64,000 bases of DNA from contig CANCLV010000001.1 in the NCBI GenBank assembly GCA_947378905.1, positions 8,556 through 72,555 on the forward strand, read 5' to 3'. The notes beneath the pieces are model-generated. The model did not search any database. It saw only the letters and a list, made by a program, of their open reading frames with translations, and was not told the DNA's origin. Both the position numbers and the translations under genes were made by a program. The stretch's first letter is position 1. Each line of letters starts with the position of its first letter. Positions 1-64,000 of this stretch are shown piece by piece. The stretch is from Opitutia bacterium. GTDB lineage: Bacteria > Verrucomicrobiota > Verrucomicrobiia > Opitutales > UBA953.

Positions 1-100
1 TGAACCCTACGGCGAAGACGGTAAAGATAACGTACATCCGCCAAGGAGTGATGGGGGCGGACGGGACAGATATTTTATTAAGTGAATCGTCCGGACTCAT
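1..100 (-). CDS. mrdA: Penicillin-binding protein 2 (elongasome transpeptidase), first 33 codons only; gene runs off the window start
   Basis: The ATG at 98-100 (minus) overlaps the mreD stop as ATGA. The translation MSPDDSLNKISVPSAPITPWRMYVIFTVFAVGF ends in a hydrophobic anchor helix. The order matches canonical mreB-mreC-mreD-mrdA. The fragment is too short for a sequence-based call, so this is mostly context. Confidence 0.4.
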   Translation of the reverse strand, partial: MSPDDSLNKISVPSAPITPWRMYVIFTVFAVGF

Positions 101-621
101 AATAAATCATGCGCACTCGGCACTCCGATTAAATCCATTATCCAATTCTGTGTAGTCGATAGGGGGATAATAACTAACAAGCCCATGATGCCCGAGAGGG
201 TGGCTTGAATGGCGGCCTGATAGATGGAGTTATAGATATCGGTTTGGGCCTCACTGCTATAGGCCGCTGCTGAAAACCAGATAAGAGCGGCCAGTGCATT
301 CACGACAACGGCTGCTTGAGTCGTTGCTAAGGTAGTTCGTAGATAGCTGCGATAGTTTCCTAATATAATTGCGATGGTTATCAGTGAGATAGCAACCGTA
401 CCGTTGGGTATCGGACGATAGGCCTCAAACATGAATCCGACACAGCCTGCGAATAGTACAGCCTGCCAGCGTTTTAATCTGCGACACGGGGCAATCAGTG
501 TGGCTCCAGTAATAAAGTAATTAAGACCTGAACTGGCTAACGTGCTTGAAAGTAAATCAGCGACAAACAGCCAAGGGTAGGTCGCAAGAATCAAAGAAAA
601 CCAAGCCCATGGTATGCTCAT
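97..621 (-). CDS. mreD: Rod shape-determining protein MreD
   Basis: 174-aa polytopic hydrophobic protein directly downstream of mreC (4-nt overlap) and upstream of the putative mrdA. The call rests on position and size, since MreD has weak sequence motifs. Confidence 0.65.
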   Translation of the reverse strand: MSIPWAWFSLILATYPWLFVADLLSSTLASSGLNYFITGATLIAPCRRLKRWQAVLFAGCVGFMFEAYRPIPNGTVAISLITIAIILGNYRSYLRTTLATTQAAVVVNALAALIWFSAAAYSSEAQTDIYNSIYQAAIQATLSGIMGLLVIIPLSTTQNWIMDLIGVPSAHDLL

Positions 622-1511
622 CTAAATTCCTCCAATTTAATTTTTTCAGAGGGTGCCAAAAGTATTTCATTAGCGGTAGGGTATTGAGGCACCAGTACTG
701 AAACCTCCTCGATCATGTTTAAATCTTTCGCCGGATTTAAATCAGCGACTTTATAGTTATCATCAGTACTCATTCGGATACTGCCATCGACTTCACCTAA
801 GATTAGTCCCGATGGAAAAACGCCACCCAGACCCGTAGTCAAAACCTTGATGGGCTGACCAGTGGGTGGATTATAATCAATGGGAATACCCGTGATTTTG
901 GCCCTGCCAGGAGAAAGCGAGTTCGCAGCGTCACCTTTCACGTAAACGATGCGACGCTTTTCATCACCGACAAGAAATGCAGTACAACGAAAAGTCGGGC
1001 TGGTGACTAAATCAACTTCACTAATGTTTAAGTGTACTGCCGAAACACGTCCAATGACTTTATCACTGAAAACAACTGGGCTACCTGGACGGATTCCATC
1101 ATTTCTACCTTTTCGGATAATAATTTTTTGCCACCACGACGAGGTGTCGCGTGAAATGACTCGAGCAACCACAGTCAAAAATTCAGAATTGCTTGTGTAG
1201 CGTGCGTTCTCACGCAGGCGTGTATTTTCACGGCGGATATCATCGATCGAATGGAGTCTTAATTCTAAGGCCGCATTGATTCGTGCCAGATCTCTTGAGG
1301 CTGAAATTAATTCCTCATTGCTCCTGCTTTTTAATTCCCAGTAGCGAGAAAGGTCGCTTCCCTTGCTAGCAATTTGTAAAGCGGGCGCTTGAAACTCGGC
1401 GAATGTTTCTTTGGTGAATCGATGAAGTGCGTTGGCACCCGATATCCAAATCAAAACAAAAACGATTAAAGCAATGTAAGATGCCTTGGCGCCTTTTTGG
1501 TGGTTATTCAT
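618..1511 (-). CDS. mreC: Rod shape-determining protein MreC
   Basis: N-terminal TM anchor (YIALIVFVLIWISGA), a coiled-coil-like stretch, then a beta-rich domain with VIGRVSAV...EVDLVTSP typical of MreC. It sits between mreB and mreD. Confidence 0.85.
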   Translation of the reverse strand: MNNHQKGAKASYIALIVFVLIWISGANALHRFTKETFAEFQAPALQIASKGSDLSRYWELKSRSNEELISASRDLARINAALELRLHSIDDIRRENTRLRENARYTSNSEFLTVVARVISRDTSSWWQKIIIRKGRNDGIRPGSPVVFSDKVIGRVSAVHLNISEVDLVTSPTFRCTAFLVGDEKRRIVYVKGDAANSLSPGRAKITGIPIDYNPPTGQPIKVLTTGLGGVFPSGLILGEVDGSIRMSTDDNYKVADLNPAKDLNMIEEVSVLVPQYPTANEILLAPSEKIKLEEFR

Positions 1512-1531
1512 GGCGGGTGGTCCCGCTTAGA

Positions 1532-2548
1532 TTAGTCGCGACCGCTCCAGCGGGAGGCGTTGCCTAAAATTTTACCAGTACCATTTACCACGGCACAGAG
1601 AGGATCTTCGGCGATAATGACGGGAAGCCCAGTGGCTTCGGAGATAGCACGATCGATGCGACGGATCAGAGCTCCGCCACCAGCAATCACGATACCACGG
1701 TCGACTAAGTCAGCAGAAAGTTCAGGAGGAATACGTTCCAATGAGCCTTTAATGGCTTCAATGATTTGATTAATATTATCTGCCATCGCTTCACGTACTT
1801 CTTGAGAAGTGAGGTGGAGAGAGCGGGGGAGACCAGTGACGGAGTCACGACCACGTACTTCGTAAGTCATCTCTTGTTCTAAAGCATAAGCAGAACCGAT
1901 TTTAATCTTAATTTCTTCTGCGGTGCGCTCACCGATGATGAGATTATATGAATTCTTAATATACTTAATAATCGCCGAATCAAATTCGTCACCACCGACG
2001 CGAATGGAGCGTGCGTGTACAATGCCACCGAGTGAGATCACAGCGACTTCAGTGGTACCGCCACCGATATCGACAATCATCGATGCCATTGGCTCTTCGA
2101 CAGGTAAGCCTACACCGATTGCGGAGGCAACAGGTTCAGGAATGGTAATCACATCATCAGCACCGGCGCGATACGCGGAGTCCATCACGGCGCGACGTTC
2201 AACTGCGGTGATACCGTAAGGAACGGCAACGACGACGGTGAGATTTGAGAAAATAGATTTACGAGCTACTTTACCGATGAAGTAGCGAAGCATGTGTTCG
2301 CTGATTTCGAAGTCGGCGATCACACCATCTTTCATCGGACGCAGCGCTTGGATATCACCAGGAGTACGACCAAGCATCATCTTCGCTTCATTACCAACAG
2401 CGATTGGCTTGCGAGTGCTGGTACGAATCGCGACCACGGAAGGTTCTCTAAGGACAACGCCTCGGTCTTTCAGAAAGACCAAAGTATTGGCGGTACCTAG
2501 GTCGATACCAATGGCTTGGGTGAATAGCCCTGGGAAACGCTTAAACAT
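1532..2548 (-). CDS. mreB: Rod shape-determining actin homologue MreB
   Basis: Actin-fold motifs are present: IGIDLGTANTLV, DIGGGTTEVAVISLGG and IAGGGALIRRID. Length is 338 aa. Confidence 0.97.
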   Translation of the reverse strand: MFKRFPGLFTQAIGIDLGTANTLVFLKDRGVVLREPSVVAIRTSTRKPIAVGNEAKMMLGRTPGDIQALRPMKDGVIADFEISEHMLRYFIGKVARKSIFSNLTVVVAVPYGITAVERRAVMDSAYRAGADDVITIPEPVASAIGVGLPVEEPMASMIVDIGGGTTEVAVISLGGIVHARSIRVGGDEFDSAIIKYIKNSYNLIIGERTAEEIKIKIGSAYALEQEMTYEVRGRDSVTGLPRSLHLTSQEVREAMADNINQIIEAIKGSLERIPPELSADLVDRGIVIAGGGALIRRIDRAISEATGLPVIIAEDPLCAVVNGTGKILGNASRWSGRD

Positions 2549-2568
2549 TAGTCGTAGTGGTTGAATTG

Positions 2569-2597
2569 GTTAAATAAGTAAACATTTGAGTAGTCAA
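2569..2597 (-). promoter_or_regulatory. Candidate sigma70-type promoter of mreBCD
   Basis: On the minus strand, TTGACT (2597-2592) is followed by a 17-nt spacer and TTTAAC (2574-2569). This lies about 20 nt upstream of the mreB ATG (2548). Pattern match only. Confidence 0.35.
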
Positions 2598-2764
2598 ACC
2601 CCTTTTAGCCAAAGGCTTAAGTCAGTCGCAAGCGACTTCCCTCAATTTTATTGGGTATAATCGCTGCCTCAGTCGTCCAACTCTCAGTGAATCACTTGCC
2701 GTTCAAGGTCACGGGCTGGAGGGTTGACACTGTGCGAGACTTTCGGAATTTTTAGACTGTTGTA

Positions 2765-3628
2765 ATGTTAAAACGTTTTCTGATTTTAGGTATTCTGATT
2801 CACGTAACGTGTGTGCCGAGTCAACTCTTTGGACAAGGGTCTGGCTATCAAATATTCATAGACATGCCTTCCGGTCGTAAGATAACGCTAGACGTTGAAG
2901 CAACTGATTCATTTCAAAATATTAGAGAAAAAATGCAGGACAAGACGGGTATAGCACCTATTTATCAGTCGATATATTTTGGCTATGGCTACCTGAATCA
3001 ATCGTTGCTTGATCCTCTAGGAATCTTGGCAGATTTCAATATAGGTCGCGAGGCGCCTGGTAATTTATATTTTAATACATCAGCGGATACATTCTTGAAT
3101 GCTACAAGTTATAATTCATCTCTACGTGAGTACACCCTACTTAATGGGTATGATGTTCAGTTAGATCACGTGAACCGATTTGTGAATTCGGTCTTAACTA
3201 ACACGACAGTCGCCGAGGACACGAATGGCGTTCTTCAGCCAATCTCACTTTCAGGTGCACTACTATTTTCTCCGGCCGAACAGAATTCTTATACCTTTAA
3301 TATTTTTTTAGCCAATCCTACTTCAAGTTTATCTAACTTTAGTGATGCAACAGGGTTTACGGTTCCGTTAGTCGTCACCTCGCAAGGTATTATCGGATTT
3401 AACTCAGCCGATATAACTGTGAACGTGGACGCATCAAGCTTCGCCAATAGCCTTGGCGGTGGATCATTTAGCTTGGTTCAGCCGAATAGCAGAACGCTGA
3501 GCCTGCAGTTTACACCAGGTACGATTCCGGAGCCTTCAACCTACGGATTCTGTGGCTTTGGCGCGATCGGACTGATGTTTTTCTTACGTCGGAAGAAATT
3601 AAAACAGTCCACAAGCATTAGCGCCTAA
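2765..3628 (+). CDS. Secreted PEP-CTERM-anchored protein with N-terminal ubiquitin-like (beta-grasp) domain
   Basis: Signal peptide MLKRFLILGILIHVTCVPSQLFG. Residues about 28-103 align by eye to ubiquitin (QIF..G..ITL.VE..D...N...K.QDK.GI.P..Q...F....L ... L.D.NI..E). The middle is Asn/Ser/Thr-rich. The C-terminus IPEPSTYGFCGFGAIGLMFFLRRKK is a PEP-CTERM sorting signal. Confidence 0.8.
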   Translation: MLKRFLILGILIHVTCVPSQLFGQGSGYQIFIDMPSGRKITLDVEATDSFQNIREKMQDKTGIAPIYQSIYFGYGYLNQSLLDPLGILADFNIGREAPGNLYFNTSADTFLNATSYNSSLREYTLLNGYDVQLDHVNRFVNSVLTNTTVAEDTNGVLQPISLSGALLFSPAEQNSYTFNIFLANPTSSLSNFSDATGFTVPLVVTSQGIIGFNSADITVNVDASSFANSLGGGSFSLVQPNSRTLSLQFTPGTIPEPSTYGFCGFGAIGLMFFLRRKKLKQSTSISA

Positions 3629-4564
3629 AATCGCTAATCCTGCGGCAATACGGTACCAGGCGAAGGGTTTAAGTCCGCGACGCATAATAAATCCAATCAT
3701 CCATTTTACTGAGATGAATGCAGCCACCGCGGCGATTACGAGTCCAAGGCTAGCATTACCAATGGGATAAACTTGTTTGAGGGCTGGTCCGAGTGAGTAC
3801 ATTTTGTAAACTGAAGCAGCGGACAAAATCACAAAGCCAACGAGGAATGAAAACTCTGTGGCGACAGCAGAAGACAATCCGGCCCAGCGTCCGCCTAAGA
3901 TGGTGGCCAGTGATCGGCTAGTTCCAGGGATGAGCGCAACGCATTGGCAGAGTCCAATCCACAGCGCCTGCTGGGGTGATACATTTAATTCACCACTATT
4001 GTCGGAAGGAATTTTAGGTAATTTTTCTTCTGCTAAAAAGATTACAAATCCGCCTATGATTAAGGCAAGAGCGACAATGGTTACATCGAAAGGTATGTAA
4101 TCCTTGATAATAAAACCTAAGATAGCTGCGGGTAAAAAGGCGATGAGGATAGCAAGCGCTAAGAAAATCGAACTGCGATTACCTTTCAAGATCCCGACTA
4201 CAACCGACTTCATTCGTTGATAAAAAATAAAAAGCACGGCGAGAATCGCACCGAGTTGAATGATGACAATATAGTCATCGGCGATTTTCTCGAGCGAGAG
4301 TCTGCGACCTTTTCGATCCACGACACTGGACTCCACCAGGGTTGAGCTCTTATCAACGCCCATGACCGCATCACTAATAATCATGTGACCGGTTGACGAT
4401 ACGGGCAGATATTCCGTTACGCCTTCGACCAGTCCAGTGACTACGGCACGTTGGGTACTGAATTGATTACGTACTTCTTCTGCCGTTTTATCTGGGCTGA
4501 TTTGCTCGCCTGCAAATAAGCCTAAGGGACTGACCAGTAATAAAAATAGTAGGGTACGAGGCAT
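3599..4564 (-). CDS. uppP: Undecaprenyl-diphosphate phosphatase (BacA/UppP family)
   Basis: VTEYLPVSSTGHMII matches the UppP E-x-LPVSSxGH motif, and LIPGTSRSLATILGG matches the PGxSRSG motif. The protein is polytopic, with an N-terminal extension and one internal insertion relative to typical ~270-aa UppP. Confidence 0.85.
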   Translation of the reverse strand: MPRTLLFLLLVSPLGLFAGEQISPDKTAEEVRNQFSTQRAVVTGLVEGVTEYLPVSSTGHMIISDAVMGVDKSSTLVESSVVDRKGRRLSLEKIADDYIVIIQLGAILAVLFIFYQRMKSVVVGILKGNRSSIFLALAILIAFLPAAILGFIIKDYIPFDVTIVALALIIGGFVIFLAEEKLPKIPSDNSGELNVSPQQALWIGLCQCVALIPGTSRSLATILGGRWAGLSSAVATEFSFLVGFVILSAASVYKMYSLGPALKQVYPIGNASLGLVIAAVAAFISVKWMIGFIMRRGLKPFAWYRIAAGLAILGANACGLF

Positions 4565-4620
4565 AGATTTATCTGATATAGGTAGAAAGAAAGCGCAAGA
4601 CTCCGATTTGTCCTTGTCGC

Positions 4621-4653
4621 TTGCCCTTGGTCTTACTTCGCTCTTTATATTAT
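4621..4653 (+). promoter_or_regulatory. Candidate promoter of trpB (leaderless-type spacing)
   Basis: TTGCCC (4621-4626), then TATATT (4646-4651) or TATTAT (4648-4653). The latter ends 7 nt before the trpB ATG at 4661. No purine-rich SD lies in between. Confidence 0.3.
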
Positions 4654-4660
4654 TTTAATT

Positions 4661-5896
4661 ATGTCCGCTTCGAGTCTCATTCCAACCAAAGAACCTCGCT
4701 TCCAGGTGCCTGATGCCCGTGGACGTTTTGGTCAGTTTGGTGGAATGTATGTTCCAGAAACTTTAATGACTCCGCTTTTGGAGTTATCGAAAGCCTATGC
4801 GGAAGCACGTCGTGATCCAGCATTTCAAAATGCCTTCACCAACATGCTGCGTGATTTTGCCGGACGTCCCACCGGACTGTACTTTGCGGAGTCGCTCACG
4901 AAACATTTCGGTGGTGCTCGAATTTATTTAAAACGCGAAGACATGTTGCACACGGGTGCACATAAAATCAACAACGCGATTGGCCAAGCGTTGCTTGCTA
5001 TTCGCATGGGCAAGAAACGCATCATTGCCGAAACAGGCGCAGGACAACACGGAACTGCTACCGCGGCGGTCTGTGCTAAATTTGGTTTAAAGTGTGTCAT
5101 CTACATGGGTGCCGAAGATATGGAACGTCAGGCACTTAACGTATACCGTATGCGTCTCATGGGCGCCGAAGTTCGCGGTGTCGAAGCAGGGCAGAGAACC
5201 TTAAAAGAAGCGGTTAATGAGGCTATGCGCGACTGGGTGACCAATGTCCGCGATACGCATTATATTTTAGGAACAGCCTACGGTGCCCACCCTTATCCCA
5301 TGATGGTACGTGATTTTCACCGTATTATATCGATGGAATCTAAGCAGCAAATGTTGCGTGCAGAAAACAAATTACCCGATCACGTGGTTGCCTGCGTGGG
5401 CGGAGGATCTAATGCGATTGGTTCTTTCTTTGAATATTTAGACGAACCTGAAGTTGAACTCATTGGCGTCGAAGCGGGTGGACGTGGGATTGTGGAAGGT
5501 CAACACGCCGCACGATTTGCGGGTGGCCGTCTCGGTGTACTCCAAGGTTGCCTCACTCACATTTTACAAAACAGCGAAGGACAAATCGAAGGTACGCATT
5601 CTGTGTCTGCTGGATTGGACTACGCAGCGGTTGGACCTGAGCACGCTTACTATCACGAAAGAGGACGAATCAAATTTGCTTACGCGACGGATGAAGAATG
5701 TCTCGATGCGTTTAAATTACTGTCGAGCAAAGAGGGGATTATTCCCGCTCTAGAATCCAGTCACGCTCTGGCCTATGGTTGTAAGCTAGCTTCTGACAGT
5801 CCTCGAACATCTACCGTCTTAATTAATTTATCAGGTCGTGGTGACAAGGACGTATGGAGTGCCGCTCGTGCGATGGGCGTTGAAATCAAACTCTAA
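4661..5896 (+). CDS. trpB: Tryptophan synthase beta chain
   Basis: [13 protein letters not shown] at the N-terminus, HTGAHKINN (PLP lysine) and GGGSNAIG. Length 411 aa. No trpA is adjacent. Confidence 0.97.
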
Positions 5897-5899
5897 TTT

Positions 5900-6778
5900 A
5901 TGTGCGCGGCATCCATGACAGGCTTTGGTCGGGCGGAACTTAAACTCGACGGAAAGTCCTACGCCATTGAAATTGCCTCGGTAAATCAGAAGAATTTACA
6001 GATTTCGGTGTATGGTCCGGAAGAGTGGCCGACCCTGGAATCCGTTGTCAGTAACGCCATTCGCCAACATCTCCATCGCGGTAAAGTGACTGTGCGAATT
6101 AACTCTGCCGATTTCTCAAATCGCACCACAACTCATTGGGACGAAAGTAATCTCCGATCGTTGTATGAAGAGTTTCAGACGCTCGCGAAGAAGTTAAATG
6201 TACCTGTTACGCCTGATGCAAATTTACTTTTAAGTTTAAGTAATGTGCGCAGCAATAATCGTTCAAGTTTACCCTCGTTTGAAGTTTGTGAGAAAGATAT
6301 TTTATCAGCACTTGAGATTGCGGTTAAGCAGCTCATGAAAATGCGTGAGGCTGAAGGAAATACTTTGGCGAAAGATTTGAAGGCCCGACTCATCAAAATT
6401 AATCAGAGTGTGGATCTGATGCAGGAGTCTGAAAAAGAAGCTCCCAAACGTCATCGTGATTTAATGCTCAAACGATTAAAGGACATGGGTCTGGAATTAG
6501 ATTTAGCCGATGAAAGAGTGCTTAAGGAAATTGCGATTTGGGCAGATCGCTGCGATATCACCGAGGAAATCGTCAGGCTGAAAAGTCACATTCAACAGTT
6601 TCAGCAAGACTTAGAGGGCGAAAAAAATGGAAGAAAGTTGGACTTTCTAGTACAAGAATTGCTTAGAGAGGCTAATACTGTGGGCAGTAAGGCATCGGAA
6701 ATAGCCACAACTCGTGCGGTTTTGGAGGTAAAAACTGAAATTGAGAGAATTAGGGAACAGGTTCAAAATCTTGAATAA
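5900..6778 (+). CDS. YicC/YloC family stress-induced protein (putative endoribonuclease)
   Basis: N-terminal SMTGFGRAE and C-terminal LDFLVQELLREANTVGSKA are the hallmark YicC_N / DUF1732 motifs. An alternative start exists at 5915. Confidence 0.85.
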   Translation: MCAASMTGFGRAELKLDGKSYAIEIASVNQKNLQISVYGPEEWPTLESVVSNAIRQHLHRGKVTVRINSADFSNRTTTHWDESNLRSLYEEFQTLAKKLNVPVTPDANLLLSLSNVRSNNRSSLPSFEVCEKDILSALEIAVKQLMKMREAEGNTLAKDLKARLIKINQSVDLMQESEKEAPKRHRDLMLKRLKDMGLELDLADERVLKEIAIWADRCDITEEIVRLKSHIQQFQQDLEGEKNGRKLDFLVQELLREANTVGSKASEIATTRAVLEVKTEIERIREQVQNLE

Positions 6779-6812
6779 ACTTAGGCTAGGGTATTGCCAA
6801 CGGCCCTTTCCT

Positions 6813-6842
6813 TTGTCTTTCTCTATCAACACTTACTAATTT
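6813..6842 (+). promoter_or_regulatory. Candidate promoter of the HU-family gene (leaderless-type spacing)
   Basis: TTGTCT (6813-6818), an 18-nt spacer, then TAATTT (6837-6842), which ends 6 nt before the ATG at 6849. Confidence 0.3.
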
Positions 6843-6848
6843 TTATCC

Positions 6849-7172
6849 ATGTCTGACAATCTTACGAAACGGCAAATAGTCCTGAAAATTTTTACGGATA
6901 AAGGCTACCCACAAAAGCATATTCGCGATAGCGTCCAGTTAACCTTGGATGCGATCACTGAAGCGTTGCTCGCTGGCCGTGATGTTGAGTTGCGTAACTT
7001 CGGCGTTTTCCAAGTTCAGGTTCGTAAAAGTCGTATCGGTCGTAATCCCAATCGTCCTGAAACCGATGTCGTGATTCCCAAGCGCGCCGTGATTAAATTT
7101 AAAGCCGGTAAAGAACTTAAAGCTAAATTGAAGTCTTATAATATTGATAAGACTGACACCAAGCCCGAGTAA
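6849..7172 (+). CDS. HU/IHF family DNA-binding protein
   Basis: RNFGVFQVQVRKSRIGRNPNRPETDVVIPKRAVIKFKAGKELK matches the HU/IHF beta-arm signature (GFG.F....R..R.GRNP.T.E...I....V..FK.G..LK). Confidence 0.9.
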   Translation: MSDNLTKRQIVLKIFTDKGYPQKHIRDSVQLTLDAITEALLAGRDVELRNFGVFQVQVRKSRIGRNPNRPETDVVIPKRAVIKFKAGKELKAKLKSYNIDKTDTKPE

Positions 7173-7182
7173 GTTTTTATCC

Positions 7183-8520
7183 ATGGCAGATATTCGCTCA
7201 TTACCAGGTTTTAGAGAATTTTATCCTGAAGACAGAGCGATTCAAAATCATCTCTTCACGGTCTGGCGTCAGGCCTGCCGTCGCTATGGTTTTCGTGAAT
7301 GGGAATCTCCTGTGCTCGAGCCTTTAGAACTCTTCACCGAAAAATCGGGCGAGGAGATTGTTAAACAGTTATTCAACTTTGAAGACAAAGGTGGTCGCCA
7401 GGTGAGTCTTCGTCCCGAAATGACACCTTCCCTGGCTCGTATGGTCGGAGCTCGTGCCAACGGAATGCCTAAACCGATTCGTTGGTTTTCCATCGGAGAG
7501 AATTTTCGTTACGAAAAACCACAAAAGGGTCGTCTGAGATCTTTTTACCAGCTCAACGCCGATTTACTCGGTGAAGCGAGTGCCACGGCTGACGCTGAAC
7601 TTATCGCACTCTGCGCTGATTGTTTGTTAGGTTTTGGTCTGACCCAAAAAGACTTCTCAATTCGTATTTCTGACCGTCAACTTTGGTTTAAATTTTTAGA
7701 GAGCGAAAAGGTTCCCGCTGAGAAAATTACTGGCGTCTTAGGCGTGGTTGATAAGTTAGAGCGTTCCAGCCCCGGCGATTTATTAGAAGCTATGAAGGCT
7801 GTACTGGCTGGTACTGAATGTGATCCCGCTAAGTTGCTGGCATCCGTAAAAGCTTTCGCAGCCATTCGTTCACTGAATGAATTGGAAGTCATTGCCCAGA
7901 AGGATGCAGCAATGGCTGCACGTTTGGTAGAATGGAAACAATTATTAGATTCTATTAAGGCCCTCGGTTTTTCGGAATGTGTATCGATTGATTTAACCAT
8001 CGTCCGTGGTTTGGCTTATTACACTGGCTTTGTTTTTGAGGCTTTTGAAGTCGGTGCCGAAGCTCGTGCGCTCGCGGGCGGCGGACGTTACGACACGCTG
8101 GTTAAGAAATTAGGCGGTCCCGATTTACCCGCCGCTGGTTTCGGTATGGGTGATGTTACCGTTCGTGACTTATTAGAGTCCAAAAATCTTTTACCCAAAT
8201 ATTCTGACGGCCCGAACTTCTATGTCATGATTCTGGGCGATGATGCTCGCCATGTTGCTCTTGAGGATATTGCGGCACTTCGTCGCGCCGGCTTCAGGGT
8301 CGAATACAATTTACGCGACGGTAAATTCCCTAAATTAATTCAAAGCGCTGAAACCATCGGTGCTCAATATGCTTTGGTTTATGGTGGTGAAGAAGTAGCT
8401 AAGGGAATCACCAAGGTAAGAAGTTTAACCGATCGCACCGAAGCGACTATTCCTCGCACCGACATCATTCCCGCACTGCGTGCTGTATTAGAAGAAGGCA
8501 TGCGTGCCATTCTTCCTTAA
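7183..8520 (+). CDS. hisS: Histidine--tRNA ligase
   Basis: Class II aaRS motifs (LRPEMTPSLARMV, FRYEKPQKGRLRSFYQ, AGGGRYD) plus a C-terminal anticodon-binding domain. The start is set at ATG 7183 (MADIRSLPGF) because the upstream part of the ORF (from 7144) overlaps the HU gene. Confidence 0.95.
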   Translation: MADIRSLPGFREFYPEDRAIQNHLFTVWRQACRRYGFREWESPVLEPLELFTEKSGEEIVKQLFNFEDKGGRQVSLRPEMTPSLARMVGARANGMPKPIRWFSIGENFRYEKPQKGRLRSFYQLNADLLGEASATADAELIALCADCLLGFGLTQKDFSIRISDRQLWFKFLESEKVPAEKITGVLGVVDKLERSSPGDLLEAMKAVLAGTECDPAKLLASVKAFAAIRSLNELEVIAQKDAAMAARLVEWKQLLDSIKALGFSECVSIDLTIVRGLAYYTGFVFEAFEVGAEARALAGGGRYDTLVKKLGGPDLPAAGFGMGDVTVRDLLESKNLLPKYSDGPNFYVMILGDDARHVALEDIAALRRAGFRVEYNLRDGKFPKLIQSAETIGAQYALVYGGEEVAKGITKVRSLTDRTEATIPRTDIIPALRAVLEEGMRAILP

Positions 8521-8523
8521 GCA

Positions 8524-10119
8524 ATGAACGAACAGTCGCGCCAATATCGAAACATGGCGAAGACGGCGTCGTGGACGATGGTCTCGCGTGTTTTAGGTTT
8601 AGTCCGTGACCAATTAATCGCAGCGTTTTTTGGTGCAGGTATTGTGGCATCAGCTTTTTTATTCGCATTTCAAATCCCTAATTTATTTCGCCGACTTTTG
8701 GGTGAAGGAGCTCTGACCGCGGCGACGGTTCCAGTCTTGGCTGCTAAAGCAAATGAAGGTGGCACCAAGGAATCTTACGCCTTCTTAAATTATATCATTC
8801 GTCGAATGTTACCATGGATGTTGGGCCTAACCCTCGTGGGTATGGGTGGCGCATTGCTTTGGTTTCTATTAGCCGCAAACGACCAACAAAGGTACGCGGC
8901 AGAACTGACAGCCTGGTGCATGCCTTACATGCCCTTGATCTGTATCGCGGCGTTATTTACCTCAGCGGTCAATTTGAGTGGTCGATTTGGATTAGCGGAA
9001 ATTGCTTCATCGGCTCTAAACCTCTGTATGATTTTAGGTTTAGGTTTCTTTGGATATTATCTAGCCGACACTTCTATGGGTCAGGCTCGTTGGCTCTGTG
9101 CCGGCGCTATTGCTGGTGGTGTTTTACAATTACTCATACCCATGTGGGGCCTGCAACAGGCGGGTTGGAAAAGTCATCCGGTCCATGCCGATGAAAAGGC
9201 TTGGAGTGCGTTAAGAATCGCGTTTGTTCCGGCGGCTCTCGGTGCTGGTATTCTGCAGATCAATTTTTTAATTTCCCGAAGTCTCGCCTTCAACGTCGAT
9301 GGATCAGGTTTAACCTACTACTATATTGCGAATCGTATTGTGGAGTTACCCATTGGACTATTTTCAACTTCGATTGCGACCGTGATGTTCCCAGCAATGG
9401 CCACGGCCTTTGCGCAAAATAATTCCGATGCCCTCAGTCGAAACTACGCACGCGGTATGCGTTTGATTCTAGCTATCAACATTGCCGCCGCGGTTGGCTT
9501 CGTGGTTTTCTCGAGAGAAATCGTTCAGGTGCTTTTTGAATTTGGAAAATTCAAGTTGGAGGACTGTGAGAATACCCGCCTCGTACTTTGTCTTTTTGCG
9601 TTAGCGATGCCGTTCCATGCGATGATTTCCATGGTTACGCGTGCCTTAAACGTAATTGGTAATACTACGGCGACATTCCGTGTGGCCTTGCAGTCTGTGT
9701 CGGTCAACGTGGTCGCCTCGATCTTCGTCGTATGGAAGGGTTATGGTATTGAGGGCTTAGCCTGTGCTAATGCTTTGGCTGCCATAATTCAGTATGCGTT
9801 GCTGCGTATGGAACTTAAAAAATCTGCACCTTATGTTTTATCAGAATCACTTTGGAAGCCTTGCGGGCAAAGTATTTTAGGATCGGTAATTATGGGTGGC
9901 ATTGCATACCAGATTTTTCATTTCGTAAATCCGCTGTTACATGGCTGGAATTTCCTGAACTCAAAAATCGCATTATTCATTGCCATGAGTATCGCTGCGG
10001 CCATCGCTGCCGCCGCTTATGCCGCTATTCTATATTGGTGGAAGTATCCCGAGCGAGATATGATGACAGATGCGCTTGATAAGGTTAAGCATCGTCTGGG
10101 CATGAGAACCGACGCCTAG
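8524..10119 (+). CDS. murJ: Lipid II flippase MurJ (MviN)
   Basis: SRVLGLVRDQLIAAFFGAG...AFLFAFQIPNLFRRLLGEGALTAA is the conserved MurJ N-terminus. About 14 predicted TM segments, 531 aa. Confidence 0.9.
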   Translation: MNEQSRQYRNMAKTASWTMVSRVLGLVRDQLIAAFFGAGIVASAFLFAFQIPNLFRRLLGEGALTAATVPVLAAKANEGGTKESYAFLNYIIRRMLPWMLGLTLVGMGGALLWFLLAANDQQRYAAELTAWCMPYMPLICIAALFTSAVNLSGRFGLAEIASSALNLCMILGLGFFGYYLADTSMGQARWLCAGAIAGGVLQLLIPMWGLQQAGWKSHPVHADEKAWSALRIAFVPAALGAGILQINFLISRSLAFNVDGSGLTYYYIANRIVELPIGLFSTSIATVMFPAMATAFAQNNSDALSRNYARGMRLILAINIAAAVGFVVFSREIVQVLFEFGKFKLEDCENTRLVLCLFALAMPFHAMISMVTRALNVIGNTTATFRVALQSVSVNVVASIFVVWKGYGIEGLACANALAAIIQYALLRMELKKSAPYVLSESLWKPCGQSILGSVIMGGIAYQIFHFVNPLLHGWNFLNSKIALFIAMSIAAAIAAAAYAAILYWWKYPERDMMTDALDKVKHRLGMRTDA

Positions 10120-10958
10120 TTACTTTTACGGTATTTAAAATTCAAAGCGGCTAAAATGGCGACTGTTTCGCTGTCGGCCTCGCCATTCACTTTAGAGCTT
10201 CGGAAGTGTCTTTGAAATGCTTCGAGTGCTAACTTCATACATTTAGCTTGTGAGTTTTCGGGCTGATACCCGTAGGTTTTTAGCATCTCAAATAACTCTG
10301 AATTTTTTGGGAGTTTTTTATTATAAATAATTTTGAATCGTTCGACGTCGACATCATCGGGCCAGGCACCCACGCCGCTTTCCGCTAAAAGTTTCCAAGG
10401 GAAATTGCTACCCGGATCCACTTTTCGACCAATGGCGATATCAGAATGTGCCAGCACATTAGTCGCTTGAATGTGATAGCGCCTAATAATATCCAGTGAC
10501 AGATTAATGACTTTGGTAATTTGCGCTTTAGGATAAACTTTGGTATTACCATCCAGATTCACGATTTCGATTCCGATGGACGCCTGATTCATACTTTTAA
10601 CATTCAGCCATTTACTTTTACCAGCATGGGACGTGGAAAATTCCTCGGAAGCTAATTTGAAAACCCTTGGTACTGGCTCATCGCTCACCAAATAATGGAT
10701 GCCTACCTTATGCTGAGGGTCCTTGCCCCTCAATATATCCAAGGCGGAGGGAAGGGGTGCAGCGGTATGATGTAAGATGAGGTATGTGATGGGCGCTAAC
10801 CTTGGCTCGATAGCCTCACAGCTTAAACACTGATCAGCCGGAAAGGAATTAGCCTCTGGTACTCTTTTGGTGCTCGAACCAGTAGTGCAACCTCCCAGAA
10901 ACAGACCAAACAATACCCAGAGGATACATGAATCAAATGAGTGTTTTCGTGCAAACAT
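10116..10958 (-). CDS. N-acetylmuramoyl-L-alanine amidase (Amidase_2/PGRP type, AmiD/AmpD-like) lipoprotein
   Basis: Motifs ILHHTA, GIHYLV, HAGKSKW, SIGIEIVN and HSDIAIGRKVDPG. Lipobox LFLGGC. I prefer ATG 10958 (MFARKHS) over the TTG at 11003 used by the ORF track. Confidence 0.85.
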   Translation of the reverse strand: MFARKHSFDSCILWVLFGLFLGGCTTGSSTKRVPEANSFPADQCLSCEAIEPRLAPITYLILHHTAAPLPSALDILRGKDPQHKVGIHYLVSDEPVPRVFKLASEEFSTSHAGKSKWLNVKSMNQASIGIEIVNLDGNTKVYPKAQITKVINLSLDIIRRYHIQATNVLAHSDIAIGRKVDPGSNFPWKLLAESGVGAWPDDVDVERFKIIYNKKLPKNSELFEMLKTYGYQPENSQAKCMKLALEAFQRHFRSSKVNGEADSETVAILAALNFKYRKSN

Positions 10959-11123
10959 CGGGTGAGTTATCCTGAGCCTATACTGGGACAGGATAGACCC
11001 CAAGATTATTCATATATTTATTGATATTATGCCTGTATTTATTGTACTATAGTTAATTAGACATAATGTATATTGTGCGAAATATACGATAAGGCTGGTT
11101 TAGGCTCTGTAATCGGCTTGCCA

Positions 11124-11151
11124 TTTACATGACTGAGAACAGTCATATAAA
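11124..11151 (+). promoter_or_regulatory. Candidate promoter plus palindromic operator of the DeoR-regulated deoxyhexose operon
   Basis: TTTACA (11124-11129), a 16-nt spacer, then TATAAA (11146-11151), which ends 8 nt before the ATG at 11160. The spacer holds the inverted repeat ATGACT-gagaac-AGTCAT (11129-11146). Confidence 0.45.
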
Positions 11152-11159
11152 TACCCCCT

Positions 11160-11936
11160 ATGAAAGTTGCACGTCATGTTATCGAAGCCCGTCGTGAGGC
11201 AATTGCAAAGCTACTCGGAAATGTTGGCTATGTCCCTGTCCTCGAAATCTGTAAGCAGTTTAATGTTTCCGAAGCTACTGCGCGTCGCGATCTCACTGAA
11301 TTAGAAAGTCAGCGTCGCTTAACTAGAACTCATGGTGGCGCTTTATCTGACTTCAATAGAAACTTCCCGCCATTAGATTCACGTAAAACTGAGGAAGCTG
11401 AAGCTAAGCAAAAAGTCGGACTCAAGGCTGCAAGCTTTGTTAAGGCTGGTATGACCATCTACATAGATTCTGGTTCGACCGTTCATTGTGCTGCTGAAGC
11501 GATTGTCGCTGCCCGTATTCCTGACTTACAAATTATCACGACCAGTATTCCAACGGCTCAGTTAGTTTGTACATTACCAGGAGTTGAAGTTTATATCCCT
11601 GGCGGATTGTATCTTGCGCAACAAGCCATGGTCGCTGGTGATCGCACGTTAGAGGAAGTTGCCCGTTGGAATTTTGATTTAGCATTACTCGGTGCTCAAG
11701 GTATCGACGAAAACGGACTCTGGAATTCTCAGCGCGATATTTCACATCAACAACGTGAAGTGATTCGCCGTAGTGATTTGACGCTTATTTGCATGCACAA
11801 GTCCAAGCTTGGGCGTACCGGTCCAAGTGCTGTGACTCGAGATATTGCCCCTCTGTATTTAGTTGTTGATGCTGATGCCGCTATGGTCGCTAAGGCCAAA
11901 GTAAAAATGCCAGCCCAGCACATCATTACCGCCTAA
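11160..11936 (+). CDS. DeoR/GlpR family transcriptional repressor (likely regulator of the downstream sugar operon)
   Basis: N-terminal wHTH (ICKQFNVSEATARRDLTELE) and a C-terminal DeoR sugar-phosphate sensor domain (IYIDSGSTV, ...LLGAQGID). Confidence 0.9.
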   Translation: MKVARHVIEARREAIAKLLGNVGYVPVLEICKQFNVSEATARRDLTELESQRRLTRTHGGALSDFNRNFPPLDSRKTEEAEAKQKVGLKAASFVKAGMTIYIDSGSTVHCAAEAIVAARIPDLQIITTSIPTAQLVCTLPGVEVYIPGGLYLAQQAMVAGDRTLEEVARWNFDLALLGAQGIDENGLWNSQRDISHQQREVIRRSDLTLICMHKSKLGRTGPSAVTRDIAPLYLVVDADAAMVAKAKVKMPAQHIITA

Positions 11937-11956
11937 TTTTATCACCCACCCTACTC

Positions 11957-13570
11957 GTGAAAAAAAATATTATCTACTTGGTCGCTAACGGCGATCTTCG
12001 TGCTTCCGCTAATCAGAAGTGTGAAAAAGAACAATTAGCGATGGAGGCGAAATTAATTTCGGCCCTCCGTGTGCTCGGTTACACCGTCAAGCGTGCTCAC
12101 GGATATCGCTCCGATGTTAAGCACAGCTTCATCGATTCTCAAAAATACGGCATCCAAGTATTTAGCAAGATCCCTCAAGATGCTCCCGTCATTGTCGCTG
12201 AAGCGGTCTGGCAATATTCTCACCACATTCTTCCAGGTTTATTAACTCATACTGGCCCCATTTTAACTCTGGCTAATTGGTCAGGCGTTTGGCCAGGTCT
12301 CGTCGGCATGTTGAATCTCAATGGTTCACTCCTCAAGGCCGGCGTTAAATTCTCCTCGTTATGGAGTGAGGATTTCACTGATGAGAAATTTAAAAAAGGT
12401 TTAGTAGCATGGCTCAAGAAAGGTGAAGTCAAACACGCTACACCTCATGTGAAGTCCTTGAGTCGTCCGCTTGCAGGTGCTGACGCCTCTGTCGGTCGTC
12501 GCTTCGCACAAGATTTCCGTTCGCGTAAGGCTATCATGGGTGTCTTCGACGAAGGTTGTATGGGTATGTACAACGCCATTATTCCTGACGAAATCATCCA
12601 TCCTACCGGAGTTTATAAAGAACGTCTCAGTCAGTCTTCTTTATACGCCGAAATGTGGAAAGTAAAAGATGCCGAAGCGCAGAAGGCTTTAAATTGGCTA
12701 CTTAAAAAAGGTATGAAGTTTGCTTGGGGTAAGAATGAAAAAACTGAACTCACCAAAGCACAGACTCTCACTCAATTGAAAATGTACATCGCCGCTGTGC
12801 GCATTGCTGATGACTTCGGCTGTGCGACCATCGGTATTCAGTATCAACAAGGTCTGAAGGATCTCGCCCCTGCCTCGGATCTCGTCGAAGGCCTCTTGAA
12901 TAACCGCGAGCGCCCTCCTGTCTTTGATCGCACTAACAAGCGTGAACTATTTAAAGGTGAAGCCCTCCCTCACTTTAACGAAGTCGATGAGTGTGCCGGT
13001 CTCGATGGATTAATCACTTATCACTTGTGGAAGAAATTAGGATTCGAACCTGAAAACACTCTGCACGATTTACGTTGGGGTCGTCAGTATGTCGGTCCAT
13101 CCGGCAAGAAGATGATTGATGAGTATGTTTGGGTCTTCTTAATTTCTGGTGCTGCTCCCGTTCAACATTTCATCGGCGGATATAAAGGCACGGTTTCTGA
13201 AAGACAGCCAGCCATGTATTTCCGTTTAGGCGGTGGTACGGTTAAAGGTGTGTCCAAACCAGGTTGGATTGTTTGGTCCCGTATTTTTGTTCGTGATAAC
13301 GAACTCCACGCTGACTTGGGTATCGCTGAGGTCATTGCTTTACCTCAGGCTGAAACCGAAGATCGCTGGCAGAAATCCACTCCGCAGTGGCCAATCATGC
13401 ACACCGTGCTCTCGGGCATTTCTCGCGATGAAATGATGGCCCGCCACCCTTCTAACCACATCCAAGTGGTCTATACACCCTCCCCTGCCGGCGCAAAACG
13501 CGGATTATTGGCTAAAGCCGCCGCTTTCCAAGAATTAGGCATCAAGGTGTCCCTTTGCGGTAAGTACTAA
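11957..13570 (+). CDS. L-fucose/L-arabinose isomerase superfamily sugar isomerase (putative 6-deoxyhexose isomerase)
   Basis: GTG start, 537 aa. The N-terminus (IIYLVANGDLR...) and C-terminal region (WPIMHTVLSGISRDEMMARHPSNHIQVVY) resemble FucI/AraA-type isomerases by eye. It occupies the isomerase slot of the operon. The family assignment needs an HMM check. Confidence 0.6.
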   Translation: MKKNIIYLVANGDLRASANQKCEKEQLAMEAKLISALRVLGYTVKRAHGYRSDVKHSFIDSQKYGIQVFSKIPQDAPVIVAEAVWQYSHHILPGLLTHTGPILTLANWSGVWPGLVGMLNLNGSLLKAGVKFSSLWSEDFTDEKFKKGLVAWLKKGEVKHATPHVKSLSRPLAGADASVGRRFAQDFRSRKAIMGVFDEGCMGMYNAIIPDEIIHPTGVYKERLSQSSLYAEMWKVKDAEAQKALNWLLKKGMKFAWGKNEKTELTKAQTLTQLKMYIAAVRIADDFGCATIGIQYQQGLKDLAPASDLVEGLLNNRERPPVFDRTNKRELFKGEALPHFNEVDECAGLDGLITYHLWKKLGFEPENTLHDLRWGRQYVGPSGKKMIDEYVWVFLISGAAPVQHFIGGYKGTVSERQPAMYFRLGGGTVKGVSKPGWIVWSRIFVRDNELHADLGIAEVIALPQAETEDRWQKSTPQWPIMHTVLSGISRDEMMARHPSNHIQVVYTPSPAGAKRGLLAKAAAFQELGIKVSLCGKY

Positions 13571-13571
13571 A

Positions 13572-14333
13572 ATGAGTACCGAAGCTAAGGATTTAAATCC
13601 ACTCTTAGAGCTGTCGCACCAAATGGGTTCGCCCACGTTGCGTATGGCAATTTTGGGTGAAGGTAATTCATCCATGAAACTGAATGATGAAACCTTTGCG
13701 GTAAAAGCATCCGGTACCAATCTCGAAAAACTGCAGACAAGTGACGTCGCCGTTTGTCGCTTCGATAAACTTCTACCACTGTTTAAAGAGAATGACTTAA
13801 CTGATGCCGCGATTGATAAAGCATTGTTTGATTCGCGCGTAGATTCAAATGCCAAGAAGCCTTCGATTGAAGCGCTCTTTCACGCATGGCTCTTAACTCT
13901 GCCCGGTGTCAACTGCGTCGGTCACGTTCACGCCATCGCCGTAAATCAAATTCTCTGCTCTCCACGCGCAAAGGAATTTGCGACGCAACGACTTTTTCCT
14001 GACGAGGTTGTACTTTGCGGAACTGAATCCGTTTTAGTACCTTACGTTGATCCAGGTTTAAGTTTAGCTAAAGCGATTCGCGATGAAACGCTGTTGTATA
14101 TTCGTCGCACCGGACGTGAACCCAAAGTTATTCTGTTGAAGAATCACGGAATCATCGCCGTGGGTTCGAGTCCCAAAGCGGTCATGGGCACATTGCTCAT
14201 GGCTGAAAAGTCTGCGCAAATTTTTGTTGGTGCCGCCACCCTGGGTGGTCCCGATTTCATGTCAGCTGGACAAGTCGAACGTATTGCGGGTCGCCCTGAC
14301 GAACACTACCGCCAAAAAATGCTTGGACAATAA
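13572..14333 (+). CDS. Class II aldolase/adducin-domain protein (stand-alone paralogue of the RhaE module)
   Basis: GEGNSSMKL..AVKASGTNL and GHVHAIAVN parallel GGGNTSSK..WVKGSGGDL and DHMHPNAII in the N-terminal half of the downstream RhaEW protein. Confidence 0.75.
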   Translation: MSTEAKDLNPLLELSHQMGSPTLRMAILGEGNSSMKLNDETFAVKASGTNLEKLQTSDVAVCRFDKLLPLFKENDLTDAAIDKALFDSRVDSNAKKPSIEALFHAWLLTLPGVNCVGHVHAIAVNQILCSPRAKEFATQRLFPDEVVLCGTESVLVPYVDPGLSLAKAIRDETLLYIRRTGREPKVILLKNHGIIAVGSSPKAVMGTLLMAEKSAQIFVGAATLGGPDFMSAGQVERIAGRPDEHYRQKMLGQ

Positions 14334-15802
14334 TGTCACACTACCTTGCCATTGATTTAGGAGCTGAGTCCGGACGCGTTATCCGTGGTTCACTACGATC
14401 TGGTAAATTGAGCATGACTGAAGTTCACCGTTTTTCTAACGGTGCGATAAAACACAAAGGCACCTTACGCTGGGATTTTCCCCGACTCATTAAAGAAATC
14501 GAAGTCGGTTTACAGAAAGCTGCGAAACTCGGACCAGTAAAATCCATCGGCTGTGACTCTTGGGGCGTAGATTACGTTTTAATCAATCGTGCCGGTGAGA
14601 TCATTGATTTACCTTATTGCTACCGGGACGAGCGCACCGACGCCACTTTTACAGAGATTCAGAAAAAGCTTTCTCCACAAAAGATTTTCAGTGCTACGGG
14701 TATTGGGTCTCTTTCCATCAATACGCTTTATCAGTTATACGCTGATCTCAAAACCCGTCCGAAGGCTTTAAAGAATACCGATAAATTCTTACTCATCGGT
14801 GATGCCGTAAGTTGGAAACTGACTGGAAAAATTCGTGCGGAAGAAACTTTGATATCGGGTAGTCAATTATGGGATACTAGTAAAAATCAATGGGCGTGGC
14901 CCTTGATTGAAAAGCTAAACATTCCGAAACATCTTTTCCCTGAAACCATCCAGCCTGGAAAAGTCATCGCAAAACTTTCACCTGCGTTAGAGAAAAAAAC
15001 TAAACTCAAAAATGTTCAAGTAGTTGCGGTCTGCGCTCATGATACCGCTTCGGCTGTGGCTGCTGTACCAGCGCCTAAGGGAAATCAATGGGCCTATCTT
15101 TCATCAGGAACTTGGTCGCTGCTGGGTGTTGAACTCAATAAGCCCTTGATCAGTGAGGCGGTCCGTAAGGCGAACTTCACTAATGAAATTGGTCATAATC
15201 GTACCACCCGCTTCCTGAAATGTTTAGTAGGACTTTGGATTTTACAGGAATGTCGCCGCGAATGGGTTAAGACGGATAAGAAGCTCGATTATTCAAGCAT
15301 CACTCAACAGGCAGAAAAATCCCCCGAGTTACGTTCTCTCATCAGACCTGATGACAGTCGATTTTCAAAAATGGGAAGTATGGTTAAAAAAGTCCAAGAC
15401 TACTGTCGTGAGACTAAACAACCCATCCCTCAATCTGTCGGTGAAATCACCCGCTGTATTTTGGATTCTTTAGCTCTCCTCTATCGAGCAGAATTAGATG
15501 GCGTTGAAAAACTTACCCGTCGGAAAATTAAACAACTTCATATTGTCGGTGGCGGATGTCGTAATGATGTTTTAAATCAAGCCACCGCGAATGCTACAGG
15601 TCGACTCATTGTAACCGGTCCAGTTGAAGCCACCGCCATGGGAAATATTCTAGTGCAGGCGATGGCGACGAAAGAACTCAAAAATATTGAAGAACTTCGC
15701 CAAGTAGTACGTCGCTCCAATCAATTTAAAACCTTTAAGCCGAAGTCCGCAGCACCCTGGGCTAAGGCCTACTCTATTTTCCAAAAACTTCCTAAATCTT
15801 AA
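14333..15802 (+). CDS. rhaB: Rhamnulokinase (FGGY family)
   Basis: Colinear by eye with E. coli RhaB: AIDLGAESGRV, DSWGVDYVL, YRDERT, NTLYQL, HDTASAV, YLSSGTWSL and LHIVGGGCRNDVLNQ. Confidence 0.85.
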   Translation: MSHYLAIDLGAESGRVIRGSLRSGKLSMTEVHRFSNGAIKHKGTLRWDFPRLIKEIEVGLQKAAKLGPVKSIGCDSWGVDYVLINRAGEIIDLPYCYRDERTDATFTEIQKKLSPQKIFSATGIGSLSINTLYQLYADLKTRPKALKNTDKFLLIGDAVSWKLTGKIRAEETLISGSQLWDTSKNQWAWPLIEKLNIPKHLFPETIQPGKVIAKLSPALEKKTKLKNVQVVAVCAHDTASAVAAVPAPKGNQWAYLSSGTWSLLGVELNKPLISEAVRKANFTNEIGHNRTTRFLKCLVGLWILQECRREWVKTDKKLDYSSITQQAEKSPELRSLIRPDDSRFSKMGSMVKKVQDYCRETKQPIPQSVGEITRCILDSLALLYRAELDGVEKLTRRKIKQLHIVGGGCRNDVLNQATANATGRLIVTGPVEATAMGNILVQAMATKELKNIEELRQVVRRSNQFKTFKPKSAAPWAKAYSIFQKLPKS

Positions 15803-15814
15803 TTATAAAATATC

Positions 15815-18007
15815 ATGTCCTCATTAAAATATGTATCTAACCTTTGGAACGACGCTGAAGTCGCCAAGCTCGATCCAGTCGGACGATTAGTTTATCGTTC
15901 GAACAAGTTGGGAGCCGACCAGCGCATCACCAATACGGGTGGCGGTAATACCTCTTCCAAGACGGCTGAAAAAGATCCGTTATCCGGCAAGAACGTGCCC
16001 GTGCTATGGGTCAAAGGTTCAGGTGGCGATTTACGTACGTCTACTCGCGAGAATTTTTCATCACTCTATCAAGATAAGTTAATCGAGTTACAGACCGTGT
16101 ATGCCGCACGTGCCGACAAGGGATTAAAGTCACAGGCTGAAGATGACATGGTCGCGATGTACAACCACACGACGTTTAATTTAAATCCTCGAGCCTCATC
16201 GATTGATACCCCTCTGCACAGTTTCTTACCTGGCAAGCATGTCGACCACATGCACCCTAATGCGATTATTTCAATTGCTGCTTCTAAGAATTGCGAAGCA
16301 CTGACGCAAAAAATCTTCGGAGGTAAAATGGCGTATGTAAAATGGATGCGCCCAGGTTTCGAATTAGGATTAGCGATGCAGGAAATCGCCCGCAAAGAAC
16401 CTTCAACCAAGGCCATCATGATGGGGCAACACGGATTCATTTCATGGGCTGATGATGATAAAGCCTGTTACGAACTTACCCTCTCCATGATTGAACAAGC
16501 TGCCGCTTATATCGAATCGCAGTATCAATCCAAAGGTGGCGATGCGAAAGCTTTCGGTGGCGCTAAATATCAAACGCTCGATGTGGCTAAACGAAATGAA
16601 GTCTTGGCAAAAATTTTACCCTGGCTCCGTGGTCAAGTCTCACAAGAAAAGCGTTTTATTGGAACGGTTCAGGATGATGAAAAGATTTTACGTTTCGTTA
16701 ATTCGAAAGATGCACCTCGCTTAGCAGAATTAGGCACATCTTGCCCTGATCACTTCCTGCGCACGAAAATCAAACCTCTGTACATCGATTGGAATCCTCA
16801 AGCCGAGGATGTCGCCACACTTAAGTCTAAACTTCAAGCTGGTTTAGATAACTACCGTAAAGATTACGCTAAATATTATAATGCATGCAAACGTGCGAAT
16901 TCACCAGCAATGCGTGATTCAAATCCTACCGTGGTTCTGATTCCTGGTGTAGGCATGGTGGCTTGGGGTAAAGATAAGTCTGAGTCACGTGTTACGGCAG
17001 AGTTTTATAATTGTGCAGTCGAAGTCATGCGCGGAGCGGAGGCGATTGATCAGTATATTGCCCTGCCCCAACAAGAAGCTTTCGATATCGAATACTGGTT
17101 ATTGGAAGAAGCTAAATTAAAGCGCATGCCTGCGGAGAAAGAATTAGCACGCCAAGTGATAATCGTGGTCGGTGCTGGTTCAGGCATCGGTAAAGAAACC
17201 GCACACCGCTTAGTTAAAGAAGGTGCCCATATCGTTTGCGTGGATAAAAATCTCGAATCGGCCCAAGCGACGGCTAAAGAAATTACTGATAAGTATGGTA
17301 TTGGTATCGGTGTTGCTGGTACTAGATTATCTAATTGCGGTCCGGCCATTGGCTTAGCTGGTGATATCATGGATCGTAACTCCATTCGTCGCATGCTTGA
17401 TGAAGTCGCTTTAGCCTACGGTGGCTTTGATTCTATCTGCGTTACCGCCGGTATCTTCGTATCACCTGATACTTCTGGACATATTCCAGATGACAAGTGG
17501 GCTCTCACATTTGCATTAAATGTAACCGGTAGTTACTTGGTGGCTGATGAAGCTTTCAAGACCTGGAAGGAACAAGGACTCCGTGGAAACATGGTTCTTA
17601 CGACTAGCGCGAATGCCGTTGTGGCGAAGAAGGGTTCAGTTGCCTACGACACATCCAAAGCCGCCGCAAATCACCTCGTACGTGAACTAGCGATGGAATT
17701 ATCTCCACTCATTCGTGTTAATGGTGTTGCTCCTGCAACGGTTGTTCAAGGTTCGGCGATGTTCCCACGCGATCGCGTAATCGCATCACTCGCCAAATAT
17801 AATATCCCATATACTGACGATGAAGCCTCGGAGTCTCTGACAACAAAACTCTCTAAGTTCTATGCAGAAAGAACTTTAACTAAGAATCCGATTACTCCAG
17901 CCGACCAGGCGGAGGCGTATTTCTTATTAGTCTCTAATCGACTCAATAAAACCACCGGCCAGGTGATTACAGTCGACGGTGGCCTGCACGAGGCTTTCTT
18001 AAGATAG
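15815..18007 (+). CDS. rhaEW: Bifunctional rhamnulose-1-phosphate aldolase / lactaldehyde dehydrogenase (RhaEW type: class II aldolase + SDR)
   Basis: The N-terminus LVYRSNKLGADQRITNTGGGNTSSK is typical of this bifunctional family. The C-terminal SDR has VVGAGSGIGKETA and a YDTSKAA catalytic motif. Length 730 aa. Confidence 0.85.
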   Translation: MSSLKYVSNLWNDAEVAKLDPVGRLVYRSNKLGADQRITNTGGGNTSSKTAEKDPLSGKNVPVLWVKGSGGDLRTSTRENFSSLYQDKLIELQTVYAARADKGLKSQAEDDMVAMYNHTTFNLNPRASSIDTPLHSFLPGKHVDHMHPNAIISIAASKNCEALTQKIFGGKMAYVKWMRPGFELGLAMQEIARKEPSTKAIMMGQHGFISWADDDKACYELTLSMIEQAAAYIESQYQSKGGDAKAFGGAKYQTLDVAKRNEVLAKILPWLRGQVSQEKRFIGTVQDDEKILRFVNSKDAPRLAELGTSCPDHFLRTKIKPLYIDWNPQAEDVATLKSKLQAGLDNYRKDYAKYYNACKRANSPAMRDSNPTVVLIPGVGMVAWGKDKSESRVTAEFYNCAVEVMRGAEAIDQYIALPQQEAFDIEYWLLEEAKLKRMPAEKELARQVIIVVGAGSGIGKETAHRLVKEGAHIVCVDKNLESAQATAKEITDKYGIGIGVAGTRLSNCGPAIGLAGDIMDRNSIRRMLDEVALAYGGFDSICVTAGIFVSPDTSGHIPDDKWALTFALNVTGSYLVADEAFKTWKEQGLRGNMVLTTSANAVVAKKGSVAYDTSKAAANHLVRELAMELSPLIRVNGVAPATVVQGSAMFPRDRVIASLAKYNIPYTDDEASESLTTKLSKFYAERTLTKNPITPADQAEAYFLLVSNRLNKTTGQVITVDGGLHEAFLR

Positions 18008-18010
18008 ACT

Positions 18011-18739
18011 GTGCGCGTTTCCCTATTCATTCCCTGCTTCGTTGACCAACTTACCCCACAGGTAGGTTTGGCGACGGTGAAGGTTTTGAAAAAACTGGGA
18101 CAAGAGGTTGAATTTATCCCCACACAAACTTGTTGTGGTCAGCCCTCATATAATTCTGGTCAATGGGAAATTGCCAAAGAAGGTGCCATCCGCACTCTAG
18201 AAGTCTTTAGAGACGCCGAGGTGGTTGTCGGGCCTTCAGGCTCATGCGTAGCTATGATCAAGAAATTTTATCCTGAACTTTTACACGGTACAAAATACGA
18301 GCAAGAGGCTAAAAATTTATCGCAACGCACTTTTGAATTTTCTGATTTCTTGGTCACAAAACTTAAAACGATCGATATCGGTGCGTCCTTAAATAAGAAA
18401 GTGACCTACCATGATGGTTGCCACGCTCTGCGTGAATTAAGACTTAAAGAGGAGCCACGTAAATTATTACGTGCGGTTAAAGGTTTAGAATTAATTGAAA
18501 CGGAAGAATCGGAATCCTGCTGTGGCTTTGGTGGTTTATTTTCGGTGAAGTTTCCGATGATTTCGACAGCGATGGTGCAGGTGAAAGCCAGTGCCCTCTC
18601 ACGAACAGGTGCAGACTATATCGTGTCCTCAGACCCCTCTTGCTTACTTCAGATTGGCGGCTGGTTGTCACGCGAAGGTAAAGTTATCAGACCTCTGCAT
18701 ATCGCGGAGCTCTTAGCGATGGGGATCGACCATGTCTGA
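18011..18739 (+). CDS. lutA: L-lactate utilisation protein LutA (CCG-domain Fe-S oxidoreductase)
   Basis: GTG start. Two cysteine-rich CCG repeats (CCGQP, CCGFGG). It is followed by lutB and lutC with overlapping junctions. Confidence 0.9.
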   Translation: MRVSLFIPCFVDQLTPQVGLATVKVLKKLGQEVEFIPTQTCCGQPSYNSGQWEIAKEGAIRTLEVFRDAEVVVGPSGSCVAMIKKFYPELLHGTKYEQEAKNLSQRTFEFSDFLVTKLKTIDIGASLNKKVTYHDGCHALRELRLKEEPRKLLRAVKGLELIETEESESCCGFGGLFSVKFPMISTAMVQVKASALSRTGADYIVSSDPSCLLQIGGWLSREGKVIRPLHIAELLAMGIDHV

Positions 18740-20123
18740 TTCAAAATCCATTTTCATAAAAGAATCCACACTCACGAGTGCTGATGGTGATCAACGTCAG
18801 TTTATTCGTACGGCGCTGGGTGGATATTACAAAAACAGAGATTTGTATAAAGCCAAGTATCGTGACTGGGAACTGGCTCGCGATGCTGCTTCGCTCGCTA
18901 AATGGTCGGCCGTTAATAATTTAGCCGAAGTCTTAGAAAAGTTTGTTGCCAAGTTTGAATCCAATGGTGGCAAGGTTCACTGGGCTCGCGATGCCGCTGA
19001 AGCTCGTCAAATTATTTTAGATTTAGTAGCCAAAGCGAATGCCAAGGCCGTGATTAAATCGAAGTGTATGACCACGGAAGAGATTCATCTTAACGATGCT
19101 CTCGAGAAAGCTGGTTATGGTGTCGTGGAGAGTGATTTGGGTGAGTTCATCCAGCAATTACGGGGTGAAGCTCCCTACCACTTCGTCTTCCCCTGTATGC
19201 ATTTAAAGCGTGAGGCGATTAGCGAATTATTTACGAAACATCTCGGGACTGCGCCGACGGATAGTCCAGAAGAACTCACGATGATTGCACGTAGGCATCT
19301 ACGTAAACTTTATATCACAGCCGATGTGGGTATCACCGGTGCGAATTTCTTAGTCGCTGATACTGGTCAAATTTCAATTACCGAAAATGAAGGTAATGCC
19401 CGTTTAACGGCGGCGATGCCCCGAGTACATATTGCACTGTCGGGAATCGAAAAAGTAATTAATTCAATCGATGATCTCTCGGTCTTGTTGCCGATGTTAG
19501 CAACGGCGGGTGCCGGTCAACCAATGACCTGTTACAATACACTCTACGCTGGTCCTAAAAAACCAGGTGAGCGTGATGGGCCAGAAGAGTTTCATTTAGT
19601 CTTATTAGATAACGCCCGCACTCAATTACTAGCAGATCCAGAGCAACGTGATGCGCTTCACTGCATTCGTTGTGGTGCCTGTCTCAATGTGTGTCCCATT
19701 TTTAAAAATATTGGTGGGCATGCTTACGGCACAACTTACCAAGGGCCTATTGGCTCTGTCATTACACCTCATTTACGGGGTCTTAAGGATTGGAATCACC
19801 TTTCGGGTGCTTCTTCACTCTGTGGTGCATGTACAGAGGCATGCCCCGTGCGCATTGATTTGCATCATCACTTACTGCAAAACCGTCGTAATGCCGCGAA
19901 GGTCGTACCTAATTTATTCGACCGAGTTTTTCATGGTGGATTCAATTTTGTCATTAAACGTCCGGCACTCTTTTCTTTTGGTGGAAAAGTATTTCGAAAA
20001 ACATTTGGATTATTAAAACACCTACCCATTCCTTATTTAGGTACATGGCTCAAGTCGCGTGACTTACCTGCGATTCCTGCAAAATCATTTAGAGAACAAT
20101 GGAAGGATATTAAAAATGTCTGA
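18732..20123 (+). CDS. lutB: L-lactate utilisation protein LutB (4Fe-4S, LUD domain)
   Basis: Two ferredoxin-type clusters (CIRCGACLNVCP and CGACTEACP) plus a LUD domain. The ATGTCTGA junction overlaps lutA. Confidence 0.9.
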   Translation: MSDSKSIFIKESTLTSADGDQRQFIRTALGGYYKNRDLYKAKYRDWELARDAASLAKWSAVNNLAEVLEKFVAKFESNGGKVHWARDAAEARQIILDLVAKANAKAVIKSKCMTTEEIHLNDALEKAGYGVVESDLGEFIQQLRGEAPYHFVFPCMHLKREAISELFTKHLGTAPTDSPEELTMIARRHLRKLYITADVGITGANFLVADTGQISITENEGNARLTAAMPRVHIALSGIEKVINSIDDLSVLLPMLATAGAGQPMTCYNTLYAGPKKPGERDGPEEFHLVLLDNARTQLLADPEQRDALHCIRCGACLNVCPIFKNIGGHAYGTTYQGPIGSVITPHLRGLKDWNHLSGASSLCGACTEACPVRIDLHHHLLQNRRNAAKVVPNLFDRVFHGGFNFVIKRPALFSFGGKVFRKTFGLLKHLPIPYLGTWLKSRDLPAIPAKSFREQWKDIKNV

Positions 20124-20784
20124 AGCACGCAAAGAAATCATGGGACGGATTCGTGAGGCTCTTAAAATGCCTTCACCTAAACCGCATTTGAAGGGCGAAT
20201 CCGCCAAGGTTACGGGCAAAGCTTGGTTGCCTGAGGTGGGTGATACTCAGGCGGAAACCATGGCGCTACTTTCCGATAATTTAGCCAAATTAAAGGCGCA
20301 CTTTCACCCTGTTAAAAATTTAGATCAAGCGATTTCCTTGGTGAAAGATTTAGCACAAAAGAAGAACTGGAAGAACATTGCCTATCATAAGAATGAATTA
20401 GTGACGCCCGTGGCTCAAGCCATTGAGGGTAACGCTTGGGCTGTAGAGGACGCATTTACGAAAGACAAACTCGAGGCAAGCGATGTCGGGTTAACCTCCT
20501 GTGTGTCCATTGTAGCTCAGTTTGGAGCTATCCTGGTCTCAAGTGAGACATCGGGAGGTCGTGGATTATCTATTTTGCCACCTGTGCACGTCGTTATTGC
20601 TAAGGCCGACCAAGTTGTACCCGATTTAGCTGCCTGTTTTGAACAAATTAATCTTCAATTTGGAGGCAAAATGCCGAGTATGCTCTCTTTTATCACTGGT
20701 CCTAGTCGTACGGGTGATATCGAGCGCATCTTGGTTCTAGGTGCCCACGGTCCGAAAGAATTATACCTAATATTAATCGGATAA
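20116..20784 (+). CDS. lutC: L-lactate utilisation protein LutC (LUD domain)
   Basis: The start is set at ATG 20116 (MSEARKEIMGRIREAL), which overlaps the lutB stop as ATGTCTGA. The LUD-family C-terminus is ITGPSRTGDIE. Confidence 0.85.
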   Translation: MSEARKEIMGRIREALKMPSPKPHLKGESAKVTGKAWLPEVGDTQAETMALLSDNLAKLKAHFHPVKNLDQAISLVKDLAQKKNWKNIAYHKNELVTPVAQAIEGNAWAVEDAFTKDKLEASDVGLTSCVSIVAQFGAILVSSETSGGRGLSILPPVHVVIAKADQVVPDLAACFEQINLQFGGKMPSMLSFITGPSRTGDIERILVLGAHGPKELYLILIG

Positions 20785-20886
20785 ATCTTCAGGGTCGGTA
20801 TTTAATTTTTGTGGTTCGAAATACGTCAAATAGTTGTGATGTGGCATTGACACTAAGGTGCTTGTCATCAAATCAGACTGTTCCGC

Positions 20887-22656
20887 ATGCAGAATTTCTC
20901 AAGTCAGTGCCTAGATCAAACTAGGGCTCTTCTGAAAATTAACCTCAGTTCGATTACGCCGGACGGGTCTATACAGCCCGTGGCTGGTGAAACGAGCCGA
21001 GCTGACGAGCCGGGCCACGTTGCTCTTGCTCTCGGTGAGTATTTTCGTGCTACAGGTGACCTCGTTTTCGAGCGCCAAAGCATCCCTGAATTAGTTGCCC
21101 GCACCATTACCGCTCAGGTTAAACTCTCACAAGGGTCTGACAATGGGATGGCCTTTGCCTGTTTGGGACTTTTGGCCTTTGGTTCTACGCGTGAGCGCAA
21201 TCCAGTTTGGGAAATTCTAAGCGCTGATATCAGAAAATTAATCGATGAACGCCTCGCGGTGTCACACGACCACTTTGATCACGTACAGGCTTTTGATATC
21301 GCTAAGGCCGTGTGTAGGTTTTCTTTTGGTCTCTCGAAAAAAGACGAAACGGGCGCGTTAGTGGACCGATTTATCGAACGTATCACTGCTGCCTCGACTG
21401 GAGGATTTCATGATGATGCTTCTAAGCAGGCTAATGCGGATAACTTCGGCGGTGCATTTGATCTCTACGGTGTAGTCGCCCTCGTATTTATTCGTCAGGC
21501 ATTGCAATTACATGCCAATAGCCAAGTGCGAGATGCTAAGCTGCCCAAGCTGCGCACGGTGGCAGAAAAATATTTACGTATTATTTTAGAAACCGTGCGA
21601 GAAGATGGTTTAGGTTGGTCGTATGGTCGCGGTATCGGTGCTTATGCACAGATGCATTGCGTAACACTCATCTTACAGGCCTTGCGCGATCGTTGGGTCT
21701 CTTCGGAGAAAGAACCTCTCGCCCGCGATTTAGTTCGTCGTCTGTACACTCATTTCTTCACGACGTTCTTCGACATGGAACATGGTTCGATTGTGATTCG
21801 CGACGTCGAGCGTGATACTATCCCGGGTCACACCACACGGATGGCGAATTTTGACGCTGCACGCTACCTCTCACAGTGGTCCAGATTGGCGAAAACTATC
21901 GGTGGTAATATGAATTTATTCCAAGGGAATAAGGGTTTGGTATGCCGATTTTATTCCTTCGATAAAACTCCCAGAAAAGAACAAGGCCTCTTGTCTTATG
22001 CTGACGCTGATTCGGGTTTAAATATTATAATTCCAATTGTTTCACAAGGCTCGCACAAGTTCTGCGATTCCCTTTCCTTCCCTCACATGCCTGGGGTGTT
22101 CGATTGGCCAAGTAATTTCTACACCACCCCTTTTCTCCCTGAGTACACCATTGCAGGCAAAAAATATACGCCCTCTTTCTACGGTAAGAACATGCAAGTA
22201 GTTATGGGAACAAAAGCTGGAACCTATCACTTTAGATATGAGCAGCCTGATTTAATTGATCACACTGAAAAACTTTCCAGTGGCATAGCCTCGATGAAAG
22301 TAGACTGGGAATTTACCGGTGGAAAAATTACTGGTCGATTCACCTTAACGCCAAAAGTAGCCATCGTGCTGGAGAACTTCCGTTTTGTTCTCCCCATTGC
22401 CGCCCTGCATTCGCGAATGATTTCCGCTGGTGCGTTAATGCTCGGACAAGAATCGCATCGCTGTGAAGTTCTACGTGATGATTTTCATGGTGAGTGGTTG
22501 GACACTAAAGTCGTTAGCGATGACCCTAAGCATAAGAGTTTGTTTGGAAAAATTCATTATTACCAAATCTTAGAACGCGATAAGTCGCAGAGTCTGCGCC
22601 CAGGAATCGGCTACAATTTCGAAGTAGTGCTCCTGCCTGATGTTGTCCGCCTGTAG
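20887..22656 (+). CDS. Hypothetical cytoplasmic protein, 589 aa, no recognised family
   Basis: Long uninterrupted ORF with no signal peptide or TM segment. The N-terminal ~330 aa look helix-rich and the C-terminal ~250 aa beta-rich. I recognise no catalytic motif. Confidence 0.7.
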   Translation: MQNFSSQCLDQTRALLKINLSSITPDGSIQPVAGETSRADEPGHVALALGEYFRATGDLVFERQSIPELVARTITAQVKLSQGSDNGMAFACLGLLAFGSTRERNPVWEILSADIRKLIDERLAVSHDHFDHVQAFDIAKAVCRFSFGLSKKDETGALVDRFIERITAASTGGFHDDASKQANADNFGGAFDLYGVVALVFIRQALQLHANSQVRDAKLPKLRTVAEKYLRIILETVREDGLGWSYGRGIGAYAQMHCVTLILQALRDRWVSSEKEPLARDLVRRLYTHFFTTFFDMEHGSIVIRDVERDTIPGHTTRMANFDAARYLSQWSRLAKTIGGNMNLFQGNKGLVCRFYSFDKTPRKEQGLLSYADADSGLNIIIPIVSQGSHKFCDSLSFPHMPGVFDWPSNFYTTPFLPEYTIAGKKYTPSFYGKNMQVVMGTKAGTYHFRYEQPDLIDHTEKLSSGIASMKVDWEFTGGKITGRFTLTPKVAIVLENFRFVLPIAALHSRMISAGALMLGQESHRCEVLRDDFHGEWLDTKVVSDDPKHKSLFGKIHYYQILERDKSQSLRPGIGYNFEVVLLPDVVRL

Positions 22657-22751
22657 CCCGTTTCGAGGTCTCATAGGCTGGTCATTATCTCCTTGAGAGC
22701 CTTTCAAGGATTGTCAGTCCTATTTGAGTCCACTAACTATCGTCTCGTCCC

Positions 22752-24293
22752 ATGTCGCGACCCTTTTACATCACCACAGCTATTGATTATGCGAATGGCG
22801 CACCCCACCTCGGCCATGCGTATGAGAAGGTCTTAGCCGATGTTATTTCCCGCCACCAGAGAATGCTGGGTTACCAAGTTCATTTTCTGACCGGCCTAGA
22901 TGAGCATGGACAAAAGGTTCAACAGACGGCGCAGAAGCGTGAAGTAAATCCTCAGGTATTCGTAGACGAAATCGCTGAAATTTTTAAAGGAATGCTTAAG
23001 TCGTTAAACATATCTAACGACGACTACATTCGAACTACGGAGTCTCGACACAAGTCGGTGGTTCAAAGTTTCTTACAAAAATTATATGACCAAGGTCTAA
23101 TCTATTTAGGAAAAAAGACCGATTGGTATTCGACTCGCCAAGAGCAGTTTCTGACCGACAAGGATCGCAATCCCGACGGTTCCTGGCCCGAGATTTACGG
23201 TGAAGTTACGCAAACCACCGAAGAAAACTATTATTTCAAATTATCACAGTATCAACCTTGGCTGATTGAGCATATTAAGAGTCATCCCGATTTTATAAAT
23301 CCATCTTTCCGTGCTAAACAAGTACTCGAGTTCCTCAAAGAACCTCTCAACGATTTATGTATTTCACGTCCTAAGTCTCGTCTGACCTGGGGAATCGAGC
23401 TGCCCTTCGATAACAACTTCGTAACTTATGTTTGGTTTGATGCGCTGACTAATTACTACTCGGCTGTAGCAGATAAAAATCTCTGGCCTGCAGACGTTCA
23501 TGTGATTGGTAAGGACATTTTATCGCCACCTCACGCGGTTTATTGGCCATGTATGCTGAAGGCTCTCAATATCGATCCACCGAAGCAGTTACTTGTGCAC
23601 GGTTGGTGGACGGTGGACAATAAGAAGGCATCCAAGAGTGAGGGTAATGCTAATGACACTTTAAACTTAATTCAATCCCACGGCGCTGATGCTTTTCGCT
23701 ATTATTTAAGTCGGGAGATGGTCGTTGGACAAGATGCCGACTTCTCGCATAAAACTTTTGGTGAACGCTACAAGGCAGACTTGGCTAATAATCTCGGTAA
23801 TCTTGTGAATCGTCTTCTCAACATGGTCGGACGAAATTATTCGGGAAGTATTCCAGCTCCTAGTGCCGATGAGGATTTGGAAAAGTCCATTCGTGAGTTA
23901 TGGTCGGTAACTCAGAAAAAATACTTTGACGCATTTGCCTGTTACCAAATCAGTCACGCACTTGAGTCGCTTTGGGTCTTCGTCAGTGCGATGAATGCTT
24001 TCATTGAAACTCGCGCACCTTGGAAATTAGCTAAGTCGACCGATCCTCAGGACAAGGCACGTCTCGATTCATGTCTCGCGTATGTTGCTGAAGGTTTGCG
24101 ATTAGTGGGAACTGTTTTATTGCCGGTGATGCCCGAGTCTGCGGCTAAACTTTTAGTAAATATTGGTCAGCCAGTGCCCGCCAGCTTTGACGGCCAACTC
24201 AGTTGGTCGACTGTTTGTACGGGTCGAAAAGTGTCCGAAAAATGCATACTTTTCCCACAAATTGAAGATTCTACATCGGGAGTGAAGGCATAG
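22752..24293 (+). CDS. metG: Methionine--tRNA ligase (short form)
   Basis: ITTAIDYANGAPHLGHAYEKV (HIGH-type region), a KMSKS loop present as KASKS, and an anticodon-binding helical domain. No C-terminal tRNA-binding appendix. Confidence 0.95.
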   Translation: MSRPFYITTAIDYANGAPHLGHAYEKVLADVISRHQRMLGYQVHFLTGLDEHGQKVQQTAQKREVNPQVFVDEIAEIFKGMLKSLNISNDDYIRTTESRHKSVVQSFLQKLYDQGLIYLGKKTDWYSTRQEQFLTDKDRNPDGSWPEIYGEVTQTTEENYYFKLSQYQPWLIEHIKSHPDFINPSFRAKQVLEFLKEPLNDLCISRPKSRLTWGIELPFDNNFVTYVWFDALTNYYSAVADKNLWPADVHVIGKDILSPPHAVYWPCMLKALNIDPPKQLLVHGWWTVDNKKASKSEGNANDTLNLIQSHGADAFRYYLSREMVVGQDADFSHKTFGERYKADLANNLGNLVNRLLNMVGRNYSGSIPAPSADEDLEKSIRELWSVTQKKYFDAFACYQISHALESLWVFVSAMNAFIETRAPWKLAKSTDPQDKARLDSCLAYVAEGLRLVGTVLLPVMPESAAKLLVNIGQPVPASFDGQLSWSTVCTGRKVSEKCILFPQIEDSTSGVKA

Positions 24294-24320
24294 TTAGACA
24301 ATTTTGTTTTATTCTCTACT

Positions 24321-25670
24321 GTGGGCTCGGTGGTTAATCCAACTTCCAGTGAATTAAGCAATCCGCTGCAGGCTGCAGAAAGAGCTTCGGCAGGCGTAGG
24401 CTATCTTTCACTCTCGTTTCAGGTCTCCGAACTAGATCCTTTGGCTGTATTAGAGACGCTGAATGTAACAGGTCCACGTAGTTATTTCGAAAACCCCTCC
24501 CTGCATCAAGCTCATGCATCGGGACCGCCCCTAGTTGAGTGGAAAGGTCGCGGTAAGAATCGGTTTAGTGATGCGGATCTTTGGTTAAGAAAACTCAATT
24601 TGAGTATTCAAGCTATTGGCCCACTGCCACGTGTTATCGCAAGTTTCCCCTTTTATCCTGGTGATGATAAAAACGATTTAGATTCACACTTATTTCTACC
24701 CACTTGGCAGGTTGTGACAGATAGTGGTGTGACTACGATTACACTTTGTGCAAAGGCGGCACCAGGCTGTGCTGATAAGTTATTAAAACAAGCCGAGCAG
24801 TTTCGCGGTTTCACTTATCAGGCCAATCCCCTGCCCATCCCTCAACGTCCCGCGACGGTTTTAAGTGAAGTGGGTGGTGCGTGGTTCCCTTCGGCGGTAA
24901 AACGTGCGACTGAACTGATTAAGGAAGGGGCCTTTGAAAAGATTGTATTAACTCGGGCATTCGATTGGCGAAAACCCGAAAACTTTAATGTATTCGGTAC
25001 ATTACATCGCCTCCGTAGAGCCAATCCCAACTGTAATATTTTCCTTATTAACGAAGCTGAGGCTTCACTTGTCGGTGCTTCTCCTGAGACTTTGATTGCA
25101 TTATCGGAATCTAATCTAAAGACCGAGGCTGTGGCGGGCACTACCCGTCGAGGTGACTCAGCGTCCGAAGATGCAAGCCTAGCGAAAGCACTCTTAGCGA
25201 GTGATAAAGATCAGCGCGAGCATTCGGCGGTAACAGCTTCGATTTTACGCCGGCTTAAAATGGTAGGTGTGGTCGGTGCTGCTGCCCATCTTCCAGAATT
25301 ATTGCGCTTAGGTAATGTAATGCACATCCGTACGCCAGTCATAGGCAAGTTATCCGCGGACCGTACTTTCTTAGAGGTGGCTGGTGAATTGCATCCGACG
25401 CCAGCGGTGGGCGGCAAGCCGCGCGATTTAGCACTTCCCTTCATACCTGGATTCGAACCGCACTTGCGTGGACTTTATACGGGAGCTGTGGGTTGGATTC
25501 AGTCCGACGGTAAAAAAGGAAATCTGTATGTCGCGCTACGTTGTGCGCGTATTTTAGGCAACACGGCACGCGTTTATGCAGGTGCAGGTATTGTGGCGGG
25601 ATCGGACCCAACACTGGAAAGCGTCGAAACGGAAATGAAATTAAAGACTATTTTAGATTCACTGATTTAA
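24321..25670 (+). CDS. menF: Isochorismate synthase
   Basis: GTG start. Chorismate-binding domain motifs: HPTPAVGG, GLYTGAVGW, ALRCA and GAGIVAGSDP. No anthranilate or PABA partner gene is adjacent. Confidence 0.75.
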   Translation: MGSVVNPTSSELSNPLQAAERASAGVGYLSLSFQVSELDPLAVLETLNVTGPRSYFENPSLHQAHASGPPLVEWKGRGKNRFSDADLWLRKLNLSIQAIGPLPRVIASFPFYPGDDKNDLDSHLFLPTWQVVTDSGVTTITLCAKAAPGCADKLLKQAEQFRGFTYQANPLPIPQRPATVLSEVGGAWFPSAVKRATELIKEGAFEKIVLTRAFDWRKPENFNVFGTLHRLRRANPNCNIFLINEAEASLVGASPETLIALSESNLKTEAVAGTTRRGDSASEDASLAKALLASDKDQREHSAVTASILRRLKMVGVVGAAAHLPELLRLGNVMHIRTPVIGKLSADRTFLEVAGELHPTPAVGGKPRDLALPFIPGFEPHLRGLYTGAVGWIQSDGKKGNLYVALRCARILGNTARVYAGAGIVAGSDPTLESVETEMKLKTILDSLI

Positions 25671-26108
25671 ATGAAAATCGTTGTGCAACGAGTGCTCTCG
25701 GCCTCCGTTTCGATTGACCATAAAATCGTTTCAGAAATTAAAAAAGGTTATCTATTACTGGTCGGCGTAGGTCCTGGCGATACGACTGATGATGTGCAAA
25801 GACTCGTAAGCTCCGTTTTGAAAATGAGAATATTTCCTGATACTGAAGGTAAGATGCAGTATTCTATTGGCGAGATTCACGGAGAAATTTTGGTGGTGAG
25901 TCAATTTACGCTCCTGGCTAATTTCGCAAAAGGTAATCGACCCTCTTTCCATGATGCGGCGAAGCCTGAGGTGGCTAAACCATTATTTGAAGCTTTCGTA
26001 GAAGGCCTTAGACTGCAATTAGGACCGAAGATTTCGACCGGAGTTTTTGGTGCGGATATGCAAGTTTCACTCTGCAACGACGGGCCTGTGACAATTATTC
26101 TGGAATAA
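25671..26108 (+). CDS. dtd: D-aminoacyl-tRNA deacylase
   Basis: MKIVVQRV..., SQFTLLA and a GPVTIILE C-terminus. Length 145 aa. Confidence 0.95.
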   Translation: MKIVVQRVLSASVSIDHKIVSEIKKGYLLLVGVGPGDTTDDVQRLVSSVLKMRIFPDTEGKMQYSIGEIHGEILVVSQFTLLANFAKGNRPSFHDAAKPEVAKPLFEAFVEGLRLQLGPKISTGVFGADMQVSLCNDGPVTIILE

Positions 26109-26160
26109 TTAGTTTGGAATTTCTTTGCTAGTTAGGTTTTTTTATTAAAGTTAAATAGGT

Positions 26161-26919
26161 ATGCTTTCTGTCAGAATTATACCCTGTCTCGATGTCCATG
26201 ATGGACGTGTCGTGAAAGGTATTAAATTCCAAGAGTTACGCGACGCAGGTGATCCCGTTGCGGTCGCCGCGGCTTATGAAGCACAGGGTGCAGACGAATT
26301 AGTTTTTCTCGATATTACAGCTTCAAGTGATGGCCGTAAGACCATGGTCGATGTGGTTGAACGTACGGCCGACCAAGTTTTCATGCCATTAACTGTGGGT
26401 GGAGGTTTACGCACCATCGAAGATATCCGAACCATGCTTAATGCAGGTGCTGATAAGGTATCATTAAATACCTCGGCTGTTCAGAATCCCGAATTGATAC
26501 TACAAGCGTCAAAGAAATTTGGTAGTCAGTGTATCGTAGTTGCCATCGACGCAAAACGTGTGGGTAAAGATCGCTGGGAAGTTTTCACACACGGTGGCAG
26601 AAATTCTACGGGCATGGATGTACTAACTTGGGCGAAAAAAATTCAAGATTATGGTGCTGGTGAAATTTTGCTAACCAGCATGGATGCCGACGGTACGGCT
26701 GCGGGATATGATATTCCCCTTTGCCTGCGTGTGGCTGAAATGGTTGAATTGCCTGTGATTGCCTCAGGTGGTGCTGGTAAATTAGAACACTTGGCAGACG
26801 TGGTTAAAAATGGTCGTGCGAGTGCTGTCTTGGCAGCCAGTATTTTCCACTTTGGTACCTACACCGTTCGCCAGGCTAAAGAATATTTAAAGTCACAGGG
26901 CTTACCTGTACGACTTTAA
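26161..26919 (+). CDS. hisF: Imidazole glycerol phosphate synthase cyclase subunit
   Basis: [30 protein letters not shown] and ASGGAG motifs. Length 252 aa. Solitary, with no hisH or hisA nearby. Confidence 0.97.
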
Positions 26920-28220
26920 TTCTTAAGTTTAGGCATCACTAGTACTTTGTCTAAACGATGGCCGTCCATGTCCATCACTTCGAAGATGTGGCCTAAGCAC
27001 TCTACGCGATCACCTTCGACGGGAATCCGTCCAAGTTTGCGCATAATAAATCCAGAGATGGTGGTAAATCTACGCGAGCCCTCATCGGTGAATTTTCCTT
27101 TTATTCCAGTAGCTTCTCTAAAGTCATCGAGTGAAACAATCGCATCGATAATCCAACTTCCATCATCGCGTTTGCGGACTGGTTTATTTTGGGCGATAGC
27201 AGCACCCTCGTTGGGCAGTTCGCCCATTACCGATTCCAGTACGTCATTTAAAGTAACGACTCCGCGTACTTGCCCGAACTCATCTACAACGAGTGTTAAA
27301 TGAATCTTATCTTTTCTGAAACGAGCAAGGAGTTGAGTGCCCGTAATGCTAAGGTTCACGGTAGGAGCCTCGGTCAGAAGATCTTTAATTTCAGCAGTAC
27401 CAACTAATGATAAATTAGCCCATAAACGTTTGACGGAAACGACACCTAGAGGTCGGTCTGCCGATTCACGGAAAACAGGAAACCAGGTGTGACCGGAGGC
27501 TACGATTTTACGCCAATTGATTTCTTCGGGATCATTTAAATTCAACCAGACAACTCGGCTACTGGGTGTCATCAACTGTTCGGCTGTGATTAAATCGAGA
27601 GACAGTGCGCCGTGTACCATTCGATGTTCTGAGGCATGGAGTACGCCTGAAGCCATACCTTGGTCGACCATCATACGTAACTCATCTTCGGATACGTTAT
27701 CTTCCTGAGTGCGGCGACGTCCAAACATGAGCAGCACTAAATCGGCGCAACCACTTAAAAGTATTACCAAGGGCGACGCTAACGTTGCGACCCATGCCAT
27801 CGGCCGTGCCAATGCCGACGCAATCGATTCAGGTTTAATTAACGCTAAACGTTTCGGTACGATTTCCGCAAAGACAACCGTGATTGCACCAATCATGAAT
27901 GAGACGAGACCTTCAGCTAGGACCTGGCTGTGTTCACTTCCCCACTTCCAAGATAATTGGGATAACCATGGACTTAACTTTTCGGCAAGAGGATGACCTC
28001 CGTATATGGCAGCGATGATTCCTCCGAAGGTCATACCAATCTGAACCGTTGAAAGGAATTTATTTGGATCTGTAATTAAGCTCAGCGCTTTCTGGGCGCC
28101 GGAATCTCCGTTTTCAGCTAATTTTGCGAGACGTCTACGGTTAGATGACACCAATGCCATTTCTGCCATTACGAAAAAAGCCGTAATTAGTACGCAAATG
28201 CCGATGAGAATGTATTCCAC
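26916..28220 (-). CDS. CNNM/TlyC-family hemolysin-like membrane protein (DUF21 + CBS pair + CorC_HlyC)
   Basis: Four N-terminal TM segments (DUF21), a central CBS pair region, and a C-terminal transporter-associated domain ([24 protein letters not shown]). Confidence 0.9.
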
Positions 28221-28264
28221 AAGGTCGATTAAATGAAGATTGTCGCCATTTCGTCAAATCTCGC

Positions 28265-28292
28265 TTGTTGCTAGCCCAGTAAACCGTAGATT
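28265..28292 (+). promoter_or_regulatory. Candidate promoter of nadB-panE (leaderless-type spacing)
   Basis: TTGTTG (28265-28270), a 16-nt spacer, then TAGATT (28287-28292), which ends 8 nt before the ATG at 28301. Confidence 0.3.
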
Positions 28293-28300
28293 TTCAACGA

Positions 28301-29911
28301 ATGGCCAAGCAATTCGACGCAATTATTATTGGGAGTGGCATTGGGGGGCTTAGTTTTGCCCTCAATTTAGCCCGCTATGGCCGTTCAGTTGCTGTTGTTA
28401 CCAAGAAGACTAGCAGTGAATCTAACACCAATTGGGCTCAAGGTGGCATTGCTTGTGTGACCGACAAAACGGATGACTTCACGAGTCACGTCAATGACAC
28501 GCTCACCGCTGGCGATGGCTTGTGCGAGCTGAATGCTGTGAAGCATATTATCGAGTCGGGACCTGCTCGTGTTGCCGAATTGATTGAGTGGGGAGTGAAA
28601 TTTGAAAACGGTGCCGATGGAAATCCAGATTTAGGTCGTGAAGGTGGACATTCCAAAAGACGAATACTTCATGCACGCGACATGACTGGCCGTGCCATTG
28701 AGTCTGCCCTCATTCGTGCCGTAAATTTACAAAAGAATATCACTATTCTCGAACACCATTTAGCGATTGATTTAATCACTCTATCTAAAATTCAAAACTC
28801 TGGCGTGAATACCGTGGAAGATCGAGTTGTCGGAGTTCACGTTTTAAATACCAAGCAAAGTAAGGTAGAAACTTTATCGGCTACTGTTGTAGTTTTGGCA
28901 ACGGGCGGCATCGGTCAGGTTTATCAGTTCACTACAAATCCTGATATCGCAACCGGCGATGGTATTGCGATGGCCTATCGTGCAGGAGCTGAAATAAGAG
29001 ACATGGAGATGGTGCAATTCCACCCTACGGCCTTAAAATCTTCGGATGGTAGCCGTGCCTTGATTTCAGAGGCGGTGCGTGGTGAAGGCGCGATTCTAAG
29101 GGACATGAATGGTCGTGCGTTCATGAAGGATTTTCATCCGTTGGGCGATTTGGCCCCACGCGACGTGGTCGCTCGTGCGATCGACTCAGTCATGAAACGC
29201 GATGGAGCCCCTCACGTACTACTCGACATTACTAAAGTTGCCCAAGGACACTTGGCTGAACGTTTCCCACATATTTACTCTACCTGCCTCAAGGCTGGTT
29301 TCGATTTAACAAAAGATTATATTCCTGTGGTTCCTGCAGCTCACTATTTATGTGGCGGAGTTACCACAGATTTAAGTGGTCGTACCACCCTGCCTGGGCT
29401 TTACGCGGTTGGTGAAGTCGCGAGCACGGGCCTGCACGGCGCTAATCGTTTAGCTTCTAATTCTCTCTTGGAAGCGGTGGTGCTATCATACGATGGGGCT
29501 GCGGCCGCTGATAATGAAATTAAAAACCAAGTGATTGGTAATTTTGTTCTACCAGCATGGGTAGACGGTGCATTAGGGGATCCAGATGAACGCGTAGTTC
29601 TAACGCACAACTGGGATGAACTTCGTCGAACCATGTGGGATTACGTCGGAATTGTTCGTTCAACTAAGCGACTGAAACGCGCACAAACACGTATCCGTAC
29701 ACTGAGCGAAGAAGTTCGTGAATACTATTGGAACTTCAAGGTGGAGCCTCGTTTACTTGAATTACGTAATTTAATTCAAGTTGCTGAATTGATTATTGAT
29801 TGTGCGTTGCAGCGGCATGAAAGCAGAGGCCTGCATTACACCTTAGATTTTCCAACGCAAAGTAAGTCGATTGTGCACTCGATGGTACGTCGAAATTTAA
29901 ATCAAAAATGA
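28301..29911 (+). CDS. nadB: L-aspartate oxidase
   Basis: FAD motif IIIGSGIGGL, then GGIGQVY, HPTAL and RHESRGLHY. Length 536 aa. Confidence 0.95.
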   Translation: MAKQFDAIIIGSGIGGLSFALNLARYGRSVAVVTKKTSSESNTNWAQGGIACVTDKTDDFTSHVNDTLTAGDGLCELNAVKHIIESGPARVAELIEWGVKFENGADGNPDLGREGGHSKRRILHARDMTGRAIESALIRAVNLQKNITILEHHLAIDLITLSKIQNSGVNTVEDRVVGVHVLNTKQSKVETLSATVVVLATGGIGQVYQFTTNPDIATGDGIAMAYRAGAEIRDMEMVQFHPTALKSSDGSRALISEAVRGEGAILRDMNGRAFMKDFHPLGDLAPRDVVARAIDSVMKRDGAPHVLLDITKVAQGHLAERFPHIYSTCLKAGFDLTKDYIPVVPAAHYLCGGVTTDLSGRTTLPGLYAVGEVASTGLHGANRLASNSLLEAVVLSYDGAAAADNEIKNQVIGNFVLPAWVDGALGDPDERVVLTHNWDELRRTMWDYVGIVRSTKRLKRAQTRIRTLSEEVREYYWNFKVEPRLLELRNLIQVAELIIDCALQRHESRGLHYTLDFPTQSKSIVHSMVRRNLNQK

Positions 29912-30831
29912 AAATCACAATCGTCGGAGCTGGAGCCGTAGGAGGATGGTATGGCGGGCTGTTAGCTCAACAAGGTCACGAGGTTTATTTTGTGACCCGA
30001 CGTGATTGTGAAATCATTAATCAGCAAGGCTTGTGCATGCGTGACGCCAAGGGAGACAAAATTGTTAAGATTAAGAAAGCCTACCCTGACTGTGGTTCAA
30101 TCGGAGTTTGTGATTTAATTGTGATTGCTGCCAAATCGACTGCCAATCTCACTCTGCCTGATTTTATTAAAACTTTGATCGGGCAAAATACTGTCCTGCT
30201 CACACTACAAAATGGCATGGGAAATTGTGAGACATTTGCCTCGGTAATTGCAGTCGAGAGAATCGTCGCTGGTCTTTGTTTCGTTTGCATTAATCGAATC
30301 GGCCCCGGTATTGTTAAAAATACTCATTCAGGTTATGTTCGCATGGCTTCAGCCTTCGGTCCGCCAACTGAGTCAGTTAAGCAGTGCGTCCAATTATTTT
30401 CTGATGCTGGTGTCGATTGTCAGTCTGAACAATCGCTCGACGTCGTGTTATGGAAAAAACTTTGCTGGAATATTCCTTTTAATGGCCTGTCTATCGCTGG
30501 CGGAGGAATAACCACAGACAAAATCATGTCTAATGTCTTACTGCGCGAACGTGCCGTAGAACTGATGAAAGAAGTACAGGCTGCTGCAGCGGCATGTGGA
30601 GCTCCCTTCAAAGATGAACATATTGAACGGCAGATAAAAGTGACTGCTGGAATGGGTGCATACCGACCCTCTAGCTTGATTGATTACCTAGAGGGACGAG
30701 AGGTGGAAGTTGCAGGCCTGTGGGGTGAGCCACTTCGACGGGGTCTGGCGGCAGGCGTAAGTATGCCGAAACTATCTCAACTGAAGATTGAGATAGAACA
30801 AAAGCTACAGGCTCGTGATCGACTTACTTAG
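29908..30831 (+). CDS. panE: 2-dehydropantoate 2-reductase
   Basis: MKITIVGAGAVGG Rossmann start, ApbA/PanE family layout, C-terminal helical domain with SSLIDYLEGREVEV. 4-nt overlap with nadB. Confidence 0.85.
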   Translation: MKITIVGAGAVGGWYGGLLAQQGHEVYFVTRRDCEIINQQGLCMRDAKGDKIVKIKKAYPDCGSIGVCDLIVIAAKSTANLTLPDFIKTLIGQNTVLLTLQNGMGNCETFASVIAVERIVAGLCFVCINRIGPGIVKNTHSGYVRMASAFGPPTESVKQCVQLFSDAGVDCQSEQSLDVVLWKKLCWNIPFNGLSIAGGGITTDKIMSNVLLRERAVELMKEVQAAAAACGAPFKDEHIERQIKVTAGMGAYRPSSLIDYLEGREVEVAGLWGEPLRRGLAAGVSMPKLSQLKIEIEQKLQARDRLT

Positions 30832-31288
30832 CGGGTGCAGCGGCAACAGGCAGACGGGACAAGACATTATCAACGGCCGTCGCTGTTTTGGCTACGCTCC
30901 AGAAACTAATTGGCACGCCTGAACCTGAATCACCTGAGAACACTTTTTGTCCCTGTTTATTGAAAAGGCTCATTGAAAGTGAGATTGAAACCTCATCTTT
31001 GCGCATACTGTTATTACTGTTCGAAATATGCCAAGTGCTGCGGAGTGTCGCATCTGCATCGGCTTTGGAATTAGCTACGGTGTATCCTCGGCTTCTTAGC
31101 TCGCCTTCAGCCGTTTCAATTACAGTGGAGTTGAATTGAACAACGTTGGATGAATCCGACGTCTGTGGAGCTTCGACGTAGACTTTGGTAAAGTTAATCG
31201 ATTTTTGGGTTCTTGAGCTGGAGCTGCATCCAATAATAGACACAGCAATTAAAACTAAAGCCAGGGGGGTAAACCGTGTGAAGTGCAT
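30824..31288 (-). CDS. Small lipoprotein, unknown function
   Basis: Signal peptide with lipobox (VSIIGCSSS). Length 154 aa. No recognised motif. Confidence 0.6.
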   Translation of the reverse strand: MHFTRFTPLALVLIAVSIIGCSSSSRTQKSINFTKVYVEAPQTSDSSNVVQFNSTVIETAEGELRSRGYTVANSKADADATLRSTWHISNSNNSMRKDEVSISLSMSLFNKQGQKVFSGDSGSGVPISFWSVAKTATAVDNVLSRLPVAAAPAK

Positions 31289-31407
31289 AAGATGTGTATG
31301 ACTGAGGCTGGAAATTTAACAAGCCGAGAGATAGGGTCAATTCATACAAATATTCGATATTGCTCAAAATATTGAATAAAAACATATAAAAACATCTTTA
31401 GAGAGAT

Positions 31408-32463
31408 ATGCGTGCCTTAAAAGCCATTACACTAGATTTAGTAGGGACTATACTTACGCCCTACCCATCGGTGGGTGCGGTGTATGCCGAGGTCGCGCAA
31501 AAATGCGGAGTCACTATTTCAGCAAAGACAATGAATGATCGATTCCCGGCGGCTTTCAAAAGCGTTTCACCAAAACTTAAACCGGAAGTGTTTTGGAAAG
31601 AAGTCGTCGTACGAACTTTTGGTGAAGACTTACCCTATGAGAAACGTGATGATGTTGCTGAGAGATGCTGGACGGCTTTTGCATCAGCTAAATCATGGCA
31701 GCTGACTCCAGGGTCGATTAGTACGCTGACTGCACTGAGATTTTTAGGATTAAAGGTATGTGTCCTTTCGAATGCTGACGTAAGAATGCACAAGATTTTG
31801 AAAGAACTTGATCTCTTCAAATTCTTAGACGGTGTATTTTTAGCGGATGAAATTGGCTATCGTAAGCCAGACGCACGCGCATTCCAACATGTTGCACGCA
31901 CTCTACAGGTGCCATTGAATCAATTAGCCCACATTGGAGATAATCCAGATGAAGACGGCAGCGGTGCACGTGATGCAGGCGTCCTCGGTATCGTAGTCGG
32001 TGGCCGTCATGCACCTGAAAACTGCCTACGCGCTGAAAAGTTAGAAGAAATTCCTTATGTGGTTCGTGCCGTTTTAACTGAAGGTAAGAAGAAAGGTCGC
32101 TTTTCTCGAAATGTTATAAATCTATTGGCGAACTTGCGCGGACTACCGGAAGACAGAAGTCGATCCACGCTACGCGATAGTGTCTCCATTGACGATGCGG
32201 TGACGCAGGCATTTCGTAAGTTGCGACTCGATAAGCCAGTGCCAGAGGATGCCATCATTGCTTCATGGAATAAATTATTGCCGCTAAAGCTTTCCCGACG
32301 ATGCGCTCCATTAAAAGTCATCGAAGACGGACGACTAATTATTCAATGTGAAAGTGCTGTTATAAAATCCGAAGCCAGATTCTTCGAAAAAAGTTTATTA
32401 CAAAAAATCCGGGAGCTGCCTGGATGTCGCCAGGTCAAAGCAATCTCTTGGGTTACGGCTTAG
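31408..32463 (+). CDS. HAD-IA (REG-2-like) hydrolase fused to a C-terminal DUF721/DciA-like domain
   Basis: HAD motif I is ITLDLVGT (the D-x-V-G-T variant seen in the REG-2-like subfamily), motif II is VLSN, and motif IV is IGDNPDEDGSGARDAG. The C-terminal ~90 aa (SWNKLLPLKLSRRCAPLKVIEDGRLIIQCESAVIKSEARFFEKSLLQKI) fit the DUF721 pattern W..hh....a....P..h..G.L.h...s. Confidence 0.75.
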   Translation: MRALKAITLDLVGTILTPYPSVGAVYAEVAQKCGVTISAKTMNDRFPAAFKSVSPKLKPEVFWKEVVVRTFGEDLPYEKRDDVAERCWTAFASAKSWQLTPGSISTLTALRFLGLKVCVLSNADVRMHKILKELDLFKFLDGVFLADEIGYRKPDARAFQHVARTLQVPLNQLAHIGDNPDEDGSGARDAGVLGIVVGGRHAPENCLRAEKLEEIPYVVRAVLTEGKKKGRFSRNVINLLANLRGLPEDRSRSTLRDSVSIDDAVTQAFRKLRLDKPVPEDAIIASWNKLLPLKLSRRCAPLKVIEDGRLIIQCESAVIKSEARFFEKSLLQKIRELPGCRQVKAISWVTA

Positions 32464-32857
32464 TGGGTTTCTCTTTGGGTTCGAACGGTTTTAAAAACGC
32501 ATCTTTAAAATCGTATATGTTTACGAAGTCCTCAATTTGATCTTCGGCCGAACGTCCAAAAAGCCCAGTATCTATGATGTTAAATACGATATTACCAACA
32601 TCCACACTCTTCTTGATGCCCCAATTGTTTAATAAGGCATAAGAAAGTGGACCATAAGTTTCTAAAGTGTGTAAGCGGAATCCTTCTAGGAGTTGTTTGC
32701 CTGTTACGTGACGATTAGTTTTCTTGCTACCCTTCTTTTCTTCGCCGTGAACTTGTTTTTGAGCGGCATCTAATGCCATTCTTACTAAGTGATAAGACTG
32801 TGGGCTGTAGCGTGGGTCTTTTTCGTGACAGAGTTTAATCGCTTCTTCAAAATTCAT
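32453..32857 (-). CDS. Conserved hypothetical protein (about 134 aa)
   Basis: I prefer the start at ATG 32857 (MNFEEAIKL), one nt after the hisC stop. The longer ORF-track start (32911) would overlap hisC by 53 nt. No recognised catalytic motif. Confidence 0.55.
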   Translation of the reverse strand: MNFEEAIKLCHEKDPRYSPQSYHLVRMALDAAQKQVHGEEKKGSKKTNRHVTGKQLLEGFRLHTLETYGPLSYALLNNWGIKKSVDVGNIVFNIIDTGLFGRSAEDQIEDFVNIYDFKDAFLKPFEPKEKPTKP

Positions 32858-32858
32858 A

Positions 32859-33977
32859 TTAAAGTTTTTTGAGCTCATCCAGCAGGCGAGCATTTTGGGC
32901 TTCGGTACCAATCGTGAGTCGAAGCCATCCAGTCATACCATAACCCTTAAGGGGTCGGACAATGACGCCCACTTTTTGTAATTGGATGAATGCATCTTCT
33001 GCATTGGGAATTTGAGCAGCCAAGAAGTTTGCTTTGCCGTCGATATATTTAAAGCCCAAGGCCTTGAGCCCCTGACCTAATTGAGCGATGCCTGCTGCGT
33101 TGATCTTCTTACTTTTAGCTAAGAATTCTTGGTCATCTAAAGCGGCTTCGGCGGCGGCAAGGGCAGGCAAATTAACATTGAAAGGTTGACGTACACGGTT
33201 GAGAAGTCCGCAAACTTCGCTGGAACCCATGAGGTAGCCCACACGTAGTCCGGCCAAGCCATACGCCTTTGAGAAAGTGCGAGTAACAACAACTTTACGT
33301 CCTGCTTTGATGAGTTCGCGCAAGTCCGCTGATGAATCTAAATACTCGGTGTAAGCTTCATCTAGGCAAAAGATTACATGATCCGGTAATGACTTTGCTA
33401 ATTCAATAATGTCTTGTGGGTTATCTGTTCCACCGGTGGGATTATTGGGACTAGCTAAAAATAGAATACGTGTCTTGTCGGTGACCGCGGCACGCATGGC
33501 TTTTAAGTCGTGACAGAAATTGGGCATGGGCACTTCGACAGGTGTAGCCCCTTGCATGAGTGTTGCTAATTTATAGACGATGAAAGCTTGTGACCCGAAA
33601 ATAACTTCGTTGCCTGGGCGCAGGAAAGCTTGAGCCAAAAGAATCATGACTTCGTTGGAACCATTACCGATCACAAATTGATTCGGTTGCATGGACCAAA
33701 CCTTGGCTAATTTTTCGCGCAAAAATGTAGAACCACCATCAGGATAAAGGTGAGCGGACTCTAAAGCTTTTTTGGCGGCGGCCAGTCCCAGTGGCGAAGG
33801 GCCTAATGGGTTCTCATTGGAAGCCAGTTTAATGACAGAACTAGGATCGAGGCCGAACTCACGAGCCACCACTTCAATAGGACGCCCTGCCTCATAGACT
33901 GGCTGAGAGAGCACCGGTTGATTGGCCAATTCGGAATAGGTCGGCATAAAGTTTAATACCAAACTATACTTCGACAT
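32859..33977 (-). CDS. hisC: Histidinol-phosphate aminotransferase
   Basis: Class II aminotransferase with LASNENPLGPSP, NPNNPTG and the TFSKAYGLAGLRVGY PLP-lysine motif. Confidence 0.93.
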   Translation of the reverse strand: MSKYSLVLNFMPTYSELANQPVLSQPVYEAGRPIEVVAREFGLDPSSVIKLASNENPLGPSPLGLAAAKKALESAHLYPDGGSTFLREKLAKVWSMQPNQFVIGNGSNEVMILLAQAFLRPGNEVIFGSQAFIVYKLATLMQGATPVEVPMPNFCHDLKAMRAAVTDKTRILFLASPNNPTGGTDNPQDIIELAKSLPDHVIFCLDEAYTEYLDSSADLRELIKAGRKVVVTRTFSKAYGLAGLRVGYLMGSSEVCGLLNRVRQPFNVNLPALAAAEAALDDQEFLAKSKKINAAGIAQLGQGLKALGFKYIDGKANFLAAQIPNAEDAFIQLQKVGVIVRPLKGYGMTGWLRLTIGTEAQNARLLDELKKL

Positions 33978-34025
33978 TTTGCAAGCGTCGGAACGCCCTC
34001 CCCGCTTGCCTAAATCAGTTTATTT

Positions 34026-35006
34026 ATGTTAAATCACGACATGCGAATTATCGTTACAGGAGCCACTGGATTTCTGGGGCGGGCTGTAGTTGAGGCCGCC
34101 CAACGTCGTGGGCATGATGTTTTGGCAATCGGTGGCAAAAACACTCTCCATCTCAGTGAACCCGTTCGTTTCTTGCAGATGAATCTTTGCGATGATGTTA
34201 AATTGCAATCACTGATACTCGAAGAATTCCCTCAGGCGGTCATTAATTGCGCAGGCTTAACCAAAGTAAATGATTGTGAAGCGAATAAAGAATTAGCGGC
34301 AGAGCTGAATGAGCATCTACCTAAAAAATTAGCCCAACTTTGTTTTCACGTAGGTGGTAAACTCATTCATTTTTCTACGGACATGGTCTTCGATGGGAAA
34401 TCCGGTAAATATGGTCATACCGATCAGCCCAATCCTTTAAATACTTATGCCTTAACAAAAGCGGCTGGTGAAGTTGCCGTACTCAATTATGGCAGAGAAC
34501 ATTCTGCGGTAATTCGCACCTCAGTTCTCAATGGAAATTCTTTTACCGGGCAATTCTCACTACATGAAAGACTTTTCCATGAGTGGGTGTCGGGTAAAAC
34601 GAGTTCACTTTATACCGACGAGATTCGTCAACCAGTCTCTTACAGTAACTTGGCTGATGTAGCTGTTGAGTTGTGCGAAAGAACAACGCTGAATGGAGTT
34701 TATCACTGGGCGGGATTAGATGCACTGAGTCGTTACTCGATTGGTCAGAAAATTGCCGAGCACTTTGGACTTAATCCAGAAAAACTACTTCAGCCAGTGA
34801 CTCGGGAAAACGCCAGCGACGACCCCCTGCGTCCACGCAATCTTAGCTTATTGCTTCACCCCCTGGCCGGTAAACTTAAGACACCCGCACAGACATTTAG
34901 TGACCAATTAGGGGAATTACGTGTACCTCGCGGATGTGAGGATTGGTATGAAAAGGAAACTGGCAGAAAGGTCGTGCGTTTACTCCAGAAGTCGTTAGAT
35001 TATTAA
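34026..35006 (+). CDS. SDR-family NAD(P)-dependent reductase, RmlD (dTDP-4-dehydrorhamnose reductase)-like
   Basis: MRIIVTGATGFLG Rossmann motif (an alternative start at 34041 gives exactly this N-terminus) and a YALTKAAGE catalytic YxxxK. Substrate unknown. Confidence 0.75.
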   Translation: MLNHDMRIIVTGATGFLGRAVVEAAQRRGHDVLAIGGKNTLHLSEPVRFLQMNLCDDVKLQSLILEEFPQAVINCAGLTKVNDCEANKELAAELNEHLPKKLAQLCFHVGGKLIHFSTDMVFDGKSGKYGHTDQPNPLNTYALTKAAGEVAVLNYGREHSAVIRTSVLNGNSFTGQFSLHERLFHEWVSGKTSSLYTDEIRQPVSYSNLADVAVELCERTTLNGVYHWAGLDALSRYSIGQKIAEHFGLNPEKLLQPVTRENASDDPLRPRNLSLLLHPLAGKLKTPAQTFSDQLGELRVPRGCEDWYEKETGRKVVRLLQKSLDY

Positions 35007-35007
35007 T

Positions 35008-35715
35008 ATGGATGTACTACCCCGCGAATATAGCACCGCCGTAGCAAATATGTCGGCCAACTTATTGTTGCTCGATCACTATCCGCATCCGAAAAATATT
35101 CGTTATCGCCCTTTTGCTTGGTCGGAACCCGCTTACACTTTTGGCGTTTCCCAAGAATGGAAAAAATATCGTGCCGTGGTGCCTGCTCATATTCCACTGG
35201 TTCGTCGTTCAACCGGTGGAGGTTTAGTTTCCCACATCGAGGATTGGACATTTGCAATTGTGATTCCGCCGGAACATCCGCTCTACAAATCGGGTACTCT
35301 GGAGGCTTATGAAACAGTCCATCGCGCAATGCTCGAATGTCTACTTGCCCAAAAACTCAAAGTTAAATTAGTTCCACTACCCTCAAGTCAGAGAGAATTT
35401 AAAGCTCCCGATCAATGTGAGCATCATGCCGAGCCCCATGACTTGGTCTTGGTGGAAGATAATCGTAAAGTCGCTGGTGCGGCCCAAAAACGTAATAAAA
35501 ACGGTCTTTTAATTGAAGGTTACATTTCACGCACACTCCTAGCAGGCTGTGACTGGGAGCGCTTCGCAGTAGATTTCCCTAAAGTCCTCGGCAAAGCACT
35601 CAATAGTGAAGCAGTCGATGTTCACTCGCCGATTTACGATCAATCCCACCACGAAGGCTGTTGGGCCAAGTTTAATTCGTGCAGTTGGAACGAGCACCGC
35701 GATCTACCCGAATAA
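35008..35715 (+). CDS. Biotin/lipoate A/B protein ligase family protein (LplA/LipB-like)
   Basis: RRSTGGGLVSHIEDWTFAIV and RKVAGAAQKRNKNGLLIEG correspond to the RRxSGGGAVxHD and KxxGxAQ motifs of the BPL_LplA_LipB family. Confidence 0.7.
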   Translation: MDVLPREYSTAVANMSANLLLLDHYPHPKNIRYRPFAWSEPAYTFGVSQEWKKYRAVVPAHIPLVRRSTGGGLVSHIEDWTFAIVIPPEHPLYKSGTLEAYETVHRAMLECLLAQKLKVKLVPLPSSQREFKAPDQCEHHAEPHDLVLVEDNRKVAGAAQKRNKNGLLIEGYISRTLLAGCDWERFAVDFPKVLGKALNSEAVDVHSPIYDQSHHEGCWAKFNSCSWNEHRDLPE

Positions 35716-38274
35716 ATCCAACTCAGGGCCTTGATTCTTTTTCTCAGGCGGAGTTTTAGCTTCGGGGGTTTTCGTTTCTTTCTTTGTTACCTTGGCTGGT
35801 ATGGCAAGTTGACTGACGTCGGCAGTCGTGACGACCTGCTTATTGGGTAAACCTCCGCCCGTTTCTAAACCAGATAAAATTTCACGTGCACGTGATACCA
35901 CACCAGGTGGCATCCCTGCTAATCTTGCAACTTGTATGCCGTAGGAGCGATCAGCTGCGCCTGGCACAACACGACGAATGAAAACAATTTCATCCTGCCA
36001 TTCTTTGACGGCGACAGACCAATTGCGTAAACGACTCAGCGAAGAGGCTAATTGTGTTAGCTCGTGATAGTGGGTCGCGAAGAGTGTTCGTGGGCCTGCA
36101 TTCTCTTTACCGTGTAAGTGTTCGGCTACCGCCCATGCGATGCTGATGCCGTCATAGGTACTGGTGCCTCGTCCAATTTCATCCAGTACGACGAGGGACT
36201 TAACGGTGGCATTATTTAAAATATTAGCGGTCTCATTCATCTCCACCATGAAGGTGGAATTACCTCGAGCCAGTTCATCGGAGGCACCTACACGACAGAA
36301 GACTCTGTCGACCAATCCAATATGAGCCTCGGTGGCGGGCACCCAACAGCCAATATGAGCGAGTAAAACAATCAGCGCTACTTGTCTGATGTAAGTAGAC
36401 TTACCGGCCATGTTGGGGCCTGTGATAAGTGCAATTTGCTCTTTACTAGATTGAAGGTCGGTATCGTTGGGTACAAATGACCCAGCACCTGGTCTGTTTT
36501 GTAAAACACGTTCAATAACTGGGTGGCGGCCTTGTTTGATTTTTATAACATCAGAATGATCTACTGTGGGGCAGCACCAATTTGACTCACGGGCTAACTC
36601 CGCCCAGCCATGTAAGATATCAACTTCAGCCAAAGTTTGAGCACTTGCTAAGAGCGAAGAAGTTTTCGCTAACACTTCGTTCAGCAAAAGCTGAAATAAA
36701 TCTAACTCGCGTGAAAGTGCTTGTTCATCGGCACGTAATACTTCCCTCTCTTTTTTGCGAAGTTCTTCCGTGGTGTAACGCTCGGCGTTAACCATGGTTT
36801 GTTTGCGGATATAGTCAGCGGGAACTTGATCTAGATTAGATTTGGTCACTTCGATTGCATACCCGAAAGCCCCATTATATTTTACTTTTAAATTTTTGAT
36901 ACCAGTTCGGGTTTGTTCCTGACGTTCAAAATCAGATATCCATGTTTTACTGTCGGTAGCGAGTGAACGTAATCGATCGAGTTCGGCGTCGAAACCGGTA
37001 CGTAACGCTCCACCGTCTGTCAAATCGATCGGTAACTCGTCAGCTAGGGCTTTCTCTAGTTTAACAAGCAGTTCGTTTTCACTATCGATTTTTTCAGCGT
37101 ATAATTGAACGGCAGGATTAGGTAAGGCTGCTAATTCTTCTTTGAGAGCAGGAAAGGCTTTAAGAGAATCGCGAATGCCGCCCAACTCACGAGGATTGCG
37201 TAGACGATTCTGTAGCCGTGCTAAAATTCGAGGGATATCTCGAGTGCTGCTAAGTAATTCGGCCACACGTGCAGACGCACCGGGGTGCTTGATGAAACCA
37301 GTGACGGCTTTCTGACGTTGTTGAATGATTGCTAAATCTGTGGAGGGTTCGGTCAGCCACAGCGCCAGCAGTCTGGCTCCGCCAGCGGTGCAGGTGCGAT
37401 CAATCGACTCCAGTAGCGATGTTTCCTTTGAACCAGTGGTGCCATTAAAGAGTTCAAGGTTCTTGGCCGAGGCGGCATCGATAAGCACTGATGAGCCGAG
37501 TTTGAGTTCGGTAACTTTAAAAAGATTTTGAGGACGACTACACAATGAATCGGTAACGTATCCTAGGACTGCTCCTGCTGAACCGAGTGCAGGATGGGTG
37601 TCATTGAGTCCAAAGCCTGCCAGACTGTGCACAGAGAGTGTTTGGCAGACTAACTGAGATCCAGTCGAGCCATCAAAATTCCAACTCGGTAGACGCGAGA
37701 CAGATCTTCCTTCTAAAAATATCTCGAGCAACTGACTGAACGCTGGTTCAACTTCCAAGCCTTCGGGTAATAAAACTTCGCGCGGATTGATAGAGTGTAA
37801 AAGTGACAACAAACGTTCCACTTGAGTGTCAGTGGCGATGCGGAAATCAGCAGTTGAGACATCTAACCACGATGCATGCCAACCTTGTTTATTCCAGTTG
37901 AGGGCCAAAAGATAATTACCGCGCCGTGAGTCTAATTGAGAATCTTCTAATGCGGTGCCTGGTGTGAGGATACGAGTGATACCGCGGCGAACCAGTTTGC
38001 CGGTGACTGGGGCTTCGAGCTGATCGCAGATGGCAACCTTCCAGCCTGCAGCTAGGAGACGATTTACGTAATTAGGTGCCGCATGGTACGGTAAGCCGGC
38101 CATAGGCGTCTCGTGTCGCTTGGTCAGTGTTAAGCCAATAACTTTAGAGGCCGTAACCGCGTCCTCGCCAAAAACTTCATAGAAGTCGCCCAGTCGAAAT
38201 AGCAAAAGAGTACCTGGTGCGAGTTTGTCTCGCAACTCCCGGTATTGTTTCTGCATGGGGGTTTCCTTCTCCAC
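35704..38274 (-). CDS. mutS: DNA mismatch repair protein MutS
   Basis: N-terminal TPMQKQY, Walker A GPNMAGKST, DEIGRGTSTYDG and a C-terminal HTH region. Length 856 aa. Confidence 0.97.
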   Translation of the reverse strand: MEKETPMQKQYRELRDKLAPGTLLLFRLGDFYEVFGEDAVTASKVIGLTLTKRHETPMAGLPYHAAPNYVNRLLAAGWKVAICDQLEAPVTGKLVRRGITRILTPGTALEDSQLDSRRGNYLLALNWNKQGWHASWLDVSTADFRIATDTQVERLLSLLHSINPREVLLPEGLEVEPAFSQLLEIFLEGRSVSRLPSWNFDGSTGSQLVCQTLSVHSLAGFGLNDTHPALGSAGAVLGYVTDSLCSRPQNLFKVTELKLGSSVLIDAASAKNLELFNGTTGSKETSLLESIDRTCTAGGARLLALWLTEPSTDLAIIQQRQKAVTGFIKHPGASARVAELLSSTRDIPRILARLQNRLRNPRELGGIRDSLKAFPALKEELAALPNPAVQLYAEKIDSENELLVKLEKALADELPIDLTDGGALRTGFDAELDRLRSLATDSKTWISDFERQEQTRTGIKNLKVKYNGAFGYAIEVTKSNLDQVPADYIRKQTMVNAERYTTEELRKKEREVLRADEQALSRELDLFQLLLNEVLAKTSSLLASAQTLAEVDILHGWAELARESNWCCPTVDHSDVIKIKQGRHPVIERVLQNRPGAGSFVPNDTDLQSSKEQIALITGPNMAGKSTYIRQVALIVLLAHIGCWVPATEAHIGLVDRVFCRVGASDELARGNSTFMVEMNETANILNNATVKSLVVLDEIGRGTSTYDGISIAWAVAEHLHGKENAGPRTLFATHYHELTQLASSLSRLRNWSVAVKEWQDEIVFIRRVVPGAADRSYGIQVARLAGMPPGVVSRAREILSGLETGGGLPNKQVVTTADVSQLAIPAKVTKKETKTPEAKTPPEKKNQGPELDLFG

Positions 38275-38351
38275 TAGGACAAGCCAATAGACCCCCGCGA
38301 TGTGAGCAAGATTGGATTAATCCTTGGGAGAATTTACCCAGCTAAAATTGT

Positions 38352-39899
38352 TCACATTACCTGAGCGGCTAATTCAGAAAGTGCACTACGTACGCCTTGG
38401 AGTAATCTGACGTTAGCGGCGATACTATGCCCTTTCATTCGTTCGTGCGTGTGAATGAGGCCGTTAGATTTGCTGTCGAGGTAAGGGGTGTCGACCTGAT
38501 CGAGGTCACCGATGAGTACCACTTTGGAGCCTTCACCGATACGAGTAATCACGGTCTTGGCTTCATGAGGGGTCATGTTTTGTGCCTCATCAACAATCAT
38601 GAACGCATGCCCGATGGAGCGACCGCGAATAAAGGTCATCGCTTCGATTTCGATTAAACCTGAATCAATGAGCCACTGGTAGGGTTTTCTAGGTTGTCCA
38701 ATTTGTTGAAACTGAGAACCGAAAATAGGCTGAGCTGCTTTCATTGCCTGAGCTTTCTTCTGTTTTCTCTGAGAGTCCGTGGCGATGCTTTGTTTAGTAT
38801 TCGCGGGGACTTGGGCTGCTGCAGGTGCTCCCGTGCGCGAGAATAGAACCTCAAGATTATCGAAGTAAGGCTGAATATAGGGAGATAACTTCTCTTCTTT
38901 GGTTCCAGGTAGTGCGCCAATATCTTTACCGATTTGGACTACTGGACGAGAAACATACAATTTCTTATAGGGTGAGAAATCGCTTAAGACCTGAGAAAGT
39001 GCAGCGGCGATGGATAAGAATGTCTTACCCGTTCCGGCGCGGCCAAAGCAGGTCACTAATTTAATGTCGGGATTAAGAAGTGCATCGAGGAAGATCCATT
39101 GCTCAAAGTTTTTTGGTATGACGCGCATTCCGCGTGGCATTTGTAATCCCTTACGTGCTCCACTAGCTGTGGAAATAAATTCTCGGTAAAGACCTAGCGG
39201 CACAAACGCTCCATCGCCGACGTGACGGGCAGGTTCTGTCCACGAATCTGATGTTAGCATCACGTACTCATTGATGATGGGAGCTGGATCGTCTTTCTTA
39301 AAATTAACTGCAACTTGGGCCACATCACGAAAATCGCGCATCGCGGCTGCCGAAATCGGAATCGAACGATACTCGCCGTAATCACTGATCTCAATACGGT
39401 CATTGCGATAGTCTTGTACTTCGAGGCCTAGGGCTTGAGCTTTAAGTGCCATACAGGCATCCTTGGTTACTAAAATAACCGGACCCTTGGATGTGTCGCG
39501 TAGGTAAAGTGCAGATGCAATGATGCGGTGATCGGGCGCATCGACCTGCATGAATACTGCACGAAGACGTTCATTTTTCGGCCCAGTGAAATGGTCGCGA
39601 ATTAAAGATTCGTTAACAATGATTCTGAGTTCACCGCCATCACGTAAGTCGGCGTGCAAGGCACCAGGCTTAGTGACATCGCCTTCGACAATATCTTTTA
39701 AGCTCTTATTTTCGAAGAGAGAACGTACGGTGCGGTTCACACGACGGGCGCTGGCACCTAACTGACCAGGCTGCGTTTTGTGGCGATCCAGTTCGGAGAG
39801 AACCTCCACTGGGATTGCTACAATATGCTCATCGAACTTAAAGAGCGATTCTGGATCATGAATTAAAACATTCGTGTCCAAGACGTAGGTTTTTTTCAC
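38352..39899 (-). CDS. PIN-domain / PhoH-like ATPase fusion (YlaK type)
   Basis: N-terminal PIN (YVLDTNVLIHDP) and PhoH ATPase motifs (GRAGTGKTF Walker A, IVDEAQN). A ~50-aa Q/K/A-rich insertion lies between Walker A and B. Confidence 0.9.
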   Translation of the reverse strand: MKKTYVLDTNVLIHDPESLFKFDEHIVAIPVEVLSELDRHKTQPGQLGASARRVNRTVRSLFENKSLKDIVEGDVTKPGALHADLRDGGELRIIVNESLIRDHFTGPKNERLRAVFMQVDAPDHRIIASALYLRDTSKGPVILVTKDACMALKAQALGLEVQDYRNDRIEISDYGEYRSIPISAAAMRDFRDVAQVAVNFKKDDPAPIINEYVMLTSDSWTEPARHVGDGAFVPLGLYREFISTASGARKGLQMPRGMRVIPKNFEQWIFLDALLNPDIKLVTCFGRAGTGKTFLSIAAALSQVLSDFSPYKKLYVSRPVVQIGKDIGALPGTKEEKLSPYIQPYFDNLEVLFSRTGAPAAAQVPANTKQSIATDSQRKQKKAQAMKAAQPIFGSQFQQIGQPRKPYQWLIDSGLIEIEAMTFIRGRSIGHAFMIVDEAQNMTPHEAKTVITRIGEGSKVVLIGDLDQVDTPYLDSKSNGLIHTHERMKGHSIAANVRLLQGVRSALSELAAQVM

Positions 39900-39944
39900 A
39901 TACCTACATTCGGCGATTTTTACCTCGGGGGCAACAAGTAAAAA

Positions 39945-40250
39945 TTATTTCTGTACGTCAGCAATCTGTCTTAGGTATTCCCAACTATAGATACCCGTTT
40001 TGTGTCCATCACTGAACTCAAAGGTTACAGCATAGTTACCAACTCTTGATAATTGGATGACGCTGACGCCTGGGAATTGTCGCGGGCCGTCCCCGCCCCA
40101 CCGCTTGCCTAGAATATCCACCTCGCCCATGTTCTCGGCGCTCGGTGAACGTTCACGCAAAAACTCCCCACTCAAAAAATGTTCCGTTAGGTCGGCCCAT
40201 TGTATAGCAACAAAGTCACCGACGATTTCAATTTTGATTGGGGCGGACAT
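39945..40250 (-). CDS. DUF971 (gamma-butyrobetaine hydroxylase N-terminal-like) protein
   Basis: GNYAVTFEFSDGHKTGIYSWEYL is the DUF971 signature. The usual cysteine triad region (LR..CPCA.C, as I recall it) reads LRERSPSAEN here, so the metal ligands appear replaced. Confidence 0.7.
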   Translation of the reverse strand: MSAPIKIEIVGDFVAIQWADLTEHFLSGEFLRERSPSAENMGEVDILGKRWGGDGPRQFPGVSVIQLSRVGNYAVTFEFSDGHKTGIYSWEYLRQIADVQK

Positions 40251-40350
40251 TGATTAGACTTATAAAACAATTCTTTTTGTCGGACAGGCAATCTGTAAAC
40301 ATCGCTGAGCCCTTGACTAAATATCAGATATAAGTGAGGTTCATTTATTC

Positions 40351-40953
40351 GTGACTCCTTCGTTTGAAAAAGTTCGCCAACTTCTCCGTCAGCTCCCTGG
40401 CTTGGGTCACCGCTCGGCAGAACGAATCGCTCTCTTTCTATTGGTTGAGAAGCCTGAAAAATTAGGCCCCATCCTCGAATCTCTTACCGCTGCTGCAAAG
40501 CAGGTAAAACGTTGCAACCGCTGTGGTAGTATTGCCGAAGGAGATCTCTGCGAGGTATGTGTCGACCCTAAGCGCGAAGCGACGTCACTTTGTATTGTCG
40601 AACAGGTACCTGACTTACTCGCTATAGAGCGTTCCCAAGCCCACCGGGGCACCTACCATGTACTCCACGGACGACTCTCCCCCATCAACGGAGTTGGACC
40701 GGAGCATCTCAATTTAGCGTCCCTTGAAAAAAGACTCAAGGATGAGCCGATTAGCGAAGTCGTTCTTGCGCTGGGTAACGATATTGAAGGTGAAGCTACC
40801 TGTCATTACATTCGCGAAAGTATCTCCAACGTTCGTGCCGACATTAAGGTAAGTCGTATTGGCTTTGGATTACCCAGTGGCAGCGGGTTAACTTTTGCTG
40901 ACTCAGCAACGCTTCGCAGTGCGCTGGAGGGTCGTCGCAATGTCGGAGACTAA
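40351..40953 (+). CDS. recR: Recombination protein RecR
   Basis: GTG start. LPGLGHRSAERIA helix-hairpin-helix, a C4 zinc finger CNRCGSIAEGDLCEVC, and a Toprim domain. Confidence 0.95.
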   Translation: MTPSFEKVRQLLRQLPGLGHRSAERIALFLLVEKPEKLGPILESLTAAAKQVKRCNRCGSIAEGDLCEVCVDPKREATSLCIVEQVPDLLAIERSQAHRGTYHVLHGRLSPINGVGPEHLNLASLEKRLKDEPISEVVLALGNDIEGEATCHYIRESISNVRADIKVSRIGFGLPSGSGLTFADSATLRSALEGRRNVGD

Positions 40954-42106
40954 TCCGCTCAATCAATATCCCGAAGTTGCGGAAGACTACTGGATAAATT
41001 TTGTCCAGCAAACTACAGGCATGAACGGCGAAGAAGCGTTGGAGAAAATCACTCCATCCGTGGCGAGACTTTCTGATTTATTTACGATAGATAGACCCGA
41101 TAAAAAGTTTCCGGATTACTTTGCGGATAACGAATTATTATCTGCCTACGGTCTTTTCTTTCTGCCACAAAGTTTTGTTCGCACATCCTATGCCCTTCGA
41201 TTTATCACTGAGGCTAGACAGTGGAAAGCACCGAGTCACCCACTTCGTATTTTAGATCTGGGGTCTGGCCCTGGTTCATGTGGCGTCGCCTGCGCTCACT
41301 ATTTTAAACAGCTAGGTGTAACTGAATTAGAGTTAAATGCTCTTGATCACTCGGCTACGGCCCTGGCTGCACTCGAGCCATTTGCAGAAGCGGTTTTAGG
41401 CAATAAATACGATTTAAAAACGAGGATTGGAGATGCTCACCGAGCTGACACTTGGCCAGCGGGCCCCTTTGACATTATTATCGCTGGATTCGTATTGAAT
41501 GAAATGAAGTCACTCGGTCAGCCTGCACTCATACAGTGGATAGAGTCGATGAAAGATCGGCTTACACCCGATGGGCTTATTTTAATTTTAGAGCCAGCCC
41601 TCAAGGTCACATCGCAACGGTTACAAAAACTGAGTGATCAGGTTGCTGCTGAAGAAATTATTTCAAGAATCGGTCCCGAGTTAGACGCTCACCCCTGTCC
41701 GCAACTAGCCGATGGCGTTCATTGGTCTCACGAGGTTCGTTACTGGCAAGTACCGTCGACAACGGAATTTATTAATCGGAAATTACATCGCGACTTACGT
41801 GATGTCCGCTTCACCTTCGCTGCTTTCTCCAATCAAAAGATTCCGCGCTTAGATAGTTCTGCCATTCGTATCGTATCCGATATCCAAATAATCAAAGGGC
41901 TTATACGTTTTATTGGTGTTCAACATGGACAATTACAAACCGTAGAAGTCTCCACACGTGGTCTCTCTAAGCATGATGTAAAGATTCTGGCCTCGAAATT
42001 TGAACGCGGTGATATTGTCAGCCATTCACAGCCTCCTGCGGCGAAAGTCAGATTGTTAAATAGTGCCGACCTCAAGATTGTTTGGGCTGCTCAGCCGACA
42101 AAATAG
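40940..42106 (+). CDS. Rsm22-like class I SAM-dependent methyltransferase
   Basis: SAM motif I is ILDLGSGPGS. The N-terminal region (LLSAYGLFFLPQSFVRTSYAL) resembles bacterial Rsm22/COG5459 proteins. The start is set at ATG 40940 (MSETNPL), which overlaps recR by 14 nt. Confidence 0.65.
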   Translation: MSETNPLNQYPEVAEDYWINFVQQTTGMNGEEALEKITPSVARLSDLFTIDRPDKKFPDYFADNELLSAYGLFFLPQSFVRTSYALRFITEARQWKAPSHPLRILDLGSGPGSCGVACAHYFKQLGVTELELNALDHSATALAALEPFAEAVLGNKYDLKTRIGDAHRADTWPAGPFDIIIAGFVLNEMKSLGQPALIQWIESMKDRLTPDGLILILEPALKVTSQRLQKLSDQVAAEEIISRIGPELDAHPCPQLADGVHWSHEVRYWQVPSTTEFINRKLHRDLRDVRFTFAAFSNQKIPRLDSSAIRIVSDIQIIKGLIRFIGVQHGQLQTVEVSTRGLSKHDVKILASKFERGDIVSHSQPPAAKVRLLNSADLKIVWAAQPTK

Positions 42107-42187
42107 TCGTAATTAGGGCCTTTGTGACAGGAAAGTGACGAACATCTGTATGTTTTGGGTTAAAATTTCAAAATTTATCGTGTGATA

Positions 42188-42216
42188 GTGACAACGCTTT
42201 CACGAATTGTTATGAG
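42188..42216 (+). promoter_or_regulatory. Candidate promoter of ppk1 (leaderless-type spacing)
   Basis: GTGACA (42188-42193), a 17-nt spacer, then TATGAG (42211-42216), which ends 6 nt before the ATG at 42223. The -10 lacks the terminal T, so this is weak. Confidence 0.25.
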
Positions 42217-42222
42217 TTAGAA

Positions 42223-44292
42223 ATGTTTAACCGTGAGCTCAGCTGGCTAAGTTTCGACCGACGTGTTTTGGAGTTGGCCGAAGATCCTACAGTACCACTT
42301 TTGGAACGTGTACGCTTTCTCTCGATTGTAAGTTCAAACTTAGATGAATTTTTCGAGATCCGTGTTGCTGGTATTATGCAGCAGGAAGAATCAGCAAGTC
42401 ACCCAGCAACTCGTGAATTCTTACAAGAAGTTTTAAAACGTGCCCATAGTTTGGTCAGCTCACAGCAAAATTGTTGGAAGGAACAAATCGTTCCAGCCCT
42501 CGCCCAAGAAGGCATTGATTACAAAGTTAAGGGACAACTTACCAAAATAGAGTTAAACGAACTTTCGGACAGATTCGACAAAGACATCTTGCCTGCATTG
42601 ACCCCACTGGCGATTGACCCCTCTCACCCCTTCCCAGTACTCACCAATAAAGGCCTTTATTTATTGGCCTTATTGCGAGATCCAGAGTCCGGTGAAACAC
42701 GTCGTGCGGTTGTGCCCGTCCCACGCGTCCTTCCTCGTATTTTAGCACTGGGGCCAACTCATAAGCGCTCATTCACTTTACTTAGTATTGTTACCCAGAT
42801 TTTTATCGAACGACTATTCCCTGGTTTGGAATTAAAAGGCTCCTGGGCATTCCGTATTACCCGAAATAGTGATTTATACGTTGATGAAGAAGAAGCCGTT
42901 AACTTACTCGACGCTATTGAAGACGAAATTCGTAATTTGAGAAAAGGTGCACCAGTACGACTCGAAATCGAAGACTCAGTGCCCGATGAAGAACTTAACT
43001 GGTTGTTAAAATCAATTGGTTTAGCAGCAGATAATACCTTCCGCATTCAAGGTCCAATTAACATGATGCGTTTAAGTAGTTTAATCGATCTCGTGAATCG
43101 ACCAGATCTACTCTTCCCTAATTTTTCTTCAGTAACACCGTCAGAATTCAGTGAGCCTTCGAAGATTTTCTCCAAAATTTCCAAAGGGGACATTTTACTA
43201 CACCATCCTTACGAATCATTTACCCCAGTGGTAGATTTACTCCGTCAGGCCGCCAAAGATGATTCCGTCGTTGCAATCAAGTTAACTCTCTATCGAACCA
43301 GTGGCGATTCCCCTATTGTTGAAGCTTTAAAAGAGGCTGCCCAAAACGGCAAGCAAGTCACAGCACTAGTCGAATTACGTGCCCGCTTTGACGAACTCAA
43401 TAATATCGAGTGGTCTCGCCAATTACAAGAAGCCGGTGCCCACGTCGTTTATGGTCTCGCTGGACTTAAGACCCACTGCAAAGCTTGTCTGATTATTCGT
43501 CAGGAAAAGAGTGGCCTCAAACGTTACGTGCATTTGGGAACTGGAAATTACAATCCTAAGACGGCCCGACTTTACACTGACTTCTCTCTGTTCACTGCGG
43601 ATGAAGATATTACCGCCGAAGTTGGTTTGTTGTTTAATGTCTTAACGGGAAATCTCGCTAAACCCAAATTCAAGCACCTGCTTGTTGCACCATTCCATCT
43701 CCATCGTGGAATTCTCGATTTAATTAAGTCAGAAATTTCTGCGGCTAAAGCGGGACGACCTGCACGAATCTTTGCGAAGGTTAACAGCCTCGTGGACCCC
43801 GAAGTCATCAAGGCGCTCTACGAAGCTTCTAATGCCGGTGTCTCGATTCACCTTATCGTAAGAGGTATCTGCTGCCTCATCCCTGGAGTACCGGGTAAGA
43901 GCGAAAACATCAAAGTTTTCAGTGTTTTAGGTCGCTTCCTCGAACATAGTAGACTCTTCCGTTTTGAGAATTCAGTCGGTGATCCAATCATCTTAATGGG
44001 TAGTGCCGACTGGATGCCGCGTAATTTCATGCGTCGAGTCGAGTGCGTCTTTCCAATCAAAAATAAAGTTCTTCGTACTCGAATCGAAAAAGAGATTGTC
44101 AAAGTTTATACGGAGAAACTCGGAGACGTTAAACAGCTTAATTCTGACGGACAGTATCTACCCTGCTCATCCAAGGGACGAAGTGACACTCAAGTGCAGG
44201 AGACTTTCTTAGAGTTAGCTAGAAAGCATTCAGCAGTCAAAGTTAGCGCTGCAAAGAAGACCCCAAGCAAATCCGTTCGACGGCTCCGTTAA
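42223..44292 (+). CDS. ppk1: Polyphosphate kinase 1
   Basis: MFNRELSWLSFDRRVLELAED N-terminus, the NLDEFF motif, and two PLD-like C-terminal domains (KTHCKACLI, HLGTGNYN). Length 689 aa. Confidence 0.97.
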   Translation: MFNRELSWLSFDRRVLELAEDPTVPLLERVRFLSIVSSNLDEFFEIRVAGIMQQEESASHPATREFLQEVLKRAHSLVSSQQNCWKEQIVPALAQEGIDYKVKGQLTKIELNELSDRFDKDILPALTPLAIDPSHPFPVLTNKGLYLLALLRDPESGETRRAVVPVPRVLPRILALGPTHKRSFTLLSIVTQIFIERLFPGLELKGSWAFRITRNSDLYVDEEEAVNLLDAIEDEIRNLRKGAPVRLEIEDSVPDEELNWLLKSIGLAADNTFRIQGPINMMRLSSLIDLVNRPDLLFPNFSSVTPSEFSEPSKIFSKISKGDILLHHPYESFTPVVDLLRQAAKDDSVVAIKLTLYRTSGDSPIVEALKEAAQNGKQVTALVELRARFDELNNIEWSRQLQEAGAHVVYGLAGLKTHCKACLIIRQEKSGLKRYVHLGTGNYNPKTARLYTDFSLFTADEDITAEVGLLFNVLTGNLAKPKFKHLLVAPFHLHRGILDLIKSEISAAKAGRPARIFAKVNSLVDPEVIKALYEASNAGVSIHLIVRGICCLIPGVPGKSENIKVFSVLGRFLEHSRLFRFENSVGDPIILMGSADWMPRNFMRRVECVFPIKNKVLRTRIEKEIVKVYTEKLGDVKQLNSDGQYLPCSSKGRSDTQVQETFLELARKHSAVKVSAAKKTPSKSVRRLR

Positions 44293-45445
44293 ATCCATCT
44301 TTGTCGCCAAGGATATCCACTTCCATTCGTACATACATGAGTGGCAGTGATGGACGGAAGCGCGACTGTAGGCGTACCGCATCTTTCTCGGTTGTCACAA
44401 TGAGTTCAGCTTTTGCTTGGATGGCTGACTCTAAAACTTCATCCAAGTCTTCGTCATTAAAGGCGTGGTGATCCAGGAATCGACGGTTGGAGACAATTTT
44501 AGCACCTTGGGCTAATAAGGTTTCTTCGAATCGCTCAGGAGTCGCGATACCAGAGAAGGCGGCGATGCGTTTTCCGGCTAAGAAACCCAGCGGTAAATGT
44601 TGAGTTCCATCAATTTCGATAAGCTCCTTGGCGTCGTGAGCACAGGAAATGATTTCAACCTTGGGATTATGCTTACGAATCAAGGCAACCAACTCGGGAT
44701 CTGGTGTGCCCGTTGATTTGGTAAGAAAAATATACGACGCGCGACTGAGATTTCGAACAGGCTCACGAAGAATTCCGCGCGGCAATAAATTGCGGTTTCC
44801 GAAGGGGTTCCGGCTATCCACCAGCAGTAAGTTAATCTGACCGCGTAATGGCAGATACTGTAGGCCGTCGTCTAAAATAATAGTATCCACGCCATATTGG
44901 CGAAGCGCATATCGACCACCCTCAACACGATTACGGTCAACAATAACAATGACGCCGTACTTTACTAAGTTAGTTGCTAACATGAACGGCTCGTCCCCTG
45001 CCTCATCGGGACCAGCGAGAACGCTTTTACCGTCAGATACTGTTAGAGGATCCGGGCGACGTCCCTGAGTGAGCCAACGCCAAAATCTCTTCATCATCGA
45101 GTCACTCGCACCTTTATAACCTCGGGACAAAATGGCTACCTTACGTCCACGTTGGGCGAGCACTTGGGCCATTTTCATAACCACAGGTGTTTTGCCTGTA
45201 CCACCCACGGTTAGATTTCCGACAACGACTACTTTGCACCCCAGGTGGGTGTCCCGGATGAGTCTGTGACGGTAAAGCCACAGACGAAATTTTACTAACA
45301 CCTCAAATACGAGAGAAAGCAGCCAGAGAATGAATCCTAGAAAAGTTGCAAATACCCCTGTTTTACGGTCATAAACGAGGTCAGTGGCGTATCCAGCAAT
45401 AGCCTCACGAAGGGTCGAAAATATTCCTCGGTGCTTAGGTCTCAT
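44243..45445 (-). CDS. lpxK: Tetraacyldisaccharide 4'-kinase
   Basis: N-terminal membrane helix followed by the P-loop [13 protein letters not shown], then ILSRGYKG. Longer (400 aa) than E. coli LpxK. Confidence 0.9.
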
Positions 45446-45513
45446 GGGTGTAAACTATGCAAACTTGTTTGACGCAGGCAGGCAACCCGATTGAGAAGGG
45501 ACGCAACGAGTCT

Positions 45514-45915
45514 ATGCTCTATCACCTTTTACGCACCAAGTTACTGCGCGCTGAAGTCACCGGTGCCCGCATCGATTATGAGGGTTCTTTAGCCATAGAC
45601 AGCGAATTAATGGCCTTAGTGGGCATGCTTCCCTACGAGAAAATCTTAGTGGGTAATATCGCTAATGGTGAGCGTTTTGAGACCTATGCGATCCCCGCTC
45701 CAGCTGGTTCGCGACAAATTTGCCTGAACGGTGCCACTGCCCACTTGGGTAAAGTAGGTGACTTATTAGTAGTAATGACCTTTGCTGAGGTCACACCCGA
45801 AGAAGCCAAATCCTGGCATCCAAAAACGGTTACCCTTTCCCACCAGAACAAAAAAGTTGTTCGAATCGAAAACCCCGACGTCTCCAAAGACCTTCTCAAT
45901 ACTTTCCAAAAATGA
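45514..45915 (+). CDS. panD: Aspartate 1-decarboxylase (pyruvoyl-dependent)
   Basis: [29 protein letters not shown] contains the G-S self-processing site. The start is set at ATG 45514; the ORF-track start at 45457 adds a non-homologous leader. Confidence 0.93.
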
Positions 45916-46991
45916 GTTACCGCTTATACATTCCAGGACCACTCACTGTTTCTGAATCCATCATTAAGGCGATGGGCAAGCCCATGATTGGTCACCGATC
46001 TAAAGACTTCGTTGCATTGTACGAAGACATGCAACCTCGTCTTCAGAAAATGTTCTATACCACTGACCCCGTCTATTTAAGTACGAGTTCAGCTTGGGGC
46101 GTCATGGAAGGTGCCCTTCGCAATGTTTGTAAGAAAGGCGTTCTCAACTGTATGAACGGTGCGTTTTCCGATAAATGGAACGACGTAGCCAAGCGCTGCG
46201 GTAAATATGCGGAGGCTCTCCAATTCGACTGGGGTAAGCCAGTGGATCCAGTTGCTGTCCGCAAAGCACTCGCAACGGGTAAGTTCGATTGCATCACTTT
46301 CATCCATTCAGAAACCTCCACCGGCACTCTTTCTAATATTGCCGAAATCATGGCAGTCATCCGCGAGTTCCCCGACGTCATCTCAATTGCCGACTCGGTA
46401 AGCTCATTCTCCACCTTACCTATTAAGAAAGACGAACTGGGTATTGATATTCTTCTTACCGGTTCACAAAAGGCCCTCGCCCTGCCTCCTGGCTTAGCGA
46501 TTTTCTCAGTCAGTGAGCGTGCCCGTACTCGGGCTAAGGAACTTTCCGATCGTGGTTACTACTTCGATTTAATCGAGTTCCACGATAACCACACCAAGGG
46601 CATGACCCCTTCAACGCCTTGCATTTCATTATTCTACGGACTCCAACAGCGTCTCGTCGAAGTTGAAGCTGAAGGTCTGGAGAATCGCTACGAACGTCAC
46701 CGTCGCTTAAATGAAATGGTGCGCAATTGGGGACTAGCTAAAGGTTTTAATTTATTACCGAGCCCAGAATTTGCTACGCGTGGTTTAAACTGCTTTAAGA
46801 ATGACCGTAATGCAGATTTAGAACGCTTACTGAAAACTCTTAAGTCACGTCATAAACTGGTGATCGATGGTGGATACGGAAAATTAAAAGGTAAAACCTT
46901 CCGAATCTCCAACATGGGCGACGAAACGGACGCCACTATTTCCACACTCATTGCCGCGCTTGATGACTCTTTCGCTGAGCAAGGAATATAA
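45912..46991 (+). CDS. Class V pyridoxal-phosphate aminotransferase (AGXT / serine-pyruvate / SerC-like)
   Basis: [12 protein letters not shown]-terminus, HSETSTG, and [11 protein letters not shown] (PLP lysine). ATGA overlap with panD. Confidence 0.8.
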
Positions 46992-47010
46992 CCACGATTT
47001 GACAAGCGGT

Positions 47011-47016
47011 TATAAT
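47011..47016 (+). promoter_or_regulatory. Perfect TATAAT box 7 nt upstream of the topB start codon
   Basis: TATAAT (47011-47016), then cctacgc, then ATG at 47024. No SD. The -35 at canonical spacing is poor (ATAACC), and a TTGACA at 46999-47004 is too close to pair with it. Confidence 0.3.
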
Positions 47017-47023
47017 CCTACGC

Positions 47024-49750
47024 ATGGCAAAAAAATCTTCCAAGGCCCCTTCTGCAAAAACTGATAGCTCGGTTTTAAAGACATTAGTGATCGCTGAAAA
47101 GCCATCCGTTGCTGCGGATTTGGCTAAAGTTCTCAAGGTTTCAAAGTTAGGCGATGTATTCGAAAACGACGAGTGGATTATTAGTTCAGCAGTCGGTCAC
47201 TTAGTTAAATTGAAGGACCCGGAAGACCTTGATCCGAAATATAAACGCTGGACGCTAAAAGATCTACCCATCCTTCCCGATAAATATGACGGCACGGTTG
47301 ATACCAGTATTCTCAAAGCCATTATTGGTGACCGCCAAGACGGTACACGCTTCAAACTTTTAAAAGAACTCATCAAACGCAGTGACGTGGGTACCATCGT
47401 CAATGCTTGCGACGCCGGACGTGAAGGTGAACTGATTCTCCATTACATCTACAAACTGATTGGCCGAGAACTTCCCGTGAAGCGACTCTGGCTCACGAGT
47501 ATGACAAACGACGCTATTCAAAGTAGCTTCGATAATCTTTTAACCAGTGAAGCAAAGGCTGGCTTACGCGATTCAGCTGTCGGACGTTCGCAGGCTGACT
47601 GGCTTGTAGGACTTAACGCGAGTCGCCTTTGCACATTAAGAATTGGTGCACGCAGCGAGTCCTATCCTGCCGGTCGAGTACAAACCCCTACTCTCATGTT
47701 GATTGTCGAACGCGAATTAGAAATCCGTGCGTTCCAACCCAAACCTTTCTGGAAAATTGAAGCCTACTTTAATATTAAGTCAGGACAGTATAAAGGAGTA
47801 GCCCAGGTTCCCGGCGTAACCGATCGCAAAGAAGCTGAACGTTTCTTCGATGAAGCATCCGCTAAGAAAGTTTCCGAAGAGAGTCTCAAAATTGGCGTCG
47901 GAACTGTCACAGATGAATGTAAGCCTAAGAAAGAAAGCGCACCTCGTCTATTTGACTTAACCACCCTCCAACGTGAAGGGAATCGTCGCTTCGGTTTCTC
48001 AGCTAAAACCACTCTCGGTGCAGCCCAAGCTCTTTACGAAAAACACAAGGCACTCACCTACCCTCGTACGGATTCACAGTACTTGCCTGAAGATCACTTA
48101 CCAACCGCTAAGAACGTATTGGAATCTTTAATCCAAGGCCACTCAGTCGGTAATTTCGCTAAAGAAGTTTTATCCAAGGGCTGGCTTAACTCGGCCGGCA
48201 AACGCGTTTTTGATAATAAGAAAGTCAGCGATCACTTTGCGATTGTGCCTACTGGCACCATTCCGAGCGGACTCTCAGAAGTGGAACAAAAAATTTACGA
48301 TTTAGTCGTACGTAGATTCGTCGGTGTATTCTTCCCGATGGCTGAGTTCGAAGAAACCGTTCGCACTACTCAGGTCGGTCAGTACAATTTCCGCACCACC
48401 GGTAAAGTTTTAGTCGTTGCCGGTTGGCGTGCTGTTTGGGGTCAAGAAGCCGAAGCGGAAGAGGACAAAGATAAAGAAGGTGCAGCGACACTTCCAGCTC
48501 TGAGCGATGCAGATGGCAAACCGCCACAAGCGAAGGTCGCCGATATCGATGTTAAACAAGACGCGACCAAACCTCCGGCACGTTTTAACGAAGCATCACT
48601 TTTAGGAGCGATGGAAAATGCTGGCAAGCTGGTTGACGACGATGCACTGGCAGAAGCTATGAAAGAACGCGGCCTAGGTACACCGGCTACCCGTGCGCAA
48701 ACGATTGAAGGTTTATTGGGTCAAAAATATATAGAACGACAAGGCAAAGAACTTGTCCCGATGGCTAAAGCTTTCCAATTACATCAATTCATTCACGCCA
48801 AAGGTTTATCCTTCCTCTCGGAGCCTCAACTCACCGGTGAGTGGGAATTTAAATTAAAACAAACCGAACACGGCGATCTATCGGTCAAGAAATTTATCGC
48901 CGACATTAAAGTACAGGTTGAAGATTTCATTAATAAAGGTCGCGTCGAACCTGAACCGACTGTTGTGCAACCTGAAGTCTTATCACCTTCGGACAAAAAG
49001 CCGATGATGACGAATGGAGAAAGTTATTTCTCTCAAGACCGTTCGGCGGATGGTAAAAAACCGATGGTCATTGTTTATAAGGGTGTTAACGGACACGAAG
49101 TTACTCCTGCCGAACTCGCTGAACTGATTGAGAAGCGTCGAATCGGACCATTCAATGACTTCAAGTCCATGAAGTCGGGCAAGAACTACACCGGCTATAT
49201 TGATCTTGTGGATGAAGATTCCATTGTCTCCTGGAAGAAGAAACCAGAAGAGGCACCAGCCAAAGATGAAAACGGAGTCGAAAAGCCGAAGCGTAAAACC
49301 AAACCCAAGCCACCGACTGGCAGACTCAAGGGTGTTCTCTATTTACCACCTCGCGAAGGAGCTGCCGGAAATCCCGACGCCTTTGACGCTGAGTGGCCAG
49401 TTCTGGGTAATTGCCCGGTATCAGGCCTCCCCGTTCAACAAACGCCTTCTGCAGGCTACCGCGTGTGCCCACAGAAGGCTGCGGAAGCTGGAGCTAAGAA
49501 GACTTTCGGCCTAAGTGCCGAAATGCTCAAATGCCCTATCACTCCAGAGGACATTAAGGCGTTACTGAATAATGGTAAGACATCTTTAAAGAAATTTATT
49601 TCGAGAAAGACCAATCGAGCTTTCGAAGCTTATTTAGTGGCGGACAAAGATAAAGGTTGGTGGTTCGAGTTTCCTCCGCGCAAGCCGAAGGGCCCTCGCA
49701 AAGCATCAGGCGAAACTTCCGAAAAGTCGTCCGACTCGAATCCTTACTAA
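47024..49750 (+). CDS. topB: DNA topoisomerase III with extended C-terminal region
   Basis: LVIAEKPS and DAGREGE (Toprim), plus active-site tyrosine region ALTYPRTDSQYL. The C-terminal ~290 aa are K/E/P-rich and carry two topoisomerase C-terminal-repeat-like modules (PMVIVYKGVNGHEVTPAE...NYTGYIDL and LKKFISRKTNRAFEAYLVADKDKGWWFEF). Confidence 0.9.
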   Translation: MAKKSSKAPSAKTDSSVLKTLVIAEKPSVAADLAKVLKVSKLGDVFENDEWIISSAVGHLVKLKDPEDLDPKYKRWTLKDLPILPDKYDGTVDTSILKAIIGDRQDGTRFKLLKELIKRSDVGTIVNACDAGREGELILHYIYKLIGRELPVKRLWLTSMTNDAIQSSFDNLLTSEAKAGLRDSAVGRSQADWLVGLNASRLCTLRIGARSESYPAGRVQTPTLMLIVERELEIRAFQPKPFWKIEAYFNIKSGQYKGVAQVPGVTDRKEAERFFDEASAKKVSEESLKIGVGTVTDECKPKKESAPRLFDLTTLQREGNRRFGFSAKTTLGAAQALYEKHKALTYPRTDSQYLPEDHLPTAKNVLESLIQGHSVGNFAKEVLSKGWLNSAGKRVFDNKKVSDHFAIVPTGTIPSGLSEVEQKIYDLVVRRFVGVFFPMAEFEETVRTTQVGQYNFRTTGKVLVVAGWRAVWGQEAEAEEDKDKEGAATLPALSDADGKPPQAKVADIDVKQDATKPPARFNEASLLGAMENAGKLVDDDALAEAMKERGLGTPATRAQTIEGLLGQKYIERQGKELVPMAKAFQLHQFIHAKGLSFLSEPQLTGEWEFKLKQTEHGDLSVKKFIADIKVQVEDFINKGRVEPEPTVVQPEVLSPSDKKPMMTNGESYFSQDRSADGKKPMVIVYKGVNGHEVTPAELAELIEKRRIGPFNDFKSMKSGKNYTGYIDLVDEDSIVSWKKKPEEAPAKDENGVEKPKRKTKPKPPTGRLKGVLYLPPREGAAGNPDAFDAEWPVLGNCPVSGLPVQQTPSAGYRVCPQKAAEAGAKKTFGLSAEMLKCPITPEDIKALLNNGKTSLKKFISRKTNRAFEAYLVADKDKGWWFEFPPRKPKGPRKASGETSEKSSDSNPY

Positions 49751-50526
49751 TTATTTTTCTCCCAAGGCTGACGTGGGATACGTTGGAGAATGGCGAGATG
49801 TAATTGTTCTTCCATAAACCTGAGATGCTCCAAGTCATCGGGCGCATGGTCATCTTCCTTGCTGAGTTTCTTTTGCCAAACATCGCGATACCAATCGTAG
49901 GCGGGTTTCATTTGTCCGCTTTCCCATAACGCACGAGCGCACATAAAATGTACAAACCATGGTGCATTTTTACTTTCAGACGCTCGTTTGTAATAAGATG
50001 CAGCGAGTGAAAAATCTTTGAGTTTCAACTCCGAGAGTTGTCCGGCTGAAATTAAGATCCCGACATTACCTCCGGTATACTTTACACCTTCCTCCATCAC
50101 ACGGATACCCTGCTGCGCGTATTTCTTAAATAAGTCATCTTGGATTTCAGCACTCACTTTAGCGTAACCGCCACGTTTACGTATTTCCCAGTGAGCCATG
50201 TCATATCCGACAACAAAGCCTGTATTCTCCCAGAAAAATCTAGCCCTTGGATCAAGTAAACAGGAGGTGCGCATCAGAGCTTCACATCCTGCACGATCAC
50301 GTCTCTCCCAAAGTACATAACTTCTAATCCAGGCACCATCGGCCACGACGGTGCGAAATCCTCCCAGGATACCCAGCAGCACACCCTGACCTAAACTCGG
50401 CTCAATTTGTTTTTTCCCCATCTCGGGTATCGAGACGCGAACCTTCGTCCAGGAAAGTTCCGCAATGACACCAGCCAACCCGAGACCAAAGATTGCGATT
50501 ATCCATTGGACACGAAGCGACTTCAT
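49747..50526 (-). CDS. Membrane-anchored hypothetical protein with helical-repeat (TPR-like) C-terminal part
   Basis: One N-terminal TM segment (WIIAIFGLGLAGVIA) and a second hydrophobic stretch, then W/Y-rich helical repeats. It is the last gene of the acyP-ABC operon, with a 1-nt overlap to the permease gene. Confidence 0.55.
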   Translation of the reverse strand: MKSLRVQWIIAIFGLGLAGVIAELSWTKVRVSIPEMGKKQIEPSLGQGVLLGILGGFRTVVADGAWIRSYVLWERRDRAGCEALMRTSCLLDPRARFFWENTGFVVGYDMAHWEIRKRGGYAKVSAEIQDDLFKKYAQQGIRVMEEGVKYTGGNVGILISAGQLSELKLKDFSLAASYYKRASESKNAPWFVHFMCARALWESGQMKPAYDWYRDVWQKKLSKEDDHAPDDLEHLRFMEEQLHLAILQRIPRQPWEKNN

Positions 50527-51374
50527 TAAATTTCCCTCTGACGGAAGATTAAACTGCCAATAAAAATAAATACTACGATATAGCAGGCGCCGGAAAATAA
50601 AGATAACGTCACTGCACCTTCGGCAACCGAGCCGTGATCCAACGTTAAAGCGTCACCGATATTAAACTGCTGTAAATTGGGAATAATATAAGTGGATACA
50701 GTTAATAATAATTTTGAAAAAAGGTTAAGATCGCCGGGCTTAAGCAAAGTCTCTTGCGCTAACCATTGGAGTTGACCGGCAACCACGAGCATCGAGCCGA
50801 CAATCACAGTGAAAAGAAAAGTACGTGCCAAGGAGGCGACCATCAGAATCATTGCTGCAACTACGCCGAGTCGAGCCCACTGCATACCGGTATAGGAAAA
50901 AAGGCCTGTAATACTGAGCTCTGGTGGGGCTTTGCCTACTTCTAAAGCCGCCGCTGTCAGTTCCTGGCACCGTGCCCACAGGATGATGCCCAGGAGCGTC
51001 GACAACGTAAAAATAAAGACACCTAAAACCAGCCACACACCGATAAATTTACCGACAAGGAATTCCGTCCGGCTCACGGGCTTGGCTAATAAGGTTAAAG
51101 CAGTTCGGTTATCCATCTCAGCAAAGAAAAGTTGAGCGGACATGACTACGGCGAGCACGGAGCCAAATAAGAACATGCCACCGAATCCAAAATCGCAGAC
51201 GAACTTCAATTCTCCGTGTCCGAAGTCTAAAAATCTAAATGAGACGGACGAAAGCACCAAAGCTGCGGAAAGCAAAATAAGGAAGGCGAAGAAGCGCTGA
51301 CGAATGGCCTCAAGAAATGTCAGTCGAGTCATCCACGAAATGCGCATAAGGGAAGATTTCATAAAATTAGGCAT
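50526..51374 (-). CDS. ABC-2 type transporter permease
   Basis: Six predicted TM segments. N-terminus MTRLTFLEAIRQRFF is typical of NosY/ABC-2-like permeases. 8-nt overlap with the ATPase gene. Confidence 0.75.
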   Translation of the reverse strand: MPNFMKSSLMRISWMTRLTFLEAIRQRFFAFLILLSAALVLSSVSFRFLDFGHGELKFVCDFGFGGMFLFGSVLAVVMSAQLFFAEMDNRTALTLLAKPVSRTEFLVGKFIGVWLVLGVFIFTLSTLLGIILWARCQELTAAALEVGKAPPELSITGLFSYTGMQWARLGVVAAMILMVASLARTFLFTVIVGSMLVVAGQLQWLAQETLLKPGDLNLFSKLLLTVSTYIIPNLQQFNIGDALTLDHGSVAEGAVTLSLFSGACYIVVFIFIGSLIFRQREI

Positions 51375-52224
51375 CGCGGCTCCCGGTCACGAGTTCACGG
51401 AATAAGTCATCGAGCGATCGACGCGGATGCGTGACGGATGTTATTTTTGCACCATGTTGTGCTAAAACTTCTTCGGCGGCTCGACGGGCCTCAGGTGTTA
51501 AGTTTTCTACGGTGATAATGTTTTGGTCACGACGGGTTAAAACATCATCCACCCTGCCCTCGAGTACTAATTTTCCTCGATCCATAATCGCAATACGATC
51601 ACAGACCTGCTCCACCTGACCCAGTAAATGCGAACAAAGGACAATGGTTTTACCCTTTGCTTTCATGGCTTTTATCATTTGGCCAATCGCCGCTGAGCCC
51701 ACGGGATCAACCCCTGCCGTCGGTTCATCCAGAATAACTAATTCAGGATCATGCACAATCGCTTGGGCTAATCCAATGCGCTGCAACATGCCCTTGGAAT
51801 ATGTACCAATCGTTCGGTCACCTGCCTCAGTCATCGCCGTTAATGCTAATGCCTGTTCCACTGCTTGATTAACCGATTCAGGTTTTACACCACTCAGTCG
51901 TGCACAATAGGCGACCAGCTCACGTCCGGTCAGGAACTTATGAAAGTAAGGTGCTTCGGGTAAAAACCCGGTGCGCGAACGAGCGGCGGTTGTCGCAAAC
52001 GGAAAACCAAGTATCGAAACTTCACCCGCAGTAGGAGCAACCAATCCTAAAATGATTTTTAAAGTCGTACTCTTGCCACAGCCATTGGGGCCGAGCAAAC
52101 CAAAGACCTGACCTCGAGGAATTTCAAAGGAGACATTATCGACCGCGCGTAGTTTCAATCCGCGTAGCCCAATACGGAAATCTTTAGTCAGTCCTTTAAC
52201 CGCAATCGCTGGACCAGTATTCAT
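51367..52224 (-). CDS. ABC transporter ATP-binding protein
   Basis: Walker A GPNGCGKST, signature YSKGMLQRIGLA, Walker B LVILDEPTAGVDP, and an H-loop SHL. Confidence 0.93.
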   Translation of the reverse strand: MNTGPAIAVKGLTKDFRIGLRGLKLRAVDNVSFEIPRGQVFGLLGPNGCGKSTTLKIILGLVAPTAGEVSILGFPFATTAARSRTGFLPEAPYFHKFLTGRELVAYCARLSGVKPESVNQAVEQALALTAMTEAGDRTIGTYSKGMLQRIGLAQAIVHDPELVILDEPTAGVDPVGSAAIGQMIKAMKAKGKTIVLCSHLLGQVEQVCDRIAIMDRGKLVLEGRVDDVLTRRDQNIITVENLTPEARRAAEEVLAQHGAKITSVTHPRRSLDDLFRELVTGSRDA

Positions 52225-52502
52225 TTTTTTATAATAAAGTTATTAGTAGTACGAACCCCAGAAAAATCTCTCTGTTCGACGCTTCTGATATGTCCATCGA
52301 GTGACTTTTCGATATTTTCGCAGAGCCCATCGATCTCTTTTTGCGACCCTTCGGCGTGTATATAAACCCGCCCATCAGTTAGGTTTTGTACGAAACCCGT
52401 TACGTCATAACCGCGGGCAATAGCGAGAACTTGGGCACGAAAACCCACCCCCTGGACGTGTCCAGTGTACCAAACTTCCCGATGGGAGACATGGGTTGAC
52501 AT
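52221..52502 (-). CDS. acyP: Acylphosphatase
   Basis: VQGVGFR phosphate-binding motif and a GFVQNLTDGRV segment. Length 93 aa. ATGA overlap with the ABC ATPase gene. Confidence 0.9.
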   Translation of the reverse strand: MSTHVSHREVWYTGHVQGVGFRAQVLAIARGYDVTGFVQNLTDGRVYIHAEGSQKEIDGLCENIEKSLDGHIRSVEQRDFSGVRTTNNFIIKK

Positions 52503-52566
52503 TTTAATGGTTTTAAGGACTGTTTCTATTAACTTCAGTCACGCAATCGCAATATCACACAACTCT

Positions 52567-52863
52567 ATGTACCTCCCCCTCGCTGAACTTGATGGTCCTA
52601 TTCTCTGGGCAATTATCATTGTCGCTGTACTCCTCTTCGGTGGTTCAAAGATTCCCGAATTGGCCCGCGGACTCGGTAAAGCTAAACGTGAATTTAAAAA
52701 AGCATCTGAAGATGTAAGCGACGAAGTTAAGAACGCGGTTGACGAAGACGATCGTCGCCAAGCTCGTCTCCGCGCACTCGAAGAAGAAGAGCGTGCCAAG
52801 ATTCGTGCCCGTTTAGAACAAGAAGAACGCAACAAACATCCAGGCGAAGGCCATAAGAACTAA
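52567..52863 (+). CDS. tatA: Twin-arginine translocase subunit TatA/E
   Basis: The start is set at ATG 52567. A TM helix ILWAIIIVAVLLFGGSKIPELARGLGKAKREFKKA (FG-hinge-amphipathic helix) is followed by a long E/R/K-rich tail. Confidence 0.85.
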   Translation: MYLPLAELDGPILWAIIIVAVLLFGGSKIPELARGLGKAKREFKKASEDVSDEVKNAVDEDDRRQARLRALEEEERAKIRARLEQEERNKHPGEGHKN

Positions 52864-52868
52864 TTTCT

Positions 52869-52893
52869 AGGGCCGGATAACGGCCCTTTTTTT
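52869..52893 (+). terminator. Rho-independent terminator after tatA
   Basis: AGGGCCG-gataa-CGGCCCT stem-loop (52869-52887, the final T being the first of the run) with a run of seven T (52887-52893). Confidence 0.8.
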
Positions 52894-52896
52894 GGT

Positions 52897-53487
52897 ATGT
52901 TTACTGGACTCGTCCAAGCCGTCGGTGAAATCAGCGCCATTGATAAAAAGCCCAATGGTGGGTGTATCCTTACGATTAAGAGTCCTCTGCTCAAAAATAT
53001 CATACTCGGTGAAAGCATCGCGGTGAACGGATGCTGCCTGACGGTTTCTGAATTTAATAACTACGAAGCCAAGTTCGTCTTACTAGAAGAAACGTTACGA
53101 CTTACAAACCTAGGCGATTTAATCGTCGGTAGCGTAGTTAATCTCGAGCCCAGCTTAAAACCCACGGATCGCATGGGCGGGCACTTTGTAACCGGTCACA
53201 TCGATAGTTGTGGCTTAATCAAGCACTGGGGACTCGATGGAGCTGATTGGAGATTAGATATCGAGCTGACCCCTGAACTATCCCGCTACGTGGTTAAAAA
53301 AGGCTGCATAGCCATCGACGGAATGTCTCTTACCGTTGCTGATGTTTTACCCAACGGAGTGAGAATTTGGATTATTCCCCACACCCTAGAGGTTACTAAT
53401 TTGAAATTAAGAAAAGTAGGTCATCGCGTGAATATTGAAACCGACCTCCTGGCTAAATATACTGAAAAACTTTTAGCTAAAAGTTAG
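52897..53487 (+). CDS. ribE: Riboflavin synthase (alpha chain)
   Basis: MFTGLVQAVGEI N-terminus, two lumazine-binding repeats (SIAVNGCCLTV and CIAIDGMSLTV). Length 196 aa. Confidence 0.95.
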   Translation: MFTGLVQAVGEISAIDKKPNGGCILTIKSPLLKNIILGESIAVNGCCLTVSEFNNYEAKFVLLEETLRLTNLGDLIVGSVVNLEPSLKPTDRMGGHFVTGHIDSCGLIKHWGLDGADWRLDIELTPELSRYVVKKGCIAIDGMSLTVADVLPNGVRIWIIPHTLEVTNLKLRKVGHRVNIETDLLAKYTEKLLAKS

Positions 53488-54137
53488 ACTCCGGAAATTT
53501 CGTTGAGTCGATTCTGGATTCGCAAAGCCACCTCTTCGTCTTTTTCCTCACGCTGCGGACAGGCGATACTTTCGAAGTGTATATCTACTTTGGAAAATGG
53601 AAGTGGAATAGAAAACTGATCCCAACTTTTCAGTTTAATCGCGCTATGAAAATTAATACCCAAGAGTAAAAATGGGCTGCGGGTAAGTTTAGCTAGTGCA
53701 ACAGCGCCCGGTTTACAAACTCGGCGTGGACCCTTGGGGCCATCGGGCGTGACGCCGGCATTGCGTCCATCTTTCACATTACGGGTGAGTTCAATGAGTG
53801 CCGAGGCCCCTCTTTTACTCGAGGAACCACGTACAGCGTGCAGACCCATGATTTTAAAAAAGGCGACGAGCCATCCACCGTCACGGCTGGTGCTGATTAA
53901 TGCCGTCACTGATCGGCAGAAGAATTTCTGAGCAATCAAGGGACTGATAAATAATCTCTCATGCCACAGCATTATAATCACTGGGCTGGCGTCATCACTG
54001 TAACCTTTAAAGTTAGATTGTATCCGCAATGTACCCAGCCAAAGCCTGAAAAATAATGCCAAAGGAAAAACCCAAACCCAATGATACCAGGAAACATTCA
54101 CGGGAACTTCAGGTTGATCTGACGGGGGCGTTGACAC
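53484..54137 (-). CDS. DUF374 / lysophospholipid acyltransferase-like protein
   Basis: N-terminal TM, then MLWHERLF, ISTSRDGG and GVTPDGPKGPRRV, which match the DUF374 signature. Confidence 0.75.
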   Translation of the reverse strand: MSTPPSDQPEVPVNVSWYHWVWVFPLALFFRLWLGTLRIQSNFKGYSDDASPVIIMLWHERLFISPLIAQKFFCRSVTALISTSRDGGWLVAFFKIMGLHAVRGSSSKRGASALIELTRNVKDGRNAGVTPDGPKGPRRVCKPGAVALAKLTRSPFLLLGINFHSAIKLKSWDQFSIPLPFSKVDIHFESIACPQREEKDEEVALRIQNRLNEISGV

Positions 54138-54175
54138 TCCCAGATGTAATAAGTTTTAATCTGAAAGTTCAAACT

Positions 54176-54724
54176 TTATCCCAGTAAACCCTTTAAAATC
54201 TTATCGCGGGATAAAAGGTGCAGCAACGGTGTCGCAAAGAGTTCGGGCTGTTCCTTCGTCCATTGTGAAACTTGTTGAGGCGTACGCCAGACGAGTGAGT
54301 CGACTTCAGGTCTAAATATATGAGCTTCATAATCCCCTTTTAACAGATACGAGACGACAAACTCATTTCCTAATCTTTCGTGACACGGGGCATAGTCTAA
54401 CTCGATTAAATTCGCAGACTGTAGGGTGATGCCCAGTTCCTCTCTAAACTCACGTACTGCCGCCTGAATATAATTTTCGCCGCTGTCTACATGTCCCGCA
54501 CAGGAACTGCTTAAGTATCCTGGGCTATTATCTTTCGCATAAGATCGACGCTGCAAACAGAGTTCCCCTGCTTGATTAAGCCAAAATATATGAACAGCAC
54601 GGTGACGAAGATGACGTTTGTGAATCTCTCCACGTGTCAGCGGATACAGAACTTTGTCGTTTTCATCAACGACATCAAAAACTTCATCAGGCGATTGACC
54701 GTATTCTTTATTCATGATGACCAA
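54176..54724 (-). CDS. NUDIX hydrolase (IDI-like subfamily by eye)
   Basis: NUDIX box GHVDSGENYIQAAVREFREELGI. The region HRAVHIFWLNQAGELCLQRRSYAKDNSPGYLSSSCAGH is colinear with E. coli Idi ([39 protein letters not shown]). Not all Idi metal ligands are obviously conserved, so no specific activity is assigned. Confidence 0.8.
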   Translation of the reverse strand: MVIMNKEYGQSPDEVFDVVDENDKVLYPLTRGEIHKRHLRHRAVHIFWLNQAGELCLQRRSYAKDNSPGYLSSSCAGHVDSGENYIQAAVREFREELGITLQSANLIELDYAPCHERLGNEFVVSYLLKGDYEAHIFRPEVDSLVWRTPQQVSQWTKEQPELFATPLLHLLSRDKILKGLLG

Positions 54725-55436
54725 GATCCATAATGGTGCTCCATCTTTTAGTTAATTCCCGGTCATGTTTTCTCCACTCGGGATCCCACAGGGCCAGTTG
54801 ATCCCAAAATCTATCTGAATGGTTCATGTGTAATCGATGAGCTAATTCATGGAGAATTACATGATCATGGATAAGTGGAGGAAGTAAAATGAGACGCCAA
54901 TTAAGTGAAAGTGTCCCTGTATGAGAACACGAACCCCAGCGAGTAGTTTGGTCGCGTACGCTGACCGATCCGACCGTTATCTTGGTCTTTTTTGCTAATC
55001 GGTTGACGGCTAAATTAAGTCCAGTCTCGGCCAATTTACGTGCAGCCCTAAGCGCTGCCTGCTCTTCGATGTCTTTCGGCAAAATTAAATCCACGGTCTC
55101 TGCTTCATGATTAATCTGAATCTGAGTCCGCCCACCATTTTTAATTTGTAGGGTCATAATACGGTCATCCATGGTCACCCAATTAAATTTAGAAAAGTGT
55201 TTTAAGAGATGGGGTTGAGTGGCCCGCGTCTTACTGAGTGCCTGCTCTAACCAAGGAATCTGATCGTCTAGAAAAGCCAATACTGCCCGCTGAGAGGTAT
55301 GGGGCGGATACGATAAAACAATCTTGGGACCAGGCTTAACCGATAATCGAACACGCGTAGAGCGCTCAGATATTTTTGGCCAAACCTCGACAGCCCGCCC
55401 AGCGACATGGACAATAATAGGCTCAACCGAAGACAT
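54708..55436 (-). CDS. YgjP-like M48/DUF45 family metal-dependent hydrolase
   Basis: HELAHRLHMNHSDRFW is the DUF45/YgjP HExxH...NHS..FW signature. 1-nt overlap with mazG. Confidence 0.85.
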   Translation of the reverse strand: MSSVEPIIVHVAGRAVEVWPKISERSTRVRLSVKPGPKIVLSYPPHTSQRAVLAFLDDQIPWLEQALSKTRATQPHLLKHFSKFNWVTMDDRIMTLQIKNGGRTQIQINHEAETVDLILPKDIEEQAALRAARKLAETGLNLAVNRLAKKTKITVGSVSVRDQTTRWGSCSHTGTLSLNWRLILLPPLIHDHVILHELAHRLHMNHSDRFWDQLALWDPEWRKHDRELTKRWSTIMDLGHHE

Positions 55437-56101
55437 TATTGGGTCTGCGTTGTGTTATTCTTTTCCGCTTCGTCTTGTACATTCTGAGTAAAACGACGAA
55501 GGGCTGAATCAGGATCAATGCCAGCATTGCGACAGGCGGCAATGAGTTCGAACAGTTTCTTACCAGCGGCCACCTCAGTTAGTTGCTCTTGGTTGCTCTC
55601 GATATTTTTACGATCCACTAAGGTTCCGGTATTTAGGTTCTTCTTGTGAATCTGTTTCCATACATCGCGAGCCAGCAAGATTGAGTTAAGTGCAGGAGGT
55701 AAATCTTTGAAAAGTGTGGCAGGACGATTGCCCTTCTCTTTCAATTTAATTTGTTCCCATTGTTGAATCACCGCAGCGCTATCTCCCAGTTTATTCCCGT
55801 TGCCAAAGACGTGAGGGTGACGACGCACCATCTTCTCGTTTACCTCGTTTGCCACGTCATCGAAATTAAATTGTCCAGCCTCCGCAGCCATCTGGGAGTG
55901 AAGTACTACGTGAAAAAGCAAGTCGCCTAATTCCTCACGGAGATTGGGTACGTCATTTTTATCAATGGCCTGAAGGACTTCAGCGACCTCCTCGACCAAT
56001 GCATCGCAGATGCTTCGGTGGGTCTGCTCGCGGTCCCATGGGCACCCGTCTGGGGCGCGCAGTTTGGCCGTTGTGGTGATTAATCGGTCAATTCCTTGCA
56101 T
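55436..56101 (-). CDS. mazG: Nucleoside triphosphate pyrophosphohydrolase MazG (single-domain form)
   Basis: LRAPDGCPWDREQTHRSI, EEVAEVLQAI and ELGDLLFHVV are MazG EEXX(E/D) motifs. Confidence 0.9.
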   Translation of the reverse strand: MQGIDRLITTTAKLRAPDGCPWDREQTHRSICDALVEEVAEVLQAIDKNDVPNLREELGDLLFHVVLHSQMAAEAGQFNFDDVANEVNEKMVRRHPHVFGNGNKLGDSAAVIQQWEQIKLKEKGNRPATLFKDLPPALNSILLARDVWKQIHKKNLNTGTLVDRKNIESNQEQLTEVAAGKKLFELIAACRNAGIDPDSALRRFTQNVQDEAEKNNTTQTQ

Positions 56102-56174
56102 ACCCCGATGGAGTCAGTTCTGCCCTCGGAGTCAAAACGATTGCCAGAATGCTTTTGGTGGTTTCGGTAGAGGA

Positions 56175-56963
56175 ATGGATAAGTTGACCGAGATAATGGA
56201 CGCCAAGCGTAAGGAAATTGAGCCTTACGTGCGTTCCGTTACGGACCAAGAGTTCGCCGTCTTTGCTGCCCGAAATAAGTCACCTGGTTTTCGCCATGCA
56301 CTCAATAACTCTAGCCAGATTACCGTAATCGCAGAAGTTAAGCGAGCCTCACCGAGCGTGGGGACGATTAAAAGCGAAGTGAATGCTATTGAACAAGCTA
56401 GACTCTATGCCCAAGCCGGCGCCGAGTGCTTGTCGGTTCTGACTGAAACAAAATATTTTAATGGTCGATTACAGGACTTAATCGACGTCGTCAATGATCA
56501 GGCCAAAAGCCCCCACCCGCTTCCTTGTATTCGGAAAGACTTCATGGTGCATCCTTTTCAAGTCTTAGAAGCCGCCCAAGCCGGGGCACGTTGTATTTTA
56601 ATTATTGTTCGTGGATTAACCGATGAAGAAATTCAACCCATTCATGCTGCGGCACAACTATCCGGATTGGACACGCTTTTTGAAGTGCATGACGAATTTG
56701 AATTAGAACGCGCTCTTAAACATAATCCGAATATGATTGGGGTGAATAATCGGAATCTATCGACGTTCCAGATTGATTTAAGTTTTGCTGAACGTGTGAT
56801 ACCTCAAATGCCCTCTTCGATTCTGAAAGTAGCAGAGAGCGGAATCAAAACTGCCGAAGATGCAGCCCGAATGCGTAAAGCTGGAGCGAATGCACTACTC
56901 GTGGGAGAATCTTTAATGCGCGCGGAAAATCCAGCAGCCCTGCTTAAAGCATTCCGCGGATAA
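56175..56963 (+). CDS. trpC: Indole-3-glycerol phosphate synthase
   Basis: The start is set at ATG 56175 (MDKLTEIMDAKRKEI). Motifs IAEVKRASPS, LSVLTE, IRKDF, GVNNRNL and AESGI. Solitary. Confidence 0.93.
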   Translation: MDKLTEIMDAKRKEIEPYVRSVTDQEFAVFAARNKSPGFRHALNNSSQITVIAEVKRASPSVGTIKSEVNAIEQARLYAQAGAECLSVLTETKYFNGRLQDLIDVVNDQAKSPHPLPCIRKDFMVHPFQVLEAAQAGARCILIIVRGLTDEEIQPIHAAAQLSGLDTLFEVHDEFELERALKHNPNMIGVNNRNLSTFQIDLSFAERVIPQMPSSILKVAESGIKTAEDAARMRKAGANALLVGESLMRAENPAALLKAFRG

Positions 56964-57796
56964 TGAATGACGGCCCATTATCTCTGGGTGAAACGCGTGA
57001 CTTACTCGCACAGTTGTCACACATGCCTAAGAAATGGTTGGGGCAAAACTTTTTAGTGGACGGAAATATCGTCCGTAAATCTCTCGAATTAGCGGAAATA
57101 AAATCAGGCGACTGTGTGTTAGAAGTAGGCCCAGGCTTAGGCACCTTAAGTCGCACCCTACTCGGAGCAGGCGTCGAGCTTCATGCCATTGAAGCCGATC
57201 GCACGATGTTGTTTCATTTAGAGGAAACTCTGAAATCGCGTTGGCCCAAAACCTTTTTTCTTACAGAAGGTGATGCCGTTGATAAACCTTTCGCGGATTT
57301 ACAAAATAAACCCGATGGTTCGTTCAAAGTAGTTGCTAATCTACCATATGCGATTTCGACACCGTGGATTGATGCAATCTGCGGAGGGCCACACCCATCC
57401 ATCATGGTGCTCATGCTGCAACGTGAGGCGGCTGAAAGATTAACGGCCGATGTTGGCACCGCCCATTGGTCCGCTGTCACTATCCAAGTCGCTCTAGCTT
57501 TCGATAAAATCAAAGTGCATCCAGTGCCTAGTCAGTCATTCAACCCACCACCTAAAGTTGACTCATGCCTACTCGTTTTGCGTCGGAAAGATAATCCACG
57601 CAGATTAAGTCCGAGAGCTAAAGAAGTAGCACGTGGATTATTTACTCAACGTCGCAAGCAGGTAGGCTCATCGGCCAAGAAGCTTTTCCCGGATCAAACC
57701 GATGTCCTTCGCTGGCTTGAGCGTTTGCCAGATTTCGGTCTGACGGCACAAGCCAGACCTCAAGAAATCCCTGCGGAAGCCTGGTTAAGCCTCTAA
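56963..57796 (+). CDS. rsmA: 16S rRNA (adenine1518/1519-N6)-dimethyltransferase
   Basis: GQNFLVDGNIVRK, EVGPGLGTLS and ANLPYAISTP motifs. 1-nt overlap with trpC. Confidence 0.93.
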   Translation: MNDGPLSLGETRDLLAQLSHMPKKWLGQNFLVDGNIVRKSLELAEIKSGDCVLEVGPGLGTLSRTLLGAGVELHAIEADRTMLFHLEETLKSRWPKTFFLTEGDAVDKPFADLQNKPDGSFKVVANLPYAISTPWIDAICGGPHPSIMVLMLQREAAERLTADVGTAHWSAVTIQVALAFDKIKVHPVPSQSFNPPPKVDSCLLVLRRKDNPRRLSPRAKEVARGLFTQRRKQVGSSAKKLFPDQTDVLRWLERLPDFGLTAQARPQEIPAEAWLSL

Positions 57797-57854
57797 ATCG
57801 GCTAAAACGATTCACAAGGTTGCTTTCTCCGAAATCTTTGGTCTTTGTGTCAGA

Positions 57855-59234
57855 ATGTCTGTCAAAGTAGGACTCGTATCCCTCGGTTGCGCCAAGAATC
57901 TCATCGATTCTGAAATCATGATTGGTCACCTCGCCAAGGCTGGGATGTCCATGACCAGTAATGCCGCCGAAGCCGATGTTGTGATCGTCAATACCTGTTC
58001 GTTTATCGACGCGTCCAAACACGAAGCCTTAGAAGCGATTTACGAAATGAGTGATGGCAAGGCCACCGCTCGAAAGAAAAATCAGAAGCTCATTGTCGCG
58101 GGTTGCATGTCGCAACGTTATCAAGGTGCTCTGCCCGTCGTCGAAGGTATCAAAGGACGAGTCGAATTACCGAAGGTCGATGCTTTTATCGGACTTGATC
58201 AAGTCACTAACATTGTGCCGGTGATTGAAAAAGTGATGGGTGGTCTAGCTGGTATGACTGAGTTCGTATCCAAAGTCACAACGTTCATCCCTGATTACGA
58301 TACACCTCGTTTTCGCCTCACCCCTAAACACAGCGCTTATATTAAAATCGCGGAAGGATGTAATCACCCTTGTACTTTTTGTATTATTCCACGCATTCGC
58401 GGACGCCACCGCAGTCGCACCGTAGACTCCGTCGTAAAAGAAGCTCAAAAACTTGTTAAAGAAGGCGTTAAAGAAATTAATTTAATTTCTCAAGATACGA
58501 CTTACTTCGGCATGGATCGCTGGTCCGAAGAAAGACCTAATCCACGCAGTAAAGTCGACTCCTCCAAAGGCGAATCACTGGCTTCATTGCTCAGAGAACT
58601 CGATACTATTGAAGGCGATTTCTGGGTTCGTTTACTCTACACTCACCCTGCTCACTGGAGCGATGAACTCATCGAGACTATCGCTAAGTCAAAGCACGTT
58701 GCACGTTATGTAGATATTCCTCTCCAGCACATTTCAGATAAAATGTTAACCGCGATGCAGCGTGAAACGAGTGGAGATTATATTCGCGATTTAATTAAGC
58801 GTATGCGCCAAGGTGCACCCCTCATGGCAATTCGTACAACTTTCATTGTCGGCTTCCCGGGTGAAACTGAAGAAGATTTCACTGAGCTCCTTAAGTTCCT
58901 CGAAGAAACTCAATTCGACCGCGTTGGCATTTTCAAATACTCACAAGAAGAAGGAACCAAGGCCGCTAAAATGGAAGGACACTTATCTCAGGAAGTTAAA
59001 GAAGATCGTTATGCACGTGCAATGACCCTTTTACAACGTCTCTCAAAAGAACGTGGCGATCGCTTTATCGGTCGTAAAATTCGTGTACTCGTTGAAAGCC
59101 CAGGTGTAGGTCGCAGTGAAGGCGACGCCATGGATATCGATGGTATCGTGAAGATTCCCAAGAAATTCTCGGTCGGTGAATTCGCCGATGTCACTGTAAC
59201 CGGCGCCGAAGAGTACGATCTAATCGCTAAATAA
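57855..59234 (+). CDS. rimO: Ribosomal protein S12 methylthiotransferase
   Basis: VGLVSLGCAKNLIDSE (UPF0004 domain), radical-SAM CNHPCTFC, and a C-terminal TRAM domain. Confidence 0.95.
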   Translation: MSVKVGLVSLGCAKNLIDSEIMIGHLAKAGMSMTSNAAEADVVIVNTCSFIDASKHEALEAIYEMSDGKATARKKNQKLIVAGCMSQRYQGALPVVEGIKGRVELPKVDAFIGLDQVTNIVPVIEKVMGGLAGMTEFVSKVTTFIPDYDTPRFRLTPKHSAYIKIAEGCNHPCTFCIIPRIRGRHRSRTVDSVVKEAQKLVKEGVKEINLISQDTTYFGMDRWSEERPNPRSKVDSSKGESLASLLRELDTIEGDFWVRLLYTHPAHWSDELIETIAKSKHVARYVDIPLQHISDKMLTAMQRETSGDYIRDLIKRMRQGAPLMAIRTTFIVGFPGETEEDFTELLKFLEETQFDRVGIFKYSQEEGTKAAKMEGHLSQEVKEDRYARAMTLLQRLSKERGDRFIGRKIRVLVESPGVGRSEGDAMDIDGIVKIPKKFSVGEFADVTVTGAEEYDLIAK

Positions 59235-61754
59235 TTAGTGCTTATCCTCACCATCGTCAGAGATTTCTGCCGATGCAGTAGCTGCGGGTGTATCGCTCAG
59301 ACGAATTAAAGATTCCAGCGATGAGAAGTGTCGCGTCCAATCGGTCATATCAGGAATATCACCAACGATAGCTGAGAATAATTCACGCTTACTTTGCTTG
59401 AGATCTTCAATGCGTGATTCCACGGTGCCTGGAGCGATCATACGATAAATCATGACGTGATTCTTCTGACCGATACGGTGAACACGATCAACGGCCTGAC
59501 TTTCCACTGCAGGATTCCACCACGGATCCATTAAGAAAACATACTCGGCAGTATTGAGCGTGATACCCGTACCACCAGCTTTGAGTGAGGCTAAGAAAAC
59601 TGCTGGTCCTTTGGTCTCTTTAAAATTCTCAACCGGCGATGAGCGGTCTTTGGTTTCACCTGTAAGTTCGAAAATCGGAAGATTAGGTAAATCTCTACCG
59701 AGACTTGCCTTAACGCGATTAAGCAATGTCACGAATTGCGAGAACACGACGGCTTTGGAACCGTTGGCAGCAATTTCTGACAATTTAGAAATCAGCAGCG
59801 TAATTTTACCTGAATGGGTAGAGTGCGCATGGGCATTCTCAGGCAATAAACCTGGGTCGCAACAAACCTGACGCAGACGCATTAAAAGCGTTAAGAATGA
59901 AGCTGAGTCTTTTGATAAAACTGTGGCAAGGTCTCCGGATAATCCACTGCCCTGCGTTAAGTGTTGGTATAATGCGCGTTGTTCGTGTGTGAGAGGACAA
60001 GGCAAGACGACTTCCTGCTTAGGCGGAATGTCAGACGCAACGTGACGTTTTAATCTTCGTAGAATAAACGGTGAAACCTGACGACGTACTTTAACGTGGG
60101 CTGCGGACTCATCGCGTTGCATGAACTTTTCAAAGTGAGCACGCTTTCCTAAAAGACCCGGCATAAGGAATCGAAAGATTGTCCACAGGTCAGTGAGACG
60201 ATTTTCTAGAGGTGTTCCGGTAATAGCGATGCGGTGTAGCGCCTTCACACTTAAACATGTCTGCGTAGTTTTTGCTTCTGGATTTTTAATCGCCTGGGCT
60301 TCATCGAGCACCACGTAACCGAATTCAGTTTTTTCTAAGAGATCAGCATGGCGACGTAGTTGCGTATAACTTGAAATCCAAAGTTTTGCTTTCGGGTTTT
60401 TGGCAAAATCGTCATCAGCGGTTAAAACTGCGACATCAGCCGAGAGCTCAGGATGAAAACGCTTAATTTCGCCAATCCACACCGGGATGACACTCGCTGG
60501 ACAGACAATCAACGAGCGGTCACCAGCGGGTCTGGAAGCCAACAAGGCCAGCACCTGGACGGTCTTACCAAGGCCCATTTCATCGGCCAATAATGGATGA
60601 GCGCCCAGGTCACAGAGTCGTCCGAGCCACGCAACGCCTTTTGCTTGGTAGGGACGGAGATAGGTTGGCAAGCCTTCGGGATGTGGAGGCTCTTGCAGCA
60701 GACGGTCTTTCCACTCCTTCAAATCGTCATTCAATTTCAATGTACCTACTGCTGGGTGATCGAATAACGAAAGTAATAAATAACGCGGGACTTCCCCATC
60801 TTTACTTTTCCAATCTTCAGAAAAATCTGCAACGGAGGCATTGTAAGCAACGACACCCTTGCCAGGTAAAATGACCGGGCGACCACCGGCTTTTAATAAT
60901 AATTTTTGCTCGTGCTCAAGTAACGGGTGACTGCCGGCCTTAAGACTCCAGCTCAAACGAAATGACTTCTTGTCATTACCCGAGTTAGCTTGGGCGTCGA
61001 TAGCGACCTGGAGTTGTTCGTTACGGAAAATATTAAGAGACTCTTCGCCAACGAGTTTGAATCGTTTACGCCATTCATTTAATTCTTCGCGAACGAATCT
61101 TTCAATTCTTCCGATATTATCAATGGCCCAAGTGCCAGCTGTTTTACTATAAACGAATCCTGCACGGTGGGCGACGGTGCTAAAACGGAATAAAGTCTGG
61201 CGCTGTTCATCAGACAATTCATCGCCTGGCACCGCGCCTGGACCGAAGCAATTATAGGCATGTCCGCCCCTGCCCGCCCACGATGCCGAGGCCGTTAAAC
61301 CTTCGGATACTAGCTCAAATGATACCTGAAGCTTAAGCGCAAGACGCGACGAGGTATCTTTTTTCTCGGGCTCAACGACAAGGACAGGTTGAACCTCAGG
61401 TACCGAATCATCGATAGCTTTAATTTCATCTGCTAAAAGTTCTTCCACTTCATACATTGCGGCGACGGCGTAAGGCGCGCCCGATTCATCTTCAGGTAAG
61501 GAACTTCTCCACTCAATTTTTCCATCAACGAGTTCAATCACAGCACGAACCGTTTTGTTATCAAATTTAGTAACAGCTTCTGCGCTATTAGTTTTTAGTT
61601 CAATCGATCTAACCAATCCCTCTGTATAAATCTGTCGGCCTAGTTTTAAGTCTTTTGCTTTAAAGACGGTTTCCCATTCTTCAGGTAGGTCCTGGAACCA
61701 GTGTTCTAGGGCTTCCGTGGAGTAGGAGCGGTTTGCCGGCCTTGGGGTAGACAT
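59235..61754 (-). CDS. SNF2-family DEAD/H helicase with a ~350-aa N-terminal accessory region
   Basis: SNF2_N motifs (LADEMGLGKT, VLDEAQAIKN) and helicase C (LKAGGTGITLN, NPAVESQAVDRVHRIGQ). The N-terminal region resembles SWIM-containing bacterial SNF2 proteins but lacks the Cys/His ligands. Confidence 0.9.
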   Translation of the reverse strand: MSTPRPANRSYSTEALEHWFQDLPEEWETVFKAKDLKLGRQIYTEGLVRSIELKTNSAEAVTKFDNKTVRAVIELVDGKIEWRSSLPEDESGAPYAVAAMYEVEELLADEIKAIDDSVPEVQPVLVVEPEKKDTSSRLALKLQVSFELVSEGLTASASWAGRGGHAYNCFGPGAVPGDELSDEQRQTLFRFSTVAHRAGFVYSKTAGTWAIDNIGRIERFVREELNEWRKRFKLVGEESLNIFRNEQLQVAIDAQANSGNDKKSFRLSWSLKAGSHPLLEHEQKLLLKAGGRPVILPGKGVVAYNASVADFSEDWKSKDGEVPRYLLLSLFDHPAVGTLKLNDDLKEWKDRLLQEPPHPEGLPTYLRPYQAKGVAWLGRLCDLGAHPLLADEMGLGKTVQVLALLASRPAGDRSLIVCPASVIPVWIGEIKRFHPELSADVAVLTADDDFAKNPKAKLWISSYTQLRRHADLLEKTEFGYVVLDEAQAIKNPEAKTTQTCLSVKALHRIAITGTPLENRLTDLWTIFRFLMPGLLGKRAHFEKFMQRDESAAHVKVRRQVSPFILRRLKRHVASDIPPKQEVVLPCPLTHEQRALYQHLTQGSGLSGDLATVLSKDSASFLTLLMRLRQVCCDPGLLPENAHAHSTHSGKITLLISKLSEIAANGSKAVVFSQFVTLLNRVKASLGRDLPNLPIFELTGETKDRSSPVENFKETKGPAVFLASLKAGGTGITLNTAEYVFLMDPWWNPAVESQAVDRVHRIGQKNHVMIYRMIAPGTVESRIEDLKQSKRELFSAIVGDIPDMTDWTRHFSSLESLIRLSDTPAATASAEISDDGEDKH

Positions 61755-61886
61755 CGACGTAGAGAATCAGTATTGATGCTTATTTTAAGTCATTCAACCC
61801 TCAATCTTAACTAAATAGTTTGGTCTGGGCTTGTTCTTGTCCGCACCTCTGGTTAAATCCAAATCAAACTTTAATTCGTAACACAT

Positions 61887-64000
61887 ATGAAACATCTTAG
61901 TGTAGGCACACGCTGGAATGCCGATTTAGTGGCAGAATATCACGAGCGTTGGAAAAAAGACCCGAAGTCAGTAGATGCAGATTGGGCAGCTTTTTTTGAA
62001 GGATTTGAACTGGGTTTATCACTTCCACCTAAACCAGCAAAAGGTGCAGCAGCTGTGGCACCAGGATCAGGTGTTGATGCTTCAGCACAAGCGAAGGTTC
62101 TCGCCGCCATTCAAGCTTACCGCTCTTTAGGTCACCTACAGGCAAGAATTAATCCCCTTTTCGATCCTACTCCCTATTTTGAATTAACCGATAAAGCACT
62201 CGGACTCGATAGCTTACCACCGACACAAATTTTCCATACTGGCGATTTCTTAGGCGGGGTGATGTTACCTCTTTCAGAGATTTTAACTAAATTAAAAAGT
62301 ATCTATGGCGGTACTATCGGAGTCGAGTTCACCCACATTCAAGACGGAGGACGTCGTCGTTGGTTTCAAGAACGCGTTGAAAGCTCTGGTTTACGTTCCG
62401 GCTATAATCACGATACACGCCGAGGATTTTTAAGAACCTTAGTTCAGGCTGAACAATTTGAGCGTTTTATCCATAAAACCTTCGTAGGTGCTAAGCGCTT
62501 CTCCGTTGAAGGTGGAGAAAGCATGATGGTCGCACTCGAACGTATTATTTCCCGTTCACCAGAATTAGAAATCAACGATATCATCATCGGTATGGCCCAC
62601 CGCGGTCGTCTCAATGTTTTGGTAAACGTTTTAGGTAAGAAAGCTGAAGCTCTCTTTAAAGCCTTTGCCGAAAGTTATATTCCAGATACAAGTTCTGGCG
62701 ATGGTGACGTTAAATATCACCTCGGGTACGAGAGCAGTCGTGCCATCAGTGGAAAAAATATCGCCCTCACTCTCGCTTACAATCCAAGTCACTTAGAAGC
62801 AGTGAATCCGATTGTCCTCGGACGTGCCCGTGCGCGCGTTGATTTACAAAACGGAACTCAACGCTCGAAGGTTCTTCCGATTTTAATTCACGGTGACGCT
62901 GCATTTGCCGGTCAAGGCATTGTGATGGAGTCCCTTAATCTTTCCGGTGTTAAAGGTTACACAGTGGCTGGCACACTTCATATCGTTACCAATAACCAAG
63001 TTGGTTTTACGACCAATCCAGATGAAGGTCGCACTGGTCGTCACTGCACCGAAATCGCCAAGTTCATCGAAGCTCCGATTTTACATGTGAATGGCGATGA
63101 TCCTGATGCCGTCGTACTCGCCACCGAAATCGCATTAGAATATCGACAAAAATTCGCCGCCGATGTCGTCGTCGATATCGTTTGCTACCGTCGTTACGGC
63201 CACAACGAGACGGACGAACCTCTCTTCACTCAGCCTATTTTATACAAAAATATCACTACCCACCCGAGTGTGACTGAATTGTACTCTTCTCGTTTAACCG
63301 AGTCAGGTTCTGCACCTGATGGTGAATTGCTCAGCCTCCGCACCGAATTTGATATTTTATTAAACGCCGCACAAGATCGTGCACGCGCCAGTCTTGAGGC
63401 CGACCTCGCCAATAAACCCGCACCCAAGCTCAAACCTTTCCAATCTCCCTACGACGCACACGTTGAGACGCGTGCCAATGCGGAGTTGTTACAAAAAATT
63501 GCACCGTCACTTTGGACGATGCCACCTGACTTTGCGCCGAACACGAAAATCAAGCGCATGTTGGATATCAAAAGAGATACATTTAAATCGGGAGTTAACT
63601 TTGATTGGAGTTTAGGCGAAGGCTTAGCGTTTGGTTCCCTACTCGCAGAAGGACACCCAGTTCGTATTTCAGGTCAGGACTGCGAACGCGGAACATTTTC
63701 ACACCGCCACGCCGTACTTCACGATCCATCGAACGACGCCGAATATTGTCCGCTAAATTCCGTTCCAGGTGGCGAATCTATCGAGTTAGTTAATTCAACA
63801 TTATCTGAATACGCTGTCTTAGGCTTCGATTACGGATATTCATTAGAAGCCCCAGATTCATTGGTTATTTGGGAAGCGCAGTTCGGAGACTTCTCAAACG
63901 GTGCACAAATTGTCATCGATCAATTCATCGCCTCAGCAGAATCAAAGTGGGGTCAGACGAGTGGCTTAGTCCTCTTGCTTCCTCATGGTTACGAAGGCCA
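61887..64000 (+). CDS. sucA: 2-oxoglutarate dehydrogenase E1 component, 5' part (open at window end)
   Basis: This gene is not in the ORF track because there is no stop in the window. Translation from ATG 61887 gives MKHLSVGTRWNADLVAEYHERWKKDPKSVDADWAAFFEGF..., then GTIGVEFTHI, RFSVEGGESM, GMAHRGRLNVL, IHGDAAFAGQG, and ends in LLLPHGYEGQ. All are typical SucA motifs in one frame. Confidence 0.93.
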   Translation, partial: MKHLSVGTRWNADLVAEYHERWKKDPKSVDADWAAFFEGFELGLSLPPKPAKGAAAVAPGSGVDASAQAKVLAAIQAYRSLGHLQARINPLFDPTPYFELTDKALGLDSLPPTQIFHTGDFLGGVMLPLSEILTKLKSIYGGTIGVEFTHIQDGGRRRWFQERVESSGLRSGYNHDTRRGFLRTLVQAEQFERFIHKTFVGAKRFSVEGGESMMVALERIISRSPELEINDIIIGMAHRGRLNVLVNVLGKKAEALFKAFAESYIPDTSSGDGDVKYHLGYESSRAISGKNIALTLAYNPSHLEAVNPIVLGRARARVDLQNGTQRSKVLPILIHGDAAFAGQGIVMESLNLSGVKGYTVAGTLHIVTNNQVGFTTNPDEGRTGRHCTEIAKFIEAPILHVNGDDPDAVVLATEIALEYRQKFAADVVVDIVCYRRYGHNETDEPLFTQPILYKNITTHPSVTELYSSRLTESGSAPDGELLSLRTEFDILLNAAQDRARASLEADLANKPAPKLKPFQSPYDAHVETRANAELLQKIAPSLWTMPPDFAPNTKIKRMLDIKRDTFKSGVNFDWSLGEGLAFGSLLAEGHPVRISGQDCERGTFSHRHAVLHDPSNDAEYCPLNSVPGGESIELVNSTLSEYAVLGFDYGYSLEAPDSLVIWEAQFGDFSNGAQIVIDQFIASAESKWGQTSGLVLLLPHGYEG

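Follow-up and report, generated by a model that had tools for sequence, protein, structure and literature searches.

A ubiquitin-family domain on an accessory PEP-CTERM protein of a lake Opitutales bacterium

A protein of an uncultured freshwater Opitutales bacterium carries a true ubiquitin-family domain, descended from eukaryote-type ubiquitin, ahead of a conserved C-terminal cassette and a PEP-CTERM sorting signal. Its gene, called here Ubl-PEP-CTERM, is accessory; its alleles move laterally, their ectodomains swap as cassettes, and variation among them is clustered on one face of the ubiquitin fold. We consider it probable that the product is an accessory, exosortase-sorted surface protein, in which a ubiquitin-derived, diversifying recognition head is mounted on a generic verrucomicrobial stalk and PEP-CTERM cassette. 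The gene lies in a 64-kb stretch of DNA (the window), to which all coordinates refer. We assign the host to the lake Opitutales (Verrucomicrobiota) on its encoded proteins: HisRS is 96 to 98% identical to that of five lake Opitutales/Opitutia MAGs, and the window includes a Planctomycetes/Verrucomicrobia-specific family.

The Ubl-PEP-CTERM gene and its product

The initial annotation of the window reported an open reading frame at 2765-3628 on the forward strand, and it is present exactly as described: a complete gene of 287 aa, with a product identical to P0018 and differing from P0001 by T147M. The ATG at 2765 is the shared start, because other alleles read through the position of an in-frame TAG four codons upstream (as MRDFRNFQTVV-MLKRF). 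Residues 1 to 27 (2765-2845) form a putative signal peptide (MLKR / FLILGILIHVT / CVPSQLFG-QGSG), with a basic n-region, MLKR, and an 11-residue hydrophobic core whose peak is centered on residues 7 to 13. This region is nearly invariant in an alignment of the family, and the predicted cleavage sites of relatives directly precede MQIFV; these observations match the cleavable signal peptide first proposed ahead of the domain. Signal peptidase I probably cleaves after LFG or slightly later, judged on sequence features alone. A lipoprotein reading was considered and rejected, as C16 has no preceding lipobox (HVT-C).

The remainder of the protein consists of a ubiquitin-family beta-grasp domain (residues 28 to 103; 2846-3073), a linker or middle region (residues 104 to 155; 3074-3229) in which the family alignment reveals the family-specific motifs FLNATSY and GYD-x-QL, a conserved C-terminal module (residues 156 to 250; 3230-3514), and the PEP-CTERM signal (residues 251 to 279; 3515-3601). 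Hydrophobic segments are limited to the N-terminal one and residues ∼260 to 275, and the only cysteines are C16, in the signal peptide, and C263, in the anchor helix, leaving none in the mature ectodomain. In a whole-protein AlphaFold model, residues 104 to 287 fall below pLDDT 50, and the stalk fold is not resolved. Six N-x-S/T sequons had been counted correctly, and N-glycosylation as a feature is unsupported because this number is no higher than composition predicts (3.9 ± 1.7 in shuffled sequences; P[≥6] = 0.17).

The head is a ubiquitin-family domain

The domain had been aligned to ubiquitin by eye, and recounting gives the same values: 21 of 50 positions are identical in the ungapped N-terminal stretch, and 5 of 10 where LADFNIGREA matches LSDYNIQKES of ubiquitin. 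A gapped local alignment yields 41% identity (26/64). When PDB sequences are searched with phmmer, single ubiquitin chains match residues 26 to 100 with E values of ∼1e-9 to 1e-8, which agrees with the early view that the domain is far closer to ubiquitin than ThiS/MoaD-type proteins usually are. Against Pfam PF00240, the score of the window protein is 24.0 bits (E = 3.3e-5), narrowly under the gathering cutoff of 25.4; precomputed PF00240 matches are present on P0002 to P0010 and P0012 to P0017, and relatives score 30.8, 64.0 (P0026), and 62.7 (P0027) bits. Compared with reference sequences, of which that for ubiquitin matches the PDB alignments, the head also resembles ubiquitin more than NEDD8 or SUMO1. 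An AlphaFold model of residues 25 to 105 has the ubiquitin order of elements (beta-beta-alpha-beta-beta-3(10)-beta) at a moderate pLDDT of 65.9, within the range of 62 to 78 seen for the domain across models, and the top 50 Foldseek matches in the PDB are nearly all ubiquitin or its engineered variants (TM 0.76 to 0.84, probability 1.00).

The window copy is among the most diverged alleles, with 41% identity to ubiquitin compared with 57 to 65% for same-locus orthologues and 68% for the relative P0026. As first noted, it lacks the LRGG tail and the domain continues straight into ...NLYFNTSADTFLNATSY; degenerate tail remnants are seen in relatives only (P0015, ...LVLFRG; P0026, ...LRFKEGG). The K48 and K63 positions are likewise not lysine, the latter being Arg and the former lying inside a 4-residue insertion specific to the window protein. 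At the recognition patch, L8 is replaced by P and I44 by Y, and neither the L8/I44/H68/V70 patch nor K48/K63 is conserved; no other columns in the family are as variable as these. P0017, at the other extreme, is 65% identical to ubiquitin with no gaps and retains both K48 and K63, as read from the alignment, and each Ubl lineage is closer to ubiquitin than to the other lineages.

These near-ubiquitin members bear on the idea of a eukaryote-directed mimic, whose head would engage the ubiquitin-binding proteins of either protist grazers or algal partners and so influence phagosome fate or attachment. The high identities of P0017, with its lysines, and of P0026, with its residual tail, could be read in this way, as could the greater closeness of the lineages to ubiquitin than to one another, as if the ancestral surface had been kept for some time; moreover, BfUbb, the ubiquitin of Bacteroides fragilis, engages human E1 in vitro (PMC3352274). 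However, the canonical recognition patch varies among the 17 family clusters, the window allele has no conjugatable tail, and the sources of the host MAGs point to free-living lake plankton. An extracellular protein would also, from general cell biology, be expected to face the phagosome lumen and not the cytosolic ubiquitin machinery, and we regard mimicry as very unlikely.

A PEP-CTERM signal and a widely shared C-terminal cassette

The PEP-CTERM signal recognized initially scores above the cutoffs of two models (PF07589, 21.6 bits, cutoff 20.7; TIGR02595, 17.1 bits, cutoff 16). It reads IPEPSTYGFCGFGAIGLMFFLRRKK and has the tripartite layout of a PEP motif (P255-E-P257; 3527-3535), a hydrophobic helix with its peak at residues 267 to 269, and a basic end (R275-R-K-K278), and it is invariant in 17/17 family clusters. 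PEP-CTERM proteins are described as having this tripartite signal and always an N-terminal signal peptide, in genomes that always encode an exosortase (PMC3237569); by these family rules, the window protein would be processed by an exosortase and located at the surface. Among window ORFs of 150 aa or longer scanned with Pfam and NCBIfam, no exosortase was detected and, as had been annotated, no E1, E2, JAB, or DUB; family matches among these ORFs are to housekeeping families only, and four match no family. The results from the profile, structure, and sorting-signal tests support the original suggestion that the domain would be exported or displayed rather than conjugated; conjugation of the head is not expected because there is no diglycine tail and no E1/E2. 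Genomes with such proteins typically encode many PEP-CTERM paralogues; a motif search of the window finds this single protein, and at another locus (L091) three PEP-CTERM genes are adjacent to one another.

The Asn/Ser/Thr-rich region of ∼150 aa between the domain and the signal had been taken for a spacer. It is more than this, as its C-terminal ∼95 to 120 aa form a conserved module (dN/dS ∼0.2). A profile search of 1.84 billion representatives (E ≤ 1e-3) matched 497 protein clusters, with the module at the extreme C terminus of proteins ranging from 86 to 2,500 aa long, and Ubl heads are present in only 5 of the best 150 of these 497 matches. Ten cassette proteins analyzed with Pfam include three with Ubl heads, six with PATR repeats, and one (P0037) with PEP-CTERM alone. 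The PATR-repeat proteins (P0030 to P0034 and P0038) have the same ∼120-aa cassette and PEP-CTERM signal (profile E values of 1e-11 to 1e-15) and so presumably share a sorting route and a surface location with the window protein, but they carry long, adhesin-like beta-helical repeats (PF12951) in place of a single 76-aa ubiquitin fold and a short linker. The middle region of the profile is matched only by the Ubl-bearing P0016, P0026, and P0027, and by the 737-aa P0164 (from position 15). Residues 143 to 278 show weak similarity to PepA and NF038129 proteins over the C-terminal half of each, which agrees with a shared pre-anchor module.

PEP-CTERM substrates as a class (TIGR02595, PF07589; for example the flocculation protein PepA, NF033554) resemble the window protein in their tripartite end, signal peptide, and modular anchor suffix. 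They differ in that a ubiquitin passenger is not described for the class in the literature searched, and in that the gene here has inserted alone, as an accessory gene, between cell-wall genes, outside any exopolysaccharide or exosortase locus.

The gene occupies an accessory slot between mreB and uppP

Ubl-PEP-CTERM is an accessory gene, lying on a segment of ∼1,036 bp (2612-3647, forward strand) that the closest sequenced species lack. The segment is flanked on the left by the divergently transcribed mreB (1532-2548, reverse strand; PF06723) and on the right by uppP/bacA, encoding undecaprenyl-diphosphatase (3599-4564, reverse strand; PF02673), with which the gene has a convergent 3′-end overlap of 30 nt (3599-3628). 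In local alignments of the window with the empty loci L011, L012, and L014, homology ends at ∼2606-2611 and resumes at 3648. About 94 to 110 bp separate mreB and uppP at the empty loci L011 to L014, in which tblastn finds no Ubl gene and which encode MreB 99 to 100% and MreC 90 to 93% identical to those of the window; a further empty locus (L020) has a 171-bp gap and an MreC 94% identical to that of the carrier L002. The nearest species of both carrier clades therefore have an empty slot, all carriers hold the gene in the mreB-uppP slot in independent assemblies, and across genomes the slot may be filled, empty, or otherwise occupied, the insert holding one gene.

The right edge of the segment falls near the end of uppP, within a stretch of ∼16 terminal codons that is homologous but strongly diverged between filled and empty genomes. 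Replacement of the uppP end by foreign sequence was rejected, as the UppP tails of filled and empty genomes are homologous and of equal length. The 5′ untranslated or promoter part (2612-2764, forward strand) contains a short, perfect palindrome, AGTCGC-AA-GCGACT. A consensus scan found no sigma-70-like promoter near the gene, this consensus being uninformative for verrucomicrobial promoters; the one terminator-like hairpin found in a scan near the gene lies inside mreB and occurs at the chance rate, and an Rfam scan of the window gave zero matches.

Alleles and ectodomains are exchanged between genomes

Divergent alleles fill this one slot irrespective of host phylogeny. Relative to L005, the neighboring genes of the window are 83 to 100% identical and the Ubl-PEP-CTERM protein 52%, whereas relative to L002 the neighbors are 52 to 95% identical and the protein 80%. 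Synonymous divergence between the window and L002 is 0.12 to 0.30 in the gene and from 1.3 to saturated in the flanks, a pattern that indicates recent exchange between clades. The comparison with L008 is different: the flanks (0.2 to 0.5), signal peptide (0.17), and PEP-CTERM signal (0.24) are all little diverged at synonymous sites and the ectodomain is at 0.84 to 3.0, a contrast that indicates replacement of precisely the mature ectodomain. Allele type also alternates as loci are ordered by flank relatedness (L006, type A, < L008, type B, < L009, type A, < L005, type B). Assembly chimerism was rejected as a source of this mosaicism, as independent assemblies repeat the same locus structures (four for P0014, two for P0011).

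A relative, P0026, is cargo on a ∼6.8-kb integrative island bounded by a perfect 40-nt tRNA-Val repeat; the cargo of this island comprises three PEP-CTERM genes, and it also holds an integrase and an excisionase-like gene. A scan of viral contigs gave no relative and hence no evidence for a phage vehicle. In all GTDB species representatives scanned, the family profile gave pattern matches but no relative, and a profile of distant members searched against a collection of 5.8 billion proteins returned matches dominated by eukaryotic polyubiquitins, among which no further family member could be read. Metagenome contigs yielded one full-length member (on the P0027 contig); matches at 32 further loci are confined to the C-terminal cassette.

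Variation is concentrated on the partner-binding face

Ubiquitin normally binds its partners through its beta-sheet face, around L8, I44, H68, and V70. In the window family, it is here that variable positions cluster, at ubiquitin residues 4 to 12, 42 to 46, and 63 to 71; across the 17 clusters, I44 is replaced by Y, V, F, G, N, S, or L, and L8 by P, E, T, D, or V. Variable sites make up 17/34 positions in the sheet-face segments and 1/42 elsewhere (Fisher p = 8e-7), with the segments having been delimited after the variability was viewed. The face has a dN/dS of 0.77 to 1.61, compared with 0 to 0.52 for the rest of the domain, ∼0.2 for the cassette, and ≤0.16 for neighboring genes, values that derive from four nucleotide alleles with small counts, include a gapped beta1-beta2 loop, and are subject to recombination, which violates simple dN/dS assumptions. 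Because of these features and of the post hoc choice of regions, we consider positive selection on the sheet face to be suggested by these sequences and put it no more strongly. Values of dN/dS near 1 are equally expected under relaxed constraint.

Over the whole Ubl domain, dN/dS is 0.5 to 0.9, which would suit a neutral passenger, that is, a captured ubiquitin drifting under relaxed constraint and heading for loss. The gene is also missing from the nearest species representatives and from every GTDB representative scanned, and the window allele lies just under the Pfam cutoff, both of which point the same way. Nonetheless, the ORFs are intact and full length in all 17 clusters and in four distant lineages, and type-A alleles show no variation at fold-determining residues, in the entire helix, or in region 54-61, with change limited to one face. 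The low dN/dS in the remaining domain and the cassette, the persistence of two allele classes with deeply diverged ectodomains and no pseudogenization, and the recent spread of the gene between clades also argue against drift, to which we give very little chance. We instead read the combination of a conserved core and helix with a strain-variable face as a strain-specific recognition head.

Relation to known systems

Two papers name Bacteroides as the only reported source of bacterial homologues of eukaryotic ubiquitin (PMC6194340, PMC11467351). In line with the novelty claimed at the outset, our literature search found no paper joining ubiquitin with PEP-CTERM, and Ubl-PEP-CTERM is, per the literature searched, a new architecture among bacterial ubiquitins otherwise known from Bacteroides. 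The secreted ubiquitins of B. fragilis (BfUbb) and B. ovatus (BoUbb) intoxicate related strains (PMC5705921, PMC11467351), and BfUbb-type killing involves a periplasmic PPIase target reached after SusCD-type import by ButCD (PMC11467351). BfUbb is 63% identical to human ubiquitin, within the 41 to 68% of the members described here (PMC3352274, PMC5705921, PMC11467351), and its gene, ubb, occupies a single slot in 13/97 genomes, the slot having another gene pair in 73 and nothing in 11, and has no immunity gene (PMC5705921). Compared by published features, BfUbb and BoUbb are like the window family in that Sec signal cleavage would expose the ubiquitin N terminus, there is no functional diglycine tail, and the gene occurs in some strains only, in a variable slot, with signs of lateral acquisition and no adjacent immunity gene.

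This likeness makes a BfUbb-like antibacterial effector a candidate function, in which the head, either freed through cleavage by an exosortase or another protease or acting on contact, would intoxicate close Opitutales relatives without the gene. The two systems have a common origin in eukaryote-type ubiquitin placed behind a Sec signal peptide, the slot that is filled by a single-gene insert, empty, or otherwise occupied recalls the population pattern of ubb, and lateral exchange with a relative on a mobile island is typical of antagonism genes. The variable face could then follow a variable target or importer, much as BfUbb/BoUbb specificity follows ButCD (PMC11467351). However, BfUbb/BoUbb toxicity needs a C-terminal disulfide (PMC11467351), whereas the mature ectodomain here has no cysteine, and the window family makes an anchored mature protein of ∼260 aa with a stalk, on a cassette otherwise found on repeat-rich surface proteins, and not a free 76-aa ubiquitin. 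The locus has no linked candidate for a target or an importer, and there is no PPIase or TonB-dependent transporter gene by the slot. The systems further differ in their hosts (freshwater Verrucomicrobiota versus gut Bacteroidota), in the recombination of deeply diverged alleles at one locus, and in the variation of the I44/L8 face. We regard an effector role as unlikely, and favor the surface recognition head described above.

ThiS/MoaD, SAMPs, Pup, and the Ubl proteins of bacterial E1-E2-Ubl operons have the beta-grasp fold in common with the head, Pup excepted, but they are cytoplasmic, with a diglycine or equivalent tail and adjacent E1-like or JAB genes, none of which is found here. A closer analogy, and an analogy only, is with the engineered ubiquitin variants (UbVs) obtained by phage display, which also keep an intact core and diversify the surface, and complexes of which are among the best structural matches to the head; they are, by contrast, laboratory-made intracellular inhibitors. 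The UbV library positions, in the work of Ernst et al. in Science in 2013, were reportedly the beta1-beta2 region, residues ∼42 to 49, and residues ∼62 to 72. These are the three segments that are naturally variable in the window family.

A proposed role and its implications

We suggest that the protein would be exported by Sec, with the signal peptide cut just a few residues ahead of the first ubiquitin strand and the C-terminal helix retaining the protein transiently. An exosortase encoded elsewhere in the genome would then cleave at the PEP motif, and the protein would come to rest at the cell surface or within the exopolymer layer, its ubiquitin head being the outermost part. Selection on such a strain-specific head could be exerted by other organisms, such as phages, grazers, or competing relatives, and would presumably be diversifying and frequency-dependent. 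More speculatively, ubiquitin may serve here as a surface-displayed variable scaffold, with mobile alleles, for strain-specific recognition (in contact-dependent antagonism or kin discrimination) or for escape from phages or grazers; we advance this specific version tentatively, as a possibility with the balance against it.

The family shows that ubiquitin has also been captured in another phylum and habitat, joined to the PEP-CTERM route, diversified on its recognition surface, and spread laterally. It provides a second, independent case bearing on why bacteria export ubiquitin, and a natural experiment in the extent to which the ubiquitin scaffold tolerates resurfacing. For exosortase sorting, where substrates and destination are poorly defined, it offers a passenger-cassette pair for study, and the presence/absence and allele polymorphisms are traceable in existing lake metagenome time series. 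If the variable-scaffold proposal is true, it would describe, for the first time, both an extracellular recognition system derived from ubiquitin and a role for eukaryote-type ubiquitin outside Bacteroides, and lake Verrucomicrobiota would hold a natural "ubiquitin-variant library" whose binding face is reshaped strain by strain.

A ubiquitin domain in a PEP-CTERM protein

The Ubl gene (window 2765..3628, + strand) is an intact ORF of 287 aa, and an exact match to its product (protein cluster P0018) is present in NCBI/ENA records on contigs of up to 73.7 kb. Homology to ubiquitin proper covers residues 28-103. The identities counted by hand in the initial annotation proved exact (21/50 without gaps and 5/10 in the tail segment), and local alignment gives 26/64 (41%) identity; single ubiquitin chains match the protein at E values of about 1e-9 to 1e-8 (phmmer against PDB sequences), and its Pfam PF00240 score of 24.0 bits falls narrowly below the cut-off of 25.4. 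Modelled on its own (pLDDT 65.9), the domain has the strand and helix order of ubiquitin, and ubiquitin or its engineered variants account for almost all of the 50 best matches among PDB structures (TM 0.76-0.84). The domain had already been seen by automated annotation, as the JGI source label of the related cluster P0017 is 'ubiquitin'.

The sequence and fold are those of the ubiquitin family, and the conjugation-linked features are missing. As originally described, there is no LRGG tail and neither key lysine is kept (K63 is Arg, and the K48 position lies within an insertion); the head cannot be conjugated. No E1, E2, JAB, or DUB gene was found among the window ORFs scanned, in agreement with the earlier reading, nor was an exosortase gene, and the remaining window genes are housekeeping. 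Every hallmark of a PEP-CTERM substrate that was open to testing is present: the C-terminal signal passes both curated cut-offs, and the signal peptide and C-terminal helix are the only hydrophobic segments. The six sequons previously listed are also there, but they are not enriched, their number being that expected from composition (P = 0.17).

An in-frame TAG lies 4 codons 5' of the window ATG (window 2729-2764). Several other alleles have CAG at this position and are annotated with an N-terminal extension of 11 or more residues starting MRDFRNFQTVV; the upstream TAG in the window is an argument for ATG 2765 as the true start of every allele.

Host and related records

The window HisRS is 96-98% identical to those of five lake-derived Opitutales/Opitutia MAGs, all GTDB species representatives, and a Planctomycetes/Verrucomicrobia-specific family has a member among the window ORFs. 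This places the host in the Opitutales (Verrucomicrobiota) as an uncultured freshwater bacterium. Seven public MAG records (L035, L039, L056, L060, L066, L067, and L071) bear the titles Akkermansia muciniphila, Klebsiella sp., Enterobacteriaceae, Sphaerochaetaceae, or Bacteroidaceae, yet encode HisRS 61-80% identical to that of the window. L035, L056, and L060 also keep part of the surrounding gene order (uppP-trpB, plus mreCB in L035 and L056), and the seven are probably mislabelled or contaminated bins.

ORF calling starts hisS (window 7144-8520) at TTG (458 aa); its orthologues and the gene calls of related loci start at an ATG 13 codons downstream (445 aa, MADIRSLPGF…). A 152-aa ORF at window 32453-32911 (- strand) matches TIGR04138 at 128.9 bits (Minf_1886 family, a conserved hypothetical protein of Planctomycetes/Verrucomicrobia) and runs into the 5' end of an aminotransferase gene call (32859-33977). 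At window 11160-22656, a DeoR regulator is followed by a sugar-catabolism cluster of a 537-aa ORF, class II aldolase, FGGY kinase, aldolase-SDR fusion, LutA/B/C-like lactate-utilisation genes, and a 589-aa ORF. The cluster resembles a rhamnose/fucose-type pathway; the 537-aa and 589-aa ORFs have no match in Pfam or NCBIfam.

The Ubl gene occupies an accessory slot

A search of 5.8 billion protein clusters returned 17 full-length relatives of the Ubl protein, with 47-100% identity. Wherever context is available, the gene lies between mreB (divergent) and uppP/bacA (convergent), an arrangement that recurs in independent assemblies. The gene is accessory: the family is missing from all GTDB species representatives, and the gap between mreB and uppP is only about 110 bp in the four closest representatives covering the slot (L011-L014; MreB and MreC 99-100% and 90-93% identical to those of the window). 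Homology between filled and empty sites stops near 2606-2611 and restarts at 3648, and the empty site therefore has ~94 bp where the window has ~1,036 bp. With the convergent uppP (last ~16 codons), the Ubl gene has a 30-nt 3' overlap (window 3599-3628), and each DNA strand there encodes the final residues of one of the two proteins; between filled and empty genomes UppP has a homologous but strongly diverged tail, markedly more diverged than the rest of UppP. Inside the accessory segment, 5' of the Ubl gene, a perfect palindrome (AGTCGC-AA-GCGACT, window 2626-2639) is kept in the other filled loci and could be an operator or structural element.

A second, distant carrier clade (L001-L004, including MAG GCA_947449375.1) has MreC and UppP 65% and 61% identical to the window, and its sister species L020 (MreC 94% identical to that of carrier L002) has an empty slot with a gap of 171 bp. 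Other, more distant clades have an unrelated gene in the slot, either a Tat-signal oxidoreductase-like one or a different ORF, or leave it empty. Across these sequences, all from metagenomes or MAGs, the slot looks like one that accessory genes occupy repeatedly. In a more distant Opitutales clade (L015, L023, L026-L029, L036-L038, and others) the interval, for example L023:4750-6445, encodes a protein of ~459 aa that has a leader of the twin-arginine type (…RRSFLR…) and, by eye, the look of a Gfo/Idh/MocA-type oxidoreductase; the L017 slot has a different, 250-aa ORF.

Ubl alleles and lateral exchange

Divergence of the Ubl gene does not track that of the genome. Between the window and L005, neighbouring proteins are 83-100% identical and the Ubl proteins 52%; between the window and L002, neighbouring proteins are 52-95% identical and the Ubl proteins 80%. 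Sliding nucleotide comparisons give the same picture, with window 3235-3600 at 90-97% identity to L002 and flanks at 45-86%, and with window 2780-3450 dropping to 37-60% identity to L005 and L008 between flanks of about 71-99%; L006 differs from the window mainly at 2779-2967. Synonymous divergence (Nei-Gojobori, own script) from L002 is 0.12-0.30 in the gene and 1.3 to saturated in the flanks, which purifying selection alone could not produce and which indicates recent exchange between clades. Relative to L008, it is 0.84-3.0 in the ectodomain and 0.2-0.5 in the flanks, with flank-like values in the signal-peptide (0.17) and PEP-CTERM (0.24) parts.

These patterns define two old allele classes. 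Type A, that of the window, shares 41-52% identity with ubiquitin and may or may not have an insertion of 8-10 residues in the beta1-beta2 loop; type B shares 57-65% and has a shorter linker. The types alternate along the order of flank relatedness to the window: L006 (A), L008 (B), L009 (A), L005 (B). Alleles are swapped as cassettes comprising exactly the mature ectodomain, with near-invariant ends on either side.

Variation is focused on one face of the head

Across the 14 type-A clusters, entropy reaches 1 bit or more in columns at ubiquitin positions 4-12, 42-46, and 63-71 and in a single column elsewhere; 17 of 34 sites in these sheet-face segments are variable versus 1 of 42 elsewhere (Fisher p = 8e-7, with segments delimited after seeing the data). 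Little or no change is seen in the helix (23-34), the loop at 36-41, and the region at 54-61. In ubiquitin, the beta-sheet face around L8, I44, H68, and V70 is the main partner-binding surface, and the variable segments together make up this face. Across four nucleotide alleles, dN/dS is 0.77-1.61 for sheet-face codons (>1 in 4/6 pairs), 0-0.52 for the rest of the domain, and ~0.2 for the C-terminal cassette; in neighbouring genes it is <=0.16. With regions set post hoc, small counts, a gapped loop, and recombination present, these values are suggestive, not proof, of diversifying selection on the sheet face.

A neutral relic is a very unlikely explanation for the gene, given its intact ORFs, the invariant core of the domain, the constrained C-terminal cassette, and its recent spread. 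Near-canonical alleles would fit a mimic directed at eukaryotes, but the I44 patch is not conserved and the predicted topology is extracellular, making such a role highly improbable.

The C-terminal cassette and other Ubl lineages

A profile of residues 104-287 matched 497 proteins at E<=1e-3 in an exhaustive search of 1.84 billion cluster representatives. The cassette is about 120 residues ending in PEP-CTERM, at the extreme C terminus of proteins of 86-2,500 aa, with a P[ED]P motif within the last ~30 residues in 119 of the 149 matches examined. By Pfam, ten cassette proteins comprise six PATR-repeat surface proteins, one with PEP-CTERM alone (P0037), and three further Ubl-PEP-CTERM proteins (PF00240 at 30.8, 64.0, and 62.7 bits); a local HMM search of the cassette matches examined added one Ubl carrier, P0101. 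In all, a ubiquitin head is present in five of the best 150 clusters (at 50% identity) of the 497. The anchor cassette is generic, and the ubiquitin head is rare on it.

The Ubl lineages are 40-68% identical to ubiquitin and 26-56% to one another, each being nearer to ubiquitin, and all are nearer to it than to NEDD8 or SUMO1 (with a ubiquitin reference sequence that agrees with the PDB alignments). The Gln40 position is Phe, Tyr, or His in all lineages but P0101, and Ubl-specific linker motifs also occur in clusters P0026 and P0027. This combination favours a single capture event, of a full-length ubiquitin close to the canonical form, after which the lineages diverged fast and independently; repeated capture is the less likely alternative.

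P0026 is 68% identical to ubiquitin, and its signal peptide stops immediately ahead of [10 protein letters not shown]. It sits in a ~6.8 kb segment (L091:1-6930; JGI 3300032236, contig Ga0335263_1116772) flanked on both sides by a 40-nt direct repeat without mismatches (28-67 and 6808-6847), which copies the 5' part of a tRNA-Val (6809-6880). The segment encodes a tyrosine integrase, an excisionase-like HTH protein, an IstB-like protein, and three consecutive PEP-CTERM proteins, the third gene containing 126-nt tandem repeats (2784-3161); its HTH families are HTH_17 and HTH_36. It is an integrative island carrying surface-protein cargo.

Comparison with known systems and a possible role

Because PEP-CTERM proteins have a tripartite signal, an obligatory signal peptide, and an obligatory exosortase (PMC3237569), the Ubl protein would be expected to leave by Sec export, with the signal peptide cut just ahead of the ubiquitin fold, and an exosortase would cut it at the PEP motif. 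Its final place would be the cell surface or the exopolymer layer, where the ubiquitin head would form the distal part.

In the literature searched, B. fragilis and B. ovatus are the only bacteria described as having homologues of eukaryotic ubiquitin (PMC6194340, PMC3352274, PMC11467351), and no paper combining ubiquitin with PEP-CTERM or exosortase was found. The B. fragilis ubb slot has a strikingly similar population pattern, with ubb in 13/97 genomes, another gene pair in 73, an empty site in 11, and no immunity gene (PMC5705921), and could point to an antibacterial effector like BfUbb, the secreted B. fragilis homologue. However, BfUbb is a free 76-aa protein with an essential C-terminal disulfide, whereas the Ubl protein lacks the disulfide and is predicted to be anchored, so that we consider an effector of this kind unlikely. 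We would class the Ubl protein as a eukaryote-type bacterial ubiquitin that is new in phylum, architecture, and sorting route.

Alongside the domain composition, accessory status, allele cassettes, lateral exchange, mobile-island relative, and focus of variation observed here, we read the head as a putative strain-specific recognition or binding head, which may be under frequency-dependent selection by other organisms. The population genetics of the Ubl gene are not described for eukaryote-type bacterial ubiquitins in the literature searched.
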